Assembly: GCF_003367175.1 (NCBI RefSeq)
Contig: NZ_QRGA01000013.1
Coordinates: forward strand, 32,230-64,229
DNA: 32,000 bases
Source of the DNA: Trinickia dinghuensis
GTDB lineage: Bacteria; Pseudomonadota; Gammaproteobacteria; Burkholderiales; Burkholderiaceae
Direction of reading: 5' to 3'
In this document: positions 1-32,000 of the stretch, piece after piece
Position numbering within the stretch: position 1 is the stretch's first letter
Layout of the letters: each line of letters begins with the position of its first letter
The notes under the pieces: model-generated
The model's database searches: none
The model's input: only the letters and a program-made list of their open reading frames with translations
Told to the model about the DNA's origin: nothing
Program-made: the position numbers and the translations under genes

Positions 1-150
1 CTGCAGCCGTTCTGGGCCATTCCGGTGGTCGCGATCGCGGGCGTCGGCGTGCAGCGCGTGCTCGGCTTCACGCTGGTGATCTTCCTCACGGCCGGCTCGT
101 TCCTCGGCCTCGTCTATTTGCTCATCGTGCCGACATTCGCAGGACTCTGA
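1..150 (+). CDS. 3' end of a membrane-protein gene (partial, continues left of the window)
   Basis: Frame 1 is open from base 1 to the TGA at 148-150. The translation LQPFWAIPVVAIAGVGVQRVLGFTLVIFLTAGSFLGLVYLLIVPTFAGL is strongly hydrophobic with G/C-rich third positions. The family cannot be identified from 49 aa. Confidence 0.4.
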   Translation: MQPFWAIPVVAIAGVGVQRVLGFTLVIFLTAGSFLGLVYLLIVPTFAGL

Positions 151-177
151 CCTCATTCTTTACGAACGGAAGTGACT

Positions 178-1347
178 ATGACTCATCAGTTGGCCCTCGA
201 GGGCATACGCGTCATCGAAGTCTGCAACGTCGCGGCAGGACCGTTCTGCGGCATGCTGCTCGCGGATATGGGCGCGGACGTCGTCAAGCTCGAGCATCCC
301 GACGGCGGCGACACGCTGCGCGCGTGGCCGCCGATCAGCCAGGGCTTCAGCGAAAACTTCGCTTCGCTCAACCGCAACAAGCGTTCGGTGACGCTGAACC
401 TGAAAGATCCGGGTGATCGCGAGACAGCCAAAGCGCTGATGTGCGATGCGGACGTCGTGATCGAAAACAACCGGCCCGGTGTGATGGACCGTCTGGGCCT
501 CGGCTACGAGGCGCTCGCGGCGCGCACCCCGCGTCTGCTGTATTGCTCGATTTCGGCTTATGGCCAGACGGGCCCGCGCGCGCAGGAAGGCGGTTTCGAC
601 CTTACCTTGCAGGCGATGAGCGGGATCATGAGCGTGACCGGCGCGGAAGGCGGCGAGCCGGTGAAATGCGGCGTGCCGCTGGCGGATTTCTCCGCCGGGC
701 TGTACGCGGCGTTCGCGATCGCTGCCGAGCTTCGGCGCGTGCAGCAGAGCGGCGCGGGCATGCACATCGACATCTCGATGCTCGGCGCGACACTCGGCAT
801 CGCTGCGCTGCAGACCTCCGAATACTTCGGCAGCGGCCGCGATCCGGTCAAGCTCGGTTCAGCGCATCCGCGCAATGCGCCGTACCAGGTGTTCCGTTGC
901 CGCGACGGCCACTTCGGCATGGCGGCCGGCAACAATGCGCTGTGGTCGAGCGTGTGCCGCGTGGTCGGACATCCGGAGTGGTTCGACGATCCGCGCTTCG
1001 CAAGCACCGGTGATCGTGCGCGCCATCAGACCGCGCTGCGCGAAATGCTCGAATCGGAATTTGCCGCGGCCGATGCGGGCGAGTGGCTCGAACGCTTTCG
1101 CGGCGCAGGTGTGCCTTGTGCGCCGATCAACCGCTATTCGGATGTGCTCGCCGATCCGCAGGTCGAGCACATGCAATGGGTGCAGCCGCTGACGCTGCCG
1201 AATGGCGTAAAGACGCGCACGTTCGGCTCGCCGATCCGGCTGTCGGGACACAGCCTGCCGATCCGCCGGGCGCCGCCCGCGCTTGGCGAGCATTCGCAAG
1301 AAGTTGTCAATGAACTCAAAGAAGGTCTTGCACAGGAAACACGATGA
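178..1347 (+). CDS. Family III CoA-transferase (CaiB/BaiF-type acyl-CoA transferase)
   Basis: Long ORF with N-terminal LEGIRVIEVCNVAAGPFCGMLLADMGADVVKLEHP, then ENNRPGVMDRLGLGYE and ISAYGQTGP, motifs I recognise from family III CoA-transferases. The track start at 172 is GTG. The ATG at 178 has GGAAG about 6 nt upstream. Confidence 0.9.
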   Translation: MTHQLALEGIRVIEVCNVAAGPFCGMLLADMGADVVKLEHPDGGDTLRAWPPISQGFSENFASLNRNKRSVTLNLKDPGDRETAKALMCDADVVIENNRPGVMDRLGLGYEALAARTPRLLYCSISAYGQTGPRAQEGGFDLTLQAMSGIMSVTGAEGGEPVKCGVPLADFSAGLYAAFAIAAELRRVQQSGAGMHIDISMLGATLGIAALQTSEYFGSGRDPVKLGSAHPRNAPYQVFRCRDGHFGMAAGNNALWSSVCRVVGHPEWFDDPRFASTGDRARHQTALREMLESEFAAADAGEWLERFRGAGVPCAPINRYSDVLADPQVEHMQWVQPLTLPNGVKTRTFGSPIRLSGHSLPIRRAPPALGEHSQEVVNELKEGLAQETR

Positions 1348-2066
1348 CCGGATCGATCGATATCGTGCGTGACGCAGACTGCTGGACGTTCACGCTCAAC
1401 CGCCCCGACAAGATGAACGCGCTGAATCCTCAGGCCGTGGAGGCGCTGCTCGCAGGGGTCGACGAGGCTCATCAGTCCGGTGCGCGCACGCTGGTGTTCG
1501 CGGGCAATGGCCGCAATTTCAGCGCCGGATTCGATCAAGGCAATCTGGAGCAGGAAAGCGACGCGGACCTGCTGCTGCGTCTCGTGAGAATCGAAACGAT
1601 GCTGCAGCGTGTTGCATCTTCGCCGTGCATGACGGTTGCGTTTGCTCACGGCCGGAATTTCGGTGCTGGTGTGGATCTGTTCGTTGCCTGCAAAAAGCGC
1701 TTCTGCACGGCGGATGCGACCTTCCGGATGCCGGGGCTGCGCTTCGGTCTGGTGCTTGGTACGCGGCGCTTCGGCGAGTGCGTGGGTCTCGCGAATGCCC
1801 GCGACATCCTCGAACAGACGCGCACGCTCGACGCGCATGAGGCGCATGAGATCGGTCTCGTGTCGCGGCTGGTCGAAGCGGACGGCGTTTGCAGTGTGGT
1901 CGACGACCTGCGCCAGGTTGCCGGACAGTTGGACAGTCAGACGCAACGCCACCTTTACGACGTGCTCGCGGCGGGTGACGCCTCGCGCGACCTCGCCGAT
2001 CTCGTGCTGTCGGCATCACGGCCGGGTCTGAAAGCGCGCATGCTGGCGTTCATGAGGCAGCGTTGA
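1344..2066 (+). CDS. Enoyl-CoA hydratase/isomerase (crotonase) family protein
   Basis: 240 aa with an ATGA start/stop overlap with the upstream gene (1344-1347). LNRPDKMNALN and VFAGNGRNFSAGFD are crotonase-fold-type motifs. Confidence 0.85.
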   Translation: MTGSIDIVRDADCWTFTLNRPDKMNALNPQAVEALLAGVDEAHQSGARTLVFAGNGRNFSAGFDQGNLEQESDADLLLRLVRIETMLQRVASSPCMTVAFAHGRNFGAGVDLFVACKKRFCTADATFRMPGLRFGLVLGTRRFGECVGLANARDILEQTRTLDAHEAHEIGLVSRLVEADGVCSVVDDLRQVAGQLDSQTQRHLYDVLAAGDASRDLADLVLSASRPGLKARMLAFMRQR

Positions 2067-2187
2067 GCGCGGGAGGGCGCGCAGCCGAGCCGCCAGCCGC
2101 TCGATCTGCCGTCGACTGACGCCCAAGCGCTCAGCCGCGCGCCACGGCTTCGATGAGCTTCAAACGATCCAGTTCACGCATGCTCAT
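2067..2187 (-). pseudogene. Decayed N-terminal HTH fragment of an IS-type transposase/integrase
   Basis: The minus strand reads MSMRELDRLKLIEAVARG* (ATG 2187, TGA 2131-2133). After a 1-nt frame change it continues AERLGVSRRQIERLAARLRA. The pattern ELDRLK.I..V...AAERLG.S.RQ.ERL resembles the N-terminal HTH of IS481/ISNCY-like transposases as I recall them. No catalytic domain follows, because the reading runs antisense into the crotonase gene. Confidence 0.35.
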
Positions 2188-2311
2188 GCGTGATCAGTCC
2201 TGCACTGAGCCGATACGGCAATTCGTACGACATGCCGCGGCTTGACCTTACCCTCAAGGCGACTATCTGGCGCATGACGGCCCGATGCACGTTGCGCATC
2301 AGCGCCTCAGT

Positions 2312-3097
2312 TCAAGCAGGCGGCGCCTGCCAATAGACGTCGAGGCCCATCAGCGTGGTGAGCAGGTTCGCCGCCTCCTTCATCTTCTCCCCGACCTCAG
2401 CGATGGATGGCACCGGTGCATTGTCGATGCGCTCGATATACGGTGTCGTCAACGAAGCGACCGCATGTCCGTCGCGACCGAACACCGGGTATGCGAGATT
2501 TCGCACGCCCTTCACCTGGCGGCTCTGCATGCGCGCAAAACCGCGTTGGCGGATCAAGGCGAGATCGTGGGCCAATGCGGGCAGATCGACATCGAGCTCG
2601 CCATCGACCGGCACATGGAGCGAGAGCATCCGCTCGCGTTCCGCCTCATCCTGGAACGCCATCAGCACCTGGCCGGACGCCGTATCGGTCATGCCGATCA
2701 GCGTGCCCACCTTCAACGAAAAGCCCCAGCGCTCAGGACTCTCGATGCCCGCGACGATGATCACGCGCCCCGCCTGATACACGCTCAGATGAAACGACTG
2801 CCGCACCTCATTCGCGAGTTGCGTCATCAGCGGCAGTGCGGTGGAGACGAGCGAGCGTACCGGCTGATGCCGGTGAGCAAGCTGGAACAGCAGCAGCGAC
2901 AGCGCGTAGCGTTCGCCGCTGGCGATCAGATAGCCCCGCGTTTCCAGCGTGACGACCATCCGGAAGATCTCGTTCGTCGTGCGGCCTAGCGCACGACCGA
3001 GTTCGACGAGCGACAAACCTTCCGGGTGATTCGCCAGCAGTTCGATGATGTCTAGGCCCTTTTCCAGAGCCGGTGCCGAATAGCGCGTCGTGTCCAA
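2312..3097 (-). CDS. IclR-family transcriptional regulator
   Basis: 261 aa with an N-terminal wHTH (APALEKGLDIIELLANHPEGLSLVELGRALGRTTNEIFRMVVTLETRGYL) and a C-terminal effector-type domain. It is divergent from the ABC operon. Confidence 0.9.
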   Translation of the reverse strand: MDTTRYSAPALEKGLDIIELLANHPEGLSLVELGRALGRTTNEIFRMVVTLETRGYLIASGERYALSLLLFQLAHRHQPVRSLVSTALPLMTQLANEVRQSFHLSVYQAGRVIIVAGIESPERWGFSLKVGTLIGMTDTASGQVLMAFQDEAERERMLSLHVPVDGELDVDLPALAHDLALIRQRGFARMQSRQVKGVRNLAYPVFGRDGHAVASLTTPYIERIDNAPVPSIAEVGEKMKEAANLLTTLMGLDVYWQAPPA

Positions 3098-3237
3098 CTC
3101 AATATCCTTCGCAGATGCCAGTGAGGTTCACAGGTGTGGCCAAGTGCCAATTGTAGTGCGGCCGGAACGCCACGCCGCTCGCAGATGAACCGGCCCGTTG
3201 GCGGGGCCTCGGCGAGGGGGTGGGAAAACACTGATCT

Positions 3238-3276
3238 ACATTTTATGTATGAAAGTGAATTTTATAAATAAAATGT
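3238..3276. promoter_or_regulatory. AT-rich inverted repeat, candidate operator/promoter between the IclR gene and the ABC operon
   Basis: 9-bp inverted repeat ACATTTTAT (3238-3246) / ATAAAATGT (3268-3276) inside a conspicuous AT-rich island in otherwise GC-rich DNA, about 30 nt upstream of the ABC ATPase start. Confidence 0.35.
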
Positions 3277-3307
3277 TGCTGAAGATGAGGCGTGAGGAGA
3301 AACGCGC

Positions 3308-4372
3308 ATGGCCGAAGTGGCGTTCGAGCAAGTGCAGAAGTCGTTTGGCGCGGTACAGGTGCTGAAGCACATCGATCTGACGGTGCATGACGGCGAGTTT
3401 CTCGTGCTCGTGGGGCCGAGCGGCTGCGGCAAATCCACGCTGCTGCGCGCGCTGGCGGGCCTCGATGGCATAACGCGCGGCCGCATCCTGATCGACGGGA
3501 AGGTCGTCAACAGCCTGCAGCCGAAAGATCGCGACATCGCGATGGTGTTCCAGAACTACGCGCTCTATCCCCATATGAGCGTGCGGGAAAACCTCACGTT
3601 CGCGCTGAAGCTACGCGAGCTGAAGCCACAGGACATCGACGCGCGCGCCCGCGAGGCAGCGGCCATTCTCGGGCTCGAAGATCTGCTCGACCGCTATCCG
3701 CGTCATCTGTCGGGCGGGCAGCGGCAGCGCGTCGCCATGGGGCGGGCCATCGTGCGCGATCCGAAGGTGTTTCTGTTCGACGAACCGCTGTCGAATCTCG
3801 ACGCGAAGCTGCGCGTGCAGATGCGCGCCGAGATCCGCGCGCTGCATCAGCGGCTGAAGGCGACCACCGTTTACGTGACGCACGACCAGATCGAGGCGAT
3901 GACCATGGCGGACCGCATCGTCGTGCTGAACGGTGGCGTGATCGAGCAGATCGGCGCGCCGCTCGATCTGTACGACGACCCCGACAACCTGTTCGTCGCC
4001 GGCTTCATCGGATCGCCCGCGATGAACCGCGTCGGGGGCGTCTACGAGCGCATCGCCGATGGCGCGCGCGTGCGCATCGGCGATAGCGTGTTGGCTGCGC
4101 CGCTCGTGGCGGCGAGCACAGGCCAGCGCGTGGTGGTGGGCGTGCGCCCGGAGCATCTGCTGCCGGCCCCCGACGGACGCTTGCCGTTCGCCGTCGACGT
4201 GGTGGAACCGACGGGCGCCGCGACCGAACTGTTCGGCACCATCGCGGGCGAGCGCTGCTGCGTGCTCGTCAACGGCCGTACCGCATTGAAACCGGGCACC
4301 GTCACGATGCTGCGCGCGGCGCCCGAACACGTGTATCTGTTCGACGAAGAGAGCGGCCGTCGTCTGCGCTGA
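3308..4372 (+). CDS. Sugar ABC transporter ATP-binding protein (MalK/UgpC type)
   Basis: Walker [13 protein letters not shown] signature LSGGQRQR, Walker [12 protein letters not shown], and a C-terminal regulatory-type extension. GAGGAGA RBS upstream. Confidence 0.95.
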
Positions 4373-4405
4373 AGAGCAGGGCGGCCCACCACAAGGAGAC
4401 GCGAC

Positions 4406-5755
4406 ATGTCGGGTTGCAACAGCAGGAAGTCGGCGGGCGGCGCGATCGTGCGCGCGATGGTGTCGGTGCTTGTGTTCGCCGGCATCGTCGCGGCGGGCAC
4501 GGCCCATGCCGACAACGAGTACAAGGGCTACACGCTGCGCGTGAAGCTGATCGGCGGCGTGCAGTACGAGGCGCTCTACACGCGTATTCCGATCTGGGAG
4601 AAAGAGACCGGCGCGAAAGTCGAGATCGTTTCGCGCAAGAGCCATTTCGAGCTCGACCGCGAGCTGAAGCAGGACATCGCTTCGAATCACATCGACTATT
4701 GCGTGTCGTCGAATCACACCAACTTCGCCGCGCAGTATTCGATTTTCCGCGACCTGAAGGGGCTCTTTCCCGCGGACTATCTGGCGCAGTTCGCGCCGAA
4801 TCTGCTGAAGCAGTCGGAAGTGAAGGGCCATCTCGTGCAAATTCCGCGCTCGACCGACATCGAAGCGCTCTACTACGACAAGACCGTATTCGACGATCCG
4901 GCGATACAGGCCGCGTACCGCAAGCAGTTCAACGAAACGCTGGCGCCGCCGAAAAACTTCCTCGAGTTCGAGCAGCAGGCGAAGTTCTTCACGAAGTCGC
5001 CGAACTTTTACGGCACGCAGTTCCCGGGCAAGGATGAAGCCTTGACCGGCACCTTCTATTCGCTGCTGGTCGCGAACGGCGGGCAACTGCTGGACGCGAA
5101 AATGCGCCCCGCATTCAACTCGCCGGTGGGCGTGAAGACGCTGAACTGGTTCGTCGACCTCTACAAGGCGGGCGCCGTGCCGAAGGGCGCGCCAAACTAC
5201 GTATGGGACGATCTCGGCAACAATTTCGCCGCGGGCAAGGTGGCGCTCGACATGGACTGGCCGGGCTTCGCATCGTTCTACAACGACCCGAAAACGTCGA
5301 AACTGGCGGGCAACGTCGGCGTGGTGCGCGCGCCGCTCGGCGCGGCCGGCAAGCGGCCAGGCTGGTCGGGCTCGCACAGCTTCTCGATCACCAAAGCGTG
5401 CGACCGTCCCGACATCGCGGCGAGCTTCATCGAGTTCCTGACGAATCACGATTCGCAGATGGTCGAGGCGCGCCTCGGCACGATCCCGTCGCGGCTCGAT
5501 GCGCAGCGCGACGCGGTGAAGGAGTTCCAGGCAAAGCACGACACCTACATGGCGAACGCGATCGAGGTGTTCAGCGCCGCGGCGAAGGACGACTCGTTCA
5601 CGCCGCCGCGCATCGCTCAGTGGAACGAGATCTCGAATGCGCTGTGGCCTGAGCTGCAGAAGGCGATCATCGGCGACAAGAGCTCGAAGCAGGCACTCGA
5701 CGACGCGGCGAAGAAAGTCTCCGACATCATGCAGGACGCGGCCGACAACGATTAA
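4406..5755 (+). CDS. ABC transporter extracellular solute-binding protein (sugar type)
   Basis: 449 aa with an AAGGAGA RBS about 7 nt upstream and a signal peptide (VSVLVFAGIVAAGTAHA/D). It sits between the ATPase and the permeases. Confidence 0.9.
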   Translation: MSGCNSRKSAGGAIVRAMVSVLVFAGIVAAGTAHADNEYKGYTLRVKLIGGVQYEALYTRIPIWEKETGAKVEIVSRKSHFELDRELKQDIASNHIDYCVSSNHTNFAAQYSIFRDLKGLFPADYLAQFAPNLLKQSEVKGHLVQIPRSTDIEALYYDKTVFDDPAIQAAYRKQFNETLAPPKNFLEFEQQAKFFTKSPNFYGTQFPGKDEALTGTFYSLLVANGGQLLDAKMRPAFNSPVGVKTLNWFVDLYKAGAVPKGAPNYVWDDLGNNFAAGKVALDMDWPGFASFYNDPKTSKLAGNVGVVRAPLGAAGKRPGWSGSHSFSITKACDRPDIAASFIEFLTNHDSQMVEARLGTIPSRLDAQRDAVKEFQAKHDTYMANAIEVFSAAAKDDSFTPPRIAQWNEISNALWPELQKAIIGDKSSKQALDDAAKKVSDIMQDAADND

Positions 5756-5758
5756 CGA

Positions 5759-6736
5759 TTGATGATGAACTTCGAACGACGCGGCAGCGACGACATGCGA
5801 TCCGGCGGCACGAATCTCGCGCGACCCGCGCTTACTGTGCCGCACGCGGTGCGCGAGCACCTGTCTTTGCCCGCGAAGCTGTTGCTGCCGGCTTTCGTTT
5901 CGGTGGCGATCGTGGTCGTGCTGCCGCTGCTGTTTTCGCTGTACACGAGCTTTACCGCGTACCGGCTGACGGACCCGGCGACGCTCGGCCACTTCATCGG
6001 CTGGCGCAACTATGCGCGTGCGCTGTCGAATGGCGATTTTTGGTCCGCCTTCGGCCGCACGGTGCTGTTTCTGACCATCGCGCTGAATCTCGAGATGGTG
6101 CTCGGTCTGGGCATCGCGTTGTTGCTGAACCAGGTGACGGCGGGGCGGCGTCTGCTGCGCACGGTGATGATGTTTCCGATGATGTTTTCGCCGGTGCTGG
6201 TGGGCTTCCAGTTCAAGTTCATGCTGAACGACAGCACCGGCGTCGTGAACCATCTGCTGCAGTCGCTGTTCGGGATGCATGGGTCGATTCCGTTTCTCGT
6301 CAACGAAAACTCGGCGCTCGCTTCGCTGATCGCGGCGGAAGTGTGGAATTCGACACCGGTATTCGCCGTGATCCTGCTCGCCGGCTTGATGGCGCTGCCG
6401 AAAGACCCGATCGAGGCGTCGAAGGTGGATGGCTGCACGGCATGGCAGACGTTCCGCTACGTGACCTTGCCGTACCTGATGCCCTTCATCTATATCGCGA
6501 TGACGATCCGCTCGCTCGACGTCGGCCGCGCGTACGACATCGTGCGAATCATGACGAACGGCGGCCCGGGCGGGCGCACCGAGCTGCTGTGGACGATGGT
6601 AGGCCGCATCGCTTACGACGATTCGCACATGGGCTACGCGAATGCGATCGCCTATGTGTCGGTACTCGTGTCGATCCTCTTCACGCTGTACTTCTTCCGC
6701 AAGCTGAATGCCGCGCGCCGGCATATGGGATCGTGA
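5759..6736 (+). CDS. Sugar ABC transporter permease (first membrane component)
   Basis: 325 aa, multi-TM, with the EAA-type loop PKDPIEASKVDGCTAWQTFRYVTLPYL. The exact start among the N-terminal Met codons is uncertain. Confidence 0.9.
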   Translation: MMMNFERRGSDDMRSGGTNLARPALTVPHAVREHLSLPAKLLLPAFVSVAIVVVLPLLFSLYTSFTAYRLTDPATLGHFIGWRNYARALSNGDFWSAFGRTVLFLTIALNLEMVLGLGIALLLNQVTAGRRLLRTVMMFPMMFSPVLVGFQFKFMLNDSTGVVNHLLQSLFGMHGSIPFLVNENSALASLIAAEVWNSTPVFAVILLAGLMALPKDPIEASKVDGCTAWQTFRYVTLPYLMPFIYIAMTIRSLDVGRAYDIVRIMTNGGPGGRTELLWTMVGRIAYDDSHMGYANAIAYVSVLVSILFTLYFFRKLNAARRHMGS

Positions 6737-6801
6737 TCGATGAACGATTCGAGCATCGCATTGCATTTCGTGTTGTCCACGCCTTCCCGGGGAGAGCGGC
6801 G

Positions 6802-7632
6802 ATGAAACGCATCGCGCTGTGGTTCGGCGTCTTTGTCGCGATGGCGGTGATCTGCCTGCCGGGGCTGTGGGTGGTGCTCAACGCGTTCCGCACGAATGTC
6901 GCAATCCTGTCGAACCAGTCGCCGTTCAGCGCGGGCGGCTACACGCTCGACAACTTCCGCGGGATGTTCGGCTATGGCGGTATGGCATCGCTGCCGATTG
7001 CGAAGTATTTCGTGAATTCACTGATCATTTCGAGCGTCAGCACGGCGGCGGCGCTGGTGGTCGGCGTGCTGGGCGGCTATGCGTTCGCGCGCTTCGAATT
7101 CCGCCGCAAGAACCTGCTGTTCGTGCTGTTGATGCTCACGCGGGCGATTCCCGGCATCGCGCTGTCGCTGCCGATCTTCATGCTGTGGGCGTGGACCGGG
7201 CTGCTCGATACGCGCCTCGGTGTGATCGTCGTCTACCTCGCGATGAACGTGCCGTTCACCGTCTGGCTGATCGACGGCTTCTTTCGCGAGGTGCCGATCG
7301 AGCTGTCGCAGGCCGCGCTGATCGATGGCTGCACGCGCTGGCAAGCGTTCTGGCGCGTCGAGCTGCCGCTTGCGCGCTCGGGTATCGCGTCGGCGGGAAT
7401 TTTTGCATTTCTGACGAGTTGGAACGAGTTCGCGCTCGCCACGCAGCTGTGCCGCAGCCCAGAGACCAAGACGCTCCCGGTCGGGTTGATGGACTACACC
7501 GCGCAGTTTTCCGTCGACTGGGCAGGCATGTGCGCGATGGCCGTCGTCATCATCGTGCCCGCGATCGTGCTGACGTTCATCGCGCAGAAACACCTGATAG
7601 CCGGCCTCACGCTGGGCGGCGTGAAAGGGTGA
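6802..7632 (+). CDS. Sugar ABC transporter permease (second membrane component)
   Basis: In-frame ATG at 6802 gives MKRIALWFGVFVAMAVICLPGLW..., 276 aa. EAA-type loop SQAALIDGCTRWQAFWRVELPL. The 530-aa track ORF (6040..7632) is an Arg-rich upstream extension overlapping the previous permease gene. Confidence 0.9.
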   Translation: MKRIALWFGVFVAMAVICLPGLWVVLNAFRTNVAILSNQSPFSAGGYTLDNFRGMFGYGGMASLPIAKYFVNSLIISSVSTAAALVVGVLGGYAFARFEFRRKNLLFVLLMLTRAIPGIALSLPIFMLWAWTGLLDTRLGVIVVYLAMNVPFTVWLIDGFFREVPIELSQAALIDGCTRWQAFWRVELPLARSGIASAGIFAFLTSWNEFALATQLCRSPETKTLPVGLMDYTAQFSVDWAGMCAMAVVIIVPAIVLTFIAQKHLIAGLTLGGVKG

Positions 7633-7693
7633 AGCGGCTGAAAACCCGCTGAAAAACAGCCACGTCATCAAGGGATTCGGGAGCGAACGATTC

Positions 7694-8818
7694 ATGACAA
7701 GCATCGACTCAGTCGAAATCCGCCAGGTGGATCTGCAGCCGAAGGTCAGGCGCACCGACGCGATCCAGGCGTTCGTCGTGCAGGAGACGGTGCTCGTGAC
7801 GATCCGCTGCGACGACGGCAGCAGCGGCACCGGCTATACGTACACCATTGGCACGGGTGGCTCCTCGGTGGTCGCGCTGCTGCGCGATCATCTGGCGCCG
7901 CGACTCATCGGCCGCGATCCCGCCGCCTTCGAAGCGATCTGGCGCGATCTGTTGTTTCATACGCACGCCACCGCCGTGGGCGCGATCACGAGTCTCGCGC
8001 TTGCCGCCATCGACACGGCGCTGTGGGACCGAAACACGCGTGTCGCGGGCGTGCCGCTGTGGATCGCCGCGGGCGGCGCGAAATCGTGCACAAGGACCTA
8101 TTCGACCGAAGGTGGATGGCTGCATCTGTCCGAGCAAGAACTCGTCGAACAGACCTTGCAGGCGCGCGCGGACGGCTTCCTCGGCGCGAAGCTGAAGGTC
8201 GGGCGGCCGCATGTTTCCGAGGATGTGCGGCGGCTGGACGCCGTGCGCCACGCGGTGGGCGACGGCTTCGAACTGATGACCGACGCGAATCAGGGCTTTA
8301 CGTTTCCTGAGGCATTGCGGCGCGCGCACGCATTCGAGCCGTTCCGGCTCGCATGGCTCGAAGAGCCGATGCCGGCGGAAAACGTCGACGCGCACCGCCG
8401 GCTGTCGCTCGCAACGACCGTCCCGATCGCCGTTGGCGAGTCGCTGTATCACCCGGGCCAGTTCGGCGAATACATGAAGGCCGACGCGTGTGCGATTGTG
8501 CAGGCCGACGTCGCGCGTGTCGGCGGCATCACGCCGTGGCTGAAGGTCGCGCATATCGCCGAAGCGCTCAACCTCGACATCTGCCCGCACTTTCTGATGG
8601 AATTGCATGTGAGCCTGTGCGCGGCGGTGCCGAACGCGGCGTGGGTCGAGTACATTCCGCAGCTTGATTCGCTGACGGGCAGGGGCGTGCGGATCGAGGA
8701 AGGTCACGCGTATGCGCCGGACGAACCGGGTCTTGGCATCGACTGGGACTGGGATGCGATTCGCGCGGCGCAACATGTCGAACTGTCGATCGACGCGTCG
8801 AATCGGCGCGTCGCGTAA
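7694..8818 (+). CDS. Mandelate racemase/muconate-lactonizing (enolase superfamily) enzyme, probable acid-sugar dehydratase
   Basis: 374 aa with a KxK motif (AKLKVG), metal-ligand contexts TDANQG, LEEP and VGES, and a C-terminal CPH, consistent with the MR subgroup. Substrate not assignable by eye. Confidence 0.9.
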   Translation: MTSIDSVEIRQVDLQPKVRRTDAIQAFVVQETVLVTIRCDDGSSGTGYTYTIGTGGSSVVALLRDHLAPRLIGRDPAAFEAIWRDLLFHTHATAVGAITSLALAAIDTALWDRNTRVAGVPLWIAAGGAKSCTRTYSTEGGWLHLSEQELVEQTLQARADGFLGAKLKVGRPHVSEDVRRLDAVRHAVGDGFELMTDANQGFTFPEALRRAHAFEPFRLAWLEEPMPAENVDAHRRLSLATTVPIAVGESLYHPGQFGEYMKADACAIVQADVARVGGITPWLKVAHIAEALNLDICPHFLMELHVSLCAAVPNAAWVEYIPQLDSLTGRGVRIEEGHAYAPDEPGLGIDWDWDAIRAAQHVELSIDASNRRVA

Positions 8819-8828
8819 GGTGCTGACC

Positions 8829-9185
8829 ATGCGAAAGATGGCGATGGTGATCGGCCTCAGGCCTGAAAAAATCGATGAATACCGGCGTTTGCATGCGAAC
8901 GTCTGGCCGGCGGTGCAGACGCGCATCCGGCAGAGCAACATTCGCAACTATTCGATCTTTCTGCGTGAGCCGGAGAATCTGCTGTTTGCCTATTGGGAAT
9001 ATCACGGCGGCGACTTCGCCGCGGACATGGCGGCAATGGCCGCGGCCCCGGAAACGCAGCGCTGGTGGGCACTGACCGCGCCGTGCCAGATGCGCCTCGC
9101 GAGCGCGCAGGACGGCGAGCAGTGGGCGATGATGGAGCAGGTCTTTGAGTTGGATCCGGACATCATTGATCCGGAAACACGCTAG
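8829..9185 (+). CDS. rhaM: L-rhamnose mutarotase-like protein
   Basis: ATG at 8829 gives 118 aa, MRKMAMVIGLRPEKIDEYRRLHANVWPAVQTRIRQSNIRNYSIFL...LFAYWEYHG. This matches my memory of RhaM/YiiL-type mutarotases. The 157-aa track ORF begins inside the upstream gene. Confidence 0.8.
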   Translation: MRKMAMVIGLRPEKIDEYRRLHANVWPAVQTRIRQSNIRNYSIFLREPENLLFAYWEYHGGDFAADMAAMAAAPETQRWWALTAPCQMRLASAQDGEQWAMMEQVFELDPDIIDPETR

Positions 9186-9253
9186 CGCTGCATTTTCGGG
9201 CGTGTGAGCGGTCATCTTTCGTCTGACTTGAAATCTCGATTTTTGGTTGATAA

Positions 9254-9270
9254 TTCGCGTTATGTCAAAT
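9254..9270 (+). repeat. attL core: TTCGCGTTATGTCAAAT
   Basis: Exact 17-bp direct repeat of 19265-19281. The last 11 nt, TTATGTCAAAT, match the E. coli dif XerD arm TTATGTTAAAT at 10 of 11 positions. The 28-mer 9243-9270 reads TTGGTTGATAA-TTCGCG-TTATGTCAAAT. Confidence 0.8.
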
Positions 9271-9561
9271 ATATTGTCCACGCTGCGCCGTGCGATCCGA
9301 GCAGCCAAGACAGCATTTCGCACGGCACCGCTTCGACCGGCAACAAGCTAGCAAGTCCAGCACCTCACGCCTTGAGACGCCTGCAACGAGCAGGCGTTTT
9401 TTTTGAATCGCGATTTTACGATAGACCCGCCGTCTCCGCGCGTCGTGGACGCCCCGCCGCGTGTTACGGATATGCCAGTAGAGATTGCGTATCTCGCCGA
9501 CAACTCGCGCCAGGTCACCCGCTGACAGCGGCTGACGCTCCCATAGTTCTAACTGCACCAT
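9265..9561 (-). CDS. Hypothetical protein (doubtful; possible small DNA-binding protein)
   Basis: 98-aa ORF. The N-terminal third (MVQLELWERQPLSAGDLARVVGEIRNLYW) looks protein-like and is preceded by AAAACGGGGGC containing an SD. The C-terminal two-thirds is Arg/Cys-rich, runs antisense through a plus-strand terminator, and ends inside the att core. Confidence 0.3.
   Translation of the reverse strand: MVQLELWERQPLSAGDLARVVGEIRNLYWHIRNTRRGVHDARRRRVYRKIAIQKKRLLVAGVSRREVLDLLACCRSKRCRAKCCLGCSDRTAQRGQYI
9377..9404 (+). terminator. Rho-independent terminator
   Basis: Perfect 8-bp stem ACGCCTGC / GCAGGCGT with a 5-nt loop (AACGA), followed by T8. No plus-strand gene lies upstream in the integrated state. 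See the finding on the split repressor gene. Confidence 0.6.
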
Positions 9562-9666
9562 CGAGGCCCCCGTTTTTTATTATTAAGTCATTGTTTACGG
9601 CAAATCACGGAAAACTTGAGACCAAGCGGTCACTGATAGAATCGCCGAAAACAAAACGGGGGCTGA

Positions 9667-9945
9667 ATGAAGACCGTAAACAACGACAGACAACGGGGCA
9701 CACCGACCCCAGCGGACCACCGGCGGCCAATCTGGCGGCATCCTGCCTACCTTGGACTTTGGGAGCACTTGCCATACGGACTACAGATCCGACTCATGGA
9801 AATCGAGGGGCGCCTCGACCGCATCTTTCGGCGACGCCTTAAGGTCCACCGGCGCAGCAGACACGTGCTACAGCGCGCTGTCCTGATCGCGCTGATCGGC
9901 GCAGCGGTCCGCGCAATTATTTACCTCTGGCAGAGGCGCTACTAG
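9667..9945 (+). CDS. Hypothetical small protein with a C-terminal hydrophobic segment (doubtful start)
   Basis: 92-aa ORF with the SD-like AAAACGGGGGC upstream. Only the distal half (MEIEGRLDRIFRRRL...AVLIALIGAAVRAIIYLW) has convincing G/C-third-position coding character. It is the only ORF of 60 aa or more in 9562-10139. Confidence 0.3.
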   Translation: MKTVNNDRQRGTPTPADHRRPIWRHPAYLGLWEHLPYGLQIRLMEIEGRLDRIFRRRLKVHRRSRHVLQRAVLIALIGAAVRAIIYLWQRRY

Positions 9946-10139
9946 GCCACACGCGCCGAAGAAAAGCGGCTTTGCAGTGAGGGGGGCCTTGGCTCGACGC
10001 CCGCAGCAACAGCGAGCGGCGCCGGTAATACCCGCTACTCGGTCCGGGAAGTCGCGCTAAGCCGCGCGACAACCGCTACAACTCCGCCTTTAGGCAGTCG
10101 CGCTACCCCTCTGCGACTACCGCCCGGACACTCCTAACG

Positions 10140-10349
10140 CTAGTCGCTTGACAGCTTGCGCTTCGGATCGATTCCGTTTTCTTTAAGAAGCGTCCTAAGC
10201 CGCTGATTATCGCGATACAACAACAAAACACCTATCACCGTCACGGCCGGAAAGAACCACTTGCCGGAATAGTGGAGAATCGCCCACGCCCCAGCGGCAC
10301 ACACAACGCCCGTTGCGAGCAACGCAATTTTGTCGCCGATCCAATTCAT
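10140..10349 (-). CDS. Small two-TM membrane protein (prophage cargo, partner of the 155-aa ORF)
   Basis: 69 aa with two hydrophobic helices (IALLATGVVCAAGAWAIL, FFPAVTVIGVLLLY) and a basic tail. ATGA overlap with the upstream ORF stop (10346-10349). Confidence 0.6.
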   Translation of the reverse strand: MNWIGDKIALLATGVVCAAGAWAILHYSGKWFFPAVTVIGVLLLYRDNQRLRTLLKENGIDPKRKLSSD

Positions 10350-10813
10350 TTCGCGGCCCCGACCTGTAAAGCGCGCATTGCATACGATCTGCGCGCAGGC
10401 ACGTCTGTTAAGACCTCAGGATGGCGCTGCATAAAAATCTGAATGTCCATTGGAACGACCAAACCGCGACTGGCGATCCAACGACCAACGGCACGATAAC
10501 GAGCCGCAGGAGAGTTCCTATAAGTGTCGCTGCACGCCTTCACTGCCTCGGTCGCCACGATCATGCTCCCGAGCGCCGCACCAACGTAGTAAGACACCGC
10601 CATCGCACCGACAGCACCAAGCTTTTCGAGCGCCGTAGTAGCCCCGATAAGCTCTTTGACCGTGGCATCGGGCCCAAGCGCCTTGAGGGCGCCCAGCATC
10701 GTCGTCATCGTACCCAACGCGGTTTGCAACGAGGAAAACAGGCCCGTCGGCGCATCAAGCCCGAGCGACCGCATGTTGTCGTGAAACGCCTTTGAAAAGG
10801 AAACGCAGTCCAT
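10346..10813 (-). CDS. Hypothetical protein with a Gly/Ala-rich hydrophobic helix (prophage cargo)
   Basis: 155 aa with a central GAVGAMAVSYYVGAALGSMIVA segment. I recognise no family. Translationally coupled to the downstream 69-aa membrane protein. Confidence 0.6.
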   Translation of the reverse strand: MDCVSFSKAFHDNMRSLGLDAPTGLFSSLQTALGTMTTMLGALKALGPDATVKELIGATTALEKLGAVGAMAVSYYVGAALGSMIVATEAVKACSDTYRNSPAARYRAVGRWIASRGLVVPMDIQIFMQRHPEVLTDVPARRSYAMRALQVGAAK

Positions 10814-10888
10814 GTAATAGCTCTCTCAGTAGATTGTTATAGCGTCAGACAGCACGCGAATATTACCAGAGCGGCGACATGCGAATTT

Positions 10889-10931
10889 CCCGTTACGCAT
10901 AACGGGATTTCATTTTTCGTTACGCGTAACG
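10889..10931. repeat. Two CGTTAC/GTAACG palindromes flanking the stop codon of the 169-aa ORF
   Basis: CCCGTTACGCATAACGGG (10889-10906, imperfect only at the centre) and the perfect 14-mer CGTTACGCGTAACG (10918-10931, which encodes the last codons VTRN). Confidence 0.8.
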
Positions 10932-11419
10932 TCGTGCTTAAGCAGCGCCTCAAGGCGACCGTTATCACCGTCATTTTGCCAACCGACCGTCAACAAGTAC
11001 CAAAACAGAAGGATGCTATTCGCGTAGCCACGGCAAAGCATGCTCATGTTCGCCTCACCCTTGCTCGCAGCCTTCGATGCTTCCCCCATCTGGTGTCGAA
11101 TCTCGCGCTCGGCCAGCGCCGTAATCTGCCGATACGACCACTTCTTTCCAACCGGTTCGCGAAAAGCTTGGCGCTGCTCACCCAATTCGCGCCTAGCCTG
11201 GGCCAACTCCTCACGAAGCCGGTCGTTTTCGAGCACAAGATCGTCGTAACCGTCGCCAGCAGCCGGAATATTTTTCGTTACGGTAACGGATTCGCCAGCC
11301 GCTTTACGACGAGCACGGAACGCCGCCTGACGCTGTGCGTTCGTCATGGAACCAGACTTAGGCGGACGACCCCGGCCGCGCTTTTCCGTTACTCCGTCTT
11401 GTAACGCAATTTCTTGCAT
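10910..11419 (-). CDS. Putative DNA-binding/regulatory protein of the prophage
   Basis: 169 aa with an N-terminal basic AT-hook-like KRGRGRPPKSG followed by TNAQRQAAFRARRKA and a coiled-coil-like LENDRLREELAQARRELGEQRQ. It has its own sigma70-like promoter with a palindrome in the spacer. The family is not recognised. Confidence 0.65.
   Translation of the reverse strand: MQEIALQDGVTEKRGRGRPPKSGSMTNAQRQAAFRARRKAAGESVTVTKNIPAAGDGYDDLVLENDRLREELAQARRELGEQRQAFREPVGKKWSYRQITALAEREIRHQMGEASKAASKGEANMSMLCRGYANSILLFWYLLTVGWQNDGDNGRLEALLKHDVTRNEK
11276..11288. repeat. CGTTAC-G-GTAACG palindrome inside the 169-aa ORF
   Basis: CGTTACGGTAACG preceded by TTTT, as at 10914 and 11382. Confidence 0.7.
11387..11406. 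repeat. Spaced inverted repeat CGTTAC-N8-GTAACG over the first codons of the 169-aa ORF
   Basis: CGTTAC (11387-11392), spacer TCCGTCTT, GTAACG (11401-11406). Confidence 0.6.
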
Positions 11420-11449
11420 GGCGCCAATCTCCGCATTGGTAATAAGATT

Positions 11450-11478
11450 ATTTTATGTTACGCGTAACGGAAAATCAA
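11450..11478 (-). promoter_or_regulatory. Sigma70-like promoter for the 169-aa ORF with an operator in the spacer
   Basis: The minus strand reads TTGATT (11478-11473), a 17-nt spacer TTCCGTTACGCGTAACA, then TAAAAT (11455-11450). The spacer contains the perfect palindrome GTTACGCGTAAC. GGAG lies 9 nt before the ATG at 11419. Confidence 0.5.
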
Positions 11479-11497
11479 GTATTTACGTTACGTAACG
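11457..11497. repeat. Two perfect palindromes, GTTACGCGTAAC and CGTTACGTAACG, in the secretin/169-aa ORF intergenic region
   Basis: GTTACGCGTAAC at 11457-11468 and CGTTACGTAACG at 11486-11497. The second abuts the secretin stop codon at 11498-11500. Confidence 0.8.
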
Positions 11498-12844
11498 CTA
11501 AATCTTTTGCACCTGAAGGAGCAGCAAGATTTCCGTCTTGCCCGTGGACACCGTATGGCCGGATGCCCAACGCGGCAGGAACGACAAGCCGGAGTTGGCA
11601 TGCGTCGCTTGATCCTGCGTCAAACCGCCTATAAGCAACACGTCGCCATCGGCCAGGCTGAAAGAGCTTTCAACCTTTCGCGTGTTCTTCGTCGGCGAAT
11701 TGTTCACGCCCGTCGTTGTATTCACGAAGCTACTGATTTCCTCGACGAGGTGCAGGTCGATCGCATCGCGCTTCACAACCGGCTTGACCTGAAAAATCAC
11801 GCCCGCGTCCTCGTACTGGATGCTCTGAACCGGCGCCGCCGTTGAACTGGGGTAGGACACGGAGCCAATCACCGGCACCGACTCCCCGACGTTAAGACTC
11901 GCCGTATCGCCCGACGCAACGCGCAAATTCGGCGAGGTTAGGACCTTGAACCTCGAATCGCTGTTCAGCGCCGACAGCGCAGCACTAAAACCGCCCGCGC
12001 TCAGCCTGATCGCGTTATCGGTTGACTTGATGCTGCCGATGTTCAGCGAAGCCCCTAGACGCCCGCCTAGGATGCTCAACGCGAGTTGAAACGCCGAGTT
12101 GTTATCCGACGTATCCGTCACCTCATACACCCACGCGCGCACCGCGACATTGCTAACCGGCGTGTCGAGCTGCGGCAATAGCTTTTTCAACATCGCCACT
12201 TCACCGGCCGAGCCAACGAACACGAGTTCATCGGCCGACTGATCGACAAGGCTTGCCGCCGACGTCGCGGGCACATCGCTCGCCACCTTGGCACCTTCCG
12301 GCGCCGACACGGGCCGATTCTCGGTAAAGCGGCCGCTGAACAGCGGTCCCACGATGCGCGACAGATAGTCAGCATCCCGATACCTCGGCGAATACACGAA
12401 TGTCTGCCGGTCGCTTTCATCGTTTGCGTGATCCGACTTAGATACGTACGTCACCCCACCGCGAACCGTCACCGAGTAGCCCAGCGACCCCAGGAAATCA
12501 GACAGGAACGAGCGCACGTCACCCTGTGCCTTGTCGAAGCGAAACGACACCGGCCGCGTATCCGTCAACACGTCAGGATCGAGGACATACGGCGCGTGAA
12601 GCAAATCCGCATAGATCAGGTCTACGACTTGTGCGACGGGCACAAAGCGCAGATCGATACGAGAGCCTGTAAAGCGCGGAAGCGCCGACATGATCGGGCG
12701 ATCAGGGGCCTTTGCGACGGGCACGCTCGCCGACGTCTGAACCATCCCCGGAGGAAGCGGAGGAAAACCCGGACTGCCGACCGACATATCCGATGCTCGA
12801 GCAACGCACGACACCCAAAGAAGGAGCAACGCGAACCGTTTCAT
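11498..12844 (-). CDS. Phage-encoded secretin (pIV-like, GspD/PulD family)
   Basis: Start at the internal ATG 12844 (MKRFALLLLWVSCVARA signal peptide), which forms an ATGA overlap with the Zot stop. The C-terminal secretin core reads FKVLTSPNLRVASGDTASLNVGESVPV...IQYEDAGVIFQVKP...VLLIGGLTQDQ. Confidence 0.9.
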   Translation of the reverse strand: MKRFALLLLWVSCVARASDMSVGSPGFPPLPPGMVQTSASVPVAKAPDRPIMSALPRFTGSRIDLRFVPVAQVVDLIYADLLHAPYVLDPDVLTDTRPVSFRFDKAQGDVRSFLSDFLGSLGYSVTVRGGVTYVSKSDHANDESDRQTFVYSPRYRDADYLSRIVGPLFSGRFTENRPVSAPEGAKVASDVPATSAASLVDQSADELVFVGSAGEVAMLKKLLPQLDTPVSNVAVRAWVYEVTDTSDNNSAFQLALSILGGRLGASLNIGSIKSTDNAIRLSAGGFSAALSALNSDSRFKVLTSPNLRVASGDTASLNVGESVPVIGSVSYPSSTAAPVQSIQYEDAGVIFQVKPVVKRDAIDLHLVEEISSFVNTTTGVNNSPTKNTRKVESSFSLADGDVLLIGGLTQDQATHANSGLSFLPRWASGHTVSTGKTEILLLLQVQKI

Positions 12845-13941
12845 TTCGCGCCCCCGAGCAGAGATTTCGACGACGGCGCCAAACCACCGACCTGGCCGGA
12901 CCACTCGGCCACACGATCACCTTCGATCATACCCACACGCTCTAAGCCGTTGCCCATGAACTCAGACGGCGACTCAGCCCTCAACCGGCCATCGCCATTA
13001 GCGAGCAGCACATACGACCGGCCATCGACGCTATAGGCACCTGCAACACGCCACGTAGACGAGGTTTGCGGCGCCTTATCACCGCCGGTCGATACCGCCG
13101 AGGCAGGGACCGCACCAGCCGCGCTCGCATGCCCGTTATGCGCCGCGACTTCACGCGCAGCAGCAGCCGTCCGGCTATGAAAGAAGCGCACGGCAAACCA
13201 CAGCCCGACGGCACCGAGCAGCAACACCGCGCCGACCAGAAACCAAAGCGACTTTCGCGCAAGAACGTTTTGCCGAGCGTCTACCGCACTCTCCTTGCCA
13301 GACGCGCCCGCATAGCTCTTGTACAGCGGAAAAATCTCAGCCTTGTACTTACGAACAAACGTGCCCGTTCTGTTGCCGGCCGTTTGCTTCCACGTCTCGT
13401 ACATTTCGACCCGGTAGGTCTTCGCCAGCCCGAGGCTCTTGAGCTTGACCATGCGAAACGACAACTCGACGACCGCCTTAATCGAGCGATGCAGATCGGC
13501 AATGGTCTGGATCATGAGCACCACGTCGCACGCAACACCCGTTTCTTCATGCACGAAGTGCCGATGCATCCGGAAGAACGCCATGTGTTCTTTCGAGATT
13601 TTTTGATCGGTGGCCCATAGCTTCCATGCTTCGTCGATCACGAGCAGATCGCCCGGTAGAACGAAGCCAGGCGTAACGGTAGCGCCCCCGGCTCCCTCGA
13701 CCTCGACCGGGAAAAAGCCGTCCTGTTTCAGGTCATCGGTGCGCACATGGACGATGCGACCAAGCCGAGCAAGCGGAACGTTCCGCTTTTCGTGCACGTA
13801 GGCGTGTATCAGATCTTCGTTGACACCATCGACGTTCGTCACGACTCGGCGACCGGCCGCAACAGCATCGAGCAATGGACCCGACACCACCTCGTACGAC
13901 TTGCCCGAACCCATCACGCCGCAGTAAGCATTAATTGACAT
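12841..13941 (-). CDS. zot: Zot-like assembly ATPase (pI homologue)
   Basis: Start at ATG 13941 gives MSINAYCGVMGSGKSYEVV (Walker A). Walker B is LLVIDEAW. A TM segment (LWFLVGAVLLLGAVGLWFAV) follows the ATPase domain, as in the Zot/pI family. Confidence 0.9.
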   Translation of the reverse strand: MSINAYCGVMGSGKSYEVVSGPLLDAVAAGRRVVTNVDGVNEDLIHAYVHEKRNVPLARLGRIVHVRTDDLKQDGFFPVEVEGAGGATVTPGFVLPGDLLVIDEAWKLWATDQKISKEHMAFFRMHRHFVHEETGVACDVVLMIQTIADLHRSIKAVVELSFRMVKLKSLGLAKTYRVEMYETWKQTAGNRTGTFVRKYKAEIFPLYKSYAGASGKESAVDARQNVLARKSLWFLVGAVLLLGAVGLWFAVRFFHSRTAAAAREVAAHNGHASAAGAVPASAVSTGGDKAPQTSSTWRVAGAYSVDGRSYVLLANGDGRLRAESPSEFMGNGLERVGMIEGDRVAEWSGQVGGLAPSSKSLLGGAK

Positions 13942-14033
13942 CTTCCGGTCCCTGGCGAAACCAACGCACCGCAAAACGTGCCCACACCGCGAGCACGAGC
14001 ACGACAACGGACACCGCTAGCGGCCCCACGGCA

Positions 14034-14327
14034 TCACCCAATAACCGGTATGCGCCGGATGATGAAGCGCGTAGCGAACGCTGCGACGATCGCGGGCGCC
14101 CCGTAGCTAAACCCGAACAGATCGAGGAAGTACCACACGTCGGAACCGACGCCACCGAACGCCCCGGCAAGCGATGCCGCACTCGGCAAAATGCCAGCAC
14201 TTTGCAGCACAGAGATAAATTCGGTCGTCACGAACCACATGGCGAAGTACGCAAAAAACTTCGCGATGATCGAGCGAAAGACGAAGCCGAGAACGACGTT
14301 AAACGCGCTAAGCAGAATGCCGAACAT
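14034..14327 (-). CDS. pVI-like minor coat/membrane protein (DUF2523-like)
   Basis: 97 aa, highly hydrophobic (MFGILLSAFNVVLGFVFRSIIAKFFAYFAMWFV...). GAGGTG RBS. Its position between the pIII-like and Zot genes is the conserved inovirus position. Confidence 0.7.
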   Translation of the reverse strand: MFGILLSAFNVVLGFVFRSIIAKFFAYFAMWFVTTEFISVLQSAGILPSAASLAGAFGGVGSDVWYFLDLFGFSYGAPAIVAAFATRFIIRRIPVIG

Positions 14328-14338
14328 GATCAGTCACC

Positions 14339-15709
14339 TCACGCCGTCAAGACGACCAACAGGGCCGCAACCGTGAATGCAGCGACAAAGAACCCGTGTA
14401 TCTCATCGCGGTTTTGCTCTAGCAGATCGCACTGCGACGTGAACGTGTACGTCTCGCCCCACAGCTGGAACGAAGGCTCCGGGCACGCCGACGTATGAGC
14501 AGGCACCGCCCACGAGCGCAGATCAGGCAACAAGCCCAGAATGGGCGCAAGGATTTGCGCAGCCGTGGGCGTCGCTTCCAACCCAGGCGCACCGATACCC
14601 GGATCCGGGCCAAGGTTGATTTCGGCACCACTGCCCGGATTGGTCGCAACTGGGACCGACGAAGCCGGGTTCGACGTGGACGGAACCGACGTAGCGAACG
14701 GCGCAGAACTACTCGCACCCGACAAGCTACCGGCGCCACTCACCGCGCTACCGACAGTTGGCGCAGACGTGCCAAGTTGATCCTCGACGGACGACGCCTC
14801 ACCGGCCGTCGCAGGAGCGTTCACGGGGAAAGGAAGGCCCGCGTAGCCCTCGCCCTGGGCCGCTTGGCCCCACAGTGCATTGACCGTCGCCGCAAGCACT
14901 TGCGCATTCAACACGTCGGGATCGTCAGCCGCAGGCGTAGCAGCCGCAGCAGCCATCACGGATTCAGTCACCGGCGGAGGCGGACTATAGGACGCGCACG
15001 AGCCATTGACGATGATCCCCGACGAGCACGCATTGCCGGACCAAGCACCAGTGCCGCTACTCGTCACGTTCTGGACGTCCGTTTCCTGTCCTCCCTGCGG
15101 AAGCGTAATGTCGAAACTACACGAGCCAGATGACGAGCTACCCACAACCCACGTATAGCCATTAGTACCGTTCTCCTTCTGTGCAAACGCCTGACATGCG
15201 GCAGCGACCGACGAACCGCACGCAGAACCGGGGCCGGTCTCGGTGTTATTCCCAACGCAAAAATACTGCTGCGGAGCGGCTAACGCGGGATAGGGCGACG
15301 AACCACCAGCCCCGGAAACCGTAACCGATCCATCACTATTCGACTGCCACTGCTGAAGCGACCCGTTACCCAACGACGTCGGCACCGCGAGCAATGCACC
15401 ACCGGCAGCGACCGCCGCTACCGCAATCCACGGCACCGCCCCGACAGCGATTCCCGCACCGGCCGCTATCGTCGCAGCAGCAGCCGCAGCAGCCTCACCA
15501 ATGGCCGCAACCGTCTCGGCGATACGCGGATCGGCCGGAGAGAAGCCGTTAGCCGCGGCGACCGCAGCGACCACGCCACCAATCGCCATACCCATCGACG
15601 GATACGACGTTGAGGAAGACGCCGCATAGACGACACGCGGAGGCGCCCACACCAAAGCGCCATAGAGCAGCGCGGCCCCGCAGAACGCGGACAATCGAAA
15701 CCGTTGCAT
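14339..15709 (-). CDS. pIII-like adsorption/minor coat protein
   Basis: Start at ATG 15709 (GGGGGTGAG RBS) gives the signal peptide MQRFRLSAFCGAALLYGALVWAPPRVVYA/A. The protein has Gly/Ser/Ala-rich linkers, Cys-containing globular segments and a C-terminal anchor FFVAAFTVAALLVVLTA. It sits immediately after the major coat gene. Confidence 0.7.
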   Translation of the reverse strand: MQRFRLSAFCGAALLYGALVWAPPRVVYAASSSTSYPSMGMAIGGVVAAVAAANGFSPADPRIAETVAAIGEAAAAAAATIAAGAGIAVGAVPWIAVAAVAAGGALLAVPTSLGNGSLQQWQSNSDGSVTVSGAGGSSPYPALAAPQQYFCVGNNTETGPGSACGSSVAAACQAFAQKENGTNGYTWVVGSSSSGSCSFDITLPQGGQETDVQNVTSSGTGAWSGNACSSGIIVNGSCASYSPPPPVTESVMAAAAATPAADDPDVLNAQVLAATVNALWGQAAQGEGYAGLPFPVNAPATAGEASSVEDQLGTSAPTVGSAVSGAGSLSGASSSAPFATSVPSTSNPASSVPVATNPGSGAEINLGPDPGIGAPGLEATPTAAQILAPILGLLPDLRSWAVPAHTSACPEPSFQLWGETYTFTSQCDLLEQNRDEIHGFFVAAFTVAALLVVLTA

Positions 15710-15819
15710 GCTCACCCCCGCATACCTTGAACGACCGCCCAGGCTGACAACAGCCCCCATGCGAACATCGCCAAATACCACGCAGTGTTTGCGTCGATCA
15801 TCACCACCCCCGCCTCAAG

Positions 15820-15847
15820 AAAAAAGGGCGAGCACCAGGCCCGCCCC
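15820..15847 (-). terminator. Weak rho-independent terminator after the major coat gene
   Basis: The minus strand shows GGGCG...CGCCC (5-bp stem, 11-nt loop) followed by T6, about 24 nt downstream of the coat stop. The position matches the post-gVIII terminator of Ff-type phages. Confidence 0.4.
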
Positions 15848-15870
15848 ACCCAAGCGAAGCACCGCGACCG

Positions 15871-16128
15871 CTACGCGCTCCGGATCATACGAAGGACGAT
15901 CTTCGCGCCCTTGATCGCGACGTACAGCAGCACGAGCGAAGCAGCCACCGCCATCACCGCCGTGATCGTCGTCGAAAAACTCACCGACGAAGTCAGGCTC
16001 GTGTAGTCGACGCCGGACGCCTGCGCGTGCGACACCAACGGCGTAGCCGAAACGGCAGCGACCACAGGAGCCGCCGCAACACGCAGCGCCTTCGAAACAC
16101 CCGCACCCATCTTTTGCAGCAAACGCAT
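15871..16128 (-). CDS. Major coat protein (pVIII-like)
   Basis: ATG 16128 with AGGAG 5 nt upstream. Signal peptide MRLLQKMGAGVSKALRVAAAPVVAAVSATPLVSHA/Q. The 50-aa mature part has an acidic/polar N-terminus (QASGVDYTSL), a hydrophobic core (ITAVMAVAASLVLLYVAI) and a basic C-terminus (KGAKIVLRMIRSA). Confidence 0.8.
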   Translation of the reverse strand: MRLLQKMGAGVSKALRVAAAPVVAAVSATPLVSHAQASGVDYTSLTSSVSFSTTITAVMAVAASLVLLYVAIKGAKIVLRMIRSA

Positions 16129-16173
16129 ATGCACTCCTAGCAAGAGAAACCGGGAAGCGCCCGGCTCGCATCA

Positions 16174-16458
16174 CTACCCCCGCCGAATGAATTCGACGAG
16201 CGCACCAATCCCGCGTGTTACGAAATACAGCCCGACAACAAAACAAAATGCGAGGCCCCAAAATCCGGCCGCTTGCGTGTAGTCAAACGGTGTTGTTTCC
16301 GCCGAGTTATCGACAAGCGCCATGTGCATGACACCAAGCGTTCCTTGCGTGCCATCGCTCGCGGTGCAAGCCACCGAATGACCGCTTATCCCGACCGCGC
16401 CTACGCCAGACGCGCCAGAACTACTCACGCACGCCGCTACATCGATACCCAGGCTCAT
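16174..16458 (-). CDS. Small membrane protein (possible minor coat protein)
   Basis: 94 aa with a C-terminal coat-like layout DNSAETTPFDYTQAAGFWGLAFCFVVGLYFVTRGIGALVEFIRRG. ATGA overlap with the upstream small ORF. Confidence 0.6.
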   Translation of the reverse strand: MSLGIDVAACVSSSGASGVGAVGISGHSVACTASDGTQGTLGVMHMALVDNSAETTPFDYTQAAGFWGLAFCFVVGLYFVTRGIGALVEFIRRG

Positions 16459-16607
16459 TGATCGACGCCTCCACGATCCGCACCACGCTTAGCACCGCGC
16501 ATGACCAGCGAAACGACACCGAGGACACAGCCGACAACGCCCACCATCGTCAGCGCCACCAAGCAGTCGGCGATAAGATCGAGCACATCAAACGGACAAC
16601 TCAGCAT
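16455..16607 (-). CDS. 50-aa single-TM protein (possible pVII/pIX analogue), absent from the ORF track
   Basis: The minus strand reads ATG at 16607 preceded by GGGGGAGG. Translation: MLSCPFDVLDLIADCLVALTMVGVVGCVLGVVSLVMRGAKRGADRGGVDQ*. Its stop overlaps the next start (ATGA at 16455-16458). Confidence 0.5.
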   Translation of the reverse strand: MLSCPFDVLDLIADCLVALTMVGVVGCVLGVVSLVMRGAKRGADRGGVDQ

Positions 16608-16616
16608 CGCCTCCCC

Positions 16617-16823
16617 CTAGTGCAGCATCCGGCCCACGAACACGACCGGAACCACATCGAACGGACCATCGCAGTGATCGACCCCGGCTTGCGTCGCTTC
16701 TTCCGCATCGCTGAACCCGCCCGCCTCACGAAACCGACACGTAAAGCCCACGTCGCCATCGACCGGACACAGGAACTCGCCGCTCGACAAGTCCTGAACC
16801 ACGTACACCACGGCCCCGCTCAC
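16617..16823 (-). CDS. Hypothetical small acidic protein
   Basis: 68 aa. It starts 2 nt after the stop of the pV-like gene and has good G/C third-position bias. No family recognised. Confidence 0.5.
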   Translation of the reverse strand: MSGAVVYVVQDLSSGEFLCPVDGDVGFTCRFREAGGFSDAEEATQAGVDHCDGPFDVVPVVFVGRMLH

Positions 16824-16825
16824 GA

Positions 16826-17137
16826 TCAGCCCTTAGGAGAAGCCGCCGAAACCTTCGTCGGCTTGAGGGCGTTCATCACCGTCTTCTGGGTCTTGCCGTT
16901 CGTGACGATTTCGAACTCGGCGACGGCCTCAAACGGAAACGGCAAGTGCTTGTATTTCTGGAACTCTTCAGCCGCACCGAGCGTGAACTCGCCGACCGCA
17001 AAGCCCTTCGCCGTGCCCTTCGACTCATCGAGGGGCGTCTCGGTGTAGACCTTCGTGCTATCGAACGTCTGGCCGTTGTCCATCGTGCCCTTGCTCGCCT
17101 TCATGCCCAGCACCTTCACGTTGCTTTCGAACTTCAT
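16826..17137 (-). CDS. Putative ssDNA-binding protein (pV-like)
   Basis: Internal ATG 17137 with GGGAG 6 nt upstream gives 103 aa, MKFESNVKVLGMKASKGTMDNGQTFDSTKVYTETPLDE.... The beta-rich composition and the position directly after rep fit pV analogues. Its start overlaps the last 80 nt of rep. Confidence 0.5.
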   Translation of the reverse strand: MKFESNVKVLGMKASKGTMDNGQTFDSTKVYTETPLDESKGTAKGFAVGEFTLGAAEEFQKYKHLPFPFEAVAEFEIVTNGKTQKTVMNALKPTKVSAASPKG

Positions 17138-18407
17138 TGCTTGCTCCCGTGTAATCCATGGCCGGATGAAAGACCGCGTCCTCTGCCCAGCCGTCATCAG
17201 AGGGGTCTAAATCGTTGAATGCACACGGTGTCGCGCGCTGATGTACTGGCGACTCGCACACTTCGTAATCGGGAACCTTGAGCCGTTCGGGCCACTCGCC
17301 GGACGTGCTTGTGATTGCTTCGAGAAGCGCCTCGTCGCCGATCAGCGGACGCAGCACAGCGAAATACTTGCCGTACGAAATGCGGATGTTCTTAACGCTC
17401 GCATCGACGTTGATCTCAGCGGCTTTGCGCTTGACCTCGACACGTTGCGGTGTGCGCGCTTGCTCAAAGAAGCGCAGGCACGGATAGGCGCCCACGAAAT
17501 AGCCGGATGGATCGAGCAGCACATCGAGCGGAATCACGCGCTTGTCGTTGCGTAGCTCAACCTCGAAGCGCACCCACGGCGACGTTTCGTCACCCTGTTC
17601 CATGCCCTTTTCGTAGACGCGGCACATCTTCCCGTTCTTGCGTCGGCCGACGTACAAGCTCCGGCCCTTGCCGCTCGGGTTGCGCCAGTCGCCGCGATGC
17701 TCGTGACTAGGGGCACGCCCAGAGCACGAGAACAGCCCGTCGTCATACCAGTCGTCTGCCTGATCGACCGTGTATTCGCCTTCCATGCAGTCATGCGCCA
17801 GGTCTACCCGCGTGATCGTCGGACGGCCGGCCGTCTGTGAGAGAAAGTCGTAGAGCCGACCCTCCCAGCCCGGTTTGGCCGCAAGGCAACCGTGCCCCGT
17901 CAGGTTCACGAGCATCGTTCCACGTTGGCTCGATCCGCCGATAGCGACGTAGCCGTACGCGTCGCCTAGCTCCCACGCGCTCAAGTAAAAATCGCGTTTG
18001 ACTTGCAGGTCCTTCGTAACGCCGAAGCCGAAAATCTCCGTCAGCACCTGGCTTGCTTCACACACAAATTCGTCATCGCCGACCAGTTGCCGACCCGCCG
18101 TCTTGCAGAACGTCTGCTCGCTGACCGTGAAGCGCAGCGTATCGATCATCGCCACCTGATCGCCGCAGGGAACCCGGACCGCAATCGTCTTGATCTCGCC
18201 CGATTCGGTAACGACGATCTGCAACCGTTCCAGCTTCGCGAGCGTCGCTCTGTTCGTATCCCCCCTGTTAGTACGGGGGGGGCATTCGCGCGGAGCGCCG
18301 CCGCGTCCGTCCTCGACGCTCCGGGCGGGCGCGGCGTCGCGCCTTGCGGTAGGGCGATTAGGACTCCTAAGAGTCTCCGAAATGGCAGCGTTCTTGAGTT
18401 TGCCCAT
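17058..18407 (-). CDS. Rolling-circle replication initiation protein (Rep_trans / RstA-like)
   Basis: 449 aa. IDTLRFTV, TRVDLAHDC and GRSLYVGRRKNGKMCRVYEKG...WVRFEVELRN match my memory of the Rep_trans signature found in CTXphi RstA and RSS/Cf-type phages. The N-terminal 60 aa or so is low complexity, so the true start could be downstream. Confidence 0.85.
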   Translation of the reverse strand: MGKLKNAAISETLRSPNRPTARRDAAPARSVEDGRGGAPRECPPRTNRGDTNRATLAKLERLQIVVTESGEIKTIAVRVPCGDQVAMIDTLRFTVSEQTFCKTAGRQLVGDDEFVCEASQVLTEIFGFGVTKDLQVKRDFYLSAWELGDAYGYVAIGGSSQRGTMLVNLTGHGCLAAKPGWEGRLYDFLSQTAGRPTITRVDLAHDCMEGEYTVDQADDWYDDGLFSCSGRAPSHEHRGDWRNPSGKGRSLYVGRRKNGKMCRVYEKGMEQGDETSPWVRFEVELRNDKRVIPLDVLLDPSGYFVGAYPCLRFFEQARTPQRVEVKRKAAEINVDASVKNIRISYGKYFAVLRPLIGDEALLEAITSTSGEWPERLKVPDYEVCESPVHQRATPCAFNDLDPSDDGWAEDAVFHPAMDYTGASNEVRKQREGAGHEGEQGHDGQRPDVR

Positions 18408-18410
18408 GGC

Positions 18411-18581
18411 TTAGGCGTTGACTTCGACGGGAACGAGGGTCAACCGATTCGGCTGACGACCTTGGCGATAGAGAGCAGCACGAGCTTTGTCTCGTGCCTT
18501 GATGACGGTTCGCGCACGGACCTCGACCGTTGCGATGAGCGTACCGTGCACCGTGTACGCGTGGACTCGATATGCAGACAC
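18411..18581 (-). CDS. Possible 56-aa ORF upstream of rep (GTG start), absent from the ORF track
   Basis: The minus strand has GTG at 18581 with GGGG 6-8 nt upstream and an in-frame TAG two codons before it. Translation: (M)SAYRVHAYTVHGTLIATVEVRARTVIKARDKARAALYRQGRQPNRLTLVPVEVNA*. The TAA lies 3 nt before the rep ATG. Confidence 0.35.
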   Translation of the reverse strand: MSAYRVHAYTVHGTLIATVEVRARTVIKARDKARAALYRQGRQPNRLTLVPVEVNA

Positions 18582-18793
18582 AGCTACCCCGTTCGGTTGA
18601 TCGTTCTGTTACCGGCGGCCCGCCGGTTGGCTTTTACCGAAGCTGCAAGCGCTACGCTTCCCCTCGAAAAGTGGGCGGCTGGACTAGCCCGCCCCGAGTA
18701 GCCGTGCTCCGAGGGGAGAGGCCGCACGGCTCGGCCACCTGGCGACGGCGGTTTACCTTTTCGCCGAAGCTGATAGACTGCGCCTTGCCGAGT

Positions 18794-18849
18794 AGCCGTG
18801 AACATTCACGGCTCACCGTGAGCCGGAATATTTCACGGCTTGCCGTGAA
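18794..18849. promoter_or_regulatory. Operator-like palindromes in the repressor/rep switch region
   Basis: AGCCGTGAA-CA-TTCACGGCT (18794-18813), GCTCAC-C-GTGAGC (18811-18823) and TTCACGGC-TT-GCCGTGAA (18832-18849), all within 75 nt upstream of the repressor ATG at 18868. The half-site GCCGTGAA occurs in both orientations. Confidence 0.5.
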
Positions 18850-18867
18850 CTGTCAAGGGGAAATCGT

Positions 18868-19323
18868 ATGGACATTGCAGAACTTCTCGACGCAGCGAAG
18901 CGCAAGAAAAAGACGCTAGGCGCAGTCGCGGACGGCCTTGGCGTACATCAAAACCGGCTCTCAGAATGGCGCAAAGGCACGTACAAGCCGGATGCGACGA
19001 CGATCGCTCAGCTTGCGGAAATGGCCGAATTACCAATATTTGAGACAGTCGCCCAAGTAGAGGCTTCGCTCGACCACAGCCAAGCAGCTGCGGTATGGGA
19101 GCGCGCCTTGGGAAAGCTCCGCGCGGCCGGGGTAGCCGCGACCGTGATCCTTGGACTCGCGATTTATTCGATGACGCCTAAAAATGCGTCGGCTGCTGTC
19201 ACAAATTTTGTGACGCCCTCGCCCGTCGAAGCCGCAACAGCGCTGAAAACTGGCCCCAACAGTGTTCGCGTTATGTCAAATCACATAAACCAGTCTTCAT
19301 CGACTGGACCATCTCCACCGTGA
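18868..19323 (+). CDS. XRE/Cro-CI-type HTH repressor-like protein with a C-terminal hydrophobic segment (3' end altered by integration)
   Basis: AGGGGA RBS. HTH KKTLGAVADGLGVHQNRLSEWRKGTYKPD. Hydrophobic stretch AAGVAATVILGLAIYSM. The ORF crosses attR (19265-19281) and ends in flanking chromosomal DNA. Confidence 0.8.
   Translation: MDIAELLDAAKRKKKTLGAVADGLGVHQNRLSEWRKGTYKPDATTIAQLAEMAELPIFETVAQVEASLDHSQAAAVWERALGKLRAAGVAATVILGLAIYSMTPKNASAAVTNFVTPSPVEAATALKTGPNSVRVMSNHINQSSSTGPSPP
19265..19281 (+). repeat. attR core: TTCGCGTTATGTCAAAT
   Basis: Exact 17-bp direct repeat of 9254-9270. The 11 nt to its left (CCCCAACAGTG) do not resemble a XerC arm. Confidence 0.8.
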
Positions 19324-19528
19324 TGAGCTTCGGGGCCGGCTTGTCAGGAATCCGCGTGGTGGTAATGATGATGTCCGCATCTCTCGTCTGCTAATTCATA
19401 ACAGCAAAAAAGCGGGCCGCGCATGACTCGAACCAACGGCACGACCGCGCCCTTGACGCGAAAGGAATTCCGAAAAAATTAGGTCATAATCGTGGCTCCT
19501 CCGAGCAACCGATGAGTACGCGCAGCAC

Positions 19529-21463
19529 ATGGCCTTCAGCGAACCGGGATCAGCACTTTTCAAGTGGGTAGCGTCGTCGGTGCCGGGCCTGAGCGCCACC
19601 AATCGGCAAGCCCTGCTCGCCAATCTGTTCACCCGCACGCCGGAGATCCTTTTCGCGGCGATTTGCGAAGTCAGTGTCGCAGCAACGGCCTGCTACCGGC
19701 ATCGAACGCCGCTGTACGGGTATTGGATCGCCGCCATCCTCGCGTTACTGGCGACACGACTGACGTTGATTTGCGCTTGCCGTCGGCGCGCAGCATCCGA
19801 TCAGCCGACGTTCACGTCGGCCTATTTGTTCGCAAGCATCCTGTGGAGCGCACTCTTCGGTTTCGGCGCCTTTCTTTGCAACACGAGTGGCGACCCCACC
19901 CTCTTCCTGCTGGGGAACGTGTGCGCAGTCGGCGTCATCGGCGGCCTGGCCGGGCGCAATGCCGGTACGCCCCGCCTTGCAATGGTCCAGATCTCTCTCA
20001 TTCTCGGCCTGCTCGGCTTAGGCGCGGCGTTATCGCCCGGCGAAGGCAAAATCATATTGCTCTTTCAAGCGCCTTTTTGCGCGGCGGGCTTTTTTTCGGT
20101 CGCGCTGCGCAGCAATCGCGACACCGTAAGTTTGCTAAAAGCGCGTGAACACAGCCATCACCTCGCGGTACACGACAGCCTCACCGGCCTGCCCAATCGC
20201 GCCCGTATCAATGAGCTACTGCTCGAGCGAACCGAAGCCAGCGAAACGCGCAAGACGTCATCCTTTGCGCTGCTTTTGATCGATCTCGATGGCTTCAAAG
20301 CCATCAATGACAGCCTGGGTCACGCCGCGGGGGACCGCATCCTGCAGGAAGCAGCGGGCCGCCTAAGCGAAATGTTCGCGCACAACGACCTGGTTGGGCG
20401 TTTGGCCGGCGACGAGTTCGTTGCGATCTGCGACGGTGTTTTTTCGGAGAACATCGCAAACTCCATGGCAGCGAGAATCGTCAAGCAATTGTCGCAGCCT
20501 TTCGTATTGCCGGAAGGCACCGTACACATTGGCGCCAGCGTCGGCATATCGTTGTACCCCGACCATGCGAACACGGGTCCTGAGCTTCTAATCTGCGCCG
20601 ACCGCGCGCTGTACGCAGTGAAACGTGGCGGCAAAAGAGCGTTCGCCGTCTTCGACGCCAACGAGCACGCTTTCGACGAAAGCCTGAGTTTGCTACGCAG
20701 CGACCTGGAGGGTGCGCTTCAATCGTTCTCGGGCCTGCGAATGGAGTATCAATCGATCATCGCGCTTCATGATGGATCCATCTCCGGCCGCGAAGCGCTT
20801 CTTCGTTGGAAGCATCCGGTTCGTGGCGAGCTGTCGCCCGCCGCGTTTATTCCGATCGCCGAACGTACAGGCTTGATCGTCGCATTGGGCGAATGGGTGC
20901 TGCGGCAATCATGCGCGGATGCAATGACCTGGCGCGATGCGGCAACGCTGTCCGTCAATGTTTCGCCCGTGCAGCTCCAAGAGGATTCGTTCGCGTCGAC
21001 AGTCGCTGCGATTCTGCAGCAGACGAATTTTCCCGTGCAGCGCTTGTACATCGAGGTAACCGAGACGGTATTTCTCGCTGACGATGTCAGAACCCGCCGG
21101 AACCTGACGAAGCTTCGGGACATGGGCATTGGATTGGTCCTCGACGACTTCGGCGCGGGCTTTTCGACGATGTCCACCCTCGTCCGCTTCTCTTTTGACC
21201 GCATCAAGATCGATGGGTCGTTCGTCAAGGAGGCCTTGCACTCGGAGAAGGCAGCCGCGGCAGTTCGGGCCATTGTGTCGGTGGCGCGCGATATGGGCAT
21301 GCCGACCACGGCCGAGGCTGTCGAGACGCATCAGCAACTCGAATTTGTGCGCGCGTGCGGATGCACGTATGTGCAGGGCTTCCTTCTCGGTCTACCGGCC
21401 CGAGCCGAATCGATCGCGTGCATTGATGCCGCGGCACCGGATGCGACTGTGGCAACTCGATGA
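19529..21463 (+). CDS. Membrane-anchored GGDEF-EAL (c-di-GMP turnover) protein
   Basis: 644 aa with an N-terminal multi-TM region. The GGDEF domain shows HDSLTGLPNR and RLAGDEFVAI. The EAL domain shows EALLRWKHP, YIEVTE and LVLDDFGAG. The start codon is uncertain. Confidence 0.9.
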   Translation: MAFSEPGSALFKWVASSVPGLSATNRQALLANLFTRTPEILFAAICEVSVAATACYRHRTPLYGYWIAAILALLATRLTLICACRRRAASDQPTFTSAYLFASILWSALFGFGAFLCNTSGDPTLFLLGNVCAVGVIGGLAGRNAGTPRLAMVQISLILGLLGLGAALSPGEGKIILLFQAPFCAAGFFSVALRSNRDTVSLLKAREHSHHLAVHDSLTGLPNRARINELLLERTEASETRKTSSFALLLIDLDGFKAINDSLGHAAGDRILQEAAGRLSEMFAHNDLVGRLAGDEFVAICDGVFSENIANSMAARIVKQLSQPFVLPEGTVHIGASVGISLYPDHANTGPELLICADRALYAVKRGGKRAFAVFDANEHAFDESLSLLRSDLEGALQSFSGLRMEYQSIIALHDGSISGREALLRWKHPVRGELSPAAFIPIAERTGLIVALGEWVLRQSCADAMTWRDAATLSVNVSPVQLQEDSFASTVAAILQQTNFPVQRLYIEVTETVFLADDVRTRRNLTKLRDMGIGLVLDDFGAGFSTMSTLVRFSFDRIKIDGSFVKEALHSEKAAAAVRAIVSVARDMGMPTTAEAVETHQQLEFVRACGCTYVQGFLLGLPARAESIACIDAAAPDATVATR

Positions 21464-21594
21464 AAGCCGTTTCCGAACAATGGCTTATCCGCTCAGCGAA
21501 GCGCAAACCCACAGCTTTATCAACAGATTCTGTGGATAACCGCGCGGCTCAAACCAAGTTGCGATATCAGTGAGTGCCGGAAGGGGTAAATGCG

Positions 21595-22764
21595 CTACCG
21601 CTTCGACTTTGCCCTCGGCTTTTCGGCGAGCGCTTCCCGCAGGTGACCTGCCGTCGTTTGCCTAATCCACTCGGCGTACGCCTCGTCTTCTATGCGGTAG
21701 CGTCCGCGCTCAAGCCGTGTCACTACATTCCCGTCCTGGAGTCTTCGCAAGGCGTGGCTAACTGTGCTCGGTGTGGTCGGGCTGCCGGCAAGCGTGCTGA
21801 GATACCGAAGCCCCGCAACCGAATGCAGGTCCGAATCGCCACTCGCGACCAAAATGAGCACCGCCCGATCAGCAGCACCGGAGCCGGTCCACTGCCTCAG
21901 GAAGTGTTGATCGGAGAACACGGTCGCTTTCGTGTGTTCTAGCGCAGCATCGACACCCTCGAGCTGGTAAAGCACGAATCGCTCGATAAACCGCTTAAAG
22001 AACTCCGGCGTCCGGTGCAGTGCTTCGAACGCACGCTTGCCGTCCGTCAGCGTCAAGGTGTTCCGTGCAAGGCTGTTGGTCAATTCCACGGTGAACGCAA
22101 CAAACTCGTCGCCAAGCAGCGGAAACGGTTCTAGGGGCGCCCAGTTATAGAACGGCTCCGAAGAGCGGGCAAACATATCCCGCAGCGTTGTTTCCGAGCT
22201 ACCGGCAAACACCACCTTGATGCGGTCTTTGCGGATGTCTAGCGCTGCCCGAAGGGCATGAGCGAATACGCTGTGCACTTCCTTCGCAAGCACCTGCGCT
22301 TCGTCGATGACGAGAATCAACGGCTTCTTCTGACGATCGAGCTGGCGCAGTACCTCCCGCATCGTTGCGGCGCTGTCCGCGTCGAGTTGCGCCAAATCTG
22401 CCTCGATCGAGCCTTCCGCCAAGCCAGGCAGCTTCGCGCTCGCCTTGAGTTTTTTGACTGGCTTTCCCAACGCGGTCATCACCGCCCGGAACCCTCGCGG
22501 TTCGAGCGCCTGGGCCAAGGCAGAGACAATCGCAATGTCCGGCGTGCTCGTGTCCCAAAGATTCGTATAGGCGACCAGGTATTCCTTCTCGACTGCAGCC
22601 GGCAGCAGATCCTTGCACAGAAATTCGGTCTTACCCATCCTGCGGCGCGCGAATAGCCCCCGCGCCGCAGTCAGGCCAAGCGCGAATGCATTCAAATAGG
22701 CTTCCGCCAACTTAGGCCGGGCAAAGTGCCACGCATCGACGGCCGTTTTCTCGTGAATTCTCAT
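21595..22764 (-). CDS. Orphan ATP-binding protein (archaeal-type AAA ATPase fold with a C-terminal wHTH)
   Basis: P-loop-like ARRRMGKTEF, Walker B LILVIDEAQ and a C-terminal wHTH-like TVSHALRRLQDGNVVTRLERGRYRI. The track start at 22767 is GTG and the adjacent ATG is at 22764. Confidence 0.8.
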   Translation of the reverse strand: MRIHEKTAVDAWHFARPKLAEAYLNAFALGLTAARGLFARRRMGKTEFLCKDLLPAAVEKEYLVAYTNLWDTSTPDIAIVSALAQALEPRGFRAVMTALGKPVKKLKASAKLPGLAEGSIEADLAQLDADSAATMREVLRQLDRQKKPLILVIDEAQVLAKEVHSVFAHALRAALDIRKDRIKVVFAGSSETTLRDMFARSSEPFYNWAPLEPFPLLGDEFVAFTVELTNSLARNTLTLTDGKRAFEALHRTPEFFKRFIERFVLYQLEGVDAALEHTKATVFSDQHFLRQWTGSGAADRAVLILVASGDSDLHSVAGLRYLSTLAGSPTTPSTVSHALRRLQDGNVVTRLERGRYRIEDEAYAEWIRQTTAGHLREALAEKPRAKSKR

Positions 22765-22815
22765 CACATTTGGGAATTCTCAAATCTCGTGGGAATTCAT
22801 GATACAACAGCTCAC
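22735..22815 (+). repeat. 81-bp direct repeat, copy 1 (covers the ATPase start and upstream region)
   Basis: Aligns with 23881-23961 with about 10 mismatches. It contains three GAATTC-centred dyads at 22755, 22774 and 22793, spaced 19 bp apart. Confidence 0.8.
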
Positions 22816-23023
22816 AGCAGCATGAACGAGATAGCTGAAACACAGTTGAACATCCGCACGAGTACAGCCTGCCGATCACATGATCACAGGCCCGGATGCG
22901 CGGGTGGCGGCCGCCATGATGCCCGACCCGCCAGAGCCGTACATCGACTAGAACTGCACCACGTTGACGCGCAAATAGTGACCGTACAAAATGCGCGGTC
23001 CTTATCTCCGTCTGCGCAATTCC

Positions 23024-23881
23024 ATGGCTGACACCTCTCATGCCCTTCCCGACAACTGCCCCAATTGCGATGCTCCCGTGCATGGGCCTTATTGCGCACA
23101 ATGCGGCCAGGAGACAGTGCATGAACTGCCGACCTTGCGGGAATTTGCGCACGAGTACTTGCATCACTACGTGGCCGCGGACGGCAAGCTCCTGCCCACG
23201 CTGAAGCTGCTGCTGTTCAAGCCCGGGCAGTTGACGCTCGAATATCTGGCCGGCCGGCGGGCGCAGTACGTCAAGCCGCTGTCGATTTACGTCACGTTCA
23301 GCTTTCTGTTTTTTCTTTTCCTGAGCCTGATGGGGTCCATCCAGTCCAGTCCTCTCGTTTACGTCGACAATCGGCCGGTGGCACACCCGGAGCAACACCT
23401 CGCCAAGCTCGCGGCATCCGAAGCCGATCCCGATGACCGGAAAGTGGTCGACGCCATCGCCGGCGTCATGACCGAACTGCAACAGCCCGGCAAATTGGCC
23501 GAGTTCAGCGAACATCTACTGCACCGTCTGCCGTATGCGGTTTTTGCCCTCATGCCGGTTTTCGCGGCGCTGTTTGCGTTCGTCTATCGGAACCGTCACA
23601 AGAACTACGGCGTACATGTGCTGTTTACGTTGCACCTGAACGCGTTCATCTTTGCGGTCTTTCTGCTGTGTTTGATCCCTGCCGTGCGAGCCCATTCCGG
23701 TTGTGCGGCCGCCGCGATCTTCGCCTACCTCGTGGTTGCGCTCAAGCGAGTGCACGAGGGACGATGGTGGCCGCAGCTCGCGCGCGGCTTGCTGCTGGGC
23801 ACTTGCTACGCTTTGCTAAGCGGCATGGTGATCGGTGTCGTCATGATTGCATCGTCAGGCCTGCAATTGCGTCTTCATTGA
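23024..23881 (+). CDS. Zinc-ribbon membrane protein (DUF3667-like)
   Basis: ATG 23024 gives MADTSHALPDNCPNCDAPVHGPYCAQCGQE (a CxxC...CxxC zinc ribbon), followed by several TM helices. The track ORF starts 11 codons earlier. Confidence 0.75.
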   Translation: MADTSHALPDNCPNCDAPVHGPYCAQCGQETVHELPTLREFAHEYLHHYVAADGKLLPTLKLLLFKPGQLTLEYLAGRRAQYVKPLSIYVTFSFLFFLFLSLMGSIQSSPLVYVDNRPVAHPEQHLAKLAASEADPDDRKVVDAIAGVMTELQQPGKLAEFSEHLLHRLPYAVFALMPVFAALFAFVYRNRHKNYGVHVLFTLHLNAFIFAVFLLCLIPAVRAHSGCAAAAIFAYLVVALKRVHEGRWWPQLARGLLLGTCYALLSGMVIGVVMIASSGLQLRLH

Positions 23882-23961
23882 TCGACGGCAGTTTTCTCAT
23901 GAATTCTCATCACCCTTGAGAATTCTCAAACCCTGTGAGAATTCATGATACAAAAGCTCAC
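23881..23961 (+). repeat. 81-bp direct repeat, copy 2 (carries a truncated duplicate of the ATPase 5' end)
   Basis: Its minus strand reads GTG ATG AGA ATT CAT GAG AAA ACT GCC GTC GAT CAA TGA, giving (M)MRIHEKTAVDQ*. This reproduces the first 10 or so codons of the ATPase. GAATTC dyads lie at 23901, 23920 and 23939, including the perfect TTGAGAATTCTCAA. Confidence 0.8.
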
Positions 23962-24026
23962 GAAACCGGCCTTGGCGCCGCTGTCAGCACATGCGTCTGC
24001 GCGTGGTAGCACGTGTTATATGATGC

Positions 24027-24051
24027 TATAATTGATGCAACTTGGCATCAA
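24027..24051 (+). promoter_or_regulatory. Candidate vapBC promoter -10 element and operator
   Basis: Extended -10 TGCTATAAT (TATAAT at 24027-24032) overlaps the 7-bp inverted repeat TTGATGC (24032-24038) / GCATCAA (24045-24051). This lies just upstream of the GGAG RBS and the vapB ATG at 24064. Confidence 0.4.
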
Positions 24052-24063
24052 GCTGGAGTCGAA

Positions 24064-24270
24064 ATGCGAACCACCGTTACGATCGACGACAACCTCTATG
24101 AGCGCGCGCTTGAGCTTGCCGACCCAGGCATGGACAAAGCCGACCTTTTCCGCGTGGCCATGCAGATGTTTGTTCGGGTTCAGGCCGGTAAGCGTCTGGC
24201 GGCTTTGGGCGGCACCGAGCCCGCTATGTCCGACATCCCCCGGCGCCGGTCGGAGCCTACGGCTCGATGA
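24064..24270 (+). CDS. vapB: Type II antitoxin, VapB family
   Basis: 68 aa from ATG 24064, [19 protein letters not shown]..., a typical VapB-type N-terminus. ATGA overlap with the PIN toxin gene. Confidence 0.85.
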
Positions 24271-24647
24271 GCGTCCTGATCGACACATCCGTCTGGGTTG
24301 ATCATTTCCGTCGCACAAACGCGAGACTTGTCCAACTGCTCACCGGCGACGAGGCGCTCACGCACCCGGTCGTGCTTGTCGAACTCGCCTGCGGCACTCC
24401 TCCTGCGCCCCGGGTACGGACGCTCCACGATATCGCGCTGCTGCAACATGCGACGCACGCGACATGGACCGAGGTGATGGAGTTGATCGAGGCGAGACGA
24501 TTTTACGGTCGCGGCTGTGGCAGCAGCGACCTTACGCTGCTCGCGTCAACCTTGATGACTCCCGGTGCATTACTTTGGACCTCGGACAAACGGCTCGCCC
24601 AGCTCGCCAGTGAATCAGGCGTCGCGTATATGCATGATGTCCACTAG
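24267..24647 (+). CDS. vapC: Type II toxin, PIN-domain ribonuclease VapC
   Basis: 126 aa with [14 protein letters not shown] (first acidic residue), VLVELACG and SSDLTLLAS, the PIN acidic-residue contexts. Confidence 0.9.
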
Positions 24648-24743
24648 GGACGTCATTCGTGCTCTGTACTCCAGGCGATGCAGGTGTGCGCAAATTCGTC
24701 GAGGCTATACCTCGATGCTCGATACTAGTGAGGAGGCGCTTCG

Positions 24744-25523
24744 ATGCAGAACACCACGCCAATTCTCGACCGGATCCTGCTGACGAATGACGACGGATAT
24801 GACGCTCCGGGGTTGGCCGTCCTCGAGAAGGTCGCGGCCACGCTAGCGCGCGAGATCTGGATCGTCGCACCTGCGGAGGACCAGAGCGGCACCTCCCACT
24901 CGATCAGCCTTCATCAACCGCTGAGAGTGCATCGCAAAGGCGAGCGGCGCTTTGCGGTGCGTGGCACACCGGGTGATTGCGTCGCGGTCGCCATCGGCAG
25001 GCTGATGGGTGACAAGCTCCCTGATCTCGTGCTCTCGGGCATCAATCGCGGAGCGAACCTCGGGACGGAAACTGTCTTCTCCGGCACGGTTGGCGCGGCA
25101 ATGACCAGCATGCTGCTGGGCGTTCGTGCGATCGCACTGAGTCAGGCCTTTAAGGATCGCGACGCGGTACCGTGGGAGGCAGCCCTCACGCACGCGCCCA
25201 ACGCGATTCGCCGATTGGTGGCGCAAGGCTGGGACAACGATGCCTGCCTTAACGTCAACTTTCCCGCACGGTCCGCGCAGGACGTCGGCGAACTCAAAGC
25301 TACGAGCCAAGGTGCGGGATTGCTGCAAGGCGTCGAAGTCGTATCGCGGACCGATCCGAGAGATATCGATTACCACTGGCTCAAGCTGAGCAGATCTCGT
25401 CGAGAAGACACCGCGGAATCGGAGACGGTCGCACTGGGCCAAGGTTACGTCACCGTTACACCGCTAAAGTTCGAGCGAACGCATGAAGCCGCTCTCGAGC
25501 AGTTGCGCTTAGGCTTGGCTTAG
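24744..25523 (+). CDS. surE: 5'/3'-nucleotidase SurE
   Basis: 259 aa with the hallmark ILLTNDDGYDAPG N-terminus, SGINRGANLG and YSGTVGAAM-like FSGTVGAAM. GAGGAGG RBS. Confidence 0.9.
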   Translation: MQNTTPILDRILLTNDDGYDAPGLAVLEKVAATLAREIWIVAPAEDQSGTSHSISLHQPLRVHRKGERRFAVRGTPGDCVAVAIGRLMGDKLPDLVLSGINRGANLGTETVFSGTVGAAMTSMLLGVRAIALSQAFKDRDAVPWEAALTHAPNAIRRLVAQGWDNDACLNVNFPARSAQDVGELKATSQGAGLLQGVEVVSRTDPRDIDYHWLKLSRSRREDTAESETVALGQGYVTVTPLKFERTHEAALEQLRLGLA

Positions 25524-25600
25524 CAAAGGCATTCGCCTCCTAGCCGCGACGCGCGGACGGCGGCAGTTGGGCACCGGCCCACGTGCGATCGAGGGCCGGC

Positions 25601-26458
25601 CTAAGCTATCGCAACCAGCCCCACTTCAAGTGCAAACGGCAGCCACGTCAGCAACTGCGCCCCGATCTCACCCGGCCCCCGCCCGAGTTCGCCGGCCACG
25701 CCGGCGATCAGTTCGCGCACGCCGATCCCCTTTTCCCCCAGCAGGTTCAGGAACGAAAACGACCATGGCTCGAGACGATGCAGCCGCACGCGATAGTGAC
25801 TGCGCGCCACGGCAACGAGCGTGTCCCCCGACGTGGGCGTGCCGAACGGCTGATCGGCCGCCACCGCCGCGATCAGACCGGAAAAATCAAAATCGAGCAG
25901 CAAAAGCCGCAGCGATTCAGGCGCGCGCAACCTCAGTGCGTATAACAAAACGAGATCGAACGAAGCAGGAAACAGCGGACGTTCGCTCCCTTCGACACCG
26001 GGCGCACGCTCCACTTCGGCGAATGCGCGCTCGAGCCGCGCGAGGCTCGCCGGCAGCGCTTCGAGCGTGCCGCGTCCATCGTTGGGCCGCGGTCGAGCCG
26101 CCTCGAGAAAATCGGCGAAGCCCGCGCCCAGATCGAACAGCGTATAGGACGAAGGCGGCTTGGCGCCGAGATACGCGCCGGCAAAGAGATCGAAAACCTG
26201 ATCGCCGACGAAACGCCTCAGCACCGGAAATTCCGCGCGCAGGCATTCGATGAGGCGCATGCGATAGCTGACCACATAGATCTCGAGGCGCTGCCGAGCC
26301 GGCAGTCTTTCCGTGCCGACCACCGCCTGATCGCAATCGATCCCGTATTGGGCCGCCATGCTCAGCGCATCGTCGAGGGTCCAGGACTCTCCCGAAACCA
26401 CATCCTGCATCCAGTGCTGCAGCGTGGCGAGATCGCGTTCGTTCACGTTATCGGTCAA
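25601..26458 (-). CDS. DUF2063-family protein (HvfC/BufC-type MNIO partner)
   Basis: 285 aa, immediately (2 nt) downstream of the DUF692 gene. The N-terminal LATLQHWMQDVV pattern and the overall size fit DUF2063 partner proteins. The track start at 26458 is TTG, and GTG at 26446 is an alternative. Confidence 0.8.
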   Translation of the reverse strand: MTDNVNERDLATLQHWMQDVVSGESWTLDDALSMAAQYGIDCDQAVVGTERLPARQRLEIYVVSYRMRLIECLRAEFPVLRRFVGDQVFDLFAGAYLGAKPPSSYTLFDLGAGFADFLEAARPRPNDGRGTLEALPASLARLERAFAEVERAPGVEGSERPLFPASFDLVLLYALRLRAPESLRLLLLDFDFSGLIAAVAADQPFGTPTSGDTLVAVARSHYRVRLHRLEPWSFSFLNLLGEKGIGVRELIAGVAGELGRGPGEIGAQLLTWLPFALEVGLVAIA

Positions 26459-26460
26459 AG

Positions 26461-27411
26461 TCAGCGGCTCAATTGAAATTCGACCGGCGTGGACAACGCC
26501 CCCGCCGCCACGGGGCGCACGTTGCCGGCGTCAGGCATCGCACCGCTTCTCGCCGCCTTCGCCTTGCCGAGTTCGCCGAGCAACTCGGCAAACGGCGGAA
26601 TGTTCGCGTCCCATTCGAGCAGCGTCGCCACACCCGACGTGCGTGCCTGTGCAAGCGCGTAAAGCGGCCACACGGCGGCCGGCACGGGCTGATCGTGCGT
26701 GTCGACGAGATGCGTGCCGCAATCGCTCGGGCCCGCGAGATGAATCTGCACGATGTTTTCGGCCGGCAACTGCTCGATATAGGCGACGGGATCGAAGCCG
26801 TGATTCGTGGCGCTGACGTAGACGTTGTTGACGTCGAGCAGCAAGCCGCAGCCCGTCGCGTCCGCCAGCCGCGCGAGAAATTCCGACTCCGACATCTGCG
26901 ACGCATGAAACGTCAGATAGCTGCTCGGATTCTCGAGAATCAGCGCGCGCCCGAGATAGTCCTGCACGGCGCGAACGCGATCGGCCACATGCGCCAGACT
27001 TTGCTCGGTCAACGGCATCGGCAGCAGGTCATGCGTATTGCGGCCGTTGACGCCCGTCCAGCAGAGATGATCGGAAATCCAGGCGGGGCGAACGCGCTCG
27101 GCCAATTCGCGAAGCTTGCGCAGATAGTCGCGATCGAGCGGCGCGACACTGCCGATCGACAGCGATACGCCGTGCATGACGATCGGCCGATGCGCCGCAA
27201 TTCGCTCGAGCACATGGGCCGCGTAGCCGTGGTGATCGAGAAAGTTCTCGCTGATGATCTCGAACCAGTCGACGCCCCACTCCGAAGGCGCCGTCGCCAT
27301 CAAATGCGGAAAATGGACGTGCCGTAGCCCGACCCCGTCACCGAGATTCGGCAGACCGAGGCGACAAACCGGTGCGCTTGCCGCCTCGTACGAAACAGCC
27401 TCCACGGTCAC
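26461..27411 (-). CDS. DUF692-family multinuclear non-heme iron oxidative enzyme (MNIO; MbnB/HvfB/BufB-like)
   Basis: 316 aa with [60 protein letters not shown] and VDTHD, the TIM-barrel metal-ligand contexts I recognise from DUF692. The GTG start overlaps the upstream stop (GTGA at 27408-27411). Confidence 0.9.
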
Positions 27412-29702
27412 GTCGACGGCGGCATGGCAATGCGCAGCGGGTTCGCCGGCAGTTCGGGCGGCACTTCCTGCTGTCTTGCCTGCAGCACGCGCTTGTAGGC
27501 CTCGTAGGCGATCTTGTCGATGCGCTCACCCTTCTCGAAGGCGATCGTCGCGTCCGTGCCTTCGAGCGGCACTGCCTGCCAACGCGGTTGAAAGCCGCCG
27601 GTCTTCTTATAGTCGAACAACTGCATCGTGCCGCCGACCGGGAAGCGCTGGGAAGCCGAAATCGGCACGGCACAGCCGCCGAAGCCCTGGCAGCGGTTGT
27701 CGCCGGGCGCGCTGAAGACCGGCAGTGGATTGCAGCCGTTGCCGAACGTACGCGTCTGCAGCGCCGTGCTCGCACTCGTGCTCGTGCTGCAATTGCCGCC
27801 GCCCGAAACTTTCTGCACGAAGCCGCATCCGCCCTGCGCGTTGCATTGATTCGAGCCGCGGCAGCTGTGGAAAACGCCCACCTGGGCGCAATCGTTCGGC
27901 GCCTGCGCGGCACTGAGGTCGAGCCCTTGGCACGCGTGATACAGCGTCTTCGAATTGAGCGGTTCCAGTCCGATCGACAAATCGGGGGCCTTCCCAAAGA
28001 CGGCCCAGCAGATCGCCATGCGATCGCCCGAGCCCACCATCGACGGGAACGGGAACTGCACGGGATTCTGTGCCTGGGCGGCCGCGTTCCAAAAGTCGTC
28101 GAGCACCGTCAGCACGCCCGCGATCGAACCGACCGCGGCTTGGCTCAGCGTCGGGTAATAGCGTGCCGGCTCGGCGCGCAGCGTGTTGAGCGCCTCGGCA
28201 ACCTCATCCGGCGAAGGAATGGGATCGTCGGCCGGACGCACATAATCGGGCTTCTTCAAATCGTTGCCCTGCCAGCCGCAGCCCTCCTTCGACCGTTTGG
28301 CCCACCAGTCGGTCCACGTCCGCACGCCGCCCTGCGCGAACAGATTCCGGATATCCCTGTTGAAGCGCTCGAAGTGATCGGCTTCATCGTGATCGGTACG
28401 CGCCGCCGCATCGGCCGAAGGCACGAGCACGCCGCTATCGTTGAAGCTCGGATAGTCCGATTCGAGCGCAACGGGAGACGGGCGATACTCCTTCTTCACG
28501 GCCTGCAAACCGACCTCTCTCGCACGCTGCAGCAACTGCTGCTTGCGATCGCCGCCTTGCAGCAGCCCATGCGGCTGAGCCGTCAGCTCGGCAAGCACCG
28601 GGAAAGCGTCTTCGGGCAAGATCTCGACGCCGAGCGCATCCTTGAAAACTTCTTGCAGGTTCTCGTAATTGCGCGCCCCGATCTCCCCGCCGAGATGATC
28701 GCTGAGCGCCGTCACGCCCTTTTCCACGCGCACGCGAACCCGCTCTTTGATCGTGCTGCCTTCGCCCTGATCGGTGATGGCGCTCATCATATTGAGCATC
28801 TGCGCTTTGGCGATGTCCTTGTACGTGAGCGCGATCGTCGTCTCGAAGCCCATGAACTCGCGCATCGGATGGCCCGAGCCCGAGAAGTTGTTGAACAGGT
28901 CGTTCTGCTGCCCGTTGGGATTGAACACGCTGTCCCACAACGTCGAGCCGTCCTCGTAGACCACGTTCACATACTTGCTGTAACACTGGTACATCCAGCC
29001 GATCGACCCGAATTGCGGCAGCGGCTCGCCCGCCTCCCAGGGGCCGCGCGCACCGCCCGGCTTCCAAATATCGTCGAACGGGGCGGTCGGGAAATACTCG
29101 GCGCGGTACGGTTCGAGCACGTCCGCGCGCGCGTCGGCGTCGTCCCGCTCGATCGCGCAGAAGAGCCAGAGTTTCTCTTCATTGAGCGCGCCGACGTCGA
29201 CGTCGGCCGCCAGCCCCTGCTCCCTGCGCTCCTGATAGCTTTGCGTATGGGCCAGATCGATGATGTTCGGAATGCGCGTCTTGCCGTGGCCGAAGCATTT
29301 CCATGCATGCGTTTCCGGATCGACGAGCGAGCACGTGCTGTATTTCGGCGGCGAATTCGGATCGCTGACGGCCGTCGCCATATTCGAGGCGAGCTGCAGA
29401 TGCAGCATTTCGTCGATGAAGACGGAAAAGAGAATATTGAACGCCTGCTCTTCGTTGTTCGCGGGCGTGCGCACCGGCTTCGCGCCGGGCCACAGGCGGC
29501 CCTTGTAGAAATCGAGATTCTTTCCTGTAATGGCATGCATGCCGTAAATCGAATACAGGCTCGTCATATACAGCGGAATCGTGAAAAGCTCAACCTCGAG
29601 CGCGGCTTGGGCAATGGCCCGCAGGGCGGCGATGTCGGTTTCCTTATGGGCGGGATTCCGCTTGACTGTTACGGTTCCGTGACTGCTTTCGATGCTTTCC
29701 AT
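27408..29702 (-). CDS. Large ferritin-like-domain protein with a C-terminal Cys-rich bufferin/HvfA-like block
   Basis: ATG 29702 with AGGAGA 6 nt upstream gives 764 aa. Ferritin-like helices: [51 protein letters not shown]. No signal peptide is visible. The C-terminal block contains [17 protein letters not shown] and [12 protein letters not shown]. The 774-aa track ORF adds 10 Arg-rich codons upstream. Confidence 0.85.
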
Positions 29703-30061
29703 GCGTGGTCTCCTACGTATCGGCGAGCGCATGGGAATGTCGTTCGCCGGCTGTGGGGGGGAAGCGGCTGCTGAACAAGCCGTCTTTTTTTATCAAAACA
29801 GGCCGAACGACGAGCAACGGGAGCAGACCGGCTCTGCTGCGCCGGTCTTACGTCTGATGAAACATACGGTAGCCATATCGGCGTGTCAAGCGGTGGGATG
29901 CACCCTCCGCTAGGTGGGCTTCCGCCAAATTCGCCTTGGGCGATGACGCTGCGAAGCAACCGCCGACCCCGATGTTGCGTAGTGTTGCGCTTGCCCCATG
30001 TCGGGTATGATCAGCCGATCTGCCGACAATCAATAATTAACGAAAAGAGGACGACACACGT

Positions 30062-30421
30062 ATGGAAAATCACGTTCTTCAAGATGGCGCACCCGCTTCT
30101 TCCTCGCCTGTCGTTCGCGTCTCGCTGGCGAACTTCGACCCGGCTCGATTTACCGAAGTCAATCAAATGGCGGAGGACATTGGGGAGTATTTGATTCCCG
30201 CGATCAAGAAACTTCCGGGCCTCATTCATTACTATGCTGCTTGCTCCCCCAAGGGCTCCATGATCCACGTAAGCATTTGGGATACCGACGAGCACGCGCA
30301 GCAAATGAGCCACCTGAAAGAAATGATCGTCGATGCGAAAAACGATGCGGAGAAGGTAGGGGTCGTATTTACTCCCATCGTTCACTACCCTACCAATTGG
30401 AAGATTATTATTCCGCAATAG
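30062..30421 (+). CDS. Small ABM/Dabb-fold-like protein (antibiotic-biosynthesis-monooxygenase-like), lower G+C
   Basis: 119 aa. VRVSLANFDPARF...LPGLIHYYAACSPKGSMIHVSIWDTDEHAQQM resembles ABM-domain proteins. Many A/T-ending codons contrast with the neighbouring genes. Confidence 0.5.
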   Translation: MENHVLQDGAPASSSPVVRVSLANFDPARFTEVNQMAEDIGEYLIPAIKKLPGLIHYYAACSPKGSMIHVSIWDTDEHAQQMSHLKEMIVDAKNDAEKVGVVFTPIVHYPTNWKIIIPQ

Positions 30422-30484
30422 GTTTCAAAGGCCGTATTACCGGCAGCCGCCCGATGAATGAGGCCATCGGGCGGGCTCGCCCGA

Positions 30485-31891
30485 TCAGATCTCCCGGCTA
30501 AGCGGCAGCGCCTCAGACAAGACCCTGCCTCGATACCAAAACCAGTAAGCAAGCGTCAGTACAACAAGAAACGGTACGCCGCACAGCAGGGTCATTCGAA
30601 ATTCGCGCGTGAAATAGGTCGTCACGAGCGCCGCGCTCATCAATCCTGCACCGAGCAGCGACGTCGCGGGATAACCCCACATACGAAACGCGAGCGCCTC
30701 GCCGCGGCGATGCCGGCGGAAGAACAGATGCGTGACGAAGATCATGAACCACGTGAACATCGCGCCGAACATCGATACCGACATCATCAGCACGAACGAC
30801 GTGTCGGGGTAGACCACGTTGAGCACCGTCGCGAGCGCGATTCCAATGGCCGAGAGCATCAACGCGGCAACCGGCACGCCGCGAGCGTTGAGCACGCCGA
30901 GGCGTTTCGGCGCATAGCCTGCGCGCGACAGGCTGAACATCATGCGCGTCGTGATATACAGCTGGCTATTCATCGCCGAGAGCGCCGCGACGAGGATCAC
31001 GAGATTGATCACGCCCGCCGCGCCCGGAATGTGCGTCGCGGCCATGACCTTGACGAACGGGCTTCCGCCGGCGCCGGCCGCCGTCCAGGGCACGATGGCG
31101 AGCATCAGCGCGAGCGTCAGCAGATAGAAGAACACGAGCCGGAACATCGTGGCGCGAAACGCGCGCGTGATCGCCTTGTGCGGATCGCGCGCCTCCCCTG
31201 CCGCGACGGCGATCATCTCGATGCTCAGGTAGCTGAAGATCGACACGATCACGGCTACCCACATGCCCCACACGCCTTTCGGAAAGAAGCCCCCATGCGA
31301 CGTATAGTTCGCGAATCCGATGCCCGAGGACGCGGGTGCGCCGAACACCATGTACGCGCCGAGCAAAATGAATAGGACGATCGCGACGATCTTCAGCATC
31401 GAAAAAAAATACTCGACCGCGCCGAACACCTTCACGCTCACCACGTTGATGCCGATCAGCGCCGCCGAGAAACCGACGATCCAGTACCAGCCCGGCACGC
31501 CCGGAAACCAGTACTTCATATAGACGGCGATCGCCGTGACTTCCGTGCCGACTGCAAACACAATCGACGACCAGTAAGCGTAGCGCACCAGAAACCCCGC
31601 CAACGGGCCGACATAGTGTTCGGCGTAAGCGCCGAACGAGCCCGACGTGGGATGCTCGACCGTCATCTCCGCGAGACAGCCCATCAGCAGCAGCGCGATG
31701 AGCGCCCCGATCGCATAGCTCAGCAGCACGCTAGGTCCGGCAAAGCCGATCGCGAAGGCGCTGCCGAGAAAGAGCCCCGTGCCGATCGCCCCGCCTATCG
31801 CGATCATCGACAGTTGGCCTGTCGACAGTCCGCGATGCAGCCCCTTCTCCCGTTCGACGATCGCGTCGAATCCTTGTTGTGATTGCGTCAT
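30485..31891 (-). CDS. APC-family amino-acid permease
   Basis: 468 aa with about 12 TM segments. The N-terminal LHRGLSTGQLSMIAIGGAIGTGLFLGS is the classic amino-acid permease signature. Confidence 0.9.
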   Translation of the reverse strand: MTQSQQGFDAIVEREKGLHRGLSTGQLSMIAIGGAIGTGLFLGSAFAIGFAGPSVLLSYAIGALIALLLMGCLAEMTVEHPTSGSFGAYAEHYVGPLAGFLVRYAYWSSIVFAVGTEVTAIAVYMKYWFPGVPGWYWIVGFSAALIGINVVSVKVFGAVEYFFSMLKIVAIVLFILLGAYMVFGAPASSGIGFANYTSHGGFFPKGVWGMWVAVIVSIFSYLSIEMIAVAAGEARDPHKAITRAFRATMFRLVFFYLLTLALMLAIVPWTAAGAGGSPFVKVMAATHIPGAAGVINLVILVAALSAMNSQLYITTRMMFSLSRAGYAPKRLGVLNARGVPVAALMLSAIGIALATVLNVVYPDTSFVLMMSVSMFGAMFTWFMIFVTHLFFRRHRRGEALAFRMWGYPATSLLGAGLMSAALVTTYFTREFRMTLLCGVPFLVVLTLAYWFWYRGRVLSEALPLSREI

Positions 31892-31930
31892 CTCCCGTCT
31901 CCTTTGACTTGATGCGGTGCGGTGCGGTGT

Positions 31931-32000
31931 TCAGGTCACCGACTTGCGCGTGCGGAACGCTTCGGTATTCCATGCGTCCGTTTCGATGATGTCCTTGAGT
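31931..32000 (-). CDS. 3' end of an unidentified gene (partial, continues right of the window)
   Basis: The minus-strand frame reads LKDIIETDAWNTEAFRTRKSVT* with TGA at 31931-31933 and G/C-rich third positions. It is too short to assign. Confidence 0.35.
   Translation of the reverse strand, partial: LKDIIETDAWNTEAFRTRKSVT

Follow-up and report, generated by a model that had tools for sequence, protein, structure and literature searches.

A filamentous phage genome at a probable dif site

Positions 9254-19281 of the window, a 32,000-nucleotide stretch of the Trinickia dinghuensis genome, very likely hold one copy of a 10,011-bp Inoviridae-like phage genome integrated, presumably by Xer recombination, at the dif site of a Paraburkholderia-type replicon. 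That replicon is probably chromosome 2, judging from the likeness of the site to one published Burkholderia dif sequence and from a local change of skew in the 32-kb window. Since the element carries a dif-type repeat and encodes no recombinase, its sequence is best read as that of an Xer-exploiting element (IMEX).

The core modules follow an inovirus-type order of replication, structural and assembly genes (Table 1). The initial annotation had proposed that this is a filamentous prophage, complete by appearance and equipped with a secretin of its own, and profile matches together with core genes that are full-length when compared to relatives bear this out; the ORF coordinates also agree with the gene content, order and minus-strand orientation that it gave. 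The insert had been described as lower in G+C. A drop exists, modest and one-sided, from 0.635 in the left flank and 0.607 in the right flank to 0.599 in the element.

Table 1. Features of the integrated element and its attachment sites (positions in the window)
Feature	Position	Strand	Remarks
attL, canonical 28-bp dif	9243-9270	+	TTGGTTGATAA-TTCGCG-TTATGTCAAAT; XerC arm TTGGTTGATAA from host; core repeat 9254-9270
o98, conserved 98-aa helical protein	9265-9561	-	TGA stop inside XerD arm, next to attP
Non-structural left-end region	9566-9945		Imperfect hairpin (9566-9687) and o92 ORF
o92 ORF	9667-9945	+	Homologues in relatives L013, L015, L020 and L026; role presumed
Cargo pair o155 and o69	10140-10813	-	Joined by ATGA overlap
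o169, basic protein, function unknown	10910-11419	-	Within 10885-11469
o56 through secretin (replication, structural, assembly genes)	11498-18581	-	All on minus strand
pIV-type secretin, 448 aa	11498-12844	-	Signal peptide MKRFALLLLWVSCVARA; ATG overlaps zot TGA (ATGA)
Zot/pI assembly ATPase	12841-13941	-	Walker A GVMGSGKS; one TM helix
pVI-like minor coat, DUF2523	14034-14327	-	Pfam DUF2523 1e-5; phrog_974 1.3e-22
pIII-like adsorption/minor coat, 456 aa	14339-15709	-	Signal peptide; Gly/Ser/Ala-rich linkers; C-terminal anchor
Major coat, pVIII analogue	15871-16128	-	Signal peptide; 50-aa mature helix after ...SHA/QASG
Three small ORFs (68, 50, 94 aa)	16174-16823	-	Position of pVII/pIX-type minor virion proteins; roles presumed from position
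pV-position gene, 103 aa	16826-17137	-	Presumed ssDNA-binding; overlaps rep 3' end by 80 nt
Rep, rolling-circle initiator, pII analogue, Rep_trans/NicK type	17058-18407	-	Pfam Rep_trans 1e-29; phrog_453 2.7e-94
o56, small conserved phage protein upstream of rep	18411-18581	-	phrog_12374 2.1e-22
Divergent regulatory region	18582-18867		Putative function; sigma-70-like promoter, minus strand, 18856-18827
Repressor	18868-19323	+	HTH_3 N-terminal, then hydrophobic helix; divergent from rep operon
attR, hybrid site	19254-19281	+	Left arm CCCCAACAGTG, phage-derived, non-canonical; 17-bp core TTCGCGTTATGTCAAAT at 19265-19281

Attachment sites and integration

The element is delimited by a perfect 17-bp direct repeat, TTCGCGTTATGTCAAAT, with outer edges exactly at 9254 and 19281. 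A repeat search allowing up to three mismatches returned two matches, compared to 0.02 expected by chance. The repeat is made of the 6-bp central region and the XerD arm of a dif site, and it was because the initial annotation had not recognized this boundary repeat as a dif half-site that the Xer-dependent mechanism was missed. The attL and attR sites lie in direct orientation. The former closely resembles the dif of Burkholderia mallei chromosome 2, AATGTCGATAA-TTTGCG-TTATGTCAAAT (PMC2731167). Furthermore, the 25-mer GTTGATAATTCGCGTTATGTCAAAT is present without mismatch in five other Paraburkholderia/Trinickia genomes, where flanks are unrelated and phage genes are absent; in two of the five, an OprB porin gene lies on one side of the site and FAD oxidoreductase genes on the other. 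The sign of the GC skew switches here, from +0.038 left of the element to -0.039 right of it.

The XerD arm is identical to that of dif (11/11 positions), while the XerC arm on the phage side, CCCCAACAGTG, is degenerate and shows no resemblance to an XerC-binding arm. Profile searches of every ORF between the repeats revealed no domain of an integrase, resolvase or transposase, and the resolvase and integrases encoded by relatives, used as tblastn queries, returned nothing in the window. Three relatives each duplicate their own central region at both ends and leave the XerD arm unchanged, and only one of their ends has a XerC arm of the host type (GATAA). Their central regions are TTGAGA (Trinickia soli, L029), ATTACA (Paraburkholderia tuberum, L026) and TTTATC (L020), and the XerD arm is unchanged beside four central regions other than the one found here. 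Read as sequence, varying central regions next to a constant XerD arm are the signature of Xer targeting. The attR site is embedded in the 3' end of the repressor ORF, a layout common to relatives L029, L026, L020 and L008, and an attP-type junction between the repressor 3' end and an o98 homologue was recovered in L030.

We propose that attP, which the repressor gene contains at its 3' end, imitates dif in its 6-bp central region and XerD arm, and that the host XerC and XerD recombinases would recombine it with dif. This event would regenerate a canonical dif at attL and leave attR as a hybrid whose XerC arm is non-canonical, the predicted junction of the circular form being CCCCAACAGTG-TTCGCGTTATGTCAAAT-ATATTGTCC. 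Precedents for an attP embedded in a regulatory gene are repressor ORF13 of phiRSS0 and regulator ORF12 of XacF1. Against this explanation of the element stand the lack of resemblance of the phage-side left arm to an XerC-binding arm and the fact that neither a circular junction nor an empty site in syntenic surroundings was recovered. In addition, the GGDEF-EAL gene that flanks the element has orthologues in three related genomes, where they occupy non-syntenic contexts without dif.

Replication, structural and assembly genes

Rep is 57-78% identical in 13 IMG/VR loci and full-length in most of them, and o56 is 64-84% identical across relatives. The next gene had been called pV-like, of which position and size held. 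It matches phrog_4994 (function unknown, 1.6e-33), and its position and overlap with rep are kept in relatives; searches against Pfam, PDB sequences, the 'helix-destabilising protein' of Dulem virus and known gene V proteins gave no match. None of the known ssDNA-binding proteins matched it in sequence, and the pV label denotes position and size only. Among the three small ORFs that follow, o68 and o94 are kept in relatives, the latter with weak PHROG matches.

The HMM searches confirmed the Zot, Rep_trans, secretin and DUF2523 assignments of the initial annotation. The coat protein was recovered through phrog_2186 (virion structural protein, 4.3e-21), with Pfam Phage_Coat_B reaching only 0.006, under the curated cut-off; the signal peptide and 50-aa mature helix attributed to it were found in the sequence. 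An intrinsic terminator (15847-15825) follows the coat gene. The pIII-like gene is the most divergent among relatives (28-57% identity); its product matches phrog_7187 (3.2e-68) and phrog_3942 (2.3e-36) and has no Pfam match.

Zot matches its Pfam family (7.6e-29) and the Zot-like phrog_197 (1.9e-73). The secretin gene adjoins zot within the att repeats, and the ATGA overlap that had been reported between the two genes is present. Its product matches Pfam Secretin (1.7e-22), Secretin_N weakly (0.0076) and phrog_1012, 'protein IV of M13' (1.2e-114); PDB matches comprise GspD chains and f1 pIV (7OFH, E 6.4e-12, with 7OFH residues 146-382 aligned), and homologues cover 100% of the 448-aa form. 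Since a Zot/pI ATPase and a coupled secretin are both phage-encoded, the phage appears able to build its own envelope export channel, and we infer from these genes that the secretin would be used for virion export.

Repressor and accessory regions

Two parts of the element had been omitted from the initial annotation, the plus-strand HTH repressor (18868-19323) and a 2.2-kb accessory region that extends from the secretin to the left end and contains o169, o155, o69, o92 and o98. The repressor matches Pfam HTH_3 (6.5e-6) and phrog_638 (transcriptional regulator, 6.4e-24), together with a weak match to the RstR family. Its last 14 codons are host DNA in the prophage form. In the reconstructed circular form, the ORF would continue from 19281 into 9271-9351, upstream of a plus-strand terminator (9374-9400) that, judging from its placement, makes sense only for the circular-form repressor. 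The putative promoter of the divergent region scores 10/12, with TG, and faces the repressor, and repeated GAGTAGCCGTG and CACGGCT motifs in the same region are operator candidates.

In the accessory region, o169 is bracketed by four copies of the palindromic 20-mer ATTTTTCGTTACGCGTAACG (10885-11469) and matches phrog_10506, phrog_9651 and phrog_23279, all of function unknown. The product of o155 is helical with a Gly/Ala-rich hydrophobic core and that of o69 is a small membrane protein; they belong to a hypothetical family confined to Burkholderiaceae, and the pair is also present in inoviruses L030-32, whose Rep differs. The left-end hairpin is a candidate packaging signal or origin, with the DNA fold of 9555-9700 giving z = -3.3. 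The neighboring o98 matches phrog_27692 (3.9e-38), and is 64-74% identical in all dif-type relatives and in Ralstonia RSS phages, where it adjoins ORF13. Because all dif-type relatives have it and those of the resolvase and integrase types lack it, o98 may be an accessory factor for Xer-dependent integration. Neither o98 and its homologues nor the other ORFs matched DUF3653, for o98 and its homologues even at E<=10.

Alternative explanations

An element of this kind could be a cryptic or domesticated inovirus remnant that has lost replication, excision and virions and is kept for its cargo or secretin, a reading that we consider unlikely. In its favor, the public data searched yielded no free or circular form, with no match to the attP junction pattern in IMG/VR or metagenome contigs. 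At DNA level even the nearest relatives reach only 70-80% identity, which leaves no basis for judging how recent the integration is, and integration has changed the C-terminal tail of the repressor. These observations must be set against an intact-looking prophage in which 11 of 11 core genes are full-length compared to relatives and the rep/pV (80 nt) and zot/secretin (ATGA) overlaps are kept as in relatives. Both att cores are perfect, the promoter, post-coat terminator and repressor are intact, and no IS element or frameshift was seen in the element, in agreement with the intact module of the initial annotation.

Integration by an unrecognized phage recombinase such as o169 or o98, with an incidental resemblance to dif, is very improbable. 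It is true that o169, o155 and o98 lack an assigned function and that the phage-side left arm is unlike an XerC site. However, the repeat covers exactly the central region and the XerD arm, other genomes keep the complete canonical Burkholderia-type dif seen at attL, and relatives match four other central regions next to an unchanged XerD arm. The ORFs in question, including the small helical o98, contain no catalytic recombinase motifs or domains, whereas a resolvase or tyrosine integrase gene is obvious in relatives at non-dif sites. Hardly credible is the reading of secretin and zot as a host secretion or pilus locus with unrelated neighbors. Public annotations do name homologues 'type II secretion system protein GspD', and the best NCBIfam match is GspD, but at 110 bits against a cut-off of 351. 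The inovirus gene order and the att repeats contradict this reading: the order with Rep_trans, coat, pIII, pVI and Zot is conserved in every relative inspected, other T2SS or T4P genes are absent, the best PHROG family is that of M13 pIV (1e-114) and the unit is bounded by att repeats.

Distribution and comparison with known phages

The initial annotation had considered a phage-encoded pIV in an integrating phage notable, a view that the distribution of the secretin does not sustain. At E<=1e-10, 638 homologous protein clusters were found; the best 120 of these, at 47-82% identity, belong to Burkholderia, Paraburkholderia, Trinickia, Pandoraea, Caballeronia and Ralstonia insidiosa. In every relative with inspected context, the secretin gene lies beside zot inside a prophage. 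Thirteen IMG/VR viral contigs encode a related Rep, nearly all with the same gene order ending in zot-secretin, and genomic context revealed this order in five further relatives. PMC10011098 (2023) already describes integrated filamentous prophages with pIV secretins in P. tuberum WSM4176 and Cupriavidus STM 6070, the former with a NicK/Rep_trans pII, a lambda-repressor-like gene and pIV. Inoviruses that integrate and encode their own pIV are thus not unusual in this host group. As a member of a family that is frequent in Burkholderiaceae and has been catalogued and in part published before, the element is a solid but ordinary find.

The WSM4176 prophage and the IMG/VR Burkholderiaceae inovirus contigs share with the element a divergent lambda/Xre-like repressor, NicK/Rep_trans pII, small proteins, coat, pIII, pVI (97 aa), Zot and pIV secretin. 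The P. tuberum assembly (L026) is 64-75% identical at DNA level over most of the genome and is likewise flanked by a 17-bp repeat of central region and XerD arm. Its central region is ATTACA compared to TTCGCG here, and a different dif was therefore targeted. It carries other cargo between secretin and attP, o169, o155 and o69 being those of the present element, and a divergent pIII. In the parts of PMC10011098 considered here, the integration site of the WSM4176 prophage goes without mention.

The closest full-length relative found is the T. soli LMG 24076 prophage (L029), colinear over ~9.7 kb with 68-79% DNA identity, for which we found no publication as a phage. It shares o169, the o155/o69 pair, o98 and dif-type 17-bp flanking repeats, and differs in its TTGAGA central region (a chr1-like dif), a shorter pIII (422 aa) and extra genes beyond the attL-equivalent end.

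Among more distant systems, the phiRSS-type phages of Ralstonia solanacearum (phiRSS0, RSS30) integrate at dif by host XerC/D, as predicted here, and share an att core made of central region and XerD arm. In these phages, the repressor ORF13 that contains attP is reverse-oriented as here, and an o98 homologue converges on it. RSS genomes are 6-8.6 kb long, their structural genes are only distantly related to those of the element and they contain no match to its secretin, so these phages presumably depend on a host secretin. Ff phages (f1/M13/fd) also place a Zot/pI-family ATPase gene beside a pIV-type secretin gene, but they are episomal and non-integrating, use a pfam05144 initiator instead of Rep_trans and have very low identity to the element.

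The Vibrio TLC/'CTX-I' IMEX and Xanthomonas XacF1/Cf phages resemble the element in encoding no recombinase, in placing the repressor and a small regulator-like gene (XafT) at opposite prophage ends, the latter by attP, and in the hypervariable cargo between assembly genes and XafT-like gene. Mimicry of 17-bp half-sites has already been described for this type. These phages rely on host secretins. In the XacF1/Cf att core, we take the XerD arm to be the degenerate one. The XerD arm is degenerate in the attP of TLC (PMC6744903), whereas here it is perfect and the XerC arm is degenerate. The accessory protein of the TLC/XafT type contains DUF3653, unlike o98, and the literature cited on these phages makes no mention of a phage secretin.

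Finally, a Burkholderia pseudomallei prophage with a phiRSM-type resolvase unit carries the same Rep_trans-to-Zot-to-secretin module; its secretin is 65% identical, and blocks of its DNA are 68-81% identical. It lies next to serS via a serine resolvase, lacks o98 and dif repeats and carries Tlde1-domain cargo; its existence was noted in PMC4471427.

Gene content and family of the element

The prophage between window positions 9254 and 19281 carries a complete and intact inovirus gene set. Its minus-strand genes are compact and follow the canonical inovirus order (see table), and the initial annotation of a filamentous prophage with its own secretin is correct. The Zot, Rep_trans, secretin and DUF2523 assignments all have Pfam matches, and matches to PHROGs were far stronger than those to Pfam for the core genes. 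The coat protein matched a PHROGs virion structural protein (4.3e-21) and Pfam Phage_Coat_B at sub-threshold level only. The secretin, whose ATG overlaps the zot stop codon in an ATGA, aligns with solved GspD secretins and f1 pIV (7OFH, E 6.4e-12). The gene read earlier as pV-like does occupy the gene V site, but sequence comparison gave no support for that assignment. No matches to Pfam, NCBIfam or PHROGs were found for o155, o69, o92, o50 and o68 (open reading frames of the element are named by length in amino acids). An intrinsic terminator follows the coat gene, and a sigma-70-like promoter of the rep operon lies opposite the divergent repressor gene.

Features of the element and its right flank (window coordinates)
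Feature	Position	Strand	Remarks
attL (dif)	9243-9270
Direct repeat, left copy	9254-9270
Accessory region	9271-11497		holds o169, o155/o69, a plus-strand 92-aa ORF, hairpin, o98
Terminator	9374-9400	plus
Hairpin	9566-9687		z = -3.3
o155/o69	10140-10813
Palindromic 20-mers	10885-11469		4 copies
Secretin, 448 aa	11498-12844	minus	Pfam Secretin 1.7e-22; PHROGs 'protein IV of M13' 1.2e-114
Zot/pI	12841-13941	minus	Pfam Zot 7.6e-29; PHROGs Zot-like 1.9e-73
pVI-like, 97 aa	14034-14327	minus	Pfam DUF2523 1e-5
pIII-like, 456 aa	14339-15709	minus
Major coat protein	15871-16128	minus	mature part 50 aa after signal peptide
Three small ORFs, 68, 50 and 94 aa	between coat and gene-V-position genes	minus
Gene-V-position gene, 103 aa	16826-17137	minus	80-nt overlap with rep
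Rep	17058-18407	minus	Pfam Rep_trans 1e-29; PHROGs replication initiation 2.7e-94
o56	18411-18581	minus
HTH_3 repressor	18868-19323	plus	divergent from rep operon
attR (hybrid site)	19254-19281
Direct repeat, right copy	19265-19281
Right flank	19282-25000		G+C 0.592
AAA/KAP-like ATPase	21595-22767

A secretin had been thought rare in an integrating inovirus. This does not hold in Burkholderiaceae, where secretin-bearing integrated inoviruses are common. Homologues of the secretin fall into 638 clusters at E<=1e-10. The 120 best of these are 47-82% identical and mostly carry a GspD annotation; their sources are Burkholderia, Paraburkholderia, Trinickia, Pandoraea, Caballeronia and Ralstonia insidiosa. 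Searched with Rep, IMG/VR yielded 13 loci (57-78% identical), nearly all ordered repressor (minus strand), o56, rep, pV, o68, o94, coat, pIII, pVI, zot and secretin. Integrated filamentous prophages with pIV secretins were described in 2023 from P. tuberum WSM4176, where the prophage combines a NicK pII, a lambda-repressor-like gene and pIV, and from Cupriavidus STM 6070 (PMC10011098); a B. pseudomallei prophage carrying an RSM-type integration unit is mentioned in PMC4471427. Because such prophages are already reported, the element belongs to a known family, catalogued in IMG/VR and in the one 2023 paper, and as a phage it adds little. At the DNA level the whole element matched no GenBank phage; the deposited phages that come closest are inoviruses from gut metagenomes, at about 35% protein identity. 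Only two leads are non-trivial, the o98 family and a class of attP whose XerC arm is degenerate.

Boundaries and the dif site

The limits 9254 and 19281 proposed initially coincide with the outer ends of two perfect 17-bp direct repeat copies, TTCGCGTTATGTCAAAT, which start 10,011 bp apart and for which 0.02 matches are expected by chance even with three mismatches permitted. The lower G+C reported for the insert is a modest contrast (0.599 inside, against 0.635 on its left side and 0.607 on its right). Read with the sequence that precedes it, the left copy is TTGGTTGATAA-TTCGCG-TTATGTCAAAT. The dif sites listed by Carnoy and Roten (PMC2731167) are AATGTCGATAA-TTTGCG-TTATGTCAAAT for B. mallei chromosome 2, AATGTCGATAA-TTGATA-TTATGTCAAAT for its chromosome 1 and CCATCGCATAA-TTTATC-TTATGTTAAAT for R. 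solanacearum. Since it matches these sites, the repeat consists of a 6-bp central region and an 11-bp XerD arm, and attL has the sequence of a full dif like that of chromosome 2. Exact copies of the 22-mer GATAATTCGCGTTATGTCAAAT exist in 5 other Paraburkholderia and Trinickia genomes, all of them identical over 25 bp (GTTGATAA...), and GC skew changes from +0.038 left of the element to -0.039 right of it; both the conserved 25-mer and the sign change fit the reading of the repeat as dif. Integration into a tRNA gene was ruled out, as the window has none.

None of the five genomes with the identical dif has a flank gene in common with the window. The surroundings of their sites are unrelated and free of phage genes, and in two cases consist of an OprB porin gene on one side and FAD oxidoreductase genes on the other. 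The proposed comparison with relatives for an empty attB likewise yielded no syntenic empty site when made through orthologues of the flanking GGDEF-EAL gene, which in 3 related genomes stand in unrelated contexts without dif. Homologues of the flanking genes indicate a Paraburkholderia host, in keeping with the dif reading, the GGDEF-EAL protein itself being 84% identical to one from Paraburkholderia sp. JHI869.

Two further features of dif surroundings were noted. Immediately left of the empty dif in three Paraburkholderia genomes (comparison loci L002, ~2790-2840; L003, ~6120-6170; and L005) lies a conserved sequence of ~40 bp, TTGAACTTAGC.AAAAGCGGACATTAC..., perhaps left over from another dif-associated element, perhaps an accessory sequence of dif. 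The right flank of our element, which has a lower G+C than the 0.62-0.64 found elsewhere and carries the AAA/KAP-like ATPase gene and the GGDEF-EAL gene with its non-syntenic orthologues, is probably more horizontally acquired DNA of the terminus region.

Attachment site, repressor and proposed cycle

The element has a dif-mimicking attP, rebuilds a canonical dif at attL and lacks a recombinase. Domain searches of the ORFs between the repeats turned up no integrase, resolvase or transposase, and tblastn of the relatives' resolvase and integrases against the window gave no match. The right repeat falls within the 3' end of the repressor ORF, where the phage-side left arm, CCCCAACAGTG, bears no likeness to a XerC arm. 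When 19281 is joined to 9271, the result is a circular-form repressor that ends at 9351, so that integration swaps only the C-terminal tail of the protein; the plus-strand terminator following this reconstructed stop has no other obvious client. The circular junction is predicted to read ...GGCCCCAACAGTG-TTCGCGTTATGTCAAAT-ATATTGTCCACGC..., and a search for it in IMG/VR and metagenome contigs returned zero matches. An attP in the 3' end of a repressor gene resembles that of phiRSS0, inside repressor ORF13 (PMC4471427), and that of XacF1, inside regulator ORF12, which is split upon integration (PMC5666396).

Repressors of this family share an N-terminal HTH, a conserved C-terminal hydrophobic helix, LRAAGVAATVILGLAIYSM, and an NFVTPSP motif, features that suggest membrane anchoring. 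Such anchoring is unusual among phage repressors.

Following the paradigm of integrative mobile elements exploiting XerC/XerD (IMEXs; PMC6744903, PMC12715192), the host recombinases would recombine the double-stranded replicative form with dif, and identity of the central region would set which dif is used. In TLC and the gonococcal GGI the degenerate arm is the XerD arm (PMC6744903), whereas here it is the XerC arm, so that the first strands may be exchanged by either recombinase. In the lysogen the repressor would silence the rep operon. Upon induction Rep would nick the DNA and start rolling-circle replication. The gene-V-position protein would coat the resulting ssDNA, which would then leave through the Zot/pI-secretin complex and gain its coat proteins there. 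Possession of an export channel of its own could broaden the host range for production of such a phage.

The o98 gene beside attP

The product of o98 is a Cys-rich protein of 98 aa (phrog_27692, 3.9e-38) whose family has an invariant CC-x4-C-x4-C-x2-C motif. Of the independent dif-type phages inspected, 6/6 had the gene, among them Ralstonia RSS30, whose homologue is convergent with ORF13; it was absent from 10/10 relatives carrying a resolvase or tyrosine integrase. By this distribution o98 is a candidate for an accessory factor of Xer. Physical overlap could account just as well, in a passive way, for the linkage of the gene to attP: its TGA stop lies inside the XerD arm, and its 3' end runs antisense to the tail of the repressor gene. 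The conserved, attP-adjacent o98 is thereby a candidate for such a factor in beta-proteobacterial IMEXs, which are without XafT. Homology of o98 to the XafT/DUF3653 family of TLC/XacF1-type IMEXs was ruled out, DUF3653 being absent. AlphaFold predicts a bundle of 4 helices (pLDDT 75), for which no significant counterpart was found among PDB folds (best E 1.2). We regard as rather unlikely the stronger proposal that the repressor 3' end, an attP consisting only of central region and XerD arm without a recognisable XerC arm, and the convergent o98 gene define a mechanistically uncharacterised Xer-exploiting class, with o98 as a factor for Xer activation or directionality unrelated to DUF3653/XafT.

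Exchange of lysogeny modules and cargo

Otherwise colinear phages of the family exchange their lysogeny module, with three alternatives on one core module. The dif type occurs in T. soli (L029), P. tuberum (L026), L020 and L030-32; a serine resolvase adjoining serS in B. pseudomallei (L027/28), L009, L013, L014, L015 and L018; and a tyrosine integrase in L007, L017 and L019. The present element, with 10,011 bp and exact attL and attR, is a clean, fully delimited example of the dif-using type and not of the resolvase or integrase types. T. soli L029 is colinear with all of it, accessory genes included, at 68-79% DNA identity. The 17-mers flanking dif-type relatives keep the XerD arm TTATGTCAAAT constant and differ in central region, with TTGAGA in L029, ATTACA in L026 and TTTATC in L020; L008 has a lone TTCATG copy in the repressor 3' end. 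Every flanked dif-type relative has a host-type ...GATAA XerC arm at one end only. Since these different central regions match different dif sites, their sequences suggest that, in a multipartite genome, the target replicon is chosen by a match in the central region.

In L030, an ENA metagenome scaffold, the 3' end of the repressor gene and the o98 homologue are separated by an attP-type junction, just as expected of the circular form. The junction reads GGCGGGGAGTG-TTGAGA-TTATGTCAAAT at ~11150-11171, and a REP_ORF2-type secretin inovirus (9986-20468) has the o155 cassette at either end, so the scaffold looks like a tandem inovirus array at dif. Immediately past the dif-flanked prophage of L020, the opposite strand carries another, divergent zot-secretin pair (11504-13101), an indication that two different inoviruses have inserted one behind the other at a single dif.

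Within the accessory region, o155 and o69 form an ATGA-joined pair (10001-10674 in both L029 and L030) common to secretin inoviruses of the Rep_trans and REP_ORF2-G2P types. They belong to a hypothetical family confined to Burkholderiaceae, o155 being helical and Gly/Ala-rich and o69 a small membrane protein. The pair had no family or fold match, o155 being poorly predicted (pLDDT 56), and could be a toxin/immunity or exclusion pair. The palindromic 20-mers (ATTTTTCGTTACGCGTAACG, 75-100% identical) lie on both sides of the o169 gene and extend into it, and look like operator sites of an autoregulated DNA-binding protein. The segment 9940-10140 showed no significant ssDNA structure (z = +0.57).

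The position after the secretin is a hot spot. In B. pseudomallei-type relatives (L027, 11400-12154; L016, 10276-10764) it holds a Tlde1-domain protein, of the T6SS L,D-transpeptidase effector family, and a small downstream gene, whereas in the window it holds o169, o155 and o69. The two closest secretins with genome context (L006 and L007, ~78% identical) are accompanied by a different initiator, REP_ORF2-G2P, downstream of the secretin; this difference in both type and place indicates that replication modules are shuffled independently of the assembly module.

Follow-up and report, generated by a model that had tools for sequence, protein, structure and literature searches.

MNIO (DUF692) enzymes and their partner proteins are currently viewed as making mainly exported copper-binding peptides, at tens of thousands of loci. 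The closest described systems are the bufferins and captophorins, in which a BufB-type MNIO and a PME-type 1 partner act on precursors of about 60-120 aa belonging to BufA1 (DUF2282), BufA2 or the EGKCG-repeat oxazolin/fontiphorin family. These precursors have a Sec signal and the product is periplasmic. MNIO-PME1 pairs were reported to install 5-thiooxazoles broadly on Cys (10.1101/2025.11.18.689057; PMC11626156). Bufferin domains are also known from chimaeras, namely Buf1|Cytochrom_C|FGE-sulfatase, MerC|Buf1 and MerC|Buf2 (Antoine et al., 2025). Another group, adjamnio-I, comprises signal-less proteins of 122-293 aa with 8-21 Cys that are encoded ahead of an MNIO (Antoine et al., 2025, Table 2; PMC12452194).

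The locus analyzed here lies in a 32,000-nucleotide stretch of DNA, called the window below. Like the bufferin and captophorin systems, it encodes an MNIO of the BufB equivalog and a partner with a DUF2063 signature in the order substrate-MNIO-partner, and its proposed substrate is likewise Cys-rich, with HxC(K/R)G and GGC motifs like those of the 'Cys-Lys' group. However, this substrate has 764 aa and no Sec signal, its Cys module falls outside all three precursor families, and the product is presumably cytoplasmic. The window system also differs in having a ferritin-like component, attached or co-encoded, and in lacking DoxX and sigma/anti-sigma genes. The chimaeras of Antoine et al. (2025) resemble the window protein in that an MNIO-substrate domain is joined to a larger metal-linked protein. 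They carry recognised Buf1 or Buf2 domains, whereas the fused domain of the window represents a distinct family, and its fusion partner, PF12902, is not mentioned in that study.

Organization and conservation of the locus

Three tightly packed genes on the minus strand had been proposed in the initial annotation, and this was confirmed by the ORF coordinates 27408-29732, 26461-27411 and 25601-26458. The large ORF is read from the ATG at 29702, which gives a protein of 764 aa (gene 27408..29702), and an AGGAGA ribosome-binding site (29709..29714, minus strand) was read directly in the sequence 6 nt ahead of this start. An in-frame ATG upstream of 29702 would add merely 10 more polar residues, and the identical 764-aa protein (100% identity) has already been annotated by NCBI in Trinickia dinghuensis. 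The TGA of the large gene (27410-27408) overlaps the GTG (27411-27409) of the 316-aa ORF as GTGA, and 2 nt separate the stop of the latter (26463-26461) from the TTG, at 26458, that opens the 285-aa ORF. The start, ribosome-binding site and junctions all agree with the earlier description. We discounted an 800-aa ORF on the plus strand (27372-29774), which was taken for a high-GC shadow of the true gene.

A promoter-like site, TTGACA-17 nt-TATGTT, was located about 160 nt before the start (29861..29889, minus strand; consensus match only, 10/12). It counts as weak evidence because the region holds two such sites against 0.9 expected. No riboswitch or sRNA was found upstream of the trio. The absence of a DoxX gene and of room for a small precursor had also been pointed out; no DoxX gene was present in the flanks and no small Cys-rich precursor ORF occurred anywhere in the window, where the large ORF was the sole frame carrying bufferin-like Cys motifs. 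The larger gene gaps of close relatives were likewise devoid of a separate small Cys-rich precursor.

The second gene (26461..27411, minus strand, GTG start) encodes a BufB-type MNIO (DUF692) of 316 aa. It matched PF05114 with an E value of 2e-104 and NF050167 MNIO_BufB with 352.5 bits, which passes the curated equivalog cut-off of 310, and was related to PDB 3bww (E 2e-47). Its His/Asp/Glu set was invariant across 103 orthologues. The third gene (25601..26458, minus strand, TTG start) encodes the DUF2063 partner of 285 aa, which matched PF09836 (E 4e-18; 65.8 bits vs. a cut-off of 27.2), as did 20/20 orthologous partners. Both members of the DUF692-DUF2063 pair recognized in the initial annotation were thus matched above cut-off in profile searches. 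Going by its Pfam signature, the partner would be of PME-type 1. An RRE-type domain was matched weakly (PF22106 NGO1945_C, 19 bits vs. a cut-off of 27; 4/20 members), and the length of 285 aa is as expected for a complete RRE-type C-terminal domain. Searches of the partner against PDB, with the single sequence and with a profile, gave no match.

The order substrate, MNIO, DUF2063 partner was retained at each of the 80 loci whose downstream DNA was long enough, distributed in Pseudomonadota, Bacteroidota, Acidobacteriota, Myxococcota and Ignavibacteria, and the same gene order was found at a distant 576-aa relative. The concern that orthologues of the large gene might usually occur without DUF692/DUF2063 neighbours was therefore removed. 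The conserved trio occurs far more than expected by chance, and the fused form was detected in at least 355 species. Further conserved neighbours (DoxX, regulators, exporters, proteases) were not detected at 82 loci by an ORF clustering that was crude.

Fusion of a PF12902 ferritin-like protein with a leaderless Cys-rich module

The 764-aa protein, for which at least 684 homologues were found, consists of a ferritin-like domain, a helical middle region, a Cys-rich module and a small C-terminal domain (AF2 model: pLDDT 82, pTM 0.85). The N-terminal ferritin-like signatures noticed initially correspond to PF12902, which matched aa 32-317 (28752..29609, minus strand) with 48.5 bits, above the gathering score of 22.3. 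The invariant elements of this domain were VELFTIPLY (E38), EMLHLQ (E98..H101), E185, E282 and DQGEG (311-315). The sole relative in PDB, both by sequence (hmmsearch E 9e-10) and by fold (Foldseek E 1.4e-6), was 3hl1 (CC_0557 of Caulobacter), which displays the same motifs ELxTIPxY, EMLHxQ and DQGEG. However, 3hl1 is a 317-aa protein without a Cys module, which the window protein has. Among residues of the metal-ligand type, E38 and E98xxH101 were invariant, while a classical ExxH is missing from the second half-site, E185, E282, D311 and E314 being conserved instead. A "di-iron" label for the domain would go by this pattern of conserved E, ExxH and acidic residues only.

The ferritin-like domain is followed by a lineage-specific insertion (aa ~318-400; 28503..28751, minus strand; AF2 pLDDT 57-72), present in the alignment only in Burkholderiaceae members, and by a conserved helical middle region (aa ~401-575; 27978..28502, minus strand), which gave no family match and was modelled with pLDDT mostly of 82-96. 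The earlier view that the protein has no signal peptide was upheld, as no hydrophobic N-terminal segment was found; no TM segment was detected, and the best 19-aa Kyte-Doolittle window (1.42) corresponds to helix 1 of the ferritin-like domain. In 72 of 76 members, the ferritin-like motif begins no later than residue 70. Judged by Kyte-Doolittle hydropathy together with this position of the motif, the protein presumably stays in the cytoplasm.

The Cys-rich module (aa 585-690; 27633..27950, minus strand) is the proposed MNIO substrate and contains the motifs H589xC591Q, C605A, H612xC614xGSNxC620xxxGGC626GF and NxC671xxxGGC677AVPISxxQ. Poor conservation of the C-terminal Cys positions had been named as a result that would speak against a substrate role. 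Instead, Cys 591, 614, 620, 626, 671 and 677 were conserved at 99-100% and Cys 605 at 92%. AF2 gave no confident fold for the module (pLDDT 34-64), and a deeper alignment gave none either. The low confidence of this stretch could reflect an absent metal cluster and not a flexible substrate; since AF2 is unable to model metal clusters, it proves little.

The C-terminal 178 aa had no match in Pfam and NCBIfam at E <= 10. Membership of the C-terminus in the DUF2282, BufA2, HvfA or EGKCG families was rejected, as none of these models was matched. An exhaustive profile search of 1.84 billion proteins for a connection to the bufferins recovered the module's own family alone, and a faint similarity to BufA2 appeared on a short relative only (17 bits vs. 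a cut-off of 60). The module is followed by a small C-terminal beta/alpha domain (27411..27632, minus strand; AF2 pLDDT 78-88), which has a conserved helix (a 12-residue motif) and an invariant tail ending in PPST and found no neighbour for the C-terminal part in a PDB fold search. Apart from its Cys, the free-standing Cys-rich family described below has a single conserved part, to which the helix and tail align, and we infer that the partner protein may dock on this domain.

Free-standing Cys proteins and split systems

Homologues of the Cys module were found among small free-standing proteins (hhalign 99.4%, E 8.5e-22), a family with at least 1,457 members that are small and rich in Cys and lack both a signal peptide and a leader. 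The relatives have 124-220 aa and 8-13 Cys, are without a signal peptide, and occupy the precursor slot ahead of MNIO-DUF2063. The MNIOs encoded directly after them were 57-66% identical to that of the window. At some loci (L087, L095) additional copies of the Cys module were present, and multiple copies are common for precursors. At 5/5 loci of Actinomycetota, the PF12902 ferritin-like protein is encoded by a separate fourth gene, the last of the operon; the actinobacterial members retain the Cys motifs but have a different tail. Some loci with Cys module, MNIO and partner had no ferritin-like gene within 6 kb. Because the Cys module and the ferritin-like protein are separate genes elsewhere, the window protein is a fusion of a precursor and an accessory protein, and what stays constant across the systems is a core of Cys module, MNIO and DUF2063 partner, in this order.

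The initial annotation had offered two readings, a protein-sized, possibly cytoplasmic MNIO substrate fused to a ferritin-type domain or a ferritin-like oxidase recruited into an MNIO pathway. The free-standing homologues in the precursor slot and the ferritin-like protein encoded as a fourth gene support both readings, which then become two aspects of the same system. The free-standing relatives are like adjamnio-I, compared by description only, in size, Cys count, lack of a signal peptide and the adjacent MNIO. However, the partners described for adjamnio-I are of PME-type 2 and its description includes no ferritin-like gene, while the partners here have the DUF2063 signature and a PF12902 gene may follow. 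Among the searchable papers, no relevant literature linked MNIO/DUF692 to ferritin-like proteins, and the gene trio was likewise absent. The statement that the architecture had not been described thus stands for the ferritin-like link and the fusion, and does not stand for signal-less Cys-rich neighbours of MNIOs, which had already been noted as adjamnio (PMC12452194).

Proposed function and alternative explanations

We propose, with a probability of about 0.58, that the MNIO-partner pair acts on a cytoplasmic protein and converts part of its Cys to heterocycles that bind metal and are probably 5-thiooxazoles. The Trinickia dinghuensis locus would be a self-contained three-gene module whose substrate is a whole cytoplasmic protein and no small exported peptide. 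On the substrate, the partner would bind the folded helix and tail at the C-terminus, a site favoured because the free-standing homologues have no N-terminal leader. With iron and O2, the BufB-type MNIO could form 5-thiooxazoles from some of the seven Cys that are conserved in the flexible stretch of aa 585-680. These heterocycles, together with the two invariant His at position -2 (HxC), may bind a thiophilic metal, with Cu(I) as the likeliest candidate. The ferritin-like domain with its E, ExxH and acidic pattern might cooperate with this site in the cell by oxidizing or storing metal, or in some other redox function. The metal identity and the function of the ferritin-like domain are guesses. 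The motifs HxC(R/K)G..N.C..GGC resemble the 'Cys-Lys' 5-mers of a recent preprint (10.1101/2025.11.18.689057), and the confident folding by AF2 of all but the Cys stretch was counted in favour of this stretch as the MNIO substrate. Several points count against the proposed mechanism. The Cys module lies outside the DUF2282, BufA2 and EGKCG families, the RRE-type domain of the partner was detected weakly, and the low AF2 confidence of the Cys stretch is ambiguous. In addition, PME-type 1 partners were linked to precursors with a Sec signal (PMC12452194), which the Cys family here does not have, and MNIOs are chemically diverse, some acting on C-terminal residues (background in PMC12452194).

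If the proposed mechanism applies, the fused family would show MNIO-partner machinery working on a full-size protein retained in the cell. The window family breaks the reported rule that pairs DUF2063-type partners with Sec-signal precursors, and the Cys family points to recognition of a substrate without an N-terminal leader.

The role of the ferritin-like part can be explained in several ways. The MNIO-partner pair may act as cytoplasmic maturases, forming Cys-derived heterocycles on a leaderless module recognised via its C-terminal end and thus giving a PF12902 metalloenzyme a built-in metal cofactor; the module would be joined to this enzyme in Proteobacteria, Bacteroidota and further phyla but form a subunit of its own in Actinomycetota. 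This extended version is tentative and we consider it unlikely. Also unlikely is an enzyme-precursor fusion in a true RiPP pathway, with the ferritin-like domain as an in-cis tailoring oxidase and the MNIO-treated Cys module then cleaved off as a peptide product. The ferritin-like gene does stand last in the Actinomycetota operons, like that of a tailoring enzyme, its sequence shows enzyme-like conservation, and some systems are without it. However, no conserved protease or exporter was found beside the module at the 82 loci, the C-terminal domain that follows the module is well folded and conserved and has an invariant tail, and a signal peptide is absent. The cytoplasmic location, the strong conservation of the ferritin-like domain, and the fused and split arrangements, which point to a physical association, would also agree with cofactor biogenesis, in which the enzymatic work falls to the ferritin-like protein, for which the MNIO-partner pair as maturases builds a Cys-derived metal-binding cofactor on the fused domain or on a separate subunit. 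This appears quite improbable, as the core exists in systems with no ferritin-like gene within 6 kb and PF12902 has no known activity.

It is very unlikely that the Cys stretch is left unmodified and binds Zn or Fe-S as an ordinary segment of the ferritin-like enzyme, with the MNIO-partner chemistry taking place elsewhere, such as on the PPST tail or on an unlinked substrate. The diversity of MNIO chemistry, with C-terminal residues among its targets (PMC12452194), and the invariance of the tail agree with such a segment, and the low AF2 confidence of the stretch says little, metal clusters being beyond AF2. But the MNIO scores as a BufB equivalog and as no other subtype, the Cys module alone is the constant occupant of the precursor slot, and it is the Cys motifs, not the tail, that are kept in the actinobacterial members.

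With three or four genes the system is small, and it is widespread. As a conserved genetic partner, fused or co-transcribed, it gives a first functional handle on the uncharacterised PF12902 family. PF12902 also matches part of VioB, weakly.

Operon layout and family assignment

The three minus-strand ORFs are packed in the way described in the initial annotation. The large ORF (27408-29732) encodes 764 aa from the ATG at 29702, which is preceded by an AGGAGA ribosome-binding site read from the sequence (29714-29709, 6-nt spacing), and an upstream in-frame ATG at 29732 would add just MRSPIRRRPR. The 764-aa product is 100% identical to P0001, the NCBI copy from Trinickia dinghuensis named "ferritin-like domain-containing protein". 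The MNIO ORF (26461-27411, 316 aa) begins with a GTG overlapping the TGA of the large gene (GTGA), and the DUF2063 ORF (25601-26458, 285 aa) begins with a TTG located 2 nt from the MNIO stop. An 800-aa plus-strand ORF (27372-29774) spanning the whole large gene was not supported by homology and resembles a shadow ORF of high-GC DNA.

The 764-aa protein matched PF12902 (Ferritin-like) over aa 32-317 with 48.5 bits (cut-off 22.3) and had no match in NCBIfam. Neither a transmembrane segment nor an N-terminal hydrophobic signal was detected in it, and its hydrophobic peak is the first ferritin-like helix, which agrees with the signal-less protein and N-terminal ferritin-like region proposed before. 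The 316-aa protein matched PF05114 (E 2e-104) and the equivalog model NF050167 MNIO_BufB (352.5 bits, above the 310 cut-off), while scoring under the respective cut-offs of the HvfB, ApyH, MbnB and ChrH models. The 285-aa protein matched PF09836 DUF2063 (E 4e-18) and, weakly, NGO1945_C (19 bits, cut-off 27).

The operon is surrounded by genes for an amino-acid permease, a 119-aa ORF, SurE, a VapBC pair and a DUF3667 protein; no DoxX, sigma factor or anti-sigma factor was found among these neighbours. No small Cys-rich ORF was found in the window, and bufferin-like Cys motifs occurred in the 32 kb only in the frame of the large ORF. The reported lack of DoxX and of a small precursor was therefore borne out. 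Rfam families gave no match. The 119-aa ORF (30062-30421, plus strand), located between the operon promoter region and the permease gene, had no Pfam match. Downstream of the operon, SurE (24744-25523) separates it from the VapB/VapC (PIN) toxin-antitoxin pair (24013-24647, plus strand), and DUF3667 (22991-23881) lies just past the pair. The region 9000-12000 displayed a G+C of ~0.57 compared with 0.61-0.65 elsewhere and a switch in the sign of the GC skew, and may be foreign DNA.

Conservation of the gene order and layout of the large protein

At least 684 homologues of the large protein, of about 650-770 aa, were detected. In a genome scan using one genome per species, relatives were present in 355 stretches, and the best 80 loci examined were distributed in Alpha-, Beta- and Gammaproteobacteria, Bacteroidota, Acidobacteriota, Myxococcota and Ignavibacteria. 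Wherever the DNA extended far enough downstream, the large gene was followed by an MNIO gene (product 55-95% identical to that of the window) and then a DUF2063 gene; the only exceptions were two contigs that ended too early. Two Caulobacter loci and a distant 576-aa relative displayed the same order. Crude ORF clustering identified no fourth family common to more than about 13 loci, and no small ORF was found in the larger gaps between the large gene and the MNIO gene of relatives. Therefore, the ferritin-like/Cys fusion, MNIO and DUF2063 form a self-contained three-gene module. A lack of MNIO/DUF2063 neighbours, a separate precursor in relatives or unconserved C-terminal Cys had been named as evidence against the initial interpretation, and none of these was found.

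An AlphaFold2 model based on 70 sequences (pLDDT 82, pTM 0.85) comprised a confident helical body (aa 12 to ~575), a Cys stretch without confident fold (aa ~585-680, block pLDDT 44-64) and a confident small beta/alpha domain (aa 681-764). An insertion of ~85 aa (aa ~318-400; 28503-28751, minus strand), modelled with lower confidence, separates the ferritin-like domain from the helical middle region; only Burkholderiaceae members carry it, and it accounts for the 764 aa compared with about 670 aa elsewhere. The sole PDB relative by sequence or fold was 3hl1, an uncharacterised Caulobacter "ferritin like protein", and the C-terminal domain had no fold neighbour in the PDB. In the ferritin-like part, E38 (VELFTIPLY), E98 and H101 (EMLHLQ), E185, E282 and D311-E314 (DQGEG) are invariant, a pattern suggesting a metal site. 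Only half of the classical di-iron pattern is present, and the di-iron-type domain proposed initially is therefore putative.

Six Cys (591, 614, 620, 626, 671 and 677) were 99-100% conserved among 76 members covering all phyla, and Cys 605, 638 and 657 were conserved in 92, 89 and 76%, respectively. The conserved Cys lie in the motifs HxCQ, CA, HxCxGSNxCxxxGGCGF and one further motif, and the C-terminal end, PPST, is invariant.

Free-standing, fused and split forms of the Cys module

The Cys-rich module is not a recognised bufferin domain, and the last 178 aa of the large protein matched nothing in Pfam and NCBIfam even at E ≤ 10. Searching 1.84 billion representative proteins with a profile of this module gave only 139 matches, nearly all from its own family or fragments of it. 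The weak tail included shorter ferritin-like/Cys fusions (490-576 aa) and the small free-standing proteins P0255, P0244 and P0256. The gene directly 3' of P0244 and P0255 encodes an MNIO 66% and 58% identical to that of the window, respectively. A profile of the small proteins aligned with the Cys module of the window over 114 columns (hhalign probability 99.4%, E 8.5e-22) and retrieved at least 1,457 matches of about 124-220 aa. The best-scoring matches with an organism name were from Actinomycetota; those listed were unnamed or "hypothetical protein", none with a Pfam domain.

The free-standing proteins contain 8-13 Cys and no signal peptide. Almost nothing precedes their first Cys motif (e.g., MAILELHACQGL, MPLHVC), and they are therefore leaderless at the N-terminus. 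Outside the Cys motifs, conservation is confined to a C-terminal helix, VWxxARxxFExRM, which aligns with the conserved helix in the C-terminal domain of the large protein. When the fused and free forms are aligned together, seven Cys are retained, along with two His at -2; AlphaFold2 rerun on this deeper alignment still gave no confident fold for the Cys stretch.

The fusion followed by MNIO and DUF2063 was found in the window and in all genome loci of the scan. In five of five Actinomycetota loci (Kitasatospora, Actinomadura, Streptomyces, an Acidimicrobiia MAG and one further genome), the order was Cys protein, MNIO, DUF2063 and a separate PF12902 gene (383-435 aa), with overlapping coding regions; the MNIO shared 59% identity with that of the window and the ferritin-like protein retained the same motifs. 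In seven loci (L097, L100-102, L108, L110 and L111), the Cys protein, MNIO and DUF2063 occurred with no ferritin-like gene detected by HMM within 6 kb. Metagenome loci also encoded short ferritin-like/Cys fusions, a single ORF in which a ferritin-like domain precedes two Cys modules in tandem (L095:4942-7107), and a 496-aa fusion with an extra free 150-aa Cys-module copy ahead of MNIO (L087:4467-6453). Cys module, MNIO and partner thus make up the constant core, to which the ferritin-like protein is often added as an accessory; in the lineage of the window it is fused. The fused-versus-split pattern argues that the Cys and ferritin-like components physically work together, and the earlier interpretation is both supported and sharpened, in that the large protein unites a precursor with an accessory protein.

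In locus L086 (6424-6853), MNIO is reduced to frame-shifted remnants between the Cys-protein and DUF2063 genes, apparently a copy of the system in decay. Two genes (L108:3566-5864, also L086:3485-5782) precede ferritin-less versions of the system. The first encodes a conserved 190-202-aa protein (…MPLGGPYWSQDN.DLFQQW…), and the product of the other, 539-551 aa long, carries a hydrophobic stretch at its N-terminus and a haem-binding CxxCH motif; both products may serve as alternative accessories.

Proposed mechanism and known MNIO systems

BufB-type MNIOs and DUF2063 partners turn Cys into copper-binding 5-thiooxazoles (PMC11626156), a chemistry extended to MNIO-PME1 loci generally, with three precursor groups (10.1101/2025.11.18.689057). 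The Cys motifs of the window resemble the "Cys-Lys" type 5-mers of MNIO-PME1 precursors described there. That MNIO acts on the Cys module has a probability of roughly 70%. In the mechanism that we infer from this chemistry and likeness, the DUF2063 partner would dock on the C-terminal helix and tail of the large protein, and MNIO would oxidise to thiooxazoles part of the seven conserved Cys that lie in the flexible stretch. The product would be an intracellular metal-binding module joined to a ferritin-like, probably metal-dependent, domain. Gene arrangement, homologies and conservation are direct observations, whereas the chemistry, the metal and the physiological role are proposals. Thiooxazole formation, copper as the metal and whatever particular role the ferritin-like domain may have are put forward more tentatively than the substrate assignment.

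Three other explanations still stand. The ferritin-like domain might be a tailoring oxidase, with the Cys module afterwards released as a peptide, or the MNIO-partner pair might make a cofactor for the ferritin-like enzyme. The Cys stretch might also be an unmodified metal site, with MNIO acting elsewhere.

The MNIO landscape paper describes signal-less candidate substrates (the TIGR04222 and "adjamnio" families) and bufferin-domain chimaeras such as MerC|Buf (PMC12452194). Compared by description, the free-standing Cys proteins may be its "adjamnio-I" family. Its text and the available supplements contain no mention of ferritin or PF12902. A literature search on MNIO or DUF692 with ferritin-like, from which most subscription journals were absent, returned nothing relevant, and later MNIO papers gave no account of such an arrangement. 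The enzymes of the window are the known ones and the chemistry is probably known as well; in contrast to known MNIO systems, the substrate would be protein-sized, cytoplasmic, leaderless and fused to an uncharacterised ferritin-like protein. The window system is also an exception to the rule that DUF2063-signature partners go with Sec-signal precursors (PMC12452194).

In the MNIO motif LLEWDANIP (aa ~264-272; gene 26461-27411, minus strand), Ala, Ser or Gly directly follows the Asp of EWD in the MNIOs of this system, and Glu in the actinobacterial ones. A preprint reported Phe or Asp at a specificity position in other MNIO groups, which putatively matches the post-EWD residue.

Follow-up and report, generated by a model that had tools for sequence, protein, structure and literature searches.

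Our analysis of a 32,000-nt stretch of DNA (the window) points to three minus-strand genes, at positions 25601-29732, as an operon of the bufABC type in which the "A" gene encodes a cytoplasmic ferritin-like protein with a BufA2-related core embedded in it, the cysteines of this core probably being converted. On balance we think that this account is the right one. Under it the core cysteines are probably modified, with 5-thiooxazoles the likely product, giving a metal site. The block of cysteines is related to BufA2 and the gene occupies the place of the peptide gene, and for these reasons the two enzymes encoded downstream, an MNIO (DUF692) and a DUF2063 partner, probably modify the whole protein. 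The features on which the argument rests are collected in Table 1.

Table 1. Features of the operon, with residues numbered from the ATG at 29732
Feature	Position	Strand	Basis
Ferritin-like protein gene, 774 aa	27408..29732	-	ORF list; start = ATG at 29732
Sigma-70-like promoter match, TTGACA-17-TATGTT	29861..29889	-	Consensus match only; ~130 nt upstream of ATG
Ferritin-like domain, Pfam PF12902, residues 42-327	28752..29609	-	E 1.4e-12, 48.4 bits vs cut-off 22.3
Cys motif cluster 1, residues 599-648	27789..27938	-	Conservation; hhalign vs BufA2/BufA1 with shuffle controls
Variable Gly/Ser/Thr/Pro linker with semi-conserved C667, residues 649-675	27708..27788	-	Length spread in homologues
Cys motif cluster 2, residues 676-695	27648..27707	-	Invariant across phyla
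Cys-free beta/alpha C-terminal domain, residues 696-774	27411..27647	-	AF2 model
MNIO (DUF692), BufB type	26461..27411	-	PF05114, E 1.9e-104; GTG start
DUF2063 partner (PME-type-1-like, BufC/HvfC-like)	25601..26458	-	PF09836, 65.8 bits vs cut-off 27.2

A reading of the sequence made before any database search (the sequence-only reading) had named MNIO and DUF2063 genes downstream of the ferritin-like gene, and profile matches bear this out. The genes are tightly packed, the MNIO start overlapping the ferritin-like stop codon by 4 nt and the DUF2063 gene beginning 2 nt past the MNIO stop codon. Moreover, the order ferritin-like, MNIO, DUF2063 holds in all 80 loci whose sequence extends far enough downstream, spread over six phylum-level groups, and it recurs in a split-gene variant as well as in a 507-aa subfamily that has diverged strongly. 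Since the MNIO and then the DUF2063 gene lie directly downstream in every one of the 80 loci, the ferritin-like gene sits at the bufA, or precursor, position. No separate precursor was found in any ferritin-like locus when BufA1 and BufA2 HMMs were run (--max) over 17,947 ORF segments; the next 23 best BufA2 matches below the true bufferins were the ferritin-like ORFs themselves, and no hidden small precursor turned up upstream of the window gene.

The window MNIO passes the NCBIfam equivalog model NF050167 (MNIO_BufB), scoring 352.5 bits where the cut-off is 310, which five of five other ferritin-linked MNIOs also clear (336-361 bits), the BufB1/B2 positive controls giving 371-392 bits. The partner protein carries DUF2063 in 34 of 34 family members. 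Its C-terminal domain of the RRE type (NGO1945_C) is weakly detectable, with 19 bits and E 0.0019 in the window partner (cut-off 27) and a match at E up to 0.01 in 9 of 34 partners, and this we count against our reading. A profile of the DUF2063 partner family did not match PDB 3DEE in a search of PDB sequences, and PADLOC returned no defence-system match for any of the three genes.

The Cys block of the ferritin-like protein is 93 aa long, residues 598-690, translated from positions 27663-27941 of the minus strand just as the sequence-only reading had placed it; the string quoted there is one residue longer at each end, starting at L597 and stopping at I691, a trivial offset. Its counts were exact: nine Cys in the block and six in residues 1-597 (15 in the ORF), followed by a Cys-free tail with none in the last 84 residues. 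In a hypergeometric test, at least nine of 15 Cys falling within 93 of 774 residues has p ~1e-5. The motif CRGSNQC and two GGC motifs are in place as well. An enrichment by chance, or as a low-complexity artefact of a GC-rich genome, would be in keeping with the Gly/Ser/Ala-rich composition of the region and with the long spurious ORFs to which GC content gives rise. We nevertheless lend this explanation virtually no credence: the p value stands against it, and it is already refuted by seven Cys and their motifs that are invariant in proteins of different phyla only 36-40% identical over their whole length.

The block falls into two motif clusters. Cluster 1, its BufA2/BufA1-like portion, reads H-x-C601-Q-G ... 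N-x-C615-A ... F-H-x-C624-[KR]-G-S-N-x-C630-x-A-Q-G-G-C636-G-F-V-Q ... G-G-G-x-C648, while cluster 2 reads P-x-D-N-[KR]-C681-x-x-F-G-G-C687-A-V-P-I-S-A-S-Q. The Ser/Thr/Gly linker that the earlier reading saw between them is real, and it is hypervariable among homologues: in 190 unique blocks it spans 20-118 aa and holds 1-8 Cys. These 190 blocks have 7-15 Cys each, with no bias towards even numbers (89 even, 101 odd), and the commonest spacing is C-x5-C, with 582 instances; Cys spacing in the window family is approximately 13,8,5,5,11,...,5.

A Cys pattern that varies among homologues was one outcome that the sequence-only reading had named as refuting it. Instead each of the nine Cys is retained in 96% or more of 120 homologues, and seven of the nine are essentially invariant across Pseudomonadota, Bacteroidota, Acidobacteriota and Myxococcota. 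C681 and C687 are conserved in 100% of 85 diverse sequences, C667 is kept in roughly 73% when sequences of different phyla are compared, and two His of the block, H599 and H622, are invariant. A family signature also stands at the very end of the protein (invariant L-R-[LI]-A-[FM]-P-P-S-T). The pattern [FL]GGCAVPIS is specific enough to scan genomes for the family, which is present in 432 species-level genomes of the same four phyla. An exhaustive search by profile through 1.84 billion proteins retrieved only 111, essentially all of them members of this ferritin-like family or fragments of members; bufferins were not recovered in that search, which counts against our reading. We also considered a C615-C667 disulfide, since both residues are absent in Pseudoalteromonas; other sequences lose only one of the two, and the pairing is therefore unsupported.

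How close is the block to the bufferins? The sequence-only reading held that it resembles a BufA2-type precursor, and this is right insofar as the likeness is statistically real, but the window block falls below every family model: it has no BufA1, BufA2 or DUF2282 match at E up to 10. When profiles are aligned with hhalign, the window-subfamily block matches BufA2 with a score of 28.5 (P 1.6e-4, probability 50%), which none of 150 column shuffles equalled or exceeded. A sister subfamily, also MNIO-linked, gives a far clearer match (probability 94.6%, P 7e-8), its score of 44.1 comparing with a shuffle maximum of 22.7 so that none of 100 shuffles reached it. By these profile comparisons a remote homology between the block core and BufA2 is detectable, and for the window block the strong form of the link is transitive, running through the sister subfamily; this, with the modest direct probabilities for the window subfamily, counts against our reading. 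The NCBIfam BufA2 model NF050166 is the only one matched by sister blocks, two of which reach 18.0 and 15.4 bits where the cut-off is 60; a genuine BufA1 comes out at the same level on this model (18.3 bits), and a BufA2 positive control scores 83.8 bits. Against BufA1 the blocks score 25.0 and 25.8 in hhalign, above all shuffles, with probabilities of 22-34% (22% for the window subfamily); the BufA1 positive control for Pfam PF10048 scored 71.6 bits.

The likeness can be followed motif by motif. BufA2 (the BUF_6/12Cys or "Cys-Lys" captophorin precursors) shares with the window system the order precursor, MNIO, DUF2063 and a BufB-equivalog MNIO, and shares with the block the motif order H-x-C-[YQ]-G, D/N-x-C-A, H-x-C-[KR]-G-x-N-x-C, then G-[FY], together with C-x5-C spacing and Cys followed by Lys/Arg-Gly. 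The repeat C-[KR]-G-x-N-x-C-[KR]-G-x-G-G-C that the sequence-only reading ascribed to BufA2 was only partly right: a true BufA2 sequence, HCYGVNSCKGTADCATTxHxCKGxNxCKGHGF, lacks a G-G-C unit, and the portion of the block that is homologous to it is N-x-C-A...H-x-C-[KR]-G-x-N-x-C. BufA2 has exactly 6 (or 12) Cys, spaced 5,5,6,5,12, and of this spacing the blocks, with their variable Cys number, share only the C-x5-C unit; BufA2 Cys-II is absent from the window subfamily, whereas the invariant Cys 636, 648, 681 and 687, the hypervariable linker and the second motif GGCAVPIS are extra features of the block, cluster 2 having at best a loose BufA2 counterpart in C-L-x-x-G-G. BufA2 is, furthermore, a periplasmic peptide, some 90 aa long and bearing a Sec signal, while the core discussed here lies at about residues 598-690 of a large signal-less protein. 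As for BufA1 (DUF2282, PF10048), its C-x-G ... N-D-C-A ... H-S-C-x-G ... G-x-C aligns with C601, C615, C624 and C648, but it differs in its four Cys, its signal peptide and the DoxX gene and SigF/NrsF regulators that usually lie nearby, none of which occur at the window locus. Profiles of BufA2, BufA1 and the block had no match among PDB sequences, which leaves no bufferin structure for a comparison of folds.

The main competing explanation takes the block for a native domain that binds metal or is redox-active (Zn, Fe-S, Cu-thiolate or disulfide) and stays unmodified. The products of the two downstream genes would then have another target, or the ferritin-like protein would assist them, perhaps by handling iron or oxygen, instead of being their substrate. 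The extreme rigidity of the motifs, which exceeds that of a typical RiPP core, and the two invariant His would fit a native metal-binding domain too, and this speaks against our reading. So do the highly conserved, enzyme-like ferritin-like body with its ExxH and DQGEG motifs, the size of the protein and its lack of a signal, unlike the known MNIO-PME1 substrates, and the failure of the window block to match bufferin HMMs. We still regard a native domain as unlikely. Classical Zn-ribbon, Fe-S and metallothionein domains are built on CxxC, CxC or CC pairs, and such pairs occur in only one of the 190 unique blocks; because they are almost absent, the block does not look like a classical domain of these kinds. 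The block has no Pfam or PDB match either. The number of Cys shows no bias towards even values, and a linker of widely varying length splits the block. AF2 usually folds Cys-metal domains confidently, yet in both the full-length model and a model of the C-terminal 192 aa the Cys block is not folded with confidence, having pLDDT 30-58 between confident flanks. Finally, the strictly conserved precursor position of the gene, the lack of any other candidate substrate in about 85 loci and the significant BufA2 likeness all speak against a native domain.

How, then, might the embedded core be matured? We propose that the BufA2-related core, which follows the helical body and precedes the small domain at the C-terminus, would be bound by the MNIO of the BufB type together with the DUF2063 protein in the newly made protein, where the block is presumed to be flexible; its low AF2 confidence between confident flanking domains counts in favour of such access. 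Several of its Cys would then be oxidised, losing four electrons each, to 5-thiooxazoles, as occurs in BufA1, BufA2 and other MNIO-PME1 systems. The likeliest targets would be C615 (in N-x-C-A), C624 (in H-x-C-[KR]-G) and C630 (in S-N-x-C), since these align with BufA1 Cys-II/III and BufA2 Cys-III/IV/V. C601 would match bufferin Cys-I, which stays unmodified, and the last bufferin Cys might correspond to C648, following the BufA1 alignment, or to C681, by motif likeness to BufA2. Maturation of this kind would equip the protein with an integral metal site of the thiooxazole/His type. The metal, judged by analogy, would most likely be copper, which the site might sequester in the cytoplasm or hold as part of a ligand set acting with the ferritin-like domain.

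It is also conceivable, though we think it quite unlikely, that the block is an MNIO substrate with a different fate, namely oxazolone-thioamide formation, cross-linking or beta-carbon excision, or that its role is other than copper buffering, such as providing a cofactor for the ferritin domain or handling iron or another metal. The enzymes give this idea some footing. Ferritin-linked MNIOs are 54-84% identical to one another across phyla and 38-51% identical to the BufB1/B2 references, against which (there being only four references) they form one clade, and 81 of 85, the window MNIO being a member of the clade, have Ala after the catalytic Asp (motif LLEWD-A). In FonB and BufB2 the residue at this position affects substrate selectivity (PMC13097082). 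The single clade also speaks for our own reading, as a sign of co-evolution, while the small set of references weighs against it. C636 and the second cluster GGCAVPIS, which have no clear bufferin counterpart, point the same way, as do the location in the cytoplasm and the fusion to PF12902, a relative of VioB-type oxidases, both a poor fit to periplasmic copper buffering. On the other hand, these MNIOs pass the BufB equivalog threshold, and MNIO-PME1 clusters broadly install 5-thiooxazoles, as do all characterised pairs (PMC13097082). The sequence data do not discriminate between the chemistries, and this too we hold against a different outcome.

The most unusual aspect of the system is its location. 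At present the terms bufferin and captophorin denote small Sec-exported peptides whose role is to buffer copper in the periplasm, and the ferritin-like family departs from this definition. Before the first conserved helix its N-termini comprise 22-31 aa, with a top 12-residue mean hydropathy of at most 1.2 and no Sec signal peptide or hydrophobic stretch, and the protein with its Cys block is accordingly predicted to be cytoplasmic. Judged by sequence, it is unlike every described bufferin or captophorin precursor in having no Sec signal and in carrying its core inside a PF12902 protein of 75-85 kDa (650-800 aa in the family). Genuine DUF2063 partners are reported to accompany signal-peptide precursors (Antoine et al. 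2025, PMC12452194); the apparent lack of a signal runs contrary to this pattern, a departure from the rule that weighs against our reading. The same study does describe bufferin-domain fusions, namely Buf1|Cytochrom_C|FGE-sulfatase, MerC|Buf1, MerC|Buf2 and Buf_EGKCG|EF-hand, in which, as in the window, a bufferin-type core forms part of a larger protein that also has a metal-related domain. These fusions support the ability of MNIOs to modify proteins, but they are exported or membrane-anchored, with a periplasmic bufferin domain that matches the Buf1 or Buf2 profile, which is not the case for the window protein. A cytoplasmic PF12902 fusion is not mentioned there, nor is "ferritin" in the supplements of the bufferin papers, and we found no PF12902-MNIO link in the literature searched on PF12902, or on ferritin-like proteins with MNIO, DUF2063 or RiPP.

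A more specific suggestion, which we put forward only as a tentative possibility, is that MNIO chemistry here matures a cytoplasmic metalloprotein rather than a secreted metallophore, thiooxazoles or some other MNIO product in the loop that joins the body to the C-terminal domain serving as ligand set or cofactor together with the VioB-related ferritin-like domain. If so, metal centres assembled after translation would gain a new class, found in more than 400 bacterial species of several phyla. More generally, if the core is modified, MNIOs would act on folded intracellular proteins, thiooxazole metal sites would exist in the cytoplasm, and an uncharacterised ferritin-like fold, PF12902, would gain a functional context. 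The system is compact, with three genes, and widespread.

The remainder of the protein is well defined. Its body bears the motifs ELFTIPLY, (D/Q)EMLHLQ (the ExxH) and DQGEG, and the helical fold runs on to about residue 580 with AF2 pLDDT above 90 over most of it. The family profile matches PDB 3hl1 (CC_0557; E 2.2e-9), and 3hl1 is the sole Foldseek match of the full-length model (probability 1.00, E 8e-7). This structure shares the hallmark motifs and the PF12902 fold with the N-terminal region 40-330, but it is a 317-aa stand-alone domain of unassigned function without a Cys block, whereas the window protein combines body and block. VioB is distantly related to PF12902 ferritin-like proteins, and no better template for it than 3hl1 is available (PMC9705886). 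The C-terminal domain is modelled with pLDDT of about 77-88 at residues ~690-769 of the full-length model (about 69 for the last four or so residues). Values of about 77-87, averaging ~84, were obtained for it in the C-terminal 192-aa model, which had no PDB fold match in Foldseek at E up to 0.001.

The 774-aa product is 100% identical to a Trinickia dinghuensis "ferritin-like domain-containing protein", for which NCBI places the start at M11 (29702), giving 764 aa and shifting residue numbers by 10 only. Rfam and tRNA scans of the whole window were empty. Opposite the ferritin-like gene the plus strand holds an 800-aa antisense ORF (27372-29774), an example of a GC-driven spurious ORF.

Our analysis of the ferritin-like protein indicates that its Cys residues indeed cluster near the C-terminus and that their arrangement is conserved. 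As the sequence-only reading had claimed, the block holds nine Cys against six in the preceding 597 residues (hypergeometric p ~1e-5), and the last 84 residues hold none. The pattern is kept among homologues, with all nine Cys at least 96% conserved in 120 proteins of 41-100% identity. Conservation centres on H-x-C-Q-G, N-x-C-A, F-H-x-C-[KR][15 protein letters not shown], G-G-G-x-C and D-N-K-C[14 protein letters not shown], and the C-terminus ...L-R-L-A-F-P-P-S-T does not vary. A scan of 185,579 species genomes gave 432 relatives, the best 80 of which come from alpha-, beta- and gamma-Pseudomonadota, Bacteroidota, Acidobacteriota, Myxococcota and Ignavibacteria; over these phyla C601, C624, C630, C636, C648, C681 and C687 are essentially invariant, while C615 occurs in 82-96% of cross-phylum sequences and C667 in ~73%. 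Since both of the latter are missing in the homologue from Pseudoalteromonas sp. NC201, in which the remaining seven Cys persist and the MNIO/DUF2063 pair is kept, they are dispensable for the system. Between the two clusters of motifs runs a linker of 20-118 aa with 1-8 Cys, blocks total 7-15 Cys with even numbers not favoured, and CC, CxC or CxxC occurs in just one of 190 unique blocks; the dominant spacing is C-x5-C, as in BufA2.

The 774-aa ORF matches, at 100% identity, a protein of Trinickia dinghuensis named 'ferritin-like domain-containing protein', whose database entry starts at M11 (764 aa); the sole domain match in the ORF is Pfam Ferritin-like PF12902 (residues 42-327). Family N-termini are short and not hydrophobic, which places these proteins in the cytoplasm. 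In the full-length AF2 model (mean pLDDT 81.8, pTM 0.87) the helical body (residues ~27-580) is confident except for a ~100-aa insertion, and the C-terminal beta/alpha domain, at pLDDT ~84, is likewise confident; for the Cys block pLDDT is only 30-58, whether the full-length protein or its C-terminal part is modelled. Only one structural relative emerged, 3hl1, an uncharacterised ferritin-like protein of Caulobacter that is also the best template available for VioB. Trinickia and Burkholderia members are ~100 aa longer (764-772 aa) than most relatives (650-700 aa), and their extra helical segment (pLDDT 58-68) looks like a lineage-specific insertion. The C-terminal end, L-R-[LI]-A-[FM]-P-P-S-T, does not vary between Burkholderiaceae, Bacteroidota and Myxococcota; one possible role is docking (as a follower motif) to the RRE-like partner, another is that of a sorting or degradation signal.

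How close is the block to bufferin precursors? Against family models, the comparison by which the sequence-only reading proposed to judge this likeness, the block alone has no match in Pfam or NCBIfam, nor has it one among PDB sequences. Plasmid records supplied reference BufA2 and BufA1 genes, whose identity source names and NCBIfam confirmed, and family alignments were built from them. The proposed likeness to BufA2 survives as remote profile-profile similarity (hhalign of the window-subfamily block: score 28.5, P 1.6e-4, pairing N-x-C-A...H-x-C-[KR]-G-x-N-x-C...G-F) and fails as membership; the score against BufA1 is 25.0, and none of 150 column-shuffle controls reaches the real scores (maxima 21.1 for BufA2, 19.3 for BufA1). 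A sister subfamily of MNIO-linked ferritin-like proteins keeps BufA2 Cys-II (C-Q-G-L-N-x-C-x-G) and aligns to BufA2 at P 7e-8 (probability 94.6%) with a score of 44.1, which none of 100 shuffles reaches. The only NCBIfam match of sister blocks is the curated BufA2 model, at 18.0 and 15.4 bits, the level of genuine BufA1 on that model. When a BufA2 HMM was run over 17,947 ORF segments, 23 ferritin-like ORFs ranked straight after true bufferins. Conversely, an exhaustive search of 1.84 billion proteins with the block profile returned only 111, nearly all of this ferritin-like family or its fragments. The block thus forms a family of its own, distantly related to both BufA2 and BufA1 and part of neither.

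The stop codon of the ferritin-like gene overlaps the start of the MNIO (PF05114) by 4 nt, and the DUF2063 gene begins 2 nt past the MNIO stop. A sigma-70-like promoter match lies ~130 nt 5' of the ferritin-like ATG; no small Cys-rich ORF was found upstream of that gene, no DoxX gene or SigF/NrsF pair adjoins the operon, and surE, on the opposite strand, is the next gene downstream. The order ferritin-like, MNIO, DUF2063 holds in all 80 loci with at least 2 kb of downstream sequence, between which the wider neighbourhood varies, and recurs in P0222, a 507-aa subfamily of very high divergence, and in P0221, where the gene is split. In one metagenomic lineage (L093-L095) a 280-aa ferritin-like ORF overlaps a 294-aa Cys-block ORF followed by an MNIO, the result of a frameshift or else a two-gene version that occurs naturally. 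The window MNIO exceeds the NCBIfam BufB equivalog cut-off (352.5 bits vs 310), as do 5/5 ferritin-linked MNIOs tested. Across phyla these enzymes share 54-84% identity with the window enzyme, against 38-51% with four BufB1/BufB2 references, relative to which they form one clade; 81/85 carry Ala after the catalytic Asp (LLEWD-A). DUF2063 is present in each of 34 partner proteins tested; an RRE-like NGO1945_C domain is detectable in only nine of them.

The best-supported reading is that the MNIO would modify Cys of the block inside the full-length cytoplasmic protein, and that the modified Cys would form a thiooxazole-based metal site. This reading, in which modification, target residues, metal and role alike are inferred, rests on the following: the ferritin-like gene holds the precursor position of a bufABC operon, which is strictly conserved (PMC12452194), the block resembles BufA2, the enzymes belong to the BufB and BufC types, no other substrate for the MNIO is encoded at the loci, BufB/BufC recognition does not require a signal peptide (PMC11626156), and the MNIO-PME1 (enzyme and partner) pairs characterised to date install copper-binding 5-thiooxazoles (PMC13097082). 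The main rival takes the block for a native metal or redox domain and the protein for an accessory enzyme. It is plausible but less likely, given that CxxC motifs are absent, linker and Cys count vary, no confident fold is predicted and, again, no other substrate is encoded. Ferritin-like fusions receive no mention in the accessible portions of the MNIO landscape, original bufferin and captophorin papers and their supplements, and a PF12902-MNIO link was not found in open-access literature.

Features of the window and of comparison loci
Feature	Position	Strand	Remark
Ferritin-like protein gene, 774-aa ORF	27408-29732	minus	ORF call
Cys block, residues 598-690	27663-27941	minus	translation of ORF
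Invariant C-terminal end, last ~10 residues	27411-27440	minus	
Extra helical segment, residues ~328-410	~28500-28750	minus	
800-aa open frame	27372-29774	plus	antisense to entire ferritin-like gene
VapBC-like pair	24013-24647	plus	85-aa ORF overlaps 126-aa PIN-domain protein by 4 nt
390-aa ORF	21595-22767	minus	
Inovirus-like gene set	11498-18407	minus	
Secretin	11498-12904	minus	inovirus-like set
Zot/pI-like ATPase	12841-14007	minus	inovirus-like set
480-aa ORF	14339-15781	minus	no Pfam match; inovirus-like set
Rep_trans replication initiator	17058-18407	minus	inovirus-like set
Pseudoalteromonas sp. NC201 homologue	L006:1609-3936		
Split-gene lineage	L093:1367-3038		also L094, L095
Reference bufferin locus, Asticcacaulis plasmid	L007:1141-7406		buf1 and buf2 operons adjoining, divergent
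buf1 operon of L007			DUF2282-MNIO-DUF2063-DoxX
buf2 operon of L007			BufA2-MNIO-DUF2063-sigma-NrsF-NrsF

The antisense 800-aa frame was rejected as a gene, such frames being typical of high-GC DNA. An integrated prophage is the probable source of the filamentous-phage (inovirus)-like genes. Directly downstream of surE, the gene that adjoins the operon, lies the VapBC-like toxin-antitoxin pair. The 390-aa ORF, with no Pfam match at E up to 1e-5, weakly matches Csa3 (E 2e-5) and mad8 in PADLOC and is possibly an ATPase or a regulator of the winged-helix type.
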